A stretch of 58,911 bases of DNA, filler included. It is 5 parts of 5 records of this genome, joined end to end, with 100 filler letters (N's around TTAATTAATTAA, not from the genome) between each part and the next. Parts side by side here need not be neighbours in the genome. Positions count along the whole stretch, not along the records: positions 53,177 to 58,911 come from SRR31147125_41423; 4 more parts are not named here. One strand, written 5' to 3'. The notes beneath the pieces were generated by a model. That model did not search any database and was not told where the DNA came from. It saw nothing but the letters and a program-made list of their open reading frames with translations. A program made the translations under genes and the position numbers. Of this stretch, positions 1-58,911 are shown piece after piece. The number at the start of each line of letters is the position of its first letter. The stretch's first letter is position 1.

Positions 1-719
1 CCCCCTGCGATCCCGAGCAATCCGGACCCGACCAGAACTGCCCATTTTGCGGTAGACGGGGATCCGAATATATGTGGCCCGGAGAACGGGAGCAAAGGCA
101 GCAGGAAGAGTGTCACCAGAGTGAATACCACCGTCACCGTGAAGAGGGGCGAGAGTCGCTCCCCGATCCACAGCTTGACGGTTATCCCGACGAAGGACCA
201 TGACAACGCTCCGCCCAGAGCAAGCAGTACCCCCATATTGATGACCACGTTGAACCCGTGGTTCTGAAAAACGATGACCATGTACGCCCCTGCAAGTGCA
301 ACGGCTATTGCGCCGATCGTTCCCCGTTTATGGATAAGTGATCGTTCCGATTTGAAAAAGATAACGCCGAGGAGAACCGAGAAGATGACCTGCGACTGGT
401 AGAGAAGGATACCGAACCCTGGAGGGATGAGAATGAAGCACCACGTGTAGAGCAGCTGAAACGAAATCGTACACAACGCGGTTACACTGAGCCTGCTGAG
501 GAAATAGCCGGGCATTCGTGAGACGATGCGCAGGTCTTCCCGGAGCGAGGCGGTGCCGAGCAGCATCACCCAGAGGAGTGCGGTCGAGCAGCAGTAGCGT
601 AGCCAGACTTGGAACGTCAGTGAAAAATCGTGCTTTATCCACGCGATGGATATGGGGGTGAGCGCCCAGAACAGAAGCATTGCCCCGAGGGAAATAAGGG
701 TCTTCGGGTTCATCGCCAT
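1..719 (-). CDS. EamA/DMT family transporter, 3' end runs off the window
   Basis: Manual translation MAMNPKTLISLGAMLLFWALTPISIAWIKHDF...LLYQSQVIFSVLLGVIFFKSER...GVLLALGGALSWS; multi-TM EamA-like repeats; no stop before position 1, so missing from the ORF track. Confidence 0.8.
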   Translation of the reverse strand, partial: MAMNPKTLISLGAMLLFWALTPISIAWIKHDFSLTFQVWLRYCCSTALLWVMLLGTASLREDLRIVSRMPGYFLSRLSVTALCTISFQLLYTWCFILIPPGFGILLYQSQVIFSVLLGVIFFKSERSLIHKRGTIGAIAVALAGAYMVIVFQNHGFNVVINMGVLLALGGALSWSFVGITVKLWIGERLSPLFTVTVVFTLVTLFLLPLLPFSGPHIFGSPSTAKWAVLVGSGLLGIAG

Positions 720-892
720 CTGATCGTCTCTCTTTCACTGTGCATCTGAATGAACCCCATGGGCAGCGACAAAATTTTAAACATATGACCATAAATGGTA
801 TAATAGTATCAGGAGTAGGGGAGATCGTATGGTCCGGATCCGTTCCGCACGTTCCTGATCATATGCAGATAAACCCATTACGAGAAGGAGTC

Positions 893-1682
893 ATGATGCC
901 ACACGCCAGACTTATCCAGCACTACCCAGATTTCTTCGTGTCGGAGATACGCGATGAGGTTCTGTGGGCACAGCTGTCGGGAAACTTCTTCCACAACCTC
1001 ATCAGTTTCGACAAAAGAGATTTCATAACCGACTATCTCGAGGAGGTCAATGCCACGACGCAGGTCAAAGCGGTCGTTTTCCACTCCAACTACAGTGAAT
1101 CCGGAATCGATGAGTACGTGAAATTTTTCTCTCCAACCTCGACAAGTCGAGTTTTATCAGTTCGTTCGGTGCTGTCGATGTGAACCGGCTGTCAAATATC
1201 ATCAACCAGACCATGCTTGGTATTCTGGAGTTGAACAAGTTCACCATCCAGATCTGCCAGGGGCCGATCCTGAACCTTTTCATGAACCTCGGTTTCACCT
1301 GCGATTACAGGATTATCACCGATGATACGGTTTTTCACAACGGTTACAAGCATATCGGCGGGCTTCCCTGGCCGGTGGCTCGTTTTTCCTGGCCGAGATG
1401 CTGGGCAGGCGCAAGGCCAACGAGCTGCTCCTGCTCAACGACACGATATCGGCGCAGGAAGCGTTGCGCTACGGCATCGTCGACAAGGTGGTTGCAGACG
1501 GTCAGCTCGAACAGGCTGCGTTGGAGACGGCGGAGCGGGTTAAGAGTATCGATCACCGCACGCTTCGCGGGGTCAAACGGCTCACCGGGTTCTCTCTGAA
1601 AGAGCTGCGTAATTATCTTACGCTGGAAACCAACGAGTTGCTCAGGACGTGCGTAGAAATGGGTTCAGGCGACGCCCGGTAA
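893..1682 (+). CDS. Crotonase/enoyl-CoA hydratase-fold protein, split by two frameshifts
   Basis: RBS AAGGAG before ATG 893; pieces in three frames join to ...LGFTCDYRIITDDTVF...MLGRRKANELLLLNDTISAQEALRYGIVDKVV, a crotonase C-terminal pattern. Confidence 0.7.
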
Positions 1683-1734
1683 GACGCAGCGATAGTCAGA
1701 CGTTACCGGGAACGATCGATCCGGCTGAGCATTC

Positions 1735-2529
1735 TTACAGGATGTCGAACAGCATCTTGGTGGCGACGACGATCAGCAGGACGGCGAAAATTTTCTTCAA
1801 CTTGTCCACCGGCAGGCTGTGGGCCAGTTTGACGCCGATCGGGGCGGTCAGCACGCTGATTGCCGCAATGCCGAACAGTGCGGGGATGTAGACGAATCCG
1901 ACCGAGAATTCCGGCAGGTTCGGGGTTCCCCATCCATTAAATATATAGCCGATTGTTCCGGCAATGGCGATCGGCAGGCCGATGGCTGCCGAGGTTCCGA
2001 TAGCGTGGTGAATGGAGAGGTTATACCAGACTAAAAAAGGAACCGACAATGACCCGCCGCCGATTCCTACGAGGCTGGATATGAATCCGATTACAGAACC
2101 AGCCCCAAACATACCTGGGATTCCAGGTAAATCTCGTGACAGATTTGGCTTTCGGTTGGTCAACAGCTGGGCGGAAACAAACCAGAGAAACAGGGCGAAA
2201 AATACGGTAAGTACCTTTGTTGACAGCGTGGAAGCAAAGCAGGATCCGAGAAATGTGCCGATTACTATGCCGATGGTAACTTGTCTGACAACCACCCAGT
2301 TAACTGCCTTGCGTCGATGGTGCGCTTTCAGGCTGGATATGGATGAAAATATTATACACGCCAGCGACGTGCCCAGAGCCAGGTGCATGATAATGTCATG
2401 GGGGATACCCTGCCGCGACATTGTATACACAAGGATCGGGATAATAACGCACCCGCCGCCAACACCAAGCAAGCCGGCTAGAATTCCAACTATGGAACCG
2501 ACACCGCAATAAGTTAGAAATGTCAGCAT
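1735..2529 (-). CDS. TauE/SafE (TSUP) family anion exporter
   Basis: AGLLGVGGG, ALGTSLA, SSLVGIGGG and AIGTSAAIG motifs; start placed at MLTFLTY, after the upstream stop. Confidence 0.9.
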   Translation of the reverse strand: MLTFLTYCGVGSIVGILAGLLGVGGGCVIIPILVYTMSRQGIPHDIIMHLALGTSLACIIFSSISSLKAHHRRKAVNWVVVRQVTIGIVIGTFLGSCFASTLSTKVLTVFFALFLWFVSAQLLTNRKPNLSRDLPGIPGMFGAGSVIGFISSLVGIGGGSLSVPFLVWYNLSIHHAIGTSAAIGLPIAIAGTIGYIFNGWGTPNLPEFSVGFVYIPALFGIAAISVLTAPIGVKLAHSLPVDKLKKIFAVLLIVVATKMLFDIL

Positions 2530-2540
2530 GGAAGTGGAGT

Positions 2541-3221
2541 TTATTCCCCTTTTCCGGTTTTTTGCAATATTCTCATGGCCCTGGTTGTATTGAATACGCC
2601 GCAAACGCAGAATTTTGTCATGTAGCGTGCGGCATCTTCCGGTTCAACTCGACCCTCTTTGACCCGATCGATCATTTTTCGTGCGAAATTGGCTGAAACC
2701 ATGCCGTGGCCGCACATAGTTGAGAGAGAAAGGGTGTTGTTGTCCGGGAGCTTATCTGTATTTCCATGAAACCCCAGGGTATATTCAACCGCGTGGGGGG
2801 TGATGTCAACTTCGCCGCAGATATTTCTGACGTCGTCGACAAGAGCACTCACGTTGACGGAAAGCCCCAGATCCAACACTTTGACATCTTTTAAAAAACT
2901 TTGAACATCGGCCCGATCGTCAAACACAACTGCTGCCGATCCCGCTGCCGGAATTTCTTCGATCAGCTCTTCAAAGGTCGTCTTTTCCTTTCTCCCGGTG
3001 AAATAAAGCTTGATGAAGCTCAGATTTTTTTCCGGACGGTAGAGAGAGTTGACGAGCGCATTTCCCATGTTGATCGGGTTATATTTTATCGCGGCCCTGA
3101 GGAATGCTCTTGCCTTGTCCAGAGAACCCTCATCATTATATCCCTTGCCCGCCATTGCGAAAACGATGAAGTCGTTACGCAGTGAGCTGGTGCTGCCGTA
3201 TCGATGTAGCGTGTTCGTCAT
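2541..3221 (-). CDS. Hypothetical protein with TMCGHG and CxCG motifs
   Basis: 226 aa ORF coupled to the upstream Fe-S gene by a TAATG overlap at 3219-3223. Confidence 0.75.
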   Translation of the reverse strand: MTNTLHRYGSTSSLRNDFIVFAMAGKGYNDEGSLDKARAFLRAAIKYNPINMGNALVNSLYRPEKNLSFIKLYFTGRKEKTTFEELIEEIPAAGSAAVVFDDRADVQSFLKDVKVLDLGLSVNVSALVDDVRNICGEVDITPHAVEYTLGFHGNTDKLPDNNTLSLSTMCGHGMVSANFARKMIDRVKEGRVEPEDAARYMTKFCVCGVFNTTRAMRILQKTGKGE

Positions 3222-4045
3222 TATGAAGCCTCCCCGGCGATGGCTGAAGAGTTGGACACTCGTCCCAAACCAAGGTTGAGTTTTGCCCAGCCGATTTGAA
3301 ATTCTTCGTCATGTATGATTTTTTGTATCGGATCATTTCCGTCTGGTGTGCAAATTGTTGATACACCTATACTGATTACCGTATCTGATTTTTTGCAGAT
3401 CTGTTTGAGCGCTTTGAGCGTTTGCGCCGTATTTTCGATATCGACGGTAACCTCGACGATGCACGATAGTATTTTCTCATCGAGGAGATCTTCCCTGATA
3501 CATCCACTTTGAATATCGGTCATCAACTGGGTTACCGGATTGCCCGTTTCAAAAGTCACGTCTTCTTCGGCCAGTGCTGTGGTGACCTGCTCGACATCTC
3601 TGAAATAGGTGCCGACCCCGGGACGACCGAATTCAACGACTATACCCACTTCTCCATGTTTGATGCGACCGCTGACGTCGTTTGTTTTGACTTCCTCGGT
3701 ACCTCTGCCGTGGACACCCGTCGACTCATGGGTAACCATAGGGTCACTGAAGGCGCGGCGAACGATGCGGGGCCATTCCAGATCTTCGGGAACGAGCGCG
3801 TCTGTCGGGCATATGTCAGGATCCGGCTGAAAGCGCAGCCCTGCCATTTTCAATAGTTTACGGATCAGTCGGGTGGTCCTGGTTGGCAGGTGCTCCGGGC
3901 TCATACTTCTGTGGCAGTTGTGACATTCCACGCAGGCATCCTGGTTTATCTCAGCTAAACCGTCATCACCAATGTAGATTGCACCTACCGAGCAGACAGG
4001 CACGCAATTGGCGCACCCGACACATTTGTCCTTAGAGATTCTCAT
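3221..4045 (-). CDS. 4Fe-4S dicluster protein with uncharacterised C-terminal domain
   Basis: CVGCANCVPVC and CVECHNC...CP motifs; RBS GAGGA before MRISKDKC; GRGTEEVKTNDV block. Confidence 0.8.
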   Translation of the reverse strand: MRISKDKCVGCANCVPVCSVGAIYIGDDGLAEINQDACVECHNCHRSMSPEHLPTRTTRLIRKLLKMAGLRFQPDPDICPTDALVPEDLEWPRIVRRAFSDPMVTHESTGVHGRGTEEVKTNDVSGRIKHGEVGIVVEFGRPGVGTYFRDVEQVTTALAEEDVTFETGNPVTQLMTDIQSGCIREDLLDEKILSCIVEVTVDIENTAQTLKALKQICKKSDTVISIGVSTICTPDGNDPIQKIIHDEEFQIGWAKLNLGLGRVSNSSAIAGEAS

Positions 4046-4100
4046 AGGCTTGTCCTCTTTCATTTCATGAGAAGGTATGGTTACGTCAGAATCGAGGCCA

Positions 4101-4295
4101 TTGTATCCAGTAGAATGATAAAAAGCAACTTTCACATATTTGGGACTTGCATAGAGAGTAACCTTCTTAATTATTTTGAAAACAAAAAACCACGTAATGT
4201 CAGATTTATAGGTGCTATTTGTGGTTTTGCCATGGCCTTGACGGGACGTGTTCTTTCGGGAATTACCAATGTTTGAGACTGTGGATTGGATACAA
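4101..4295. promoter_or_regulatory. Divergent promoter region with inverted TGGATACAA motifs, candidate GntR sites
   Basis: TTGTATCCA at 4101-4109 and TGGATACAA at 4287-4295, one upstream of each divergent gene. Confidence 0.4.
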
Positions 4296-4311
4296 AGGGA
4301 CACGTGTGACT

Positions 4312-5009
4312 ATGCGAGAGAAGTTGAAGCCTACCTTGTCTGTCCGGGAGCGAACCTATCGGTTACTGAGAAAACAGCTGTTAACCGGGGTGTACCGTCC
4401 GAATCGGAGGCTAACCGAAGAGTCAATTGCCACGGATCTGGGCGTTAGCAGGACACCGGTCCGGGAAGCCTTGCACAAGCTTGAACTCGAGGGGTTGGTG
4501 AAACCTGCCGGTGCACGGGGGTATCGGGTACCGGAGGATTCGGTTGAAGATATGAACGAATTGTTTGAGATTCGTGCGGTGATGGAAGGTCACGCCCTGG
4601 CATGTCTATCTGAAATTGCCACTGATGATCATATTCAGTCTTTGCATAAATGTATCGACCGGGCGGAAAAGGCCTGTTTGTCCGGGGATATTGAAGCTGT
4701 TTTCGAGTACAATACCCAATTCCATGACCTCCTCTACAGCCTGCTGGCTGATGAGAAACCGCGCCTTTATAATCTGATAGAGGATATGCGTGATTTTGTT
4801 GTACGGTATCGGAAAACACCCTGGTAAGTGTGAAAGGTGTGCGCAGGAGCATTGTCGGCCATAAGAAGATTGTGATGGCCCTGAGCCTGGGTGACCCGCA
4901 AATCTGTGAACAAATTATGCGTAATCATGTCCGGGAGGCCCGAGAAGATACCCAGTTATCAAGCTGGGCAGGGGCCATTGATAATAGTCCTGATAAACAG
5001 GAAGATTAA
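4312..5009 (+). CDS. GntR/FCD family transcriptional regulator, frameshift near 4815
   Basis: HTH LGVSRTPVREAL and FCD NTQFHDLL; adding one A to the run at ~4813-4816 continues ...GHKKIVMALSLGDPQICEQIMRNHV to TAA 5007-5009. Confidence 0.88.
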
Positions 5010-5184
5010 AAAGGGGGAGTCAGGACCCGGTTCAACGTGCTGATTTTCTATGCTGAAGAAAAGTCAGATATGGCTGGGCCAAAACCAATACCCGGGCTGC
5101 CGCTTGAATGCAGCAGATGTGCAATCCGCATTGTTTTTGATGAAATTTGATCGTGATTTCAATACATAACCTCGGAGCGATCGT

Positions 5185-5796
5185 ATGAACACTGCAATCA
5201 CCGATCTGGAGCGCTATGCAACTGACGCTTCGCAGTACCAGGTAATTCCCGCTGGTGTTGTTGTACCCAGAAGTGCGGAGGATGTGAAAGCGGCAATTGA
5301 TCATGCCTGAGCCGAGGGGATGCCGGTTTTACCCCGTGGAGGTGGGTCGTCACAATGCGGGCAGACAGTTAACCGGGCCTTGGTTATTGATAACTCGAAA
5401 TATCTGAACCGGATTGTCGACGTTGATCTTGAGGAGCGCTGTAGTACGGTAGAGCCCGGTATCGTACTTGATGAACTGAATGCGTTTCTTCGCTCAAAGG
5501 GCCTCTGGTTTCCCGTCGATGTCTCTACTTCGTCCAGGGCCACGCTTGGCGGCATGGCCGGAAATAACTCCGCCGGCAGCCGCTCCATCAGATACGGCAT
5601 GATGCGGGATAACGTGATCTCGCTAGCTGCAACCCTTGCTGACGGCACGGACAAAACGTTCGGGCGTATTGACCCTGTTCCGGAAAGGACGGGATCAGTG
5701 GATGATCTTGCCGGGAAATTGATTTCCCTGGGACGTCGGGAAGAGTCGGAAATCAGACAGAGGTTTCCGAACGTTATGCGAAGAGTGGATGTCTGA
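5185..5796 (+). pseudogene. N-terminal remnant of an FAD-linked (GlcD/D-lactate dehydrogenase-like) oxidoreductase
   Basis: RYATDASQYQVIP, in-frame TGA 5308-5310, then PRGGGSS and ATLGGMAGNNSAGSRSIRYG; ends abruptly at MRRV. Confidence 0.8.
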
Positions 5797-6597
5797 CGGG
5801 AATTAAAGAAATTGAAGTACGAAGGCGAGAGATCTTTCCGGCAGGTGACGAAATAGTTGTAAAGACCCATGCCAGCGGAATCTGCGGGCAGGACAAGAAT
5901 CTTTACAACGGTATTATCCCGCCTTCCGGCGGGCTTAATACGGAGATGAAGAGTGGTTTTGGTTACCCGTATTTTCTGGGCCATGAAGCCGGGGGGACGG
6001 TCGTCGAAGTTGGCAAAAATATCCGTCACTATAAACCGGGGGACAAGGTTATTGCCTTTGCCTGGATAGAGACATATTCCGATTACTTCATAGCCAGAGA
6101 AGAAGAGCTGGAGCTGGCAACCGCCGGCTTGGATATGGACCTCGTTTCACTCGGAGAACCGATAGGTTGTGCTGTTTTTCCCGGCCTTTGTTCCAAGGTG
6201 CAGCTGGGTGACACCGTCGCCATTGTCGGTATGGGCTTTGCCGGCCAGGTAATTGCCCAGGTCTGCAAACAGAAAGGAGCCTATCAGGTCATCGGTGTAG
6301 ATGTCGTTGGCGGCAAGCTCGAACTTGCACGGGAGCTTGGTCTGGATCACGAGGGACGTTACGCTAAACATCTCCCGGTGGCACAACAACTCACTTGAAA
6401 TCGTCAACACCGGGTTGGTTCACCACGGTGTTCTGCAGCGTCATATGTGGGTGCCACAGGCGCTGAGGCCTGTATTGCAGGGTCAGATCAGGATTGAACC
6501 GCTCATCACGCATCGTTTTGCCCTGGAAGATATAGACAAGGCCATGCAGACGGCAAACGAGGACCCAACGGCAATAAAAGTGATTGTGCGGCCATGA
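5793..6597 (+). pseudogene. Zn-dependent (MDR) dehydrogenase remnant
   Basis: SGICGQD, LGHEAGG and GMGFAG motifs; no start codon; frame jump and missing segment near 6350; C-terminus LITHRFALEDIDKA...IKVIVRP. Confidence 0.75.
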
Positions 6598-6643
6598 ATA
6601 AATTATTTCAGGCCCACGCTGAAAGCCCGGATCGGTAAGACAA

Positions 6644-7336
6644 ATGACAGGTTTTTTCTATCGACAACTGGCAAAGGCAGCAATGCTGGAGGAAGTAATT
6701 CCGGGGCAGGTGATACAATTAAAAGTTGATCTGGCGTTGGCCCATGACGGCAGCGGCCCTGAAATCCTGAAATTATTGAGGACAGGCAGTCATAAGGTTA
6801 CCGATTGCATTCGGGTTCTTGTCACTCTTGATCATGGTTTTCCGGCTCCGACGGTAAAGGATCGGATATTTCATCGTGAGATCCATACGTTTGCCGGAGA
6901 AAACAAGATACATCTCTATGAACATGGCGAGGGCGTCCTTCACCAGGTGGTCCCTGAGCAGATAGTCATCTCGCTTGAAGGGACCTTGAAATCCACGGTA
7001 ATGGCGCGAGATGTTGCCATGCACATTGTGAACCATTGTGGACATCTGCTGAAAGGCAAGGCGTTACTGCTCACCGGGAGTATCATTGATTCGCTTACTA
7101 TCAGTGAAAAAATGTCATTGTGCAATTTTCTGCCGGAGGGTGGGGTTGCAACCGCCCTTGTTCTTCCCCAGGGTGAACAGGAATCGATAGATGTAGAGGT
7201 GAGTGGTGAGGAAATAACCCCGATGCTGACTGTTCCGGGAAGCCCCTTTCTGATGGGTCGCCCTGCTGCCTACTCATCGGAAAAAATCACCGTGGCTCTC
7301 TCCGCTGTAAACGGAGTAATTACGGAGCCTAGTTAA
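6644..7336 (+). pseudogene. LeuC/HacA-type aconitase large-subunit remnant
   Basis: AHDG, LDH and GEGVLHQV motifs run straight into VPEQIVI; the DSHT segment and the C-terminal Cys cluster ligands are absent. Confidence 0.7.
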
Positions 7337-7385
7337 ATATAAGGCAGCCATAAGAAACAGAAATATTGAAAAGGAGTACAACGTT

Positions 7386-8558
7386 ATGACATCAGTAAGT
7401 GGACGCCATTTTTTGCAAATACCTGGTCCGAGTAATGTTCCAGACAGAGTCCTGCATGCGATCAGCCATCCGACAATCGATCATCGAGGTCCCGATTTCC
7501 AGAAAATATCAGAAGAAGTATTGGTCGGGTCAAGGCGAATTTTCAAAACTTCCGGTCCGGTTGTAGTTTTTCCGACTTCGGGAACCGGTGCATGGGAAGC
7601 GTCACTGATGAATACGTTGAGTCCCGGTGATAGAGTACTAATGTTTGAAACGGGTCATTTTGCGACCATGTGGCGCAACATGGCTGAAAAATTTGGCTTG
7701 ATTGTTGATTTCGTTCCGACTGATTGGCGGCGTGGTGCAGATCCCCAGATAGTCGAGGAAAAACTGAAGGCGGATACAGAACATGCAATCAAATCGGTGA
7801 ATATCGTTCACAACGAGACCTCAACCGGTGTGACAAGCAGGATTGCTGAAATCAGAGAGGCAATCGATCGGGCCGGCCATCCGGCACTGTTTATGGTGGA
7901 TACTATTTCCTCCCTGGGATCCATCGATTACAGGCATGAAGAATGGAAAGTAGATGTAACGGTTGGATGCTCCCAGAAAGGATTGATACTTCCTCCAGGC
8001 CTGGGATTTAATGCGATAAGTGAGAAGGCGATCGAAGCGTCGCAGGCAAACGGATTCACCACACATTTCTGGGATTGGAATGATATGTTGAAGGCGAATG
8101 AGAACTTCTTCTATCCGTCAACACCGAGTACAAACCTGCTGTATGGCCTGAAGGAATCCATTGCGATGTTGGAGGAGGAAGGTCTGGATAACGTCTTTGC
8201 CCGTCATGACAGATATGCAGAGGCAACGAGAAGGGCGGTCAGGGCGTGGGGACTTGAGATCCTTTGTGAAGAAGCTTCAGAGTACAGCAGTGTGTTGACC
8301 GCCGTGATGATGCCTGACGGCAAGGGAGCCGACGCACTGAGGAAAGTGATCCTGAAGCATTTTAATATGTCTCTGGGGAACGGTCTTGGTAAAGTGGCGG
8401 ATAAAGTATTTCGCATTGGTCATCTAGGAGATTTGAATGAGTTGAGCCTGATCGGTACGCTGGTTGGTGTCGAAATGGGACTTGATCTGGGCGGAATTGA
8501 TTATAAGAAAGGCGGTGTTGCCGAGGCAATGGAATATCTGAAGCAGACTGCCGTATAG
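7386..8558 (+). CDS. Class V PLP aminotransferase, serine/alanine-glyoxylate type
   Basis: GRHFLQIPGPSNVP, HNETSTG, VDTISS, SQKGL (PLP lysine) and FRIGHLG; RBS AAGGAG. Confidence 0.9.
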   Translation: MTSVSGRHFLQIPGPSNVPDRVLHAISHPTIDHRGPDFQKISEEVLVGSRRIFKTSGPVVVFPTSGTGAWEASLMNTLSPGDRVLMFETGHFATMWRNMAEKFGLIVDFVPTDWRRGADPQIVEEKLKADTEHAIKSVNIVHNETSTGVTSRIAEIREAIDRAGHPALFMVDTISSLGSIDYRHEEWKVDVTVGCSQKGLILPPGLGFNAISEKAIEASQANGFTTHFWDWNDMLKANENFFYPSTPSTNLLYGLKESIAMLEEEGLDNVFARHDRYAEATRRAVRAWGLEILCEEASEYSSVLTAVMMPDGKGADALRKVILKHFNMSLGNGLGKVADKVFRIGHLGDLNELSLIGTLVGVEMGLDLGGIDYKKGGVAEAMEYLKQTAV

Positions 8559-8602
8559 TACTGTATTGTCAATTGATAGAGGATGCAGGGTCCTCTGAAT
8601 AC

Positions 8603-8638
8603 ATGCTGTCATGGTCTGCTGGCCATGGCAGCATTTTT
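8603..8638 (+). terminator. Probable intrinsic terminator
   Basis: ATGCTGTCATGGTC / GGCCATGGCAGCAT stem followed by a T run. Confidence 0.6.
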
Positions 8639-8753
8639 ATCATGACTGGAATCACTGCCGGCAGCCCCGGGCAGATGGCTGAATTTGTAGCTATGTCAAA
8701 TGATTTCATATGAAACTGCGGCTCTATGGTGTCGGTGAATCAAAGGATTCGTG

Positions 8754-11617
8754 ATGCAAGGAAACGGAAAAATATTTGAATCATTAAAAACGGAAATTGA
8801 AGGTGATGTGCTGTATCGTGATCTACACCGGTCCTAATACAGCAGCGGTGCATCATTGTTCAGGATAAAGCCGATGGCAATCGTTCAGCCTAAAAATAAA
8901 GCGGATCTGGTCAAGACGATTGCCTTTGCTCAGGAACACAGTATTCCGATTACGGCACGCGGCGGCGGCACGAGCAGGGCGGGAAATGAGCTTGGAAGCG
9001 GAATACTGATCGATTTCCGCAAATACCTGAACAACCTGATTGAGCTTAATCCGCAGGAGAAGTGGGTCAAAGTGGAGCTGGGAATTGTTCTGGCCGATCT
9101 GAACAGGGCACTCAAACAACACAATTTGTTTTTTCCCATCGACCCTTCGACAAAAGATTCCGCAACGCTTGGCGGGATGATTGCGAATAATTCAAGTGGT
9201 CCGCACGCCGTTAAATTCGGGACTACCCGGAACCATGTTCTGGGTCTTGAACTGGTTCTCGGCAACGGTGAAATCCTTGGTACCGGCACGCACAGAAGCG
9301 CACAAGTGGAGACCAGCCGGGAAGGCGGCATTGCTGCCCGTTTATACAAGGAAATGCCCGAAATATTAGAACGATATGGCGATTACCTGGAGGCTGAAAA
9401 ACCATATACCACAAAAAATTCCTGCGGCTATCATCTCTGGGATCTGACGACAAACGGTAACCTGGATTTAACTCCTTTACTTGTTGGCTCGGAAGGTACC
9501 CTGGCCCTGCTATCTGAAGCGACACTGAAACTGTCTGAAATTCCAGCAAAGGTTTTAAGCGGATTCGTCTACTTCGATGATTTGGGAAAGGTTGGCGAGG
9601 CAACCCAGGAAATCCTGAAGGAAGATGCCTCCATGATAGAGATATGGAGAAGCACATACTCGATCTTGCCCGTGATAAATATCCTGATTTAGCTGAATAT
9701 TTCCCAGAAAACACCGAGGCTTCACTCTTTATTGAGTTTCAGGAAGACAACGATGAAATGCTGGCGGAACGCTTTGTAAATGTCAGAAGGCGGATACTGG
9801 AAGATAACAACCTTGCCGTCAGTATCGTACAGGCAAGAAACAGCCAGGATATGAAGACGTTTACGAAAGTACGCAGTATCTCCGGTCCGATTCTCAATCG
9901 TATGGCAGGGCCCCGCAAACCAATCGCGTTCATCGAGGACGCAGCAGTACACGTCAGCAGGCTTCCTGAATATATAAGCGGTTTACGCGAGCTTTTTGAA
10001 AAATTCGAGGTCAATGTCGCAATCTACGGACACGCGGGTGACGGCAACCTTCACAACATGGCCATTCTGGACTTGCGGCAGGAAAAAGAAGTCGAGAAGA
10101 TGCTGAACCTTGCCGATGCGGTATGCGATCTGGTGCTGGGCCTCAATGGCACGGTCAGTGGTGAGCATGCAGACGGTAGGCTCCGTTCCTATTTCCTCGA
10201 ACGGCAATATCCTCATCTTCTTCATGCAATGAGAGAGATTAAAGCCTGTTTTGATTCCGAAAACATAATGAATCCCGGCGTAATAATTTCTGGTGAAATC
10301 AACCCACTGGGGGAGAACCTCAAATACGGTCCTGATTTCACTATCGTCGATACCAATAGTTGTTTTGACGCCGAAAACCTGTACACACAGATAGAGAATT
10401 GTTCCGGATGCGGAAAATGCAGTTCCTACTGTCCTATCGCCAGCAACAAACTTGAAGAGTGGACGAAAGGGCGGGGGAAAATAACCCTGTACCGTGAGCT
10501 GATTTCCGGCAAACTTGATCCCGCGATTCTCGAGGACTCTGAATTTAGGGAGGTTATCGATTCATGTATCAACTGCAAGCGGTGTTTGACGGAGTGCCCG
10601 TCCGGGGTCGATGTCCCCTGGCTGGCAGTTGTCGGAAGACATGAATATGCGGAACGCCAGGGAGAAGGGCTGGCCAACAGGGGCTTGACCGACACCAAGT
10701 CGCTGTGCAGCCACGGGAGTACGTTTGCCCCGATTGCCAACGTTGCGACATCTCTTGCGCCAATTCGCTGGGGACTACAGAAAGTACTCGGAATGGAAGT
10801 GAAAAGGAACCTCCCCCAGTTTCGCAGCAAGACCCTGAAAAAGATAGTGAAGAGCAGGGGAATAAGGAATTTATCAAGAGAAGTGGTGTTTTTCGTTGGT
10901 TGTTATACGAATTACAATGATCCCGATGGTGAAGGTCTGGCGGTCATTGATGTGCTCGAACATAACGACATTAACGTCGTCATGCCTGAATTCAAATGCT
11001 GCGGTATTGCCCGCATAAGTGCAGGCGGTCAGAATCAGATTATGGACGATATTCGCCACAATCTCGATCTGCTCAACGAATATACCCGGAAGGGAACCCC
11101 GATCATTTTCAGTGAACCAAGTTGCGCACTGGCAGTAATGAAGGAGTATCCGAGAATCGTTAATTCCGAAATCGCCCGGACGGTGGCGGATAATTGTTAC
11201 GACATCTATCAGTATCTGGCGCAGTTGCACTCCCATGGTGAGTTGAAAACGGATTTCGGCGAAATGGTTACGAAAATCGGCTATCATGCTCCCTGTCATC
11301 TGAGAGGCATCGGTGTAAACGACGAACCGGTTGAACTGATGCAGCTAATACCCGGAGTCGAGGTTATTCGATACACAGACAAATGTTGCGGGATGGGAGG
11401 GACGTATGGTCTGAAATCGAAAAACTATGATCTTTCAATGAAAATCGGTGAGCGGCTGTTTGACGAAATCAATAAGTCCGATGCAGACCAGGTGGTTACC
11501 GGATGCGGGGCATGCGGAATGCAGATTTTTCAGGGAACATCCCTTGAATCGGTCCCGCCTATTGAGTTATTGGCGAGGGCATACCGGAAAGAGCTGGCAT
11601 TGGAGAAGGCACTTTAA
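8754..11617 (+). CDS. FAD/Fe-S 2-hydroxyacid dehydrogenase (GlcD-GlcF fusion) with an in-frame TAA and one frameshift
   Basis: RGGGTS, ATLGGMIANNSSG, GSEGTL, GHAGDGNLH, SGEHADG, two CxxCxxCxxxCP motifs and two CCG domains; TAA 8835-8837; frameshift near 9643. Confidence 0.85.
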
Positions 11618-11690
11618 GGGTGAAATGACGGACGTTCACAGTGTGTTGTATTAATAGTGGGAACGTAACGATTTCGATACGGCGGGTAGA

Positions 11691-11807
11691 CATGAGTTGA
11701 GGCGTCCAGCCGGTTGACAGACTGGGGAAAGGCTCGATGTAATCGCTTTTCCCCAAAAGTGAGCCTGAAGCCAAGCGAAGACGGTCAGCAGGTTGTCTCA
11801 ACTCGTG
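11691..11807 (+). other. Structured intergenic element with nested stems
   Basis: Imperfect outer stem of about 28 bp with G-U pairs, plus inner GGGGAAAGGC/GCTTTTCCCC hairpin, between convergent genes. Confidence 0.5.
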
Positions 11808-11818
11808 AAAAATTCAGG

Positions 11819-12616
11819 CTAGAAAATACTGAAGAACATTCTTGTTCCAACTATGATCAACAGGAGCGCAAAGATTTTCTTTAATTTATCCACCGGCAGG
11901 GTATGGGCCAGTTTAGCTCCGAAGGGAGCAGTCAGAACGCTGATGGCAGCAATACCGATCAGGGCTGGCAGATAGATAAAACCCAAAGAGTAATCGGGCA
12001 GTAACTCATTCCCCCAGCCATTGAACAGGAATCCGACGGTTCCTGAAATTGCAATCGGCAGACCGATCGCCGCTGACGTACCGATTGCTCGATGAACAGG
12101 AACATTGTTCCACACCATATACGGTACACTGACCGCTCCTCCACCTATTCCGACCAGACTTGAGATAAACCCGATAATATTGCCGGCGCCGAACATGCCG
12201 ACCATTCCCGGCAACTCACGAGATGGTTTTGGCTTTTTATTGGTTAGAAACTGGTAGGCGACGAAATAGAGGAATATAACGAAAAACGCTTTCAGGACAT
12301 CAGTTGACAAAGAGGAAGCAAAACAGCTGCCGAGAAACGTTCCGGTCAGAATACCCAAAACAATACGCCTGACTATCGTCCATTGCACAGCTCCCCTTTT
12401 ATGATGGGCCATGAAGCTGGATACTGATGTGAACATGATGCTGGCAAGTGATGTACCCAGAGCCAGGTGCATGATTATTTCAGAGGACACATTTTGAAAA
12501 TTGAAAGTGATTACCAGGATAGGAACGATAACCAGGCCGCCACCTACGCCAAGCAACCCTGCAAGAACACCGACAAACGCACCGACACACCCGTATAATA
12601 GAAACATAGATAACAT
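11819..12616 (-). CDS. TauE/SafE family anion exporter, paralog of 1735-2529
   Basis: Same motifs, with shared blocks IIMHLALGTSLA and LPVDKLKKIFA. Confidence 0.9.
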   Translation of the reverse strand: MLSMFLLYGCVGAFVGVLAGLLGVGGGLVIVPILVITFNFQNVSSEIIMHLALGTSLASIMFTSVSSFMAHHKRGAVQWTIVRRIVLGILTGTFLGSCFASSLSTDVLKAFFVIFLYFVAYQFLTNKKPKPSRELPGMVGMFGAGNIIGFISSLVGIGGGAVSVPYMVWNNVPVHRAIGTSAAIGLPIAISGTVGFLFNGWGNELLPDYSLGFIYLPALIGIAAISVLTAPFGAKLAHTLPVDKLKKIFALLLIIVGTRMFFSIF

Positions 12617-12643
12617 GATTATTCCTCTGCTGGTAATTAACTA

Positions 12644-13558
12644 TTAACCCAGTTGATCTTTCGCCTTCAAACCGGTGTTCCGTAGAAAGTCGACTGCTGC
12701 CTGTTTTTTCTGTCCAGGTATCTGAGCAGAGCAGATGTTGATGGAGCCGTCTCCGGTGGCAACCGTGAAATGGTCTTCACTGATATTGACTATGGTGCCA
12801 GGAGATCCACTGAGTTCGCCTACGGAAGCATCAAAGAATTTGAACGTTTCCTCACCATAAGATGTGACACTGCCGGGGCTCGGGTTGGCGCCTCGTATTA
12901 GATTGTAGACCTGCTCTGTAGGTTTCGTCCAATCGATAATGGTATCGCTGGAGGTTATAGCGGGTTGAAACGATGCCTCGGCTTCATCCTGCACGGTTGA
13001 TGTGGTCGTACCATTTTTGATCTGTGTAACGGCTCGGGCAATCATTGTGATACCGAGCGGATAGAGTTTCTCAAAATAGACGGATTTCACCGTATCGTGC
13101 GGTTCTATCGTGACCGCTTCCTGGAGCAGAATCGGGCCGGTATCGACACCATCGTCAATGTAGTGGATGGTCACCCCGGTTTCGGTCTCCCCGTTTATGA
13201 TGGCCCAGTTGATGGCGGAGCCGCCCCGGTATTTGGGCAGCAGCGACGGGTGGTAGTTGATCCCGCCGTGGGTTGCAGCGTCGATCATTTCCTGTGGGAC
13301 AAATGATGTCACGAAGGCAAGAACCAGCAGGTCTGGTTTCAGGCTTTTCGCCCAGTCGATGATTTCAGTTTTTTTCAGGTAGTTTGCCTGGCAGAGCTCG
13401 ATGCCATGTTCGACGGCACTTTCCTTTACCGGGTTGGGATATCTCGGATTCGGCGGATCTTCTACAGTGATAACCCCGACAACCTCTTCTCCCTGCGCCA
13501 GGAGGGCTTCGAGCGAATCCTTACCGAACGCCGCCTGGCCAATGAATACGATGCGCAT
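12644..13558 (-). CDS. Formyltransferase-family protein resembling the 10-formyl-THF dehydrogenase N-terminal domain
   Basis: IGQAAFG, YHPSLLPKYRGGSAINW, DDGVDTG and DTVKSVYFEKLYPLGI. Confidence 0.85.
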   Translation of the reverse strand: MRIVFIGQAAFGKDSLEALLAQGEEVVGVITVEDPPNPRYPNPVKESAVEHGIELCQANYLKKTEIIDWAKSLKPDLLVLAFVTSFVPQEMIDAATHGGINYHPSLLPKYRGGSAINWAIINGETETGVTIHYIDDGVDTGPILLQEAVTIEPHDTVKSVYFEKLYPLGITMIARAVTQIKNGTTTSTVQDEAEASFQPAITSSDTIIDWTKPTEQVYNLIRGANPSPGSVTSYGEETFKFFDASVGELSGSPGTIVNISEDHFTVATGDGSINICSAQIPGQKKQAAVDFLRNTGLKAKDQLG

Positions 13559-13593
13559 GGTGCTATCCTCCTCTCAACGGTTGCTGCCAAAAG

Positions 13594-13625
13594 AAAACCC
13601 CGCGTTACTATAACGCGGGGGTTTT
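13594..13625 (-). terminator. Intrinsic terminator-like hairpin after dctM
   Basis: AAAACCCCGCGTTA-CTA-TAACGCGGGGGTTTT. Confidence 0.7.
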
Positions 13626-13667
13626 GTGATGTCATCAAGATGATGATCCCGTCAAACTGTCATGCAC

Positions 13668-15215
13668 TTACCCATAAATCAACTGCGGGAAAAAGGTGAT
13701 AACAATCGGGAACAATACACAAACAGCAAGGCCGATACACTGCATTGCCAAAAAGACGAGCGACGCCTGGAAGATGGTCGCCATTTTGATATGCGGGGGG
13801 GTAACGCCCCGGATGTAGAACAGCGCGTAACCAAACGGCGGGCTCAAAAACGACATCTGCATATTGATGATATAGAGCACGCCAAACCACAGGGCAACAT
13901 CGCTTCCATCCGGACCGGGAAGGCCGAACAACCCCGGGAAGGACAGTGACTTGACAATCGGCACAAAGATCGGAACGGCCAGCAACAGGATACCGACCCA
14001 GTCAAGAAACATGCCGAGGATAACGAGCAGGAACATCATCAAAAAGAGAATGCCGTACGGTCCAAGGCCAAGGCCGAGCATCGTATCGGTGATAAACGCC
14101 TGGCCACCCTGCAGAATATAGAATCCGACGAAAACAGAGGCGCCAAACATGATCCAGAGGACCATTGTAGCTGCCCGCAGTGTTGTCAGAGACGCTTCTT
14201 TTAAGACCAGCAGGGAGAATTTTCTCTGGATAATCGCAACCAGAACCGAACCGCAGGAGCCAATACCGGCAGCCTCAACCGGGGTTGCGATACCGCCGAA
14301 AAGCAGTCCGAGAACCAGGAATACCAGAAAAATTGGGGCAATAAGGCCTTTCAGCAGCTTCAATTTCTCGACAAAGCTGATGAGTTCCTCTTTGGGCAGG
14401 GCCGGGCAGAGGTCTGGATTGATATACGAGCGGACCAGAACGTAGGTCACATACATGCTGGAAAGCAGCAAACCCGGGATAAGGCAGCCCATATAGAGCT
14501 CGCCGACCGACTGCTGGGCAACAACGGCATAAAGAATGGCCAGAATAGACGGCGGAATCAGAATGCCGAGGGTACCACCAGCCATGATTGAGCCAAGAGC
14601 TATCTTTTCATCATAGTTTCTGGAGAGCATTGCCGGCAGTGCCAGGATACCCATGGTAACAACTGCTGCACCAATAACACCAACCATTGCTGCCAGGATT
14701 GTCGAAGCCACAATAGTTGCTGCCGCCAGTCCGCCGCGCAGTCCGCCCATCCATTTATAGACCGCCGAGAACATTTCCTCGATAATGCCTGCCCGCTCCA
14801 GCATTGCCGCCATAAAGATAAAGAGCGGGATTGCCGATAGATCCGAGTTGGTCATCATCGGGAAGATACGGCTGGGCAGGATGTTGAGCATTGCCTGATC
14901 ACCAACCGTGTAAATAAATACACAGCCGAGTCCGCCGGTAACGAAGGCCAGGGGAAGTCCGGCCATCAGGAAGACGACAAGGCTGCCGAACATGATCCAC
15001 GTGAGGGTGGAGATGTCATATCCTGCAAGAATTCCTGCGGTTCTGAAGAGAAAGTATTCTTCACCCCACGGGTCGTAGAACAGGATATTGATCATTTCCA
15101 CACAAACACAGAATGCGAGCACCAGGGTACCGCCATAGACCAGGATAGACCAGAACAGTGCTCCCGGCTTTCGCGCTGTTTGAATAGTTTTCTTATTATT
15201 TATTGCAGTATCCAT
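13668..15215 (-). CDS. dctM: TRAP transporter large permease
   Basis: AIPLFIFM, GGTLGILIPPS, ATPVEAAG and SPPFGYALF motifs. Confidence 0.93.
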   Translation of the reverse strand: MDTAINNKKTIQTARKPGALFWSILVYGGTLVLAFCVCVEMINILFYDPWGEEYFLFRTAGILAGYDISTLTWIMFGSLVVFLMAGLPLAFVTGGLGCVFIYTVGDQAMLNILPSRIFPMMTNSDLSAIPLFIFMAAMLERAGIIEEMFSAVYKWMGGLRGGLAAATIVASTILAAMVGVIGAAVVTMGILALPAMLSRNYDEKIALGSIMAGGTLGILIPPSILAILYAVVAQQSVGELYMGCLIPGLLLSSMYVTYVLVRSYINPDLCPALPKEELISFVEKLKLLKGLIAPIFLVFLVLGLLFGGIATPVEAAGIGSCGSVLVAIIQRKFSLLVLKEASLTTLRAATMVLWIMFGASVFVGFYILQGGQAFITDTMLGLGLGPYGILFLMMFLLVILGMFLDWVGILLLAVPIFVPIVKSLSFPGLFGLPGPDGSDVALWFGVLYIINMQMSFLSPPFGYALFYIRGVTPPHIKMATIFQASLVFLAMQCIGLAVCVLFPIVITFFPQLIYG

Positions 15216-15904
15216 TATGCCTCACTCCTACCCAGTTGATTGAAACATTTGATGTCTTTATAGAGTTTGGATGTGGTAGCCAGAAAAATCAGTATGCCAC
15301 CAACCAACATCATAGCCTTTACCGGGTAGTACTGGATCTGCCAGGTCTCCATGGTTCGTTCACGCATACCGATGGAGTCCATCATGAAGCCATAGGAGGT
15401 GCCGATCAGGACGATAAAGAATACGTAGGAAAATACAGAGGTAAAGATATCCAGCCCATACTGTCCACGTTTCGGGAACTTGTTATACACAATATCGACT
15501 GCAACATGGGAACCGTGCAGATACGCATAGGCACCGGCAATCAGGTATTGCATACCGAAAAGCAGAAAGGATGACTCATGTACCCAGATTGTCGGTTTGT
15601 TGAAAATATAGCGGGCGATAACCTCGAATGCGTATGCAAATACCGCATTGATGGTCCAGAATGCGACCATTTGTCCAGAGTGTTCGGAAAGCCAGTCTAT
15701 TATTCTGATTACAATATTGCTTTCAACCTTAATTTCATCCGGATCTTCATGTTTGCTCGAATCGGGTAGCGTACCATCTTTTTCAAATTGTCTTTTTTCA
15801 AGTGCATAGCATACAATTATCATAACGACGGGCATAACTACCAGCCAGCCCCAGTAGAACCAGTGAGGTAGGACAAACCCGAAATCTATCTGTTGTTCGT
15901 TCAT
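15215..15904 (-). CDS. dctQ: TRAP transporter small permease
   Basis: EVIARYIFNKPTIWVHE and HVAVDIVY; lies between dctP and dctM. Confidence 0.9.
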   Translation of the reverse strand: MNEQQIDFGFVLPHWFYWGWLVVMPVVMIIVCYALEKRQFEKDGTLPDSSKHEDPDEIKVESNIVIRIIDWLSEHSGQMVAFWTINAVFAYAFEVIARYIFNKPTIWVHESSFLLFGMQYLIAGAYAYLHGSHVAVDIVYNKFPKRGQYGLDIFTSVFSYVFFIVLIGTSYGFMMDSIGMRERTMETWQIQYYPVKAMMLVGGILIFLATTSKLYKDIKCFNQLGRSEA

Positions 15905-15936
15905 TGTGTAAAAACTCCTTTCCGGCGGTCGTGAAG

Positions 15937-15968
15937 AAAAACGGAGGTCCGGAGACCCCCGTTTTTTT
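15937..15968 (-). terminator. Hairpin between dctP and dctQ, partial terminator or mRNA stabiliser
   Basis: AAAAACGGAGGTC-CGGA-GACCCCCGTTTTTTT. Confidence 0.6.
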
Positions 15969-15995
15969 ACAAAATGTTGTTTCTACAGCAGGCGG

Positions 15996-17147
15996 CTACA
16001 GCGAGTAATCCTTGATATCTTCGGGGGTCAGGTATCCCATCAAGTCATTAAGCATAAAGTCGAGCTGTAGTTTGAGGACTTCTGCCGCATCAGGACTTTT
16101 CTTGGCCCAGTTGAACCAGATTGGAATCGCATGTTTACGGAATTGGGCCACATCTTCGGGGCTCATTCGATTTACAACACTGCCCGCTTCTTTAAACTTG
16201 GCCAGTGCTTCTACATTACGCTTCTGAATTCCGAGGTAATGTTCACTGGACAGGACCTTGACTTGTTCTTCCATAAGTGATTGCATTTCCGGGGAAAGTC
16301 GCTTCCATGCGCCAAGGTTACAGCTGATTTCCATAAGATCAACCGGCTGGTAGATTGACATCAGGCCTGGAGGGCCAAACAGGATGTACTTGGTGACTTG
16401 GGCAAAACCGAGATCCCAGTTGACGGCCGGTCCGACATAGTCAGCGGCATCGATGGTTCCTTTCTCGAGAGCCGGGAAGATATCTGAGCCCGGCAGGGAA
16501 ACGGTGGATGCACCGAATGACTGGAACACCTCGGCGACCATACCGCCCGGTACCCGCAGTTTCATGCCCTTGAAGTCGGCAACGGATGTAACCGGTTTCT
16601 TGGAATGAATGATATTTGCATCATGCTGGACATGGCCGACATAAACCAAACCATGCTTTGCGTAAATCTTTCTGGCCAGTTCTTTCATGCCGAGTGCATC
16701 AAACATGATATCCCACTGGGCTGGCTGATCCGGTCCGACCGGATAGGAAGAAAGGAATACAGAGGCTGGGATTTTTCCGGCCCAGTACAGGGTAAACGGC
16801 ATCATTCCCTGGAGGACTCCAGTTTTAACCGCTTCAAACAGTGCGTTGTTGTCGGCTGCAACCGATTTGGCCGCAAACGGCTTGATCTCAAGCTCGCCAC
16901 CTGATTTCTCTTTGAAACTCTTGCACCAGTTTTCAAAAAGAGTGTATCCGCTTGTCCCGGCATCCCATACGGTCTGCATTTTCCAGACGGTAGTCTTGGC
17001 TTTGGCCGTTTGGATGAACGGGCCGACCGCGGAACTTGCAGCGACTGCCGCACCGGCTGCTGCTGCGGTCTTCAGGAATTTACGGCGTCCGTTACCTTCC
17101 GGCTTCTTTTCAACTGCCACATCTTTTTTCTGTCCTTGTTCCTGCAT
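15996..17147 (-). CDS. dctP: TRAP substrate-binding protein, lactate/2-hydroxyacid type, Tat signal
   Basis: RRKFLK Tat motif; WDAGT, PFTLYWAG, VQHDANIIHSKKP, LRVPGGM and QPVDLM match my recollection of Thermus TTHA0766. Confidence 0.9.
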   Translation of the reverse strand: MQEQGQKKDVAVEKKPEGNGRRKFLKTAAAAGAAVAASSAVGPFIQTAKAKTTVWKMQTVWDAGTSGYTLFENWCKSFKEKSGGELEIKPFAAKSVAADNNALFEAVKTGVLQGMMPFTLYWAGKIPASVFLSSYPVGPDQPAQWDIMFDALGMKELARKIYAKHGLVYVGHVQHDANIIHSKKPVTSVADFKGMKLRVPGGMVAEVFQSFGASTVSLPGSDIFPALEKGTIDAADYVGPAVNWDLGFAQVTKYILFGPPGLMSIYQPVDLMEISCNLGAWKRLSPEMQSLMEEQVKVLSSEHYLGIQKRNVEALAKFKEAGSVVNRMSPEDVAQFRKHAIPIWFNWAKKSPDAAEVLKLQLDFMLNDLMGYLTPEDIKDYSL

Positions 17148-17448
17148 TAGTCACTCCTCTTTATTAAGGGGTTTGCGATTTCCAGCAGTTCGTCCGGTTC
17201 TAGGCGGGAACCGGCATTCTGCGTATGAAACTGCGGACGTGTAATCACCGTATCGGGCACAGCAATCCAAACGGTGACCTCTTCCCGGGGGTGATCACGC
17301 TCGTATCTACTCAATGTACAATAGCAAGCGACTCAACCCCGTATCACCCATGTGCGCTGAACAGCCACATGGACGATGACTCCGTAATGACAACTATAAA
17401 AATGTGTGCAAAGATCGAAATAAGAACAATTTACCCGTCAGGGTGGAA

Positions 17449-17465
17449 ATCTGGTCAAACCAGAT
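17449..17465. promoter_or_regulatory. FadR-subfamily (LldR/GlcC/PdhR-type) operator
   Basis: Perfect inverted repeat ATCTGGT-CAA-ACCAGAT upstream of dctP. Confidence 0.65.
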
Positions 17466-18045
17466 ATTCGGTTCGTCTTATCCTGTTTTCCTGGATATGT
17501 CAAATCTTTTTGCAGCGTGAATTAGACAAGAGGAGGGAACGGGAAACGATGGTATGCTGTCACTCAATCCGACCCGATTTTTTTCTATATTATCAATAAT
17601 CTTTAAATATCTATTGTACGACGTTCGGGTGCTCTAACTAGTAAATAATTCATGAATAACGACGCTATTGTTTATTATCGATAAAATAGTATTTGCATGC
17701 ACTGGTGAGTTTTACCGGTTTGTATTTGCAACTGACAAGATGTTGTGGAAGGGGAATTGGTTTGTTTGTAACTGTCTGTGATGACATGGCAAAAGAGGTT
17801 ATGAGCTAACGCTGTCAGAATCGGGGAGTATCTGATTAGGGGGGAGGGCGGTCGGGATGAACGGGGCTCCAAAAAGGGGGAGGTCTAGTAGAACTGATCT
17901 CAACTACGGACAGGTTCGGTCGCGAGCTGAATTGTATGCGAGTGAGTGGATCGGGCGCATTTTGCTCCTACCGGCGGAATTAATAGTCGCCCGATATCAC
18001 GTATTGAATTGGGCGGAAAAATATGTTGTGGAGCTCCGAAAGTCC

Positions 18046-18090
18046 TTGACATTCATTCGATAACATGACAATCTTTTCTGGTCTTACCAG
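18046..18090 (+). promoter_or_regulatory. Sigma70-like promoter followed by a second FadR-type operator
   Basis: TTGACA 18046-18051, weak -10 CAATCT at 17 bp spacing, then CTGGT-CTT-ACCAG 18078-18090. Confidence 0.55.
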
Positions 18091-18194
18091 TGTTGAAATG
18101 GTGATAGTGTTCCCGTGGGGGGTGTTGGTACACGGCCAACGCACCGTTACGGGTTTCTGACGACAAAGTGATCAGTTTATGTGATGGAGGAATT

Positions 18195-19450
18195 ATGGCA
18201 AAGTTTCTAGAATTCCAGGGTAAGGAATATTTCAAGAAAGCGGGAATACCCGTCCCTGAAGGTGCAGTGGTCAGTACTCCGGAAGAGGCGGTTGCTGCCG
18301 CCGAAAAGATCGGCAAACCGGTCGTGGTGAAGGCCCAGGTCCTCGCGGGCGGGCGCGGCAAAGCGGGCGGCGTTAAACTCGTTTCCACCCCGGAAGAAGC
18401 CGGTAAAGCCGCTTCCGAGATCCTGGGTATGGAAATCAAGGGGCTGACGGTCAAGCAGGTTCTGGTTGAGGAGCAGTTGGCAATCAAACAGGAATTTTAT
18501 GCAGGCCTCATTATTAACTCGGCCCAGGATGTGCGTGGTCCGGTCCTGATGTTCAGCCCCGAGGGGGAGTGGACATTGAGTCGGTGCCGGAGGATAAAAT
18601 AGCGACACTCAACGTCGACGTGATCAAGGGCCTCATGCTTCATGACACACTCGACATGTGCGTGTCTATGGGTATTCAGGGACCGGTGTTAAGGCCGCTC
18701 GCCACCGTTGTGCTGAAACTCTACAACGCGTTCAGGAAAAACGACTGCCGCGCGCTCGAGATCAATCCGCTGGTTCTTACCGAAGACGGCAAGGTGTATG
18801 CTGCGGACTGCCGGATGGAAGCAGACGACCAGGCGGTCTTCAGGCATCCCGAGTTCGGGATCAAGATCGGACGGGAATTTCTCAAGGAACCGACTGATCT
18901 GGATCTGATGGGATGGTCGTATGAAGCGAGCGATTTCCGCGGAACCAGTTACATCGCCGAGATGGCATCTCCGGAAGAAACTGCCGGTGGTGGATATGTC
19001 GGCTATCACGGAATCGGTGGTGGTGCGGCGATGCTCGGTATGGACGCGCTCAACAAGGTTGGCCTGAAGGTGGCCGATTACGCTGATACCTCTGGTAATC
19101 CTACCGCTTCGAAAGTTTACCGCACGGTAAAACTTATCATGGCGCAACCGAACATCGAGGGGTATTTCCTCTCGGGCTTCATGATGGCCAACCAGGAACA
19201 GTGGCATCATGCCCATGGTCTCGTCAAGGCTCTGCGCGAGGAACTCCCGAAGCGTCCCGGATTTCCGGTAGTCCTGCTGCTCTGCGGCAACAAGGAAAAG
19301 GAGTCCCAGGAGATACTCAAAGAGGGGCTGGCCGGGTTTGGTGATCGGGTGGAGATTTACGATCGCGAGCACGTCTATGACGCCACTTTTATCGGCGGAA
19401 GGGTCAAAGCGCTGGTCGAAGAATACCGAAAAGACAAGGCGGCAGCCTAG
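18195..19450 (+). CDS. SucC-like ADP-forming acyl-CoA ligase beta subunit, frameshift near 18565
   Basis: EFQGKEYF, VVKAQVLAGGRGKAGGVK and EINPL; G-run frameshift; RBS GGAGG. Confidence 0.85.
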
Positions 19451-19461
19451 GGGAGATATCG

Positions 19462-19746
19462 ATGGAATTTTCTGAGAGAACGATAAAAATCATCATAGAT
19501 GAAGAGAAGTGTGAGGGCTGTGAAACCCACGCCTGTGTCGAGGCATGCAGTACCTACAGCAGGGGGATTCTTGTACTTAAAGACGGCAAACCCGCAGTGG
19601 AGGGTGATGCCGAGGAACTTGCCCGCAAGGGAACCGAATGTCTGGCCTGTGAGTTTGCCTGCTGGACGAAGGGAAATTCGGCGATTACCATCGAGGCTCC
19701 CGTCGAGGGTTTGGATGCATACAGAAAAAAACACGGTACAGACTAA
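19462..19746 (+). CDS. Small 4Fe-4S ferredoxin
   Basis: CEGCETHACVEAC and CTECLACEFAC. Confidence 0.85.
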   Translation: MEFSERTIKIIIDEEKCEGCETHACVEACSTYSRGILVLKDGKPAVEGDAEELARKGTECLACEFACWTKGNSAITIEAPVEGLDAYRKKHGTD

Positions 19747-19757
19747 GCGGGGGTATC

Positions 19758-20180
19758 ATGGCTATTATATTAGATGAAAACACAACGGTAGTCGTACAGG
19801 GCATGACCGGTAGGGAGGGCTCTCTGCGAACCAAATTCATGCAGGATTATGGGACCAAGGTAGTGGCCGGCGTAACGCCTGGCAAGGGCGGTATGGAGGT
19901 TCACGGAATCCCGGTATACAACACAGTCAAAGAAGCCATTAGGGCGCAGGGACCGATAGATGCGGCGGTAACCTTTACCCCCGGGCCCGTGCTCAAGGGT
20001 GCGGTATTCGAGGCGATCGATGCGGGTATCAAATTTGTCTGCTCGCCGGTAGAACGCATTCCGGTTCACGACGTGATCGACATGGTCAGCTACGCACGCA
20101 AAAACGATGTGAAACTGCTCGGACCGGGAAGTCTCGGTATGATCACCCCCGGTAAAGCAGTCGTTGGCTGGCTCGGCGGC
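19758..20180 (+). CDS. SucD-like CoA-binding alpha subunit, truncated by contig end
   Basis: VVVQGMTGREG, YGTKVVAGVTPGKGG and LLGPGSLG. Confidence 0.88.
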
Positions 20181-20280
20181 NNNNNNNNNNNNNNNNNNNN
20201 NNNNNNNNNNNNNNNNNNNNNNNNTTAATTAATTAANNNNNNNNNNNNNNNNNNNNNNNNNNNNNNNNNNNNNNNNNNNN
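20181..20280. other. Artificial contig spacer
   Basis: N run, TTAATTAATTAA (stops in six frames), N run. Confidence 0.98.
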
Positions 20281-20891
20281 CCCAGGAAGGAATTCGTGGC
20301 GATGAAGAAAGTACTTCAAACGATGGCGTAATTAATACCATTTTTACGCGAATGATTGCCGGAGCCGGCGACCAGACTAACTGCTACTTTGCCGACAGAG
20401 TGAATCTGAAAATGGGCTCGCATGCATCGCAAATGGCAAAAGCAATTTGTATTTACAGCCCCTGGCAGTTTATGTATTGGTACGACCGTCCACAGGGCTC
20501 GCCAGGTGAAAAAGGTGGTGCCGGTGGTGCCGTTGGAGCAATACCCGAAATTGCTGATCTGCAATTTTACGATGATGTTCCAACCGTTTGGGACAATACA
20601 AAAGTTATTGAAGGATATCCCGGGAAATACGTATCGATTGCACGAAAAAAAGGCAGTAAATGGTACCTGGGCTCAATTGCCGGTACTCAACCTTACAGCC
20701 TTTCTTTAAAACTCGATTTTATGGATAAAAATACAAGCTACAAAGCAACCATCTTTTCAGATGATAAATCGTTAAATACCAGAACGAATGTAAGTATTCG
20801 CGAAATTGAAGTAAATGCCCAGTCTGTTCTCGAACAGAATATTTTGGAACAAAACGGATTGGCAGTGATTTTTACTCCAACTGAAAAATAG
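20281..20891 (+). CDS. Glycoside hydrolase family 97, C-terminal part
   Basis: QEGIRGDEE...FTRMIAGAGD, VPTVWDNT, PGKYVSIARKKG and WYLG. Confidence 0.85.
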
Positions 20892-20905
20892 ATTTTCTTA
20901 AACTT

Positions 20906-23336
20906 ATGAAGAATAAAAGCTTTTGTTTAATTGGCTCTAAAACCATTTTGTGGGTACTGCTTTCGTTTTGTCTGCTTCAGGCTAATGCAGAAGGAAAGAA
21001 AGGTATGTACCACAAAAATTGGATTGACCTGAATAAGAATGGGAAAAAGGATGTTTACGAGGACCGGTCTGCTACAACTGCAGACCGTATCGAAGATTTG
21101 ATTTCGCAAATGACACTTCAGGAAAAGGTGTGCCAGATGGTAACTTTGTATGGTTACGGGCGGGTGTGCCAGGAAGAGCTTCCAACCGAAAGCTGGAAAA
21201 AAGAGCTTTGGAAAGACGGGATCGGAAATATTGATGAGCATTTGAATAACCTTGCTTATCATCCAAATTCAGCTACTAAACATGCGTGGCCACCTTCAAA
21301 TCATATAAAAGCTTTAAACAAAGTACAAAAGTTTTTTATAGAGGAAACAAGGCTCGGAATTCCTGCAGAATTTACCAACGAAGGAATTCGGGGATTGTGC
21401 CACGAAAAAAGTACAAGCTTTCCGAGTCAATTGGGAGTTGGGGCAACATTCAACAAAGAAATTTCTTATCAGATAGGAAAAATAACAGGTGCCGAAGCCA
21501 AAGCATTACGATACAATAATGTGTATTCGCCACTCCTCGATGTATCGCGCGACCCGCGCTGGGGACGTCAGGTGGAATGTTTTGGCGAAGATCCGTTTTT
21601 GGTGCGCGAAATGGGATTCCAGAATATTCGCGGAATCCAGGAACAGGGAATTGTTTCAACGCCCAAACATTTTGCCATTTACAGTGCCCCAAAAGGTGGC
21701 CGCGATGGCGATGCCCGTACCGATCCACATATTACAGAACGCGAATTGTATTCACTGTATCTGTACCCTTTTCAAAAAGCAGTAAAAGAGGGCAAGGTAA
21801 AAGGTATAATGAGTTCGTATAACGATTACAACGGCGTTCCGGTTTCATCTTCGAAATATTTTTTAACCGAACTTTTGCGTAACCAGTGGGGATTTGATGG
21901 TTATGTGGTTTCCGATAGCCGCGCCGTAGAATTTATTGCCTGGAAACACAACATTGCTGCCGATGCAAAAGAGGCAACCTTAAAATCGGTTGAAGCCGGT
22001 TTAAATATTCGTACCGATTTTACCATGCCGCAAGATTATGCAATTCCTTTAAAAGAGTTGGTTGAAGAAGGAAAGCTAAATATAGAAACGCTAAACGACC
22101 GTGTTCGCGATATTCTGCGTGTGAAATTTTACGAAGGACTTTTCGATAAACCTTATGGCGATGAATTTGATGAGGCCGATAAAATTGTGAGCAACAACGA
22201 GTTTCAAAAGCTTGCTTACCAGACTTCTTTGGAATCAATTGTTTTATTAAAGAATGAGGATAATTTTTTACCTCTCGATTTTAGCAAATACAACTCGGTG
22301 TTGGTAACCGGTCCAAATGCCTTAGCAATCAATCATTCAATAAGTAGATATGGTCCTTCAAATATTGATGTTATTTCGGTTTTAGACGGAATAAAAGATA
22401 AATTTCCAAAAAGCGTTAAAGTAAATTATACCAAAGGCTGCGAATTTTTTGACGCAACCTGGCCGGAAAGCGAAATTATTGCCTGCGAACCAACCGAAAA
22501 AGAACAGCAGGAAATAAACAAGGCAGTTGAATTAGCCAGACAAAATGATTTAATTATTGCCGTAGTTGGCGACGATGAAGAAACCGTTGGAGAGTCACGT
22601 TCTCGTACTTCGCTTAATCTTCCGGGCAATCAGCAGCTTTTGGTAGAAGAATTATACAAAACCGGAAAACCTGTGGTTGTGGTTCTTTTAAATGGTCGCG
22701 CCATGACAATTAACTGGATAAATAAATACATTCCTGCAATTGTTGATGGTTGGTTCCAGGGGCAGTACGGTGGTGCTGCTGTTGCCGATGTGTTGGTTGG
22801 AAATTACAATCCCGGCGGAAAGCTCCCTATTTCTTTTCCTAAAACAGTGGGGCAGTTGCCAATGAATTTTCCGACCAAACCCGGTGCGCAGGCAAAACAG
22901 CCCGATGGTGGTGCAAATGGCGCAGGAAATACCCGTGTTAATGGCTTTTTGTATCCATTCGGTTACGGTTTAAGTTATACCACTTTCGAATATGCAAATT
23001 TGAAAATTGACCAAAGCAATTTGAATCCGGGAATTGCTGCAAAAATTTCGGCAACCATTACAAATACCGGAGACAGAAAAGGCGACGAAGTTGTTCAGCT
23101 TTATTTTTCAGATAAAATCTCATCGGTAACAGTTTACGAAAAACAGTTGCGTGGATTCGAACGCATTTCACTTGAACCGGGCGAAAGTAAAAAAGTAGAA
23201 TTCGAACTTACCCGCGAGGATTTATCGCTTTACAACCAAAATATGGAATTTGTGTTGGAGCCGGGTGAGTTCGAAATTATGCTGGGAAGTTCGTCGGAAG
23301 ATATTCGGTTTAAAAAAGATTATTTTCATAGATTAG
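20906..23336 (+). CDS. GH3 beta-glucosidase/xylosidase with Fn3-like domain
   Basis: DVSRDPRWGR, TPKHF, MSSYND, VVSDS and NPGGKLP; likely true stop TAG 23334-23336 after removing one T at ~23310. Confidence 0.92.
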
Positions 23337-23351
23337 ATAATTTGAATGATG

Positions 23352-23380
23352 GATTCTGTCTTCGTAATGGAGGCAGAATC
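23352..23380 (+). terminator. Hairpin after the GH3 gene
   Basis: GATTCTGTCTTC / GAGGCAGAATC stem followed by TTT. Confidence 0.45.
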
Positions 23381-23417
23381 TTTAGCCTTTTTAAACTAAA
23401 CAACTAAAACTAACAAA

Positions 23418-25298
23418 ATGAACCGAAGTCTTTTTTTTATTGCTTGTGTCTTAATTTTTAGCGTTGTAGCTAATGCACAAACTAAAGATGTGGCATACCT
23501 TATTGCTACTAAACACAGCGATAAATTCACTCAAATTTCACCTAAAAAAATAACGATTGGTGGCGAAATTGGCCGCCGTATTGATGTTACTATTAATAAC
23601 AACATCAAAAATCTCAACCTCGATAAAAATTTTACCGGGCATTTCGAAGTGAAAACCGGCCCCGAAGTGGTTGGCGCTTTTGTGGGAATGGGAATGCTGA
23701 TTGACGCAAGTGTGCGTTTTGCTGCTTATTCGAACGACCCGGAAATGCTAAAAATTAAAAACGAAATTGTTGAGAAGATTATCGATAATCAACTGGACGA
23801 CGGATACATAGGTTTTTACAAGCCCGAACGCCGTTTGTGGAACAGCAAAGGATTTGCCGATAACTGGGACATTCACGAAATGGCTTTTATCATCGACGGA
23901 TTATTATCGGATTACCAGTTTTTCGGGAATAAACGAGCTCTGGATGCAGCCATAAAAACAGCCGATTTTATTATCTCGCGCTGGCACGAAATGCCCGAAG
24001 ATTATGCAGCGGTTGTCGATATGCACGTGTTAGACACCGGTTTCGATTGGGCAATTATGCGTTTGTACCGTTTTACCGGAGAAAAGCGGTTTTTAGATTT
24101 TTCTGAAAATATTAAGTCGCTTTACGAATGGGATACGCCAATAACAATTGGGCGCCGAAAAGGTGTGAGTGGACACATGTTTGCCTACTTTGCTATGTGT
24201 GTAGCTCAACAGGAATTGTACCGATTGACCAATAACGAAGAATTGCTTCAACAAACCCAAAATGCCATTAATTTCTTTCTAAAAGACGATGGCCTGACAA
24301 TTACGGGAAGTGCCGGTATTCGCGAAATATGGACCAACGATCAAGACGGGGAAGGACATCTTGGAGAAACTTGTGCCACGGCCTACCAAATGCGAAACTA
24401 CGAGAGTTTGTTGCGTTTAACAGGCGATTCGAAATATGGCGATTTAATGGAAAGAACCGCCTTTAATGGCTTGTTTGCAGCGCAGTCGCCCGAAGGCGAT
24501 AAAATTCGTTATTATACTCCTTTTGAGGGACCTCGCGAATATTATCGGGTAGAATATATGTGCTGTCCGGGTAACTACCGCCGAATTATTTCTGAATTGC
24601 CCGGAATGGTTTATTACAAAACGGCCGACAGCGGAATTGCAGTAAATCTTTACGCAGAATCGGAGGCTACTTTAGGAGTGAACAACGGTGTGGAAGTTCA
24701 GCTTTCACAGCAAACAAAATATCCATCTAACGGAAAGGTTGAAATAACAGTTTCGCCAGAGAAAGCTTCTGTGTTTCCTGTTAAATTTCGCATACCGGGT
24801 TGGGCAACAAAGGCAAAAATTTTACTAAATGGCGAAGCATTCAGCGGAAAACCGGAAGCCGGTTCATTTGTAAGTATTAAAAGGAAATGGCGCGAAGACG
24901 ATAAAATTACCCTCGATTTTCCCATGGAATTTCGTTTTGTAAAAGGACGGAAACGTAACTCGGGACGTGTAGCTATAATGCGTGGCCCCGTGATTTACGG
25001 ATTGAACCTTGAAAAGAATCAGGAAGCAACAGCAAACGGCAAGCGAGACTACAACGATCTACGACGAATTTTACTCGACCCATCAACTTTGAGCGAAGTT
25101 GAGGAGGATGATTCTGTTCGCCCCAATGGAACTGCGGTTTATATAAGCGGCTGGCGCGAAGAAAACAGTGGGAAAGCCGACCGGAAACATGAATTTAAAC
25201 TAAAACTTACCGAATTTCCCGATCCGGAAAGCCAGTTTATTTATTTCAAAATACCTGATTACAGTATTGAGGTGGATGATGAGTTGGTGGAGAAATAA
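23418..25298 (+). CDS. GH127-family (beta-L-arabinofuranosidase-like) glycoside hydrolase
   Basis: Signal peptide; GETCAT, YGDLMERTAFN, CCPGN, RIPGWA and RGPVIY. Confidence 0.85.
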   Translation: MNRSLFFIACVLIFSVVANAQTKDVAYLIATKHSDKFTQISPKKITIGGEIGRRIDVTINNNIKNLNLDKNFTGHFEVKTGPEVVGAFVGMGMLIDASVRFAAYSNDPEMLKIKNEIVEKIIDNQLDDGYIGFYKPERRLWNSKGFADNWDIHEMAFIIDGLLSDYQFFGNKRALDAAIKTADFIISRWHEMPEDYAAVVDMHVLDTGFDWAIMRLYRFTGEKRFLDFSENIKSLYEWDTPITIGRRKGVSGHMFAYFAMCVAQQELYRLTNNEELLQQTQNAINFFLKDDGLTITGSAGIREIWTNDQDGEGHLGETCATAYQMRNYESLLRLTGDSKYGDLMERTAFNGLFAAQSPEGDKIRYYTPFEGPREYYRVEYMCCPGNYRRIISELPGMVYYKTADSGIAVNLYAESEATLGVNNGVEVQLSQQTKYPSNGKVEITVSPEKASVFPVKFRIPGWATKAKILLNGEAFSGKPEAGSFVSIKRKWREDDKITLDFPMEFRFVKGRKRNSGRVAIMRGPVIYGLNLEKNQEATANGKRDYNDLRRILLDPSTLSEVEEDDSVRPNGTAVYISGWREENSGKADRKHEFKLKLTEFPDPESQFIYFKIPDYSIEVDDELVEK

Positions 25299-25340
25299 AA
25301 CGTTTCGTTCGTCGGTAAATAATTTTTAAAATCTAAGTAT

Positions 25341-26723
25341 ATGACAACAAAATTTAACTACACATATTTAGCTCTTATCGTTTTTATTTCAGCACTTGGC
25401 GGATTACTTTTTGGTTACGACTGGGTAGTAATTGGCGGTGCCAAACGTTTTTACGAAGTGTTTTTCGGCATACGCGAAATGCCGGCACTGCAAGGTTGGG
25501 TAATGAGCAGTGCACTGGTTGGTTGCCTGGTTGGCGCCATTTCGGCCGGAACCATTTCCGATAAACTGGGCAGGAAGAAACCTTTGATTTTTGCTGCGGC
25601 ACTTTTCACTGTTTCTGCCATTGGAACAGGTGCTTCAAACGGTCTTACCCTGTTTATTGTTTACCGAATTATTGGAGGTTTGGGTATTGGAATGGCCTCG
25701 GTGCTTTCGCCTATTTATATTGCCGAAGTTTCGCCGGCTGAAAAACGTGGACGTTTTGTGGCAATTAACCAGCTAACCATTGTTGTGGGTATTTTGCTGG
25801 CTCAGTTAATTAACCTTTGGATTGCGCAGGATGTGCCCGAAGGTTTTTCCGATGCACAAATTTTGGAATCGTGGAACGGGCAAACTGCCTGGCGTTGGAT
25901 GTTTTGGGCCGAGGTGTTTTTTGCCGGAATGTTTTTTCTGATGGCATTTGTTATTCCTGAAAGTCCGCGATGGCTCGTTAAGGCGCATTATTTCGAAAAG
26001 GCTGAGAAAGTATTGTCAAAGCTTGGCGGCACCGAATACAGTCGTGAAACCTTACAAAATATTCAGAATACGGTTCAGGATGAAACTGCAAAAGTGGATA
26101 TAAAAGACCTGCAAACACCAAAAATTAAACGAATTGTTTTTATCGGAGTTATACTTGCCATTTTACAGCAATGGTGTGGAATAAATGTAATTTTTAACTA
26201 CGCCGACGAAATTTTTACACAAGCAGGTTACGGAATTAATGATATGCTTTTTAATATAGTGGCCACCGGAAGTGTTAATCTCTTATTCACTTTTGCCGGA
26301 ATGGCGGTTATAGACCGCTGGGGGCGCCGAAAACTTATGCTGCTGGGATTTGGTGGACTAAGTATTGTTTACTTGTTTTTCGGATTGTTTTATCATCTTG
26401 AATTAAAAGGGATGATTATGCTTGGCAGCGTATTGGTTGGTATTGCTCTTTATGCCATGACATTGGCTCCAACAACCTGGGTGGTGCTTTCCGAAATTTT
26501 CCCCAATAAAGTTCGTGGAGTAGCCATGTCTATTGCAACAATGGCGCTTTGGAGTGCCTGTTTCGCCATAACCTATGCTTTCCCCGTATTAAATAGTTGG
26601 GCAGGTGCCTCCGGTACTTTCTGGTTGTTCGGTGTAATTTGTGTTGGTGGATTCTTTTTCCTCAGAAAATATTTGCCCGAGACCAAAGGTAAATCGCTGG
26701 AAGAAATTGAGGAGATTATATAA
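25341..26723 (+). CDS. Sugar porter family MFS transporter
   Basis: GGLLFGYD, DKLGRK, PESPRWL, QQWCGINVI and PETKGKSLEEI. Confidence 0.93.
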   Translation: MTTKFNYTYLALIVFISALGGLLFGYDWVVIGGAKRFYEVFFGIREMPALQGWVMSSALVGCLVGAISAGTISDKLGRKKPLIFAAALFTVSAIGTGASNGLTLFIVYRIIGGLGIGMASVLSPIYIAEVSPAEKRGRFVAINQLTIVVGILLAQLINLWIAQDVPEGFSDAQILESWNGQTAWRWMFWAEVFFAGMFFLMAFVIPESPRWLVKAHYFEKAEKVLSKLGGTEYSRETLQNIQNTVQDETAKVDIKDLQTPKIKRIVFIGVILAILQQWCGINVIFNYADEIFTQAGYGINDMLFNIVATGSVNLLFTFAGMAVIDRWGRRKLMLLGFGGLSIVYLFFGLFYHLELKGMIMLGSVLVGIALYAMTLAPTTWVVLSEIFPNKVRGVAMSIATMALWSACFAITYAFPVLNSWAGASGTFWLFGVICVGGFFFLRKYLPETKGKSLEEIEEII

Positions 26724-26751
26724 AGAAAGTAAAAAGCAATTAAATCTGATT

Positions 26752-28383
26752 ATGAACCATAAACATTCACGAAGGGCTTTTATCCGAAAGTGTGCAGCAA
26801 CAACAACAGGACTTGCATTTGCTCCCTATTTTATTCAGGCATCAAATAAAGGAGTTAATTATTTAGAAGGCAAATTCAAACCCAACTTCGAGTCGTTAAA
26901 ACAATATAAATGCCCCGAGTGGTTTCGCGATGCTAAGTTTGGCATTTTTATGCATTGGGGTGTAAACTCTGTTCCGGGTTACAACGGACATTATGGGCGC
27001 TACATGTACTGGCAAAGCAAACCCGAAGACGTTGAAGGAACAGGCTGGAACGAGGGAGGTGCAGATGTTTACGATTATCATGTGAAAACTTACGGACACC
27101 CAACTAAATTCGGTTATAAAGATTTTATCCCGATGTGGAAAGCCGAAAAATTTAATGCCGAAAAGTTGACAAAATTATTTAAGAAAATTGGTGCAAAATA
27201 TGTTGTTCCAATGGCGGTTCATCACGATAATTTCGATAATTGGAACTCGAAATACCATCGCTGGAATTCGGTGGAAATGGGACCAAAAACAGACATTATT
27301 GGCGATTGGGAAAAAGCTTGCCGAAAACATAAACTTAAATTTGGTGTCTCGTCACATTTTAACGGCGGACACGAAAATGTGTTTTTCCAGGGAGCAGCCG
27401 ATTTTACCGGCCCTTTGGCGGGTGTACCTTACGATTCTGCTAAACCTGAATACGAAGACTTTTATTTTAAACGCAGTGCAGATAGAAAAAAGATTGTACC
27501 TGAATTTGGCAAACAATTTTTAAAACGTCATGTCGATTTAATTAGCAGTTATAAGCCCGATTTATTGTATTTCGATGGCGGCTTGCCTTATGGCGAAAAT
27601 GGCTTAAAAGTAGCTGCGCATTTTTACAATACCTGCATAAAAGCTCATGGCGAAAATCAGGGTGTGCTGAATCTGAAACGCGGATTCCCGGAAGGAGCTG
27701 CAACCCTCGACATGGAAAAAGGACAGGCCGACAAACTGCGCGACCTACCGTGGCAAACAGATACTACCATAAATGATGGATGGTTTTATTTGGGCAAACA
27801 TAAGTCGCCGAAATACAATGAAAAAGCCGGCGTGCAAAATATGCAGAATGATGAAAGTCAGTCGGTTGTGACAGAGTTGCGAATGGATGCCGAACAGATT
27901 ATTCATAATTTGGTGGATATTGTTAGCAAGAATGGAAATATGTTGCTAAACGTGGGCCCCAAAGCCGATGGAAGCCTTCCGGAAGTTTATATTTCGGAAC
28001 TGGAGAAAGTGGGAGAGTGGCTAAATATTAACGGCGAAGGTATTTATGAAACGCGCCCCTGGAAAATTTATGGAGAAGGCCCAACCGAAATTGAGGCCGG
28101 TAACTTTAAAGAGCCCGACCAGCCTTTTACCGATAAAGATATTCGCTTTACAAAAAATGGGAATAAGTTGTTTGCAACGTGTTTGGCTATTCCAGAAAAC
28201 GAATGTGTAATTCATTCGCTTGGAAAGGCGCAAAAAATGTTGTCCGGGTCGATTAAAAAGATCACTTTGAAAGGTTATTCGGGCAAAATAAATTGGAAAC
28301 AATCGGATGCGTTATTAAAAATTGAATTTCCGGCAGGAACAGAATTGAATTACGCGGCAGTATTTGAAATTGAATTAAAATAG
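26752..28383 (+). CDS. GH29 alpha-L-fucosidase with Tat-like signal
   Basis: SRRAFIRK; WFRDAKFGIFMHWG, HHD, YFDG and DIVSKNGNMLLNVGP. Confidence 0.9.
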   Translation: MNHKHSRRAFIRKCAATTTGLAFAPYFIQASNKGVNYLEGKFKPNFESLKQYKCPEWFRDAKFGIFMHWGVNSVPGYNGHYGRYMYWQSKPEDVEGTGWNEGGADVYDYHVKTYGHPTKFGYKDFIPMWKAEKFNAEKLTKLFKKIGAKYVVPMAVHHDNFDNWNSKYHRWNSVEMGPKTDIIGDWEKACRKHKLKFGVSSHFNGGHENVFFQGAADFTGPLAGVPYDSAKPEYEDFYFKRSADRKKIVPEFGKQFLKRHVDLISSYKPDLLYFDGGLPYGENGLKVAAHFYNTCIKAHGENQGVLNLKRGFPEGAATLDMEKGQADKLRDLPWQTDTTINDGWFYLGKHKSPKYNEKAGVQNMQNDESQSVVTELRMDAEQIIHNLVDIVSKNGNMLLNVGPKADGSLPEVYISELEKVGEWLNINGEGIYETRPWKIYGEGPTEIEAGNFKEPDQPFTDKDIRFTKNGNKLFATCLAIPENECVIHSLGKAQKMLSGSIKKITLKGYSGKINWKQSDALLKIEFPAGTELNYAAVFEIELK

Positions 28384-28392
28384 GAATTATAA

Positions 28393-29526
28393 ATGAATAA
28401 TTTTCATAACGATTTTTTTGAATCATATTCGGCACGATGGGGAAAAATTACCCGAAAGATTGAGGCCGTTTACAAACATCAAAATACTCAAATTCCTAAA
28501 ATAGTTTACGATATGAACTACTGGCTGGATGGCGAGAATTCGGATTTGATACCGGATAATTATTTTGAAGATGCGGCAGTTATGACTCAGTTTCAGGTTG
28601 ACCGAATGAAAAAGCACATCGAGAATTTCGACGATGATTTTATCCCTTTTCTGTTTCCTTGGTTCGGAACAGGAGTGGTACCTTCGGCTTTGGGCTGCGA
28701 AATTATTTTTCATCCGAATCAGGACCCCGCAACCGGGCAGCCTTTTATTAACGATGTTGCAGAAATAACAAACCTGAAAAAGCCCGATTATTATAAAGAT
28801 GGATTAATGCCACGCGTATTAAAAACCATCGACTTTATGCGCGAAAATACCAACTTGCCAATAAGTGTTACCGACCCGCAAGGCCCGCTAAACATAGCAC
28901 TTAGCATTTGCGGAGTTGAAAACCTGTTTATTTGGATGTGCACCAATCCCGATGAAGTGCACCAACTAATGGATTTTTGTGCCGATGTATTAATTGAATG
29001 GATTACAATTCAGAAAAAACATGCCGGGCAGGAACTTGACTCAGGAGCATGGCCACACGGAATTATTCTACCGAAAGGTTTTGGTGGCGTTTGGATAGCC
29101 GATGACGACTGCACCCAAATTTCGGAAGAAATGTACCGCGAGTTTGTGGTTCCGTACAATTCTAAAGTATTAAAAGCTTTTGGCGGCGGTACAATTCATT
29201 TTTGCGGAAGTGCACAACATCAAATCGATAATTTTCTGGCAACCGAAGGTATAACCGGTATTAATAATTTTTGCATGGGTGATTTTGGGCAGATAAAAGA
29301 AATGCAGGAAAAATTTGAAAATAAACTGGCTTTAATGGTTTGTGATTTTGCTCCCTTAAATGTTGCCGATTATTACAAAGAACTACTTGGTTTTTTAAAG
29401 CCCAAAGGAACAATCCTTTCATCGTACGCGTCGTATGGATATGCCCTTGATAATGGAAATTATGCCATAACAACCAGAAATGCCGATGAAATTGCTGCTA
29501 AAGTTTATGGCGTTTTTAATGATTAG
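28393..29526 (+). CDS. Uroporphyrinogen decarboxylase / MtaA-CmuA methyltransferase family protein
   Basis: TDPQGPLNIA, PDEVHQL, ADDDCTQISEEMYREFVVPYN and IHFCG. Confidence 0.75.
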   Translation: MNNFHNDFFESYSARWGKITRKIEAVYKHQNTQIPKIVYDMNYWLDGENSDLIPDNYFEDAAVMTQFQVDRMKKHIENFDDDFIPFLFPWFGTGVVPSALGCEIIFHPNQDPATGQPFINDVAEITNLKKPDYYKDGLMPRVLKTIDFMRENTNLPISVTDPQGPLNIALSICGVENLFIWMCTNPDEVHQLMDFCADVLIEWITIQKKHAGQELDSGAWPHGIILPKGFGGVWIADDDCTQISEEMYREFVVPYNSKVLKAFGGGTIHFCGSAQHQIDNFLATEGITGINNFCMGDFGQIKEMQEKFENKLALMVCDFAPLNVADYYKELLGFLKPKGTILSSYASYGYALDNGNYAITTRNADEIAAKVYGVFND

Positions 29527-29551
29527 TGTCAAGTCAAGCGTGCTCTTACGC

Positions 29552-29651
29552 NNNNNNNNNNNNNNNNNNNNNNNNNNNNNNNNNNNNNNNNNNNNTTAAT
29601 TAATTAANNNNNNNNNNNNNNNNNNNNNNNNNNNNNNNNNNNNNNNNNNNN
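29552..29651. other. Artificial contig spacer
   Basis: N run with TTAATTAATTAA. Confidence 0.98.
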
Positions 29652-30566
29652 GGGTGGAGTCCGTACGCATATAGGTGATCAACCCTTCCGGGCCGCTTTT
29701 TCCGATATCGATACCCTCGTAAAGCTGCTGGGCAACCATCATGGTTTTTTTGGCGGAGAAGCGAAGGCGGTTGATGGCATCCTGCTGAAGTTTACTGGTG
29801 ATAAACGGGGGCAGGGGATTGCGCTTGATGGTTTTTGTTTTGATTTGATCCACGGAAAACCTAAATTGCTTCAACTCATTGACAATGGCCGTTGATTCGG
29901 TCTCATTGGAGATGGATATTTTCTTTCCCTCTATTTTACTCAATGCCGCTGTGAATCGAGGCGGCATTTCAGCATCCAGTTCTGCCGAGATGGTCCAGTA
30001 CTCTTCCGGCTCAAAGGCTCTAATCTCCCGTTCCCTGTCACAGATGATTTTAACGGCAACGGACTGGACCCTTCCGGCACTCAGGCTTCCTTGAACCCGG
30101 CGCCAGAGCAGTGGTGAGATTTGATATCCAACCAACCGATCAAGGGTTCGTCTGGTTTGCTGGGCTTCATACCGGTCCATGTTCAGTTCCATGGGATGCT
30201 CCAATGCGTCGGCAATCCCCTTCTTTGTCAACTCATGAATCAGTACCCGGTAAAATTGTCGTCCCTTTTTTTCAACACGTCAGCGGCATGAAATGCAATG
30301 GCTTCCCCTTCACGGTCGGGGTCAGGTGCCAGGTAGACGGTGTCCGTTGTCCCGGCCGCTTTTTTCAGCTCTTGAACAACCTTTGATTTGCCTTTGATGG
30401 TGATATATTTGGTCTTGAAATCTTTTTCGATATCAATGCCGAGGTCCTTTTGTGGCAGATCTTTGATGTGTCCGGCCGTAGCCGCCACATTATATGATTT
30501 CCCAAGATATTTTTTTAGGGTTTTGACTTTAGTGGGGGACTCGACAATTAATAGTGGTTTACTCAC
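29652..30566 (-). CDS. topA: DNA topoisomerase I, partial, frameshift near 30265
   Basis: LLIVESPTK, DPDREGEAIA, SAGRVQS and ITYMRTDS. Confidence 0.95.
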
Positions 30567-30638
30567 GTTTACTCCTCCAATTCGGCGTCATGCTTTGTCA
30601 ACTCTGTAAAAAAGATGCCGAGATATGAATTGGTGTCA

Positions 30639-31924
30639 TCAAGCATGTGTTATGTAAAACATCTTTCCGGCTTTCTGAACAATAAGTCCGGACAGTTCAA
30701 GGTCAAGCAGGGCTGCTGTTACCGTACCTGTTTCAAATTTTAATTTTTCGATAATCGTGTCGATATGCAGGGGGGATGCGTTTGTCAGTAAGCTCATTAT
30801 TCCATGTTGGCAACTGTCCGGTTCAAAATCAGACGCCAGGTGGGATTGAGGATCCACCGGCATATTGGGGGCTGGGGTGCTGACTGATGAAAGAGAAGGG
30901 GACAGCAGTTGCTTTTCACGGGGAAGGTCATGTGGGGATAATGGGAGCGGCTTGTTTTGTTGGGTCTGCTTGGATGATCCTACGGTACATTCCTCTTCGA
31001 TGTCGGGATCCTTGGAAACTGAATTTAAAGAGAAATCCACTAAGTGATGCAACTCTTCCATCACATCATCGTGGTTTTCAACAAGCTTTGCACCTTGTTT
31101 GAGTAGGGCGTGGGTTCCGGCACTGTTGGAAGAGTGGATGTTGCCGGGAACAGCAAACACTTCCCGATCGTATTCCGCAGCCAGTCTGGCCGTTATTAGG
31201 GAACCGCTCCTGGCGGCTGCTTCCACAACAATCGTTCCGGTAGCAATACCTGCAATGATTCGATTTCGCATGGGAAAATGACGGGCTTCGGGGCGTGCAT
31301 AAAGTGGGAATTCCGAAATGACAGCGCCCTTGTCGGCAATTTTATGAAATAAATGTCTATTTTCCCTGGGATATATATTACCAAGGCCGCTGCCTAATAC
31401 TGCAAGGGTGCGCCCACCAGCTCTTAATGCCCCTTCATGGGCAGCGGTGTCAATACCGACGGCCATGCCGCTTGTCACTTGAAATCCTTGCTTTGCAAGG
31501 GAATATCCCAAGAATTCGGCAGTATTGAGACCGTATGAGGTGGCTTGGCGTGACCCCACAATGGCAATGGCCGGCGTTTCCGGTTGCAATGTGCCGATAT
31601 AGCTGAAAAATGGGGGGGATCCGGAATCTGTTTTAATAATAAGGGGTACTCCGGATCGGCCAGAGTGACCAGATTGAGCCCTTTTAAAGTCATTCGCTGA
31701 AGCTCATCTCGGATTTCTTTGTCAAAATGGTTGGCTTGTAGGCCTTCAATGACTCTTTTCCCCATTCCCTTGACCTGTTTTAAATCGTGGGGTGTTGCAG
31801 AAAAGACGCCATCCGGTGTGCCGAATCTTTCTATCAATCGTTTGAACAGAACATTTCCAAGACCTGGAACGGCTTTGAGTTTTAACCAAGATTCATATGT
31901 TGTGATGGAGTGGCGTAAAGACAT
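30639..31924 (-). CDS. dprA: DNA processing protein DprA, frameshift near 31612
   Basis: YPLLLKQIPDPP, AIVGSR, SGMAVGID and FPMRNRIIAG. Confidence 0.92.
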
Positions 31925-31947
31925 GGGGATGAATGATAAAGATAAGG

Positions 31948-33010
31948 TTATTGGTAAGCGTTTAACTTTTCTGCCGCTTTTTCTCCTGCCGGTGAAAAAG
32001 GAAACTGTTTGACAACGGTTTTCAAATAGTGATGCGCCCGATCCGGATCGTCCATTGAGAGATAGGCATAAGCGGTTTTGAGGAGGGCATCCGGTACCTT
32101 GAGGCCATTGGGATAGCTCTCCACCAAGGCTTTAAATGTACGGATGGCGCCTTCATAGTCGCGAACTGAGTAGCGACACTCACCTGCCCAGTACAACGCA
32201 TTCACTGCCAGAGAGTGGTCGGGAAAATCATTAACTATTGCCTGAAAAAGCGGTTCCGCTTTTTCAGGATTATTTTCAAGAAGAAGCGCTCGCGCCTTCT
32301 TATAGAGTCTTTCTGCGTCATCCGGAGTTGCTTCATGGGATGTGACCGCACCAAGTAACTGATTTTGAACCGTCAACGTATCGCTATCCGTCTGGGAGGT
32401 GTTGTCCACAGTTTTCTTTGTTAATGTATCAAGATCCGAATGTTGACTTCCCATTAGAATTCGTTCATTGATGGGGAGATGAGCCCTTTTTGTTTACTCT
32501 CAATTGTCGTATCTAACAGGTTGATTTTAGGTTGATCAGATTCAGATTCATTTGAAAAAAGAAGTGCTCCCCTGTTCTTTGCGGCTTTTTTTCCAGAACA
32601 GACTCAGTATTGTTTTTTGAAGATGCTGACGGTGCAGTGGAGGATGAGGGCGGTATTGTAACGATAGACTGCAGTTTTGTCATTTCCGACTGCAATACAC
32701 TGTAACGGGTTTCCAAGTCAGTGTATTGAGAAGATAGTTGGCTAAATAGGATGTCTTGCTGCGCGATTTTGTTTTCGAGTTTTTCAAGCGAGGCACTCAT
32801 TTGATCAAAACGATCCCCAAGTGTAGCATTCAATTCGGCAGCCATTGCCTCACGTTCCGCTTCAACGTAATCAACGGGGCGGTAAACTTCACTATCCAAA
32901 CGTTTCATCGGTATACAGGCCGGTGTGAGAAGGATGGAAAGCGTAATAATATACCCCAGCACCCTTAATTTTGATGAGCTGCACGGCACCCTGTCGATAT
33001 CTTTTTTCAT
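31948..33010 (-). CDS. cpoB: CpoB/YbgF TPR protein, split into two ORFs
   Basis: N-terminal signal/lipobox-like segment and coiled coil; C-terminal NALYWAGEC and KVPDALLK; joining needs two frameshifts at A runs. Confidence 0.7.
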
Positions 33011-33169
33011 ATGCTCAATCGTCTACCTCAAGAACGCATGGAATTGAATCGGTGAACGAGCACTGGTGATGATTGAGATTGGCCATGTAAAAGAGATCAA
33101 ATGGCCAATCTTTCAACAGCGTCGTGTTTGTTTATCACACCTCTAAAGGGATCAAAAATAATTTTGAGA

Positions 33170-33283
33170 AGGGACTCCGTAGCTATTGATTTACCACAAC
33201 TGAACGTCCCTCTCCATTCATGGCGAGGGGGATGGGGGTGAGGCTGGGTGTAAGTGGTAAATCACAATAATCGCCGACTCCCT
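33170..33283. mobile_element. MITE/REP-like element, copy 1
   Basis: Imperfect terminal inverted repeats AGGG...GATTTACCA / TGGTAAATC...CCCT; core CCCTCTCCATTCATGG shared with 42454-42571. Confidence 0.65.
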
Positions 33284-33314
33284 AAGAGGTCCATTGGGCT
33301 GTAAGTTAAGGGGG

Positions 33315-34355
33315 TTACCTTCTTGTTGCGACAAGCAGCATGGGGCTTGCCACAAATATTGAAGAGTACGTACCGATGATAACACCCGTAATCATGGCAA
33401 ACGCAAAATCATGGATGATTTCTCCACCTAGGAAAAAGAGGGAAAAAAGAACAATCAAGGTTGTCATGGAGGTGAGAACGGTACGGCTCAATGTTTCATT
33501 GATACTTCGATTGATGATCGACTTTAAAGTCACCTTTCCGGAGTGGGTGGTGTTTTCACGGATCCTATCGAACACAATAATGGTATCGTTCAAAGAGTAT
33601 CCAATGATGGTCAGCAGTGCCGCAATAATGGGCAGAGAAAACTCCATTCCGAAAATAGAAAATATTCCCACGGTGATCCAAACATCATGAATAAGAGCAA
33701 CAATGGCGCCCATGGCATATTTGAGATTGAGATACCAGAATAGAACCAGAGAAACGATCAGGGCTGCTGTAATGACAAATGGAATACTCACATTGAACAC
33801 CGACAAAAAATAGACTGCCGACATCATGGCACCGGCGGTAACACCGGATAGCATCCACTTCATCTCAAAACGCCCGGATATATAGATGGTGATAAAAAGC
33901 AGTGAATAAAAGATGGCGAGAAGGGCCTGCTTTCTCAAGTCTTCACCAACTTGAGGGCCAACCATCTCAATCCGTCTGATTTCCGGCTCAATACTTGTGG
34001 AGTTCTTAAGCGCATCGGCGATTGTTTGGCTAAACCCTTCTCCGGTCATCTCAGGGGTATTGGTCCGAATGAGAAACTCATTGTCTCCCTCATGTCCAAA
34101 ATTTTGGACGGATCCGTTTTCAAGTCCCATGGCATTCAAGCCGTCCCTGATTTTTCCCACGGCAACACTTTCACTGAATTTGATCTGGATCAGTGTTCCC
34201 CCGGCAAAATCAATTCCGTAGTTGGGGCCGCCATGTATCAGAAGTGAGATCAGACTGACGGCAATCAGAGCCAATGAGAAGAAAAATGCGATCTTCCTCT
34301 TTCCTGTAAAATCAATATTGATATCAGGTTTGATAAACTGCATTGGATAAGACAT
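33315..34355 (-). CDS. secF: Protein translocase subunit SecF
   Basis: GIDFAGG, VGPQVG, GYSLNDTIIVFDRIRE and GTYSSIF. Confidence 0.96.
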   Translation of the reverse strand: MSYPMQFIKPDINIDFTGKRKIAFFFSLALIAVSLISLLIHGGPNYGIDFAGGTLIQIKFSESVAVGKIRDGLNAMGLENGSVQNFGHEGDNEFLIRTNTPEMTGEGFSQTIADALKNSTSIEPEIRRIEMVGPQVGEDLRKQALLAIFYSLLFITIYISGRFEMKWMLSGVTAGAMMSAVYFLSVFNVSIPFVITAALIVSLVLFWYLNLKYAMGAIVALIHDVWITVGIFSIFGMEFSLPIIAALLTIIGYSLNDTIIVFDRIRENTTHSGKVTLKSIINRSINETLSRTVLTSMTTLIVLFSLFFLGGEIIHDFAFAMITGVIIGTYSSIFVASPMLLVATRR

Positions 34356-34554
34356 TCCTTGTTTATTTGAACGCCGGTTAAAGAGGACGGATATAAATTC
34401 CGTCCCCGTTTAACCAAAGCTTTCGATGTTCGTTGAGAGTACACCGCTCATGGGTGTTATTTAAAAAAGCCTTTGTTGCGGATGACTTGAGAATAAAGGC
34501 TTTTTATCTTCGTTGTAAAAAAGCAATACAAGCCGTATTCGCTTCATATTATTT

Positions 34555-36128
34555 CTAAATGCTTAGCGTGGTGCGCTGCTTTCCGGCAACCATGTACTGG
34601 AAGATATTTTTGGATAGAATCAATGCTGTAAAGAGACTGGCAAGGATTCCAAGTCCCAGAGTAACGGCAAATCCCTTAACCGGGCCTGTTCCAAATTGAA
34701 ACAATACAATGGCTGCGATCAAAGTCGTAACATTTGCATCTAAAATGGTCAGTGCTGCGCGATCATATCCGGCAAGTACGGATGCTGCAGGGGTTTTACC
34801 GGAGGCAAGCTCTTCCCTGATTCTTTCGAAGATAATGACATTGGCATCGACAGCCATACCGATCGTCAGGATGATACCGGCAATACCCGGAAGTGTCAGG
34901 GTGGCCTGGAAAGCAGCAAGTCCGCCGCCAATGAGAAGAATATTGGCAATCAGAGCCAGATCGGCGATGAGCCCGGCACCTTTGTAATAGATGACCATAA
35001 AGACAATTACAAAAATACCGCCGACGATCATGGAAAGAAGGCCCATGCGAATGGAATCGGCACCCAAAGTCGGCCCAACGGTTCGCTCTTCTATGATATT
35101 GACGGGAGCAGGAAGTGCACCCGCTCTAAGAACAATGGCAAGGTCTCTGGCTTCTTCCGTGGTGAAATTCCCGGTGATTCTTGCCTGTCCTCCGGCAATT
35201 CGATCCTGAATCACCGGTGCAGAATAGACGGTTTTGTCCAACACGATGGCCAACCGTTTTTTAATATTCTCTCCGGTAATCTGCTCAAAAAGACGAGCGC
35301 CCTTTCGATCGAACTCTATGCTGACATACGGTTCGTTAAACTGGGAGTCGATCATGACTCTGGCATCGGTCAGAGAACTTCCATCCAATAGAACACGCTT
35401 TTTGATGAGAAACGGAATTTTCGTTACGGCTCCGCTCATCGGATCTTCTTGAACCTGGTAAAGGATCTCGTCTCCGGGGGGGCCGCTTTTTTCAGCCGAT
35501 TTCACGTCACCGGTCTCATCCACAAGCTGAAAGTTGAGTCGAGCCGTTCTTCCGATGAGCTCTTTGGCACGCTGAGTGTCTTGAATTCCAGGAAGCTGGA
35601 CCTGGATACGATTTTCTCCTTGAAGCCGAATGTCCGGCTCGCTGACACCGAATGCATCAATACGGTTTCGGATGGTTTCAAGGGCCTGATCCGTGGCCAT
35701 TTTTTTGATGTTGGTGGTTTCCTCTCGGGGAAGTCTCAACACCAAAATTCTCTTTTCTCCGTCCTTTCGAGTCGCTTCCACTTCATAGTTGCCGAATTCA
35801 TCAGTGATGAGCGGATTGACCTGGTCGAGATCCGTTTGATTTTGCAGTTGAATGGAAAGTGTATTGTCGGGATTGTGAGTAACTCCCAGGTGTTTGATCT
35901 CTTTTTCCTCAACTCCTGCTTGATTTCATGTATGGTTCTTTCGATGGTGGTCTCAACGGCTTTTTCGGTTTGAACGTCAAGAACAAGGTGCATCCCTCCT
36001 TGAAGGTCCAATCCGAGATTGATTTTTTTATGGGGCCAGCAGTCATTGCAAAGTGTGGGCAGGACATAGATCACTGCAGCAGCCATGACAACTGCAATGG
36101 AAAACCCTTTCCATGTGATTTTTTTCAA
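34555..36128 (-). CDS. secD: Protein translocase subunit SecD, frameshifted near 35780-35905
   Basis: LGLDLQGG, RNRIDAFGVSEP and GMAVDANVIIFERIREE. Confidence 0.95.
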
Positions 36129-36133
36129 TTTTG

Positions 36134-36256
36134 TTACTCCTGAATGTTCCGTTTCCTTGGAAATTTGCCGGTATGCCCTGGTTGAAATACGGGCTGAGAA
36201 AATTGATGCACATTTTTCCCAATGATATATAAATCAGAAGTTAAGTAGCGGGACAT
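36134..36256 (-). CDS. Candidate 40-aa upstream ORF of secD
   Basis: AAGGGGAGGT RBS; MSRYLTSDLYIIGKNVHQFSQPVFQPGHTGKFPRKRNIQE; stop lies 5 nt before the secD TTG. Confidence 0.35.
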   Translation of the reverse strand: MSRYLTSDLYIIGKNVHQFSQPVFQPGHTGKFPRKRNIQE

Positions 36257-36658
36257 AAATACCTCCCCTTGATTCATCAATGAAGCCATTCATCGATGCA
36301 TATTGTTCCAGAATGTTAACCATGAGTGAGAAATTATAGTCTATCTACTTAATTGGGGGAAAATATTAAAATTGCATAAGTATCTCGCATTTTCAAATAG
36401 ATGTCGAAAAGAGAAACATGTATTTTTATCAATTTCATGAAAATCCTGTCAGCTATCTGCCGGAGCACCCCATGACAGTCCGGGGTCAGCTATGATAGGG
36501 GGGCATATGAACACGTATCTGTGACCAACTCACAATGAAGAGTAAATGCTCTTGAAAGAGGGTCAGAGTGGCTTTGCAGACATTCAAAAAATTGATCCCA
36601 CTGCTTTTCCATTAAACTATTCCTGACAAAGAAAATGAAGACCGGCAAATAACTTGAA

Positions 36659-37003
36659 TTATTTGTCTTTTTTATCCTTCTTTGAGGGTGCGGAAGGGTT
36701 TTGCATCAGACCGGCCACGTTACCACGGTTGATTTTAATTTTTACATTTTCTGCAATCTCAAGGGAAACCGTCGTGTCACCCAAAGAAATGATTGTGCCG
36801 TGAACGCCACCGGATGTAATGATTCGATCCCCTTTTTTAAGATTGTTAATCATGTTTTGATGCTCTTTTGCTTTCTTCTGCTGGGGTCGGATCAGCAAAA
36901 AGTAGAAAATAACAAACATGAGGATTAAGGGGACGAATGCCGTGAATCCCCCTGCCTGTCCTGTGGGTGCGCCTTGTCCCATTGCGTAAGCTGTGTTGAT
37001 CAT
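36659..37003 (-). CDS. yajC: Preprotein translocase subunit YajC
   Basis: IFYFLLIRPQQKK and LKKGDRIITSGG. Confidence 0.95.
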   Translation of the reverse strand: MINTAYAMGQGAPTGQAGGFTAFVPLILMFVIFYFLLIRPQQKKAKEHQNMINNLKKGDRIITSGGVHGTIISLGDTTVSLEIAENVKIKINRGNVAGLMQNPSAPSKKDKKDK

Positions 37004-37189
37004 TTTTCCTCCATCGTTAATATGTTCGCATCCCTGTTAAGATGCCCAAGTTGTTGTTGCGACTGTTTCAGATACACAAAAGCGTGTTCGCTGTCAAGTT
37101 CTCAGCCGTGTATGGGGCTCTGGATCGTTGTTGGAGTGTATAAAATTGATTTGTTTACCGAATAAGATTGATAAACGTCATTATATAGA

Positions 37190-38653
37190 TTATTTGTCAC
37201 AGGCGATGTGGGTATCTCCTCTGACCATTTTATCATCATATTGTATGGTCACGGTGACATTCCGTCTGGCTTCAATTTCAACAATCTCTTTTCTTCTATT
37301 GTTCAATAGGTATTCCGCGACATCTTTTGGAAGCGTCGCCGTCACGGTGTTGATATCCCCTTTTATTGTTTTCAAATTCAACTGTCTCATGAAAGCAAGA
37401 GCTTGATTTTCGATTGAAGGAATCATTCCCCTTCCGTTGCAATGTCGGCAGGTTGAAAAATTTCCAAAGGTGATAGAAGGTCTAAGCCGTTGTCTGGACA
37501 TTTCCAGAAGTCCGAATCGAGAAATATTGCCGACTTTCGTTTTGGCTTTGTCGGATTTAAGGTGTCTTTTCAGTACCCTGGGAATCTCCGCTTTATGTTT
37601 TGCATCTTTCATATCAATGAAATCAACGACAATGAGTCCTCCCATATCCCGCAATTTCAATTGGCGTGCCACTTCTTCTGCTGCTTCCAGATTAGTATGA
37701 TAAGCGGTTTGCTCGATATTCTTCATAGAGGTGGACTTGCCGGAATTGACATCAATGGCAACCAACGCTTCTGTCTGATCGATGACAATGGCACCGCCGG
37801 ACTTCAGGGGGACTTGGGTGTCGAAGATGGATGCAATCTGACCTTCCAATTGGTGCTTGGTGAAAATCGGTTTCTCTCCCCTAAACAGCTTGACAATTTT
37901 TTGCTGTTTGGGAGCAATTACCTTGATGAAATCTTTTACTTCCTTGAATACGTCGGAATCATCAATGAGAATTTCCGACACATCTGCGGTAAAGTAGTCC
38001 CGAAGGGATCGGACGGCAAGATTTTGTTCTTTGTAAAGAAGGGAAGGCGTTGGGCTGCCAATGCTTTTTTCATTAATGTTTTTCCACACCCTGAGAAGAT
38101 ACTTGAGATCATTGGAGAGCATGGTTTTATTGGCATCGCGTCCTGCGGTCCTGACAATCAAACCAAACCCTTCAGGAAGTTTCAGTCCTTCAACAATGGT
38201 TTTGAGCCGTTTGCGTTCATCCTCATTCTCGATTTGCCTGGAAACCCCTTTGGTGGTACTGCCGGGCATGAGAACGGAGAGTCTGCCCGGAAGGGAGATG
38301 AATGTGGTGAGCATGGCCCCTTTATGCATGATGGGCTCTTTAGTGACTTGGACGATGAGTTCCTGCCCCTTTTTAACAATGTGGGATAGGCTACGGTCTC
38401 CGGTGTCGCTGTCTAAAAAGTAATCACTGTGAATTTCCTGTTTTTGCAGGAATCCGTTTTTCTCTTCACCATAATCCACAAAAACCGCCTGAAGGCTCGG
38501 TTCGACTCTGACGATGGTACCTTTATATATATTACCCTGGGTCATCTCCCTGGATGCACTTTCCAGATGGAGCTCTTCCAGTTTATTGTCTTTCACGGTG
38601 ACGATTCTGCACTCACCGGAATCCAGGGCATTAATTAATATCTTTCTTGTCAT
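37190..38653 (-). CDS. rne: Ribonuclease E/G family
   Basis: GNIYKG, QAVFVDYG, IDVNSG and RDMGGLIVVDFIDM. Confidence 0.9.
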   Translation of the reverse strand: MTRKILINALDSGECRIVTVKDNKLEELHLESASREMTQGNIYKGTIVRVEPSLQAVFVDYGEEKNGFLQKQEIHSDYFLDSDTGDRSLSHIVKKGQELIVQVTKEPIMHKGAMLTTFISLPGRLSVLMPGSTTKGVSRQIENEDERKRLKTIVEGLKLPEGFGLIVRTAGRDANKTMLSNDLKYLLRVWKNINEKSIGSPTPSLLYKEQNLAVRSLRDYFTADVSEILIDDSDVFKEVKDFIKVIAPKQQKIVKLFRGEKPIFTKHQLEGQIASIFDTQVPLKSGGAIVIDQTEALVAIDVNSGKSTSMKNIEQTAYHTNLEAAEEVARQLKLRDMGGLIVVDFIDMKDAKHKAEIPRVLKRHLKSDKAKTKVGNISRFGLLEMSRQRLRPSITFGNFSTCRHCNGRGMIPSIENQALAFMRQLNLKTIKGDINTVTATLPKDVAEYLLNNRRKEIVEIEARRNVTVTIQYDDKMVRGDTHIACDK

Positions 38654-38970
38654 TCAATGCGTATCTCGCATCCTCCTCAATTCTTTGCCAAATGTATTTA
38701 GGGGTTTTCAGCCATGGAAAGCAACTACCGTACAGAGCATGAAAGAACCTGAACCATTCATCGAGTGCTTTTCATACGAAAACAATCCGGTACGCATAAG
38801 CTGCTGATAACAACTATAAAATTGTGACAGACAAGTCAAATTATTTGTGAACAATCTCAGCGGCGGATGCTTGCTATTTACGGGATATTATGGCATCTAT
38901 GGATCTCTTAAATTTATTATCAATAAAAACTGTCCCCTGAGTTTGCGGGTGACGGAAGGTTGAATGAAGG

Positions 38971-41640
38971 ATGATGGACGATCGATATACCCCTGAGAAC
39001 GTAGAATCGAAATGGCAGAAATATTGGGAAGAGAACCAGACGTTTCAAGTGATGGAAGATGAGAGTCGGAAAAAATATTATCTTCTTGAAATGTTTCCCT
39101 ACCCATCCGGTAAAATTCACATGGGTCATGTGAGAAATTATACTATTGGTGATGTGGTGGCACGGTACAAACGAATGAACGGATTCAATGTCCTTCACCC
39201 CATGGGATGGGATGCCTTCGGCATGCCGGCTGAAAATGCCGCCATAGATAATCAGACCCATCCGGCTGCCTGGACCTATGAGAACATCGGGGCAATGAAT
39301 CGACAGCTGAAGAAAATGGGGTTTTCCTATGATTGGGATCGAGAGATCGCCACCTGCAAACCCGATTACTATCGATGGGAGCAGTGGCTTTTTTTGAAGA
39401 TGCTGGAAAAGGATATGGTCTATCGAAAAGAGTCCTATGTCAACTGGTGCGCGCATTGTCAGACGGTTCTGGCCAATGAACAGGTTGAAGCGAACTTGTG
39501 CTGGCGATGCGGTGATCCGGTCCATCAGAAAAAGCTGTATCAGTGGTTTTTCAAAATCACCGATTATGCAGAAGATCTGTTGATCCATTGTGATCAGCTG
39601 CCGGGGTGGCCGGACAAAGTGACGGTGATGCAGAAAAATTGGATCGGCAAAAGCTTTGGATCGGAAATCGCTTTTGACATTGAGGGTAGGGACGAGCAGA
39701 TTAAGGTGTTTACGACCAGGCCGGATACGCTGTTCGGATCAACATTCATGTGTCTGGCACCGGAACATCCGCTGGTGGAGTCTCTCTCCAAAGGAACGGC
39801 TCAGGAATCCGAGGTTGCCGCATTTGTCGAGAAAATTTCTCGTCAGGAACGATCGTCTTCCGCCATCGAAAAATATGAGAAAGAGGGCGTGTTTACCGGT
39901 GCGTGGTGCATCAATCCTGCCAGTGGACACCGAATGCCCATCTATACGGCCAACTTCGCACTGATGGAGTATGGGACTGGTGCCGTCATGTCCGTTCCCG
40001 CCCATGACCAGAGAGATTTCGACTTTGCAAAAAAGTACGATCTGGATGTGGTGGTGGTGATTCAGCCGGCTTTGAACGAAGATGGATCTATAAAAGATAC
40101 GGCAGATAACGCATCCAAAGAGTCAGCCCCTTACCCGGATCCTTTTCCACTGGATCCGACAACCATGACCCAAGCGTATACCGGCCCCGGAACCCTCGTC
40201 AATTCCGGTGATTACAATGGGGTGGATAACAAAGCCGTCATGGAAAAGATTACGCAATGGCTCGAAGAAAAAGGCGCGGGTAAGAAAACCATCAATTTCC
40301 GTCTGAGGGATTGGGGAATTTCAAGACAGCGTTATTGGGGAACACCGATACCGGTGGTTCACTGTCCGGCCTGTGGGGTGGTTCCTGTTCCGGAAAATGA
40401 ATTGCCGGTGACCTTGCCCGAGGATGCAGATCTTCTTGAAAATGGCGGTTCCCCTTTGCCGACCCTGGACTTCTTTAAAAAGACGACATGTCCCCAATGC
40501 GGCAGCACCGAAGCTCGTAGGGATACGGATACAATGGATACTTTTGTGGAGTCTTCCTGGTATTTTGTACGGTATTGTAGCCCCCACTGTGATACGGCCA
40601 TGTTCGACAAAGAGGCGATCAAGTATTGGATGCCGGTGGATCAATATATCGGTGGCGTGGAACATGCGATTTTGCATCTTCTCTATTCCAGATATTTCAT
40701 GCGGGTATTGAATACGCTGGGGTTGATTGATTTCAAAGAGCCGTTTACCCGGTTGTTGACCCAGGGAATGGTCTGTAAAGAAACGCTGACATGCGATAAG
40801 CACGGCTTTATCTTTCCGGAAGATGCAAAATGGGAAGCGGATGAGGTAACATGTCGAAAATGCGGAAGTCACGTTGCCGTAGGTCGAGTGATCAAAATGT
40901 CCAAGTCCAAGAAGAACGTGATTGATCCCAATGATCTGCTTAAGCGATATGGGGCAGACATTACCAGACTGTTCTGCCTGTTTGCCGCACCGCCGGAAAG
41001 GGATTTGGAGTGGAACGATGATGGGGTGGAAGGGTGCTATCGGTTCATCAATAGAGTGTGGCGTCTGGCCGCAACCTGCATGGCGCTTTGTCTCGATGAA
41101 GCCCCATATATCGGCGCCTTGGCCGATCTTTCCGATAGCGATGCCAAAAAGTTGTATACCAAAGGGCATCAGACGATCAAAAAAGTGACCGAAGATATCG
41201 AAAACAGTTTCCATTTCAATACGGCCATCAGTGCAGTGATGGAGCTTGTCAATGCCATGTATGCGATTGATTTGGATGAGTCTTCATCGAAAGAAATTAA
41301 ACGTGTCGCCAGGTTTTGCATGGAGAATAGCGTGGTACTGCTCTCGCCCATCGTCCCCCATTTTGCTGAAGAGTTGTGGGAAAAGATGGGAAATCCCCCC
41401 ACCATTGCAGATTTTCCATGGCCGACCCATCGAGAAGATGCGCTGGCATCGGATGAGATGCTGATCGTAGTCCAGGTCAATGGAAAGCTTAGAGCCAAAT
41501 TTTCCATTGATGTCGGAAGTAGCGAAGATGTGATTCGTGAGAAGGCACTGGCGGAAGAGTTGGTTCAAAAGCATATCGGAGACAAACCTGTTAAGAAGGT
41601 GATTGTCGTTAGAAATAAACTGGTTAATATTGTGGTCTAG
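38971..41640 (+). CDS. leuS: Leucine-tRNA ligase
   Basis: [26 protein letters not shown] and KMSKS. Confidence 0.98.
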
Positions 41641-41664
41641 TGTGGGGTAAGAAAAAAGATCTAC

Positions 41665-42222
41665 ATGGAGGACCGATTGTATTCAATTGGGATGAGAAAA
41701 CAAAACGGCAAGTTAATGATATTGGCATTTGCCGTGGTGATATCGATGCTTCTATGTCTTGGGTGCGGGTATTCACTGCATAGCGGCGGAACCCTCCCGG
41801 GAGGAACAAAGCGGGTCTCTGTTTCGCTGTTTAAAAACAGAAGTTCGCAGATTGGTGCGGAGGCCTCGATTACATCTGTTTTGATTGAAGAGTTGATGCG
41901 CCGAAGCCGTGTGGAGATATGCACTCACCCGGATGATGCAGATGCCGTGATTCAAGGGGAAATCCTCTCCATTTCGTTTAGTGCATTGAGTCGTACATCG
42001 GATGATGCGGTTTATGAGAGAACGGTAACTGCTGTAGTCGGTCTCAAAATGGTTGCGCGGTCGGGGAAAACGCTTTTCTCCCTTCCCAGGCTGGCGGGAA
42101 GTGATACTTACGATGTGCTGGATGATAACGAAGCGGATGAGGCTGCCAAAAGAAATGCGGCTGAAGATGTTTTCCATCGGTTGGTACAACGGATTGTCAG
42201 TCGAATGACTGATGATTTTTAA
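41665..42222 (+). CDS. lptE: LPS assembly lipoprotein LptE
   Basis: Lipobox LGCGY directly after leuS. Confidence 0.8.
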   Translation: MEDRLYSIGMRKQNGKLMILAFAVVISMLLCLGCGYSLHSGGTLPGGTKRVSVSLFKNRSSQIGAEASITSVLIEELMRRSRVEICTHPDDADAVIQGEILSISFSALSRTSDDAVYERTVTAVVGLKMVARSGKTLFSLPRLAGSDTYDVLDDNEADEAAKRNAAEDVFHRLVQRIVSRMTDDF

Positions 42223-42387
42223 TGGGAACTTTTTGTGAATTTTTGTTGAAAATATATGTTTTAATTATGGATGAAATACACCGGATGCTTTCTTACTGTA
42301 CGCACATTTCGGTTCAGTGACTATTCAAAATATTTGCAACGCTTCTTTTGTGAGGTTGTTTTTATGAGGGGTTGAATCTGAAGGTTG

Positions 42388-42443
42388 CAAAAAAAAGAGA
42401 GAAAAGGATTGAGTTGATTTCGTCCTTTTCTCTCTTTTGTTTG
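42388..42443. terminator. Bidirectional terminator between lptE and rpsT
   Basis: AAAAGAGAGAAAAGGA / TCCTTTTCTCTCTTTT inverted repeat. Confidence 0.65.
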
Positions 42444-42453
42444 TCAACCTTAA

Positions 42454-42571
42454 AGGGCTCACAGCAGCTTATGATTTACCATTATTCCAGAGCTGAAGGC
42501 CCCCTCTCCATTCATGGAGAGGAAGATGAAGGGGGGGAGTGGTAAATCAATACAGTAATAGCTGACGCCCT
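42454..42571. mobile_element. MITE/REP-like element, copy 2
   Basis: AGGG...TGATTTACCA / TGGTAAATCA...CCCT ends and core CCCTCTCCATTCATGG. Confidence 0.65.
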
Positions 42572-42624
42572 AAAGGCCATCGTCAGCTATTTTGAGATCA
42601 AAATAATTTGAGTCAATTGACTTT

Positions 42625-42879
42625 CTAGACATTTACATATTTGTTGAGTCTTGAAATTTTTCGGGAGGCAGTGTTCCGGTGAAGAACGCCTTTTTTTGCT
42701 GCCTTAGCAATGACAGACTGTGCCTCTCTCATCAAATCTGCAGTATTCTCAGCACCCTCATCTTTGGCAGTCTGAACTTTTTTAATGGCCGTTTTCATAG
42801 CAGATCGGGTGGATTTGTTTCTCATTCGTTTTACTTCATTTTGTTTTGCGCGTTTCAGTGCTGATTTGTGGTTTGCCAA
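42625..42879 (-). CDS. rpsT: 30S ribosomal protein S20
   Basis: MANHKSALKR...HRNTASRKISRL; TTG start with AAGGAG RBS. Confidence 0.97.
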   Translation of the reverse strand: MANHKSALKRAKQNEVKRMRNKSTRSAMKTAIKKVQTAKDEGAENTADLMREAQSVIAKAAKKGVLHRNTASRKISRLNKYVNV

Positions 42880-43022
42880 CGTCTACTCCTTAAATAATGT
42901 TTAATTGCATTGGGTTTTGTATAAATAATTGTAATTCTGAAATTAAAATATAACTTTGTTTGTATTTTAAAGCATAAAATTTTAATTTTTTTTATTTCTT
43001 TTGTCAAGGAAAATATAAGATT

Positions 43023-44568
43023 GTGTTAAGAACTGCGGGTTTGATCAGTCTGGCAACGTTGTTCAGCCGGATCCTTGGAGTTGTAAGGGATGTGACCCTT
43101 GCGATGCTTCTTGGTGCAGGGGTGTCAAGCGATGCCTTTTATATCGCTTTTAGGATTCCCGACCTCTTTCGAAAACTGTTTGGGGAGGGGGCGCTCAGCT
43201 TCTCATTTATACCTGTTTTTACAAAGTTGATGAGTGTTGATGGAAAAGATGCTGCCTTTACCATGGCTCGAACCATTTTTTTCTGGCTGATGATGTTCTC
43301 CATCATTCCGGTATTGATGTATCTAATTGGAGAGGGGACCGGCATCTCTTTTTTTCCATTTTTTATGATGAAACACCGGTGGATAAGCTGGTTTTTGCGC
43401 TTTCACGTATCATGTTTCCCTACACGGGTTGTATTTTGTTTATGGCGGTCTGCGTGGGGATTTTGAATAGTCTGGAGCATTTTGCAGCGCCTGCTTTGGC
43501 TCCGGTTCTTTTTAATCTTGTGATGATTTTTTCAGCCTTTTTTGTGGTTCCTCATTTGAGTCATTTGAATCATCCAGCGGTTATTCTGGCATGGACTGTC
43601 ACAATCGGGGGAGGGATCCAGCTTTTGATATTCCTGCCGATTCTGGTCAAAAAAGGATTTCAATGTTTCGGCCGTTTTCAGCTGATTCACCCGGAAGCTG
43701 TCAACGTTGCCAAATTGGGATTACCGGCCCTCTCCGGGCTTGCCGGATATCAAGTCAATCTGTTTGTTTGCACATTTTTAGCCGCATTTTTGTCGGAGGG
43801 AACGGTTTCCTATCTGTATTATGCGGATCGATTGGTCCAATTTCCTTTGGCTCTGATTACGGTTTCCCTCTCCACACCTCTTTTTCCGGAACTTGCTAAA
43901 AAGGTTGCCGTTGGAGATGTTCAGCATGCGTCATCGCTTTTCACCCAGGGGGGCGTTTGGTGCTGTTTATTACAATACCGGCCATGGTAGGATTGCTCAT
44001 CCTGAGGGAACAGATTGTTGCGCTTCTCTTTTATCAAGGGGCGTTCGGCCTCCGGGATGTCCATAACACCGGTGTGATTTTAATGTTTTTTTGTGTGGGA
44101 CTGTGGGCATTTTCAGGGGTTCGTTTTTATGTTCCACTTTATTATGCGCTGTCCGATATGAAAACTCCTTTGCAGGCAACATTGGCAGCGGTCATGTTTA
44201 ATTTGATTTTGTCCAATGTGTTGATGAAAATAATGGGTGCAAGCGGACTTCCCCTTTCCATATCCTTGGCCTCTGCGCTTAATTTTTTCATATTGCATCG
44301 GGGGCTTTGGATGCATCGAATTTACTTTAGATGGAAGGAGGTTGGGGAGACGCTTTTGAAATCCTCATTGCTTTCCATTTTAATGGTGTTTATGGTATAT
44401 CCCCTATCTCAAATGCTTTGTCCCCCGGAAATATTCATGGAAAAAGGGCGGATGGGAATTGGTGTTCTGTTATCGGTACTTTTAGGTGGCGTAGTATATT
44501 TAGGGCTTGCTTTTTCTTTTAAGACAGAAGAGGTCAAGATACTCATTGCCGGGGTTTTAAAAGATTGA
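43023..44568 (+). CDS. murJ: Lipid II flippase MurJ, two frameshifts
   Basis: SRILGVVRD, AFRIPDLFRKLFGEGA and YLYYADRLVQFPL; breaks at T and G runs. Confidence 0.92.
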
Positions 44569-44595
44569 GTGAGAGGATATGGATAGGGTTTTATA

Positions 44596-44913
44596 ATGAA
44601 TATGAGTAGATTTGAATTGATCGAAAAACCAATCGGCTGGGCAGCGCTATTTGTTATGTTGATGTTGGTATTTTTCACACTGTATGGGGAAAACGGCTAT
44701 TTTGATCTTCGGAGAATAAGATTTCAAGAACAGGCGATTATTCAGGAAAATCAGCAGATTGAATGGGAAAATAGAGCGCTGGAGCGTAAAATAGCAAGGC
44801 TTAAATCCGATTTGAGTTACATTGAACATATTGCAAGACATGAACTGGGAATGCTGGCAGAGCATGAGTTGGTGTTTCGATGTCAAAACGGAGGGAACAA
44901 TTCTCAAAACTGA
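44596..44913 (+). CDS. ftsB: FtsB/DivIC septum formation initiator
   Basis: TM helix, GENG, coiled coil and YIEHIARHELGM. Confidence 0.85.
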   Translation: MNMSRFELIEKPIGWAALFVMLMLVFFTLYGENGYFDLRRIRFQEQAIIQENQQIEWENRALERKIARLKSDLSYIEHIARHELGMLAEHELVFRCQNGGNNSQN

Positions 44914-44979
44914 AACTGGTAAAATGTGATCATAATAATCCAGAACAATCTTAAGTACCTGAACACAAGTTGTCTGGTA

Positions 44980-45079
44980 NNNNNNNNNNNNNNNNNNNNN
45001 NNNNNNNNNNNNNNNNNNNNNNNTTAATTAATTAANNNNNNNNNNNNNNNNNNNNNNNNNNNNNNNNNNNNNNNNNNNN
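44980..45079. other. Artificial contig spacer
   Basis: N run with TTAATTAATTAA. Confidence 0.98.
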
Positions 45080-45176
45080 AAAAGAACTTTTCGCCAACAA
45101 AGACGTTGACGGTGGTTTAATTGGTGGTGCTGCTTTAAAAGCTGAAGACTTCGTTGGAATCATCAACGGATTTTAG
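45080..45176 (+). CDS. tpiA: Triosephosphate isomerase, C-terminal fragment
   Basis: [24 protein letters not shown]. Confidence 0.9.
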
Positions 45177-45191
45177 TATCAAACTACAATA

Positions 45192-45231
45192 TAAAAAAAG
45201 CCATTCGCAGTTTGCGAATGGCTTTTTTTTA
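45192..45231 (+). terminator. Intrinsic terminator after tpiA
   Basis: AAAAAAAGCCATTCGCA / TGCGAATGGCTTTTTTTT. Confidence 0.9.
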
Positions 45232-45296
45232 TGCCTGAATTTTGGAACCAGCTCACCTTTACTATTAACTTTTCAAACATTATGTAAAAGCCTCAC

Positions 45297-45326
45297 TTTG
45301 TTTCCAATTGGAATTTCATAAATTTG
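45297..45326 (+). promoter_or_regulatory. Bacteroidota-type promoter
   Basis: TTTG 45297-45300, 18 nt spacer, TAAATTTG (TAnnTTTG) 45319-45326. Confidence 0.55.
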
Positions 45327-45380
45327 TTTTCAGGATTATTTTACAACCAAAAAATCTTGAGTTTAGGAAAACCTATTTAT

Positions 45381-45827
45381 ATGAAAAATTGGACATTAAT
45401 TATAACACTACTACTTTTCGTTCTGATTAGTTGTAATTCAAAAAATAAATCGGCCGAGGTGGCATCGTACACTTACGAAGAAGAAAAAACAGAACTGAAT
45501 GCAGAACTGAAAGCTCTTGTTCCGGAATGGGTAAAAGAAGGCGTAATCTGCTATGGTTTAATTATTCAGATTGATAAAGACAAAAATCCGGTGAAAGGAA
45601 AACCGGTTAAAGCCAAGGTTGTTGAAATAAGAACTGATGGTGTTATAATGAAAGCACTGGAAGCAGTCAGCCTCGTAAAAGCTAAAAACTGCACACAAAT
45701 GGGTTTGTCGAAAGGCCAAACCTGGGAAGAAAAAGAAGGCGATTTCTATGTTACAAAAGAAGAGGCCATTAATGCACTAAAAGCCCAGAATATTTATATG
45801 GCATCGGGTAAAGCAACGGTTGATTAA
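45381..45827 (+). CDS. Hypothetical lipoprotein
   Basis: MKNWTLIITLLLFVLISC lipobox. Confidence 0.75.
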   Translation: MKNWTLIITLLLFVLISCNSKNKSAEVASYTYEEEKTELNAELKALVPEWVKEGVICYGLIIQIDKDKNPVKGKPVKAKVVEIRTDGVIMKALEAVSLVKAKNCTQMGLSKGQTWEEKEGDFYVTKEEAINALKAQNIYMASGKATVD

Positions 45828-45872
45828 TCCTGCCAAATCAAAATGTTATAAACCCAACCAAAACTACTATAA

Positions 45873-47821
45873 ATGAAAAAACAAACCTTCAACTGGCCGA
45901 GAGTTATAGCACAACTGGGTGTCATTGCCTTTGTTCTGTTACTTTCATTTTTCCCGAAACTGATAGGAATTTCAACTCCCGATTTTGAAGCATATTGCCC
46001 CTTTGGTGGAATGCAGGCCTTGGGGAGTTACCTGTTAAACCAGGCGCTTTCGTGCACCATGACAAGCACCCAAATTGTAATGGGTGTTTTGCTTTTTGTT
46101 GCGGTTCTTGTTTTTAGCAAATTGTTTTGCTCGTACATTTGCCCCATTGGAATAATTAGCGAATGGCTTGGCAAAATTGGCGAGAAACTAAAAATACGAT
46201 TCTCCATAACCGGAATTGCAGACAAAGTCCTTCGGGCATTAAAATATATTCTACTCTTTATTACACTCTATTTCACCCTGCAATCGAACGAGTTGTTCTG
46301 CAAAAATTCGATCCATATTATGCTCTAACTTCCGGGTTCGATACTGATGTGGTTATTTGGTATGCAGTCATTTCGATAACACTTGTTATTCTCGGCTCAA
46401 TCTTTATTCGCTTATTTTGGTGCAAATATTTATGTCCTCTGGGGGCAATTTCAAACATTTTTAAATTCTCGCTCTTTTTTGTGGCTCTTATTGGCATTTA
46501 CCTCATTTTACTAAAAGCTGAAATAGAAATAAGTTACGTTTATCCGCTGGCAGTGGCCTGTATTGGAGGTTTTATTATTGAAGTTACAGGCCAACAAAGC
46601 CGAATATTCCCGCTTGCAAAAGTTACCCGAAATAGCCAATCGTGTATTAATTGTAATTTGTGCTCCGAAAAATGCCATCAGGGAATTGATGTTGCATCGT
46701 TACAAACCGTAAAACATGTAGATTGTAATTTATGCGGCGATTGTTTGTTGGTTTGCCCCGTACAAAATACGCTCACTTTAAACAAATCGTCAAGATTAAA
46801 ACGCTTGCCTGTAATTGCAACAGTAGTTTTGGTTATAAGCGGAATTGCTCTCGGTAGTTTTTGGGAAATTCCAACCATCGACGAAAAATGGGCCGAACCT
46901 GAAGTAATTTCAGAAGCGGCAATCTTTTCGCAAGCCGGATTGAAAAATATAAAATGCTTTGGCAGCTCGAAAGCTTTTGCCAATAAAATGCGAAAAATTA
47001 ACGGCGTGTACGGCGTAGCAACTTATGTAAAAAACAACAGGGTAAAAATATATTACGACGATAATATTCTTAATGAAAATAAGATTCAAAAATTACTATT
47101 TTCTCCTCAAAAACAGAAGTTAAAAACACTTCATAAAAAAATTGAAACCGTTTACGGTGTTACACTTCAACTAGAAAATTTCTTTGATTTATACGACTTT
47201 AACTATCTCTCTTTATTGCTACAACAGAAAACCAATGCTGTTGGACTAATTTCGGAATATGCCTGTCCGGTTATTGTTAAAATTTACTTTCCGGCAGAAA
47301 TTGAGAATAAGAAAGAATTGAAATCAACTATTGAAGCAGAAATACTAGAGCTTGAAACTACAAGTGGGATAAAGGAAATTGAACTGAAATACGAAGTTGT
47401 TGGTACTCCTGAATATTTCATTATTAACCGCGGCGAATATCTTACATCACTTTTTACTCCTTACCAGAACTCCTTTAATTTTATAGAAAATTATTCTGAA
47501 AAGGTAATTGCTGATTACGTTCTCTCCTTGGACAAAAACAAAAAACAAAAGAATAAGTTATCGTACCTGGTAAGCCATATTTCAAACGACACCGGAGTGG
47601 TTCAGTTTAGAACTATCCTTGATAAAAATTTCGAAGAGATTGTTGTAATTTCGTATATTGATACAATAACTAACATAACAAACATTAACGAAGCTTTACT
47701 TGCCGACACCCTGATTATTAACTACAGCAGCGGGCAAACAGGTAAAGTTTCCAATATGTTTAATTTCTCGGAAGAAATAAAAACTGTAAATTCAAAGAAT
47801 AATACCGAATTAAAAGATTAA
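45873..47821 (+). CDS. Membrane polyferredoxin (NapH/CcoG-like) with HMA-like C-terminal domains, frameshift near 46303
   Basis: EAYCPFGG, FCSYICPIG, WCKYLCPLG, CINCNLC and CNLCGDCLLVCP; then KCFGSS...INGVYGV and EYACPV. Confidence 0.8.
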
Positions 47822-47840
47822 TTCAATGAAAGAAATGCCT

Positions 47841-50189
47841 ATGAAAAATTTTACTTTAATCTTTATTTTTAGCCTGTTAACAATTATATCAACTGCTCAA
47901 AACCCTGAATTTAACTGGCAGACAACTGAGTTAAGCACCGATAATAATTTAAAAGCAATGGCCGTAAACGACAACGAAGCTGTTATTGCCGGTTATAACT
48001 ACAGTTTTTTAAAATCAACTAATGGTGGAGAAAAATGGGATACTATTGATGTATTCAATCCTCAGTACAATTTCCCTGATATCAGTATTAAAGGGAACGT
48101 TGGTTATATTATTGCCCAACGGAAAAAATTGTATGATGCATCACCCGATGTTTACACCAGTGGTTTTATAATGAAAACCGAAGATGGTGGCCTAACCTTA
48201 TCAGTTATCGATAATATGGTTTTAGGTCTTGATAACGATCCGGCTTTAAGTCCAACCGACACGCTTGGTCATTCACTCGATTTTCAATCTATTGAAGCCG
48301 TTAACGATACGGTAGCATTTTGTGCACTCCGCTGGAATGAGTATCAGAAAACCGGAAACAATAGCCACTCCGGGATATTTAAAACCAAAGATGGTGGCCA
48401 AACCTGGATGAATGTAAGCAGCGATTTGGATGGAGATGTTACAACAGTAATTGAATTTAATGGCGACGAAGGTTTTGCAGGAGGAAAAGAGCACTTATAT
48501 ACATTGAGTATTGAATCGGATACGGTTACCGATATCTTTTCTGCAATGCCCGGAGATGGCTCCGACTACATTAGTGACATTACCATTATTGACGATAATG
48601 AGTTATATATTGTCACAACTACCGATAGTATTTACAAATCGTTGGACGGCGCGGCCAGCTTCTCAAAATTCCCAACGGTAAAAGGCGGATGGGATATTGC
48701 AAAAATTAACGACACAACCTTAGTATCAGGAGGAGGTTCCAATAAATCGTATGTTTCAACCAATTCGGGAGAAAGCTGGAATTCGTTGGGTATAGACGAA
48801 GTGATTTGGGAAGTACCCGGAGTTATTAACGATTCAGTTAATTTTCTTGCGGATGCTGCTATCTACAAGATTGCTGTTTCTGATTTAGTCTCTGGTAATT
48901 ATACTTTTAGTGTTCAACAAGTAGGCAACAACAACCTGCATAAAGTTCACATTTTAAACGATTCTGAAATGCTACTTGTTGGTAATGATGCAACTTTCTT
49001 AAAAACCAATGATGCAGGATTAACCTGGAATTCAATAGACTTACCGGCAATTCCGGAATTGCAAGACCTTTACGAAGAAATTGATTTTGATGGACTGGCA
49101 ATGAATGGCGAGGAAGGTTTTGTAAGTTTTAACCGGTTTAAATTTGTTGATTACGATGACAAAGACGACATAAACTGGTCGGGAGGAATTTTATATACCG
49201 ACGACAATTGGGAAACGTGGGATGATTTGGATATGGCTAAAATTGGCAAAGAAAACGAAGCTGATGTAACCATTAATCCTAATCATGTGGATTGCAACGG
49301 AGTTTCGCCTAAAGTTTTTACATACGAAGATGGTGTACTGCTTGCCTATGTAAAATGGTACAGTTTTGTTGGTGACAGAGAAGATCATTCTCGTGTATAC
49401 AAAACGTTGGACAAAGGGAAAAACTGGACAGCGATTACTGAAGATTTAGGTTTGAATATTATAAACGACATTGAAGTACTTGGCGACACCCTTTACATTG
49501 CAGGAAAAACCACATTATTAAAATCTACTGCGGCCAATTTAAAGTCGACTTCAGAAGTAATTGAATTCGAGGATTTATATCCAAACCTCGATGAAGGCGA
49601 AGACGATAATATGTATATTAATGCCCTTGTTGCCGAAGATGATGAATTGTTTGTGGTTACATCGCTCGATAGTTGCCACAGGTCGAACGACGGTGGAACA
49701 ACTTTTACTACTTTCAGTAATTCAAAAGGAGGTAACGACATTTACCGTTTCGATAAAAACTCGTTTATAATATTGGGAGCTTCCGGGAAATCGTGGTTCA
49801 CCAACGACACAACAACATGGATGGATTGCCAAACAGCAACTACTTCTTATGCTATTGGAGGAGAATACAACGGTAAAATTTACGGACTTGCAAGAGGAGT
49901 AATTTATACAACCGGTGTTGATGAACTGGATTTAAAAACTGCCGTTCCAATATTGTTTGAAAAAGCAAATTTGAATATTGCTTACAGTCCATCAACAATC
50001 GATGTAATTTCAACAAAAGGAGATATTGAACGCTGTGCACTTTATTCAATAACCGGAAAACTGGTATCGATTGTTGAACCAAACAACCGAATTTGCAGGT
50101 TTAATAACAACGAGTTCCAACCCGGCATTTATATAATTAACTCGTTTGTTGAAGGAAAACGATATACTAATAAAGTTGCTTTTAGATAA
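47841..50189 (+). CDS. T9SS-secreted BNR/YCF48-like beta-propeller protein
   Basis: Signal peptide; repeated KSTNGGEKW, KTKDGGQTW and KTNDAGLTW boxes; C-terminal LYSITGKLV...PGIYII...KVAFR. Confidence 0.8.
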   Translation: MKNFTLIFIFSLLTIISTAQNPEFNWQTTELSTDNNLKAMAVNDNEAVIAGYNYSFLKSTNGGEKWDTIDVFNPQYNFPDISIKGNVGYIIAQRKKLYDASPDVYTSGFIMKTEDGGLTLSVIDNMVLGLDNDPALSPTDTLGHSLDFQSIEAVNDTVAFCALRWNEYQKTGNNSHSGIFKTKDGGQTWMNVSSDLDGDVTTVIEFNGDEGFAGGKEHLYTLSIESDTVTDIFSAMPGDGSDYISDITIIDDNELYIVTTTDSIYKSLDGAASFSKFPTVKGGWDIAKINDTTLVSGGGSNKSYVSTNSGESWNSLGIDEVIWEVPGVINDSVNFLADAAIYKIAVSDLVSGNYTFSVQQVGNNNLHKVHILNDSEMLLVGNDATFLKTNDAGLTWNSIDLPAIPELQDLYEEIDFDGLAMNGEEGFVSFNRFKFVDYDDKDDINWSGGILYTDDNWETWDDLDMAKIGKENEADVTINPNHVDCNGVSPKVFTYEDGVLLAYVKWYSFVGDREDHSRVYKTLDKGKNWTAITEDLGLNIINDIEVLGDTLYIAGKTTLLKSTAANLKSTSEVIEFEDLYPNLDEGEDDNMYINALVAEDDELFVVTSLDSCHRSNDGGTTFTTFSNSKGGNDIYRFDKNSFIILGASGKSWFTNDTTTWMDCQTATTSYAIGGEYNGKIYGLARGVIYTTGVDELDLKTAVPILFEKANLNIAYSPSTIDVISTKGDIERCALYSITGKLVSIVEPNNRICRFNNNEFQPGIYIINSFVEGKRYTNKVAFR

Positions 50190-50203
50190 GCTATTATTAC
50201 TAA

Positions 50204-50249
50204 AGTCATTCTGAGAATTCTTGATTTACACTTGAATCTCAGAATGACT
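50204..50249. repeat. REP-like palindrome
   Basis: AGTCATTCTGAGA / TCTCAGAATGACT 13-bp inverted repeat. Confidence 0.55.
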
Positions 50250-50277
50250 ATTTGAAACACTCCACCACAACCAGCCA

Positions 50278-53076
50278 ATGTCTGAAAAACGAAATAAAAA
50301 TCTCGTTGCCCTGTTTTTTGTGTTCCTATGCACTTTAACAGTAAATGCCCAGACAAAAGTTACCGTTAGTGGAATAATTACCGACGCCCAAACACACCAG
50401 CCCGTCATTTATGCCAACGTTGCTTTCCCCGAACTAGGCATCGGAACTTCATCGAACGAAAAGGGAGAATTTTTAATTAAAAATGTTCCGGTCGGCACCC
50501 ACTCCTTTTCAATTAGTTATGTTGGGTATAAAGAATATTCGGTGAACCTAAGGTTGGAAAAGGATATTGTTCTGGAAATCAAACTGCAGCAACAATCGTT
50601 AGGATTAAAAGAAGTGATTGTAACTGCCGAAAATTCAAAAGAAGGAACAACATCAGCAAAAATAAACAGCAATGCCATTGAGCATGTTCAGGCTTCCAGC
50701 TTAAAAGAAATAATGCAGCTCATTCCGGGCAACCTGGCAGAGAATCCAAATTTAGCTGATCCTGCAAAAATTAGTATTCGCGAAGTTGATACCGATATTA
50801 ACAGTGCTTTGGGAACTTCGATTGTTGTTGACGGAATTCCGCTATCGAACGATGGAAATATGCAACAAAGTATCGAGCCCCTCAATAACTTTTCATCAGC
50901 GGCAGGAAGCGGTTTCGACCTTCGGCAAATTACGGTTGATAATATCGAATCTATTACGATTGATGTGGGAATTCCTTCGGCAGAACACGGCAACCTGACT
51001 TCTGGAGCAGTTCATATAAAAACAAAAACCGGGGGCTCGCCCTATTCGGTAAAAATGCAGGCCAATCCGCACACCAAACAGTTTTCGTTGGGCAAAGGTT
51101 ATTTGCTGCATAAAAATTCAGGCGTAATTAATATCAATGCCGGCTATACCAATTCATACGAATATCTTTGGAAACAAACCAATCAGTTTGAGCGAATAAA
51201 CGCAACAACAAAATACACCAATACTTTTTTCAGAAACAGCAATCCGCTAAATATCCAATTTAAAGCAGACTATCTTCAGTCGCTCGATGGCCTAAAATGG
51301 GATCCGGATATGAAAGCCGAAGAAGAACATTACGCGCAAGACCAAAGAATGCAAACAAAACTTTCGGCATTGTGGTCGCTCAACAAATCATTTTTTAAAA
51401 GCATTTCGCTCGATGCCGGATTCAGCAAAACATGGCAAGATGGTTTTGAAAAAACGCTGGAGGCCAACTCTTCAGGAGCAAACATTATTATTTCTTCAAC
51501 AGAAAATGGAGAATACGAAGCATTGTACGGTCCGGCAAGTTATTATTCCGAAGTAAATTACGATGGCCGCCCTTTCGACATATTTGCAAAAATAAAGGCT
51601 AAATTTTACCATAAAAGTAATTTGTTTACCAATAACATTCTGCTTGGTGCCGAATGGCGCACCACAGGAAATAATGGTGAAGGCCGCACTTTTGATGTTA
51701 CGCAGGCTCCGGCCGGAACAAGTTTACGACCACGTCCGTTTTCCGATATTCCGTCGTTAAACCAGTTGTCGTTTTTTGCCGAAGATAAAATTGAAGTAAA
51801 ACTGGGATCTACCCAACTTAATATCATGGCCGGAATAAGAATGGACAACATTCAGCCCAATGGCATTTTTTCAAGCGATGGTAACCTGAGTTTCGATCCA
51901 CGCCTAAACATTCGTTACGAACTGCTGAACAGAAACCAAAACTATTTACTGCGAAACATGAGCTTGCGCCTGGGATACGGCAAAACAACAAAAGCACCTA
52001 CTCTTTCGCACCTTTATCCCGATAAAGAATACAACGACATTATAAATTTTAATTATTACCCCGAATTAGTAGTTGCCACAACCGAGATACTGGAAGATAC
52101 CCGGAACTACAATTTGGAAGCTGCCAAAAGCGAAAAATTTGAGGCGGGAATTGATTTTCAGCTGGGAAAAATAAAATCGCGAATTACCGGTTTTTACGAA
52201 AAACACGAAGGTGGTTTTATTCTCGACCAGGATTATATACTAATGGAATATAAACGTTACGAACAAGCAGACGCCGGATTGTATCCTTATTTTATTGAAG
52301 GGGATGGAGTATTTTATGACGATCCTGAAACCGGAGAACAAATTGCGGTTCCGTATGAATTAGATTACAAATACAAAGACTACGGCATTTTCCAAAATGC
52401 AAGCACCCGGATTAAACGAGGTGTAGAATACAGCATAAATTTTGGAAAGATAGAAGCCTTACGAACTTCGTTTATTTTAAACGGAGCATGGCTACAAACC
52501 GAATCGTACACCACCGACGCTCCATTTTGGGACGACATTGAATATACTGTTTACGAAGGCAACACCAGCACCCAGGAAAAATTCCTTGTTAAATTTCCCA
52601 ATGAAAACGGGTATGGCGTTGTTAAAGAGCGATTGAATTCGAACCTGAATATTATTACACATATTCCGGAAATTAAAATGCTGGTTACATTAACCACACA
52701 AATGCTTTGGTACGAAAAAGACTGGCGAAAAATTTACGACGAATACAAATTATATACACTGAACGAATTACGCGATTATCTAAATCAACCCAATTTATTC
52801 AGCACGCATGACGAAGAAGATTTTTATTACTACCTGCCTGTAAGTTACCGCAATTACGACAACATTGAATACACTTACAATATCAGCGATTTTGAGAATT
52901 CGTTACATCAAACAGCTATTGATTTCATAAAAAAATACAGGTTCGAAAAGCAAACATTATCGCCACTTGTTTTGTGTAACATCAGAATTTCGAAAGATAT
53001 TGGGCAGCGCTTTAAACTGTCGTTCTTTGCCAATAATTTTCTGAATATTCGCCCATGGGAACTAAAAGAACGCGAC
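50278..53076 (+). CDS. TonB-dependent receptor, truncated at contig end
   Basis: CarboxypepD_reg-like N-domain; LKEVIVTA; plug IVVDGIPLSND and GIPSAEHGNLTSG; barrel strands. Confidence 0.92.
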
Positions 53077-53176
53077 NNNNNNNNNNNNNNNNNNNNNNNN
53101 NNNNNNNNNNNNNNNNNNNNTTAATTAATTAANNNNNNNNNNNNNNNNNNNNNNNNNNNNNNNNNNNNNNNNNNNN
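53077..53176. other. Artificial contig spacer
   Basis: N run with TTAATTAATTAA. Confidence 0.98.
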
Positions 53177-53350
53177 CCTGAGGCTAACCAAAATGAATCG
53201 ATAAAAAAATTAATAACAAAATACCAATCAACAAAACTATAAGAAATGTAACTTACACCTTAAATTTATTCATCAACTGGAAAACGGTTTTCTATTTGAT
53301 AATTCAGGTGTGAATTCATGAAATACCATATAAATTAACAACTTAAACGA

Positions 53351-54109
53351 ATGAATTTCAAATTACCTTTTATTCCTGAACGCCCCGATAAACCAAGACA
53401 ATCTGGACTTACAATGGTTATGGATAAAGGACTTAGCACTCGGGAAGCTGAAAATATGTGCGAGGTAGCATCATCTAATATTGATCTTGTAAAACTAGGT
53501 TTTGGAACAGGACTTCTGACACCAAATACAAAAGAAAAAATAAGAATATATAAAGATGCAGGTATTACTCCATATTTTGGAGGAACTATGTTTGAAGCTT
53601 TTATTGCTCGAGACATGTTTGATGAATTCCGCAATTTCATTGCTGAGTGCGGTGTTGATACTGCAGAAGTTTCTGATGGTGTTTTACCTATTCAGCATGA
53701 CAAAAAGTGTGAATACGTTCGTTCTCTCTCTAAAGACTTTACAGTACTTTCGGAAGTAGGCACTAAGTTAAAAGGAAAAGAAATTAGCAATGAAGAATGG
53801 GTTTCCTGGATGAAGAAAGAACTAGAAGCAGGTGCCTGGAAAGTAATTGCTGAAGCCCGCGAGAGTGGCAATATAGGAATATATAAAGAAGATGGATCTG
53901 CCAACAGCCAATTGGTTCTGGATATTCGTAAACAACTAGATGCTGATAAAATACTTTGGGAAGCACCACTTAAAAGTCAACAAGTTTGGTTTATCAAATT
54001 ACTTGGATCAAATGTGAACACAGGTAATATTTGCAGTACTGAAGTAATAGCTTTGGAGACTTTGCGCTTAGGGCTTCGTGGAGATACGCTATTAAGTTTT
54101 CTACCGTAG
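53351..54109 (+). CDS. comA: Phosphosulfolactate synthase
   Basis: KPRQSGLTMVMDKG, VKLGFGT, VIAEARESG, WEAP and ETLRLGLRGDT. Confidence 0.9.
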   Translation: MNFKLPFIPERPDKPRQSGLTMVMDKGLSTREAENMCEVASSNIDLVKLGFGTGLLTPNTKEKIRIYKDAGITPYFGGTMFEAFIARDMFDEFRNFIAECGVDTAEVSDGVLPIQHDKKCEYVRSLSKDFTVLSEVGTKLKGKEISNEEWVSWMKKELEAGAWKVIAEARESGNIGIYKEDGSANSQLVLDIRKQLDADKILWEAPLKSQQVWFIKLLGSNVNTGNICSTEVIALETLRLGLRGDTLLSFLP

Positions 54110-54237
54110 TCTATTTCAAAATTGAACCAAAAAATTAACATTGACAATATACTACTGACAATCAACACATAAACAAACAATCCAAATCAAAACACTGTCC
54201 TTATTTAGATTAAATAAGAATTTACTGCAATTTTTCT

Positions 54238-54267
54238 TTTGTTTTAAAAATCTAGTACCTATTTTTG
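54238..54267 (+). promoter_or_regulatory. Bacteroidota-type promoter for the leader and sulfur operon
   Basis: TTTG 54238-54241, 18 nt spacer, TATTTTTG 54260-54267. Confidence 0.55.
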
Positions 54268-54299
54268 AATCGTATTTAAAGCACAAATATTTTTAACAA

Positions 54300-54392
54300 A
54301 TGAATTTTAATACTTCTGAAAATAAAATGATGAATATGGCATGCACAATGATGTGTATGTATAGTTATTGTTTTGAGCAGAAGGAAAAATGA
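54300..54392 (+). CDS. Met/Cys-rich leader peptide, 30 aa
   Basis: MNFNTSENKMMNMACTMMCMYSYCFEQKEK; 9 of codons 10-24 are Met or Cys. Confidence 0.8.
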   Translation: MNFNTSENKMMNMACTMMCMYSYCFEQKEK

Positions 54393-54424
54393 TTATGATA
54401 TAATATTGAAATCAAGATAAACTT

Positions 54425-54458
54425 AAAGCCCTTCTGCAAATGCAGAAGGGCTTTTTTT
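54425..54458 (+). terminator. Attenuator terminator
   Basis: GCCCTTCTGC-AAAT-GCAGAAGGGC plus T7, 13 nt before hemA; 5' arm also complementary to GCAGAAGG 54377-54384. Confidence 0.85.
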
Positions 54459-54471
54459 ATTAAAAGAATAT

Positions 54472-55367
54472 ATGGTAGAACTATTAAAAATAAATCAGAC
54501 TCATTCATTGAATACAAGAGAACTGATTTTACAAAAATACCAAAAAAGAGAAATAACAAATGGTGTGTTTCTTCAAACCTGCAATCGAATTGAATGGTAC
54601 AAAGGGAATGGTTATATCTCTAAAGATTTGGCACTCCATTTATTCCGTTTAGTCTCTGGACTTGAATCAACATTAATCGGAGAAACTGCAATTACGGGTC
54701 AAGTTAAACGAGCATATCAATTAGCACATAAAAATAGCTACCTAACAAAGAGTTTGCATAAACTATTTCAAACATCCTTTTTTGTAGCAAAAGAGTAAGA
54801 AGGGAAACAGGTATTTCAAAAGGAGCAATGTCGCATAGTCAAGCTGTTGTTCAAATTCTGAAGAATAAAAACATTGATTTTAGCAATCAGGTTGTTACTT
54901 TTATTGGAGCAAATAGTCTTACGGAAAACATAATCAAGTTTCTAAATACAAAAGGAACAGACTCCTTTTTTATAGGTAACCGAACCTTTGATAAGGCTAG
55001 TTCACTAGCAGATAAATACGATGGTGAAGCTTTTCAATTTAATAACTTGACAAGCATTCTTAAACAAACCGATATTCTAATTTCAGCAACATCGGCACCT
55101 CACTTAATACTTAAAAAAGAAGAACTTCCAACAGTCTACCCTAAACTAATTTTCGACTTAGCAGTTCCTCGAGATATTGATCCGCAAATAGCAGATATTT
55201 CAAGCATTAAATTGTATAACGTTGAACATATTGAACAAAAAATTATTATAAATAGAGAGTTGCGCTCTGAAGAAGTACTAAAGGCAGAAGCCATTATTGA
55301 AGAAGAATTAGAACTTTTCTTTTCAAAGTTCAACCAACTCAATTACCAACAAAACTTTGCAGGATGA
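54472..55367 (+). CDS. hemA: Glutamyl-tRNA reductase, short form, frameshift near 54790
   Basis: TCNRIE, HLFRLVSGLES..IGE, NRT, ISATSAPH and DLAVPRDID. Confidence 0.88.
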
Positions 55368-55594
55368 GAGAGAAAGCATATAGGAGCATTGTAAAGACAG
55401 TTTCGTGGAGAACACTGGGAACGATTGATACCATTATAATTGCATGGTTAGTTATTGGGAAACTTGAATTTGCAGTTACAATTGGCGGTGTAGAACTGTT
55501 TACTAAAATGATTTTATACTATTTCCATGAACGCACTTGGAATAAAATAAAATTTGGAAAAATAGATGACTCAGACATTGAATATCAAATATAA
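55364..55594 (+). CDS. DUF2061 membrane protein
   Basis: RSIVKTVSWRTLGT...KMILYYFHERTW. Confidence 0.85.
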   Translation: MREKAYRSIVKTVSWRTLGTIDTIIIAWLVIGKLEFAVTIGGVELFTKMILYYFHERTWNKIKFGKIDDSDIEYQI

Positions 55595-55595
55595 A

Positions 55596-56063
55596 ATGAA
55601 GAAAAATTATCTACCCATAGCAATTAATATCGCTGATGAAAAAATCCTAATTATTGGAGGAGGAAAATCAGCTTGGAGCAAAATCCGTATTCTTCAACGA
55701 TTTAATGCAAATCTGGAAGTAATTGCGAAAGATGTTTGTGATGAGATAAAAGAAAGTGGAATCCCATTTAAAGAAAAAGCTTATGAAAAGATTGATTTAA
55801 ATGGTTTTCTTATGTTCTATTCATGCACCAATAATGCTGAGCTGGATAAACAAATTGCAAAAGATGGGAAAGAAGCAGGAATACTTGTGAATATACATGA
55901 TAATCCGGAGCTATGCCAGTTCGTATCCCCTGCAATCTATCAGAATGAAAATATTAGAGTTGCCGTAAGTTCTAACGCAACAGATGTATTTTCTTCAATA
56001 AGCATAAGAAATGAAATACAAGAATATTTTGAAAATAAAACCCAAAAAATTGAAGAAAAATGA
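55596..56063 (+). CDS. Precorrin-2 dehydrogenase (SirC / CysG N-terminal type)
   Basis: YLPIAINI, ILIIGGG and VNIHDNPELCQFVSPA. Confidence 0.85.
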   Translation: MKKNYLPIAINIADEKILIIGGGKSAWSKIRILQRFNANLEVIAKDVCDEIKESGIPFKEKAYEKIDLNGFLMFYSCTNNAELDKQIAKDGKEAGILVNIHDNPELCQFVSPAIYQNENIRVAVSSNATDVFSSISIRNEIQEYFENKTQKIEEK

Positions 56064-57847
56064 GTGTCAATTTAAACCCCTTAAATGATAGCCAGATTAA
56101 AGCACTTTCACAATTAAGTGAAGGTCTGGGGAAGGAACAGTTGATTTGGTTGAATGGTTATTTTCAGGGACTTGCCTCAATAAGTGGGAATGGAGTTTTA
56201 CCTGTATCAAACATCTCAGAAGATGAATCTTCTATAGCAAAAATTCCGTTAACAGTACTATACGGAACTCACACCGGACGTTGTGAATCCTTAGCTAAAA
56301 AGCTATGTAAAATTGCTTCAACTTCTGGAATTGAATGCAAAGTTCATCCAATGGACGATTACAAAACGAAAAAATTGAAGGAAGAAAAAAACCTGTTTGT
56401 AATAGTTAGCACGCATGGAGAAGGCGAACCTCCAGAGATGGCTGAAGACTTCCATGAATTTATTATGGGCAAAAGACTTCCAAAATTGGAAGGTTTAAAC
56501 TATTCAGTTCTTGCGCTTGGCGATAAAAGCTATAAGTTATTCTGCCAAACAGGAATTGAAGTTGATAAAGCTCTAAAGAATGCAGGCGCAACAGAAATAC
56601 ACCCTCTTGTAAAGTGTGATGTTGATTTTGAAGAAGATGCTGCAAGCTGGACAGAATCAGTAATAAAAGAGTTGGCAAAGAATGCTCCAGCTCAAACACA
56701 AACTTCAACACAATCAGGTTCTTCTTCAGAAAGCAAAACTTACACTAAGAAGAATCCGTTTAGAGCCACAGTTCTTGATAAAACAAAAATTACCGGACGT
56801 GATTCAGACAAAGAAGTATATCATCTTGAGTTATCGTTAGAAGATTCTGGAATTATTTATGAACCTGGTGATTCTTTAGGAATAATAGCTGAAAACCCAC
56901 CTATTTTGGTTGAACAGCTTATTGAGAAACTTGGTATTAATAAAGCGGAATTAGTTGAAACGAAAGATGGACAAGTGAGCTTTGAAGAAGCTTTAAAACA
57001 TCATTTTGAAATTAGCCTGCTAACACGTGATATTATTCATAAATATGCTGATAAAACTCAAAATACCGAGATTAAAAAGATACTTGAAAATGATGAACTT
57101 TTAGATCAATATTTATACGGACACGATGTATTGGATCTACTAACAGAATTTCAATATAACTTTAATGCCAAATCATTTATTGAATTGCTAAGACCCCTAC
57201 CCGCTCGCTTATACTCTATTTCATCCAGTCAACTGGCTGTTGAAGATGAAGTACACATTACCGTTTCCCGTGTAAACTATAACAACAAGGGGCGTGAACG
57301 TGTTGGTGCTTGCTCTGGTTTTCTTGCCGATCAAGCTGAAGTTGATGACGAGTTATTAGTCTATATCGAAAAGAATCCAAACTTCAGGCTTCCTCAAAAC
57401 GGAACACCTATTATTATGGTTGGTGCAGGTACCGGAATTGCACCATATCGTGCTTTCATACAAGAGCGTGAAGCCAATAAGCTAAAAAGTGAAAGCTGGT
57501 TATTTTTTGGAGATCGACATTTCAATTCAGATTTTTTGTATCAACTTGAATGGCAAAAGTTATTAAAGAAAGGTTATCTGGGTAAAATAGATCTGGCTTT
57601 TTCACGCGATCAGGAAGAAAAAATATATGTACAGCATAAACTAAAAGAAAATGAGAAAGAGCTTTTTAACTGGCTGGAGAATGGTGCCAACTTCTATCTC
57701 TGCGGTGATATGAAACACATGGCTAAAGATGTAATGCAAACACTACTTGAAATTATTCAGGTACAAGGAGGACTTTCTCCTGAGAAAGCAAAACAATATT
57801 TCAAAAAGCTAAAAAAAGAAAAACGCTTCCAGATAGACGTATATTAA
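56060..57847 (+). CDS. cysJ: Sulfite reductase (NADPH) flavoprotein
   Basis: STHGEGEPP, RLYSISS, GAGTGIAPYR and DFLYQLEW. Confidence 0.95.
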   Translation: MSVNLNPLNDSQIKALSQLSEGLGKEQLIWLNGYFQGLASISGNGVLPVSNISEDESSIAKIPLTVLYGTHTGRCESLAKKLCKIASTSGIECKVHPMDDYKTKKLKEEKNLFVIVSTHGEGEPPEMAEDFHEFIMGKRLPKLEGLNYSVLALGDKSYKLFCQTGIEVDKALKNAGATEIHPLVKCDVDFEEDAASWTESVIKELAKNAPAQTQTSTQSGSSSESKTYTKKNPFRATVLDKTKITGRDSDKEVYHLELSLEDSGIIYEPGDSLGIIAENPPILVEQLIEKLGINKAELVETKDGQVSFEEALKHHFEISLLTRDIIHKYADKTQNTEIKKILENDELLDQYLYGHDVLDLLTEFQYNFNAKSFIELLRPLPARLYSISSSQLAVEDEVHITVSRVNYNNKGRERVGACSGFLADQAEVDDELLVYIEKNPNFRLPQNGTPIIMVGAGTGIAPYRAFIQEREANKLKSESWLFFGDRHFNSDFLYQLEWQKLLKKGYLGKIDLAFSRDQEEKIYVQHKLKENEKELFNWLENGANFYLCGDMKHMAKDVMQTLLEIIQVQGGLSPEKAKQYFKKLKKEKRFQIDVY

Positions 57848-57962
57848 CCCACACTTAAGTGGCTTCCCGAACTCCTGACTACCGTCAGTCAGTTGTTTAA
57901 TGATAGAGATGCCGAAGCAAGTTTAACATAGCTAATAAGAACCAAGAATAAAGATTTAAATA

Positions 57963-58911
57963 ATGAGCGATACAATAGATTGGACAACACTTTCAGAAGT
58001 TGAAAAATTAAAATACGATAGCAACTATTTACGAGGTACACTAGTTGAAAGTTTGGCAGACCCAGTTACCGGAGCTATTGCCATTGGCGACACACAAATG
58101 TCAAAATTTCATGGGATTTACCAGCAGCACGATCGTGATTTGGAAAAAGAACGCAAACGCCAAAAGCTGGAACCAGCCTTCTCATTCCTGATCCGAGTTA
58201 GGCTTCCCGGTGGAGTTGCTACGGCAAAACAATGGTTACAGATGGATCACCTTGCTGATGAACATGCCAATGGGACATTGAAGCTTACAACACGCCAAGC
58301 ATTTCAATTACATGGTGTAATTAAAAAGAAATTAAAGCCAACCATTCAGGGTATAAACGATGCACTTATGGATACCATTGCCGCATGTGGAGATGTAAAT
58401 AGGAATGTAATGTCACATGCAAATCCAGCAGAATCTGAACTACATGCTGAAGTGTACCAATTGGCAAAGGATATTTCAGCACATTTAACACCACAAACAT
58501 CAGCATATCATGAGATTTGGCTGGACAAGCAACTTGTTGCAGATTCAAAAGAAGATATTGAACCTATTTATGGAAATCGTTATCTTCCTAGAAAATTTAA
58601 AATGGCTATTGCAATCCCACCATATAACGATACCGATATTTTCTCACAAGACTTGGGGCTTATTGCCATTGAAGAAAAGGGAAAACTTATTGGATACAAT
58701 GTTAGCGCTGGTGGAGGTTTTGGTTCAACATTTGGAGTTCAGGAAACTTACCCACGATTGGGAAGTGTAATTGGTTTTTGCACCCCGGAGCAAGCAGTTG
58801 ACGTGGCTGAAAAAGTAGTTCTTGTTCAAAAAGATAATGGAGACAGACAAAACCGGAAGCATGCCCGCTTAAAGTATACTATTGATGAAAATGGTTTGGA
58901 TTGGTTTAAAA
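57963..58911 (+). CDS. cysI: Sulfite reductase hemoprotein, runs off the window
   Basis: Manual translation [40 protein letters not shown] and YLPRKFK. Confidence 0.95.

Follow-up and report, generated by a model that had tools for sequence, protein, structure and literature searches.

The operon hemA-DUF2061-sirC-cysJ-cysI is preceded by a short open reading frame (ORF) crowded with Met and Cys codons and by a strong hairpin followed by a T run, and the question raised by this locus is how RNA polymerase gains access to the first gene. The most likely answer, judged from the sequence, is that the mini-gene and a switchable terminator would turn the operon on when Met and Cys run short. We consider it probable that the leader is a ribosome-mediated (leader-peptide) transcription attenuator acting on the siroheme and sulfite reductase operon. 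A sequence-only reading had proposed an attenuator of the trp/his type, and each sequence-level prediction of that proposal that was tested held, namely the codon enrichment, a terminator that requires read-through and a mutually exclusive antiterminator.

The operon and its leader

The window, that is, the whole stretch of DNA analysed (58,911 nt), consists of five contigs with N linkers between them, so that only positions 53177-58911 count as the true context of the operon. A chimeric assembly was considered as the source of the GC mosaic of the window and was dropped, N linkers having been found. The leader elements and operon genes described below are on the + strand. The first gene of the operon encodes a short, hemA-like glutamyl-tRNA reductase (54472-55367), the relatives of which comprise ~298 amino acids. 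In the window this gene is split by a frameshift, which lies at the run of A residues 54789-54792; contigs of runs X1, X2 and X3 carry an additional A after 54788. The hemA ATG at 54472 is fixed by homology, with residue 1 aligned to residue 1 of the relative P0002 at 76% identity, and the consensus of 30 relatives opens with MVEL. The genes that follow encode a DUF2061 small membrane protein (55364-55594; PF09834, 77.7 bits), a SirC-like precorrin-2 dehydrogenase corresponding to the siroheme synthase N-terminal domain (55566-56063; TIGR01470, 98.6 bits, cut-off 62.3), the assimilatory sulfite reductase flavoprotein subunit CysJ (56060-57847; TIGR01931, 760 bits, cut-off 668) and the sulfite reductase hemoprotein subunit CysI (57963-58911; ~452-456 bits over its first 316 amino acids, the gene being cut by the window end). 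The operon products, siroheme and sulfite reductase, lead to sulfide for Cys and then Met, which fits sensing of these two amino acids. The upstream neighbour of the leader is comA, with its stop at 54109, and the window contains no tRNA genes.

The leader ORF spans 54300-54392 and comprises 30 codons and a TGA stop (54390-54392), with the translation MNFNTSENKMMNMACTMMCMYSYCFEQKEK. Its start codon lies within an unpaired A/U-rich stretch of the predicted fold, and 7 of the 9 ATGs are in frame. As the sequence-only reading had described, codons 10-24 (54327-54371) form a Met/Cys block with six Met (ATG, codons 10, 11, 13, 17, 18 and 20) and three Cys (TGC, TGT and TGT, codons 15, 19 and 24). 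None of the Cys codons are adjacent to one another. With nine of 15 codons for Met or Cys, this ORF is the sole outlier among the 584 ATG-initiated ORFs of at least 15 amino acids in the six frames of the window, the runner-up having six, and the binomial probability of the block is ~5e-9 at the window frequency of ATG, TGT and TGC (0.048). A phmmer search of the peptide against 1.84 billion representatives returned a single match, to a 620-amino acid protein with 23% identity, which was taken as compositional and rejected as a relative. The ESM Atlas yielded no usable match.

The Bacteroidota promoter consensus consists of a -33 TTTG and a -7 TAnnTTTG element. A promoter-like site that matches this pattern, TTTG-N18-TATTTTTG, is located at 54238-54267 and would place the transcription start near 54273. 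The presence of the motif agrees with the earlier assignment of a Bacteroidota promoter, but the match alone is not significant, as the window contains four matches compared with 1.95 expected, and at least four occurred in 15 of 100 shuffles.

As in known attenuators, the leader ORF is separated from the first gene by an intrinsic terminator. The hairpin (54425-54454, -22.3 kcal/mol) comprises 13 pairs, seven of them G-C, with a loop of 4 nt. Its 5′ arm (region 3) spans 54425-54437; the 3′ arm (54442-54454) together with the T7 tract (54452-54458) makes up region 4 (54442-54458). The previously noted 10-bp stem corresponds to a core of 10 G/C-rich pairs within these 13, and the distance of 13 nt between the T run and the hemA ATG was also borne out. 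This gap leaves no room for a promoter, and hence hemA-DUF2061-sirC-cysJ-cysI would be expressed by read-through only.

Alternative pairings and the proposed switch

Four pairing regions can be delineated in the leader. Region 1, CUUCUG (54313-54318), pairs with 54378-54383 in the ribosome-free minimum-free-energy fold. The same structure contains an inner hairpin around the Met/Cys codons (54323-54375; a stem at 54339-54360 is also listed), which may serve for pausing or timing. Region 2, GCAGAAGG (54377-54384, leader codons 26-29), was assigned from complementarity and folds as the 5′ strand of the antiterminator. The exact complementarity claimed between this segment and CCTTCTGC (54430-54437), within the terminator 5′ arm, is present as eight pairs, and an exact complement to that arm of 8 nt or longer occurred in 17 of 20000 dinucleotide shuffles of the 151 nt upstream. 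The 2:3 helix, including the hairpin that it encloses, has a predicted energy of -11.4 kcal/mol, versus -22.3 kcal/mol for the 3:4 terminator; the energies of the E. coli trp attenuator are similar. The 176-nt leader as a whole folds with -53.1 kcal/mol compared with -26.95 kcal/mol for shuffled sequences (z = -6.9), and none of 200 shuffles equalled it.

The effect of a translating ribosome was modeled by constrained folding, on the assumption that the ribosome covers -15 to +14 nt relative to its A site. Under this footprint region 2 is free when the ribosome is at codons 10, 13, 17 or 20 and is masked when it is at codon 24 or at the stop codon, which bears out the trp/his-type geometry proposed earlier, in which a ribosome at the stop covers region 2 and one at codons 10-20 does not. 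For a transcript that extends to 54440, the 2:3 helix forms part of the lowest-energy fold with the ribosome at codon 10, 13, 17 or 20 and is missing with the ribosome at the stop codon. Since a stall at Cys codon 24 covers region 2 under the assumed footprint, the nine Met/Cys codons cannot all act alike, and codons 10-20 are probably the productive stall sites. The full-length RNA at equilibrium adopts the terminator fold in every case; thus the switch must be kinetic.

In the proposed mechanism, transcription would begin a few tens of nucleotides 5′ of the leader ORF, from the putative promoter, and a ribosome would translate the 30-codon leader as RNA polymerase moves on. With ample Met-tRNA and Cys-tRNA, the ribosome would proceed to the TGA and cover region 2, in which case the terminator hairpin and its U7 would form and transcription would end 13 nt before hemA. 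If either charged tRNA were scarce, the ribosome would stall on the Met/Cys codons 10-20 (54327-54359) and leave region 2 free to pair with CCUUCUGC (54430-54437) once the latter is made. With the terminator 5′ arm occupied in this manner, the polymerase would continue into hemA-DUF2061-sirC-cysJ-cysI. At zero translation, CUUCUG of region 1 could pair with CAGAAG, and termination would again be favoured.

Diverged relatives and competing explanations

The leader sequence is borne out by contigs from four public runs; among the five runs listed for this DNA there was no RNA run. Near-identical contigs from three studies differ from it at two positions over 300 nt (run X4), two over 285 nt (X1) and one over 202 nt (X2), none of which affects a Met/Cys codon or a stem; in runs X2-X4 parts of the stretch are without contig cover. 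At least three diverged forms, from the metagenome runs X2-X4 and two studies, have retained the start of the ORF, its Met/Cys block and the 3′ arm of the terminator, and are represented by pieces only, each consisting of an aligned segment and 30-nt loose contig ends, with some sides of only 20 nt. Four relative records match 54299-54360 only, differ at 6-8 positions over these 62 nt and have unlike flanks; in the relative form with a cleanly readable upstream flank (three records), an in-frame stop occurs two codons before the shared ATG. Two relative records match 54326-54364, continue with 78 unlike nucleotides (76 in the window) and are then identical over 54441-54460. The N-terminal part encoded by these two differs, yet an ATG in frame is still present nine codons ahead of the Met block. 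In one relative form the terminator is followed after 22 nt by the DUF2061 start, without hemA.

Wider searches were directed at hemA, CysI and the leader. A 179-amino acid piece of hemA compared with genome contigs identified only five distant hemA loci, from other phyla and with 31-39% identity, and the genome with a distant-phylum hemA gave no Bacteroidota relatives. A scan of metagenomes, based on 30 aligned short-hemA relatives and generic GluTR motifs, yielded 80 loci, mostly ordinary hemA at 30-37% identity. Upstream of the six best of these loci (L006-L011), neither the leader layout nor a Met/Cys ORF was found (0 of 6 for both); in L007 and L011 another gene precedes hemA, and L006 provides only 82 nt of upstream sequence. 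The scan of viral contigs gave no match, the tblastn search of plasmids with the short hemA and CysI gave no Bacteroidota cys operon, and the leader itself, compared with plasmids by blastn, had chance matches only (E of 0.04 or above).

Four other explanations of the locus were weighed against attenuation. Control of translation, instead of or besides transcription, would have the hairpin occlude the hemA start, more than terminate transcription, until a stalled ribosome remodels the RNA and initiation is no longer hindered. We regard it as quite unlikely, as the G/C-rich stem of 13 pairs followed by U7 is a textbook intrinsic terminator and the hemA start codon is unpaired in all folds. In its favour, an extended helix around the terminator (54416-54421 with 54456-54461) ends ~10 nt before the ATG, and no Shine-Dalgarno-like motif was found in the genes of the operon contig. 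Initiation in organisms without such motifs relies on unstructured, A/U-rich starts, which also counts for translational control, as does the validated mycobacterial Cys sensor, which acts on translation in the account given of it in a separate study (bioRxiv 10.1101/834739). The strong leader structure (z = -6.9) could likewise point to a riboswitch or a protein-controlled attenuator, responsive, for example, to a metabolite of sulfur or to a regulator that binds RNA, with the ORF incidental to the RNA structure. SAM riboswitches often control sulfur and methionine genes in other phyla, a point cited in PMC2965389. A riboswitch or protein-controlled attenuator is nevertheless very unlikely here, given the extreme in-frame Met/Cys enrichment and the retention of frame and start position in the relatives despite nucleotide divergence. 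In addition, no Rfam family reached its gathering score anywhere in the window, and the Rfam aptamer models did not match the leader. The best sub-threshold scores were those of PyrR (29.8 bits vs 54), Phe_leader (21.6 vs 55) and SAM-SAH (15.9 vs 40), and the last, which is the sole SAM-type match, falls within hemA.

The order of promoter-like site, ORF and strong terminator, and the Met/Cys block kept in the relatives, would also suit a small gene that stands by itself, has a promoter and a terminator of its own and encodes a Met/Cys-rich peptide, such as a metal-binding or precursor peptide, with the operon expressed by leaky read-through. Such a gene would leave unexplained both the 8-nt antiterminator at the end of the ORF and the position 13 nt before a promoterless operon. 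Modification, export and immunity genes are absent nearby, where comA lies upstream and hemA downstream, and the peptide searches yielded no relatives, all of which makes the small gene highly improbable. The hairpin might finally be the mere terminator of comA, with the ORF and the complementarity coincidental, and it is indeed the only strong terminator-like site 3′ of comA. It lies, however, 316 nt past the comA stop; the codon and complementarity statistics oppose chance, one relative shows an identical terminator arm 22 nt ahead of DUF2061, and hemA would be left with no promoter. A coincidence of this kind is scarcely credible.

Comparison with known leaders

Leader-peptide attenuators of proteobacterial amino-acid operons include trpL, hisL, leuL, thrL, pheL and the ilv leaders. 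The attenuator proposed here resembles these classical systems in its short ORF rich in codons for the pathway product, in its four pairing regions (1:2, 2:3 and 3:4) with an intrinsic terminator immediately ahead of the operon, and in a stop codon sited such that a terminating ribosome masks region 2. It differs from them in the joint use of Met and Cys codons, in its siroheme and sulfite reductase operon and in a Bacteroidota-like host without Shine-Dalgarno motifs; no Rfam leader model fits. The choice between terminator and antiterminator in the leaders of sulfur amino-acid genes is shared with the S-box and SAM riboswitches, which sense SAM through an RNA aptamer, whereas the proposed sensor here is the translating ribosome.

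Bacteroidota make no use of Shine-Dalgarno motifs and have different promoters, and their regulation and initiation are unlike those of model organisms. Within this phylum, signatures of leader-peptide attenuation have been noted before amino-acid biosynthesis operons of Flavobacterium psychrophilum (Guerin et al. 2021, PMC9723704). These leaders share the phylum of the present one; the main text of that paper names neither the operons nor the codons.

Leaders that read Cys alone are already known in Actinobacteria (PMC1262725) and Rhodobacterales (PMC8632094), as far as these two papers describe them. The uORFC-8-2 motif, located 5′ of cysS in Rhodobacterales, is a predicted ribosome-mediated attenuator (Brewer et al. 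2021, PMC8632094) in which, as at the present locus, a leader ORF with Cys codons precedes a terminator stem with its U run. In the description given there, the motif has two tandem Cys codons near positions 14-15 and no Met codons, and it controls a Cys-tRNA synthetase gene in Alphaproteobacteria, whereas the operon examined here serves sulfur assimilation. Tandem Cys codons are absent from our leader, which is followed by hemA through cysI rather than by cysS. Polycysteine leaderless short ORFs have been described in mycobacteria (Canestrari et al., bioRxiv 10.1101/834739), and cys leader peptides have been predicted in Actinobacteria (Seliverstov et al. 2005, PMC1262725). In these papers, stalling on the Cys codons of an upstream short ORF is described as activating cysteine-metabolism operons, much as proposed here; these leaders have consecutive Cys runs and leaderless mRNAs without an intrinsic terminator, and act at the level of translation through unmasking of a ribosome-binding site. 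Unlike the mycobacterial leaders, the present one combines three scattered Cys codons with six Met codons; it has an untranslated 5′ stretch, and its strong terminator has an antiterminator as counterpart. It has no adjacent Cys codons, no sequestered ribosome-binding site and no Shine-Dalgarno motif, and we infer from the promoter-like site that its mRNA is not leaderless.

The sequence-only reading knew of no dual Met/Cys attenuator described for sulfite reductase operons in Bacteroidota, and the literature searches agree with this. They returned no experimentally shown methionine-sensing leader, no described leader that reads methionine or methionine plus cysteine, and none for sulfite reductase in Bacteroidota. 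If the attenuator operates as proposed, sulfate assimilation and siroheme synthesis would be tied to both sulfur amino acids without a regulator protein or a riboswitch, and annotators would gain a simple signature by which to find unannotated mini-genes of this kind. It is possible, although we hold this extension to be somewhat doubtful, that the locus belongs to a Bacteroidota-wide regulon of ribosome-read Met/Cys leaders for sulfur amino acids, in the role played elsewhere by SAM riboswitches or by regulators of the CysB/MetJ type. Such a regulon would contain the first natural leader to sense methionine through charged elongator tRNA-Met, and would be built on a leader-terminator cassette portable as the first gene changes, as in the forms with and without hemA.

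Leader ORF and predicted RNA switch

The 30-codon leader ORF at 54300–54392 (MNFNTSENKMMNMACTMMCMYSYCFEQKEK, TGA stop) carries, on translation of the window, methionine codons at positions 10, 11, 13, 17, 18 and 20 and cysteine codons at positions 15, 19 and 24, in agreement with the six Met and three Cys that the sequence-only reading gave for codons 10–24. Compared with all ATG-started ORFs of at least 15 amino acids in the six frames of the whole window (n = 584), it is the sole outlier: its best 15-codon stretch contains nine Met/Cys codons, one other ORF reaches six and the remaining 582 have 0–5. Given the window frequency of ATG, TGT and TGC (0.048), the binomial probability of nine in 15 is ~ 5e-9. 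The only other raised count, in the plus-strand ORF 37022–37165 (6 of 15 codons, run CPSCCCDC), is probably a chance occurrence; this ORF occupies the gap that separates two genes of the minus strand.

The terminator scan identified a stem at 54425–54454 with 13 pairs, seven of them G-C, a loop of four nucleotides and a T run after it. The T7 tract (54452–54458) is separated by 13 nt from the next ATG, at 54472; the tract and gap of the earlier description stood, and its 10-bp stem is the G/C-rich core of the 13 pairs. Region 2, the leader strand of the antiterminator (GCAGAAGG, 54377–54384), has the exact complement proposed for it, CCTTCTGC, at 54430–54437 in region 3, and the sole further copy of GCAGAAGG nearby is the terminator 3′ arm, at 54442. 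An exact complement to the terminator 5′ arm of at least 8 nt appeared in 17 of 20,000 dinucleotide shuffles of the 151 nt upstream.

The leader RNA (54290–54465) folds with −53.1 kcal/mol, whereas its shuffles average −26.95 (z = −6.9; 0 of 200 are as good). In the minimum-free-energy fold, 54313–54318 pairs with 54378–54383 to form helix 1:2, an inner hairpin (54323–54375) surrounds the Met/Cys codons, and a small spacer hairpin (54390–54414) precedes the terminator. Constrained folds were computed for a transcript cut at 54440, before the terminator 3′ arm, with an assumed ribosome footprint, from −15 to +14 nt relative to the A site, kept unpaired. The 8-pair helix 2:3, the antiterminator, formed when the ribosome stood on codon 10, 13, 17 or 20, or without a ribosome, and was blocked once the ribosome occupied codon 24 or the stop codon. 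The folds thus agree with the earlier proposals that stalling on Met/Cys codons would free the antiterminator and that a ribosome at the stop would cover it. The trp/his-type geometry is retained in that a ribosome at the stop codon masks region 2 and one at codons 10–20 leaves it free, but one at Cys codon 24 also masks it. Productive stalling would occur at codons 10–20, comprising six Met and two Cys, with charged tRNA-Met and tRNA-Cys read by the translating ribosome.

Helix 2:3 with its enclosed hairpin has a predicted energy of −11.4 kcal/mol and the terminator −22.3 kcal/mol. At equilibrium the full-length leader RNA contains the terminator in every fold, and therefore the decision of the switch must be kinetic. 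The decision of the trp attenuator is likewise kinetic, and its helix energies are similar. As modeled, the leader has a classical four-region attenuator design.

A pattern search located a candidate promoter, TTTG-N18-TATTTTTG, at 54238–54267, matching the Bacteroidota promoter consensus. The match named in the sequence-only reading is real and its evidential value weak, as the pattern is not enriched in the window (four matches versus 1.95 expected; four or more in 15 of 100 shuffles).

The operon and relatives of the leader

The window is interrupted by four linkers of the form N44-TTAATTAATTAA-N44 (20181–20280, 29552–29651, 44980–45079 and 53077–53176). It therefore consists of five contigs end to end, and the true context of the leader is 53177–58911 only. 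Gene neighbourhoods across linkers are artificial, for example that of the TonB-dependent receptor ORF 50278–53124, which reaches the contig of comA. Within the leader contig, domain and family matches bore out the gene order hemA-DUF2061-sirC-cysJ-cysI: short hemA (54472–55367; homology, family of ~ 298 amino acids), DUF2061 (55364–55594; PF09834), a SirC-like precorrin-2 dehydrogenase (55566–56063; TIGR01470, above cut-off), cysJ (56060–57847; TIGR01931, 760 bits, above cut-off) and the first 316 amino acids of cysI (57963–58911; homology). The gene preceding the leader, comA (phosphosulfolactate synthase, 53351–54109), matches PF02679 with 280 bits and TIGR03849 with 252 bits versus a cut-off of 280; a homologue of a sulfite-consuming enzyme is thus located directly upstream of the sulfite-reductase operon on the same contig.

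The 108-residue ORF from 54472 aligns residue 1 to residue 1 with P0002, a 298-residue relative of the short hemA product (76% identity), and the consensus start of 30 short-hemA relatives is MVEL; hence 54472 is the true hemA start. Since only 13 nt lie between T7 and this start, no promoter fits between terminator and gene, and the operon would therefore be expressed only by read-through. The best identity of the short hemA to family members is 64%. Few members have a named source, in each case Bacteroidota (Bacteroidales, Prevotella, Tannerella); the third-best match belongs to a cluster named uncultured Draconibacterium. A frame break at the A run 54789–54792 divides the window copy of hemA into ORFs 54472–54798 and 54828–55367. 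One extra A at this run, present in contigs of the public sequencing runs X1, X2 and X3, would restore the whole ~ 298-residue gene; because three runs carry it, either the assembly is in error here or the strain varies, and the frameshift is no feature of the operon.

Of five runs identified for 53900–55400, four contained part of this stretch and were compared with it at a likeness threshold of 80%. Near-identical contigs came from X4 (study P2; 54167–54466, 300 nt, two differences), X1 (study P1, possibly the source of the window; 54276–54560, two differences), X2 (P2; 54364–54565, one difference) and X3 (study P3; 54032–54284, one difference). Relative to the window they carry A>G at 54229, T>A at 54305 (an Asn-to-Lys change in codon 2) and T>C at 54471, leave the Met/Cys codons and stems unchanged and confirm the sequence of the element.

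Diverged relatives of the leader, forms a, b and c, were found in two studies besides the possible source; the pieces are short, some sides measuring only 20 nt, and their joints are read as DNA of other organisms. Form a (record 8, X2) and form b (records 9, 19 and 24; X2, X3 and X4) match 54299–54360 only, from one base ahead of the start codon through codon 21, with eight and six differences in 62 nt, respectively, and are flanked by sequence that differs from the window. In form b, the loose end 5′ of 54299 places a TGA in frame, two codons ahead of the shared ATG. Past 54360 its frame stays open for at least 10 codons, the first of which is TGC (Cys) provided that the matched T of 54360 is retained. 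Form c (records 20 and 25; X3 and X4) matches 54326–54364 with 3–5 differences, followed by 78 unlike letters versus 76 in the window and then by identity over 54441–54460, the part with the terminator 3′ arm and its T tract. Read in the leader frame, the loose end ahead of the Met block of form c gives M-Y-K-F-S-S-N-M-T; as in the window, an ATG precedes the block by nine codons, but the N-terminal peptide differs. Form a (X2, at the depth of record 8; X4, record 27) has 54460 joined via 22 other letters to 55360, the DUF2061 start, the matches at this joint being 54443–54460 and 55360–55381. The operon of form a therefore lacks hemA, and the leader–terminator cassette accompanies the operon despite a different first gene. 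Of the Met/Cys-rich short ORFs and stems that the sequence-only reading suggested seeking in relatives, the start, frame, Met/Cys block and terminator arm recur; these short pieces show their apparent retention amid diverging surroundings. Scans of genomes and metagenomes for leader relatives based on hemA recovered ordinary hemA genes, and viral and plasmid collections yielded nothing relevant.

Competing explanations and described leaders

The sequence-only observation is confirmed, and a ribosome-mediated transcription attenuator reading charged tRNA-Met and tRNA-Cys is quite probably the best explanation of the element, an interpretation supported in all available in-silico tests (codon count, complementarity and folds). 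The same stalling could act on translation, which is very unlikely for a leader followed by a stem and T7. An attenuator controlled by a ligand or protein, with the ORF incidental, is very unlikely: Rfam assigned no family at threshold anywhere in the window, and the best leader scores under permissive settings were those of PyrR (29.8 versus a threshold of 54) and Phe_leader (21.6 versus 55). It is equally improbable that the ORF is an independent small-peptide gene; the 30-residue peptide had no relatives in two protein searches. The reading of the stem as the comA terminator, with the rest due to chance, is highly improbable. In its favour, the scan found no terminator between the comA stop and the leader terminator; the codon count and shuffles argue against the part left to chance.

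Leader-peptide attenuation itself is known. Cys-codon leaders without terminators are predicted before cys operons of Actinobacteria (PMC1262725), polycysteine leaderless short ORFs of mycobacteria were shown to attenuate translation in response to cysteine (10.1101/834739), and a tandem-Cys leader with a terminator is predicted before cysS in Rhodobacterales (PMC8632094). A flavobacterial transcriptome paper describes clues of leader-peptide attenuation at amino-acid operons, of which its main text names none (PMC9723704). For B. thetaiotaomicron, PMC7366714 describes long 5′ UTRs with unvalidated short ORFs and nothing more on leaders; a term search of the text of PMC2965389 and PMC5737381 found no such leader. 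The full-text literature search returned nothing combining methionine codons, leader peptide, attenuation and terminator, in line with the earlier statement that no dual Met/Cys attenuator is known to be described for Bacteroidota sulfite reductase operons. Nothing in the searchable literature thus describes the combined Met and Cys codon set, the sulfite-reductase/siroheme target or the phylum. The mechanism is classical; a leader that reads methionine, together with a phylum-wide sulfur regulon read by ribosomes, would, if true, be a real addition.

Composition of the joined contigs

The leader contig (53177–58911) has a very low GC3 (0.22–0.28) and genes without upstream Shine-Dalgarno-like motifs. 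Together with 20281–29551 and 45080–53076 it spans GC3 values of 0.22–0.40, with such motifs almost absent, and these three contigs encode glycoside hydrolases, a SusC-like receptor and the cys operon. Contigs 1–20180 and 29652–44979 have a GC3 of 0.45–0.70, frequent Shine-Dalgarno-like motifs and genes for a TRAP transporter, LeuRS, LptE and SecDF. The draft or bin may be a mix of two organisms. MurJ (lipid II flippase) extends over three overlapping ORFs (43023–43466, 43379–43990 and 43957–44568) and therefore contains further frameshifts, which suggests an error-prone assembly. A strong hairpin at 45188–45230 (−15.4 kcal/mol), with A8 on one side and T8 on the other, resembles a terminator on either strand and lies ~ 100 nt ahead of ORF 45324–45827.
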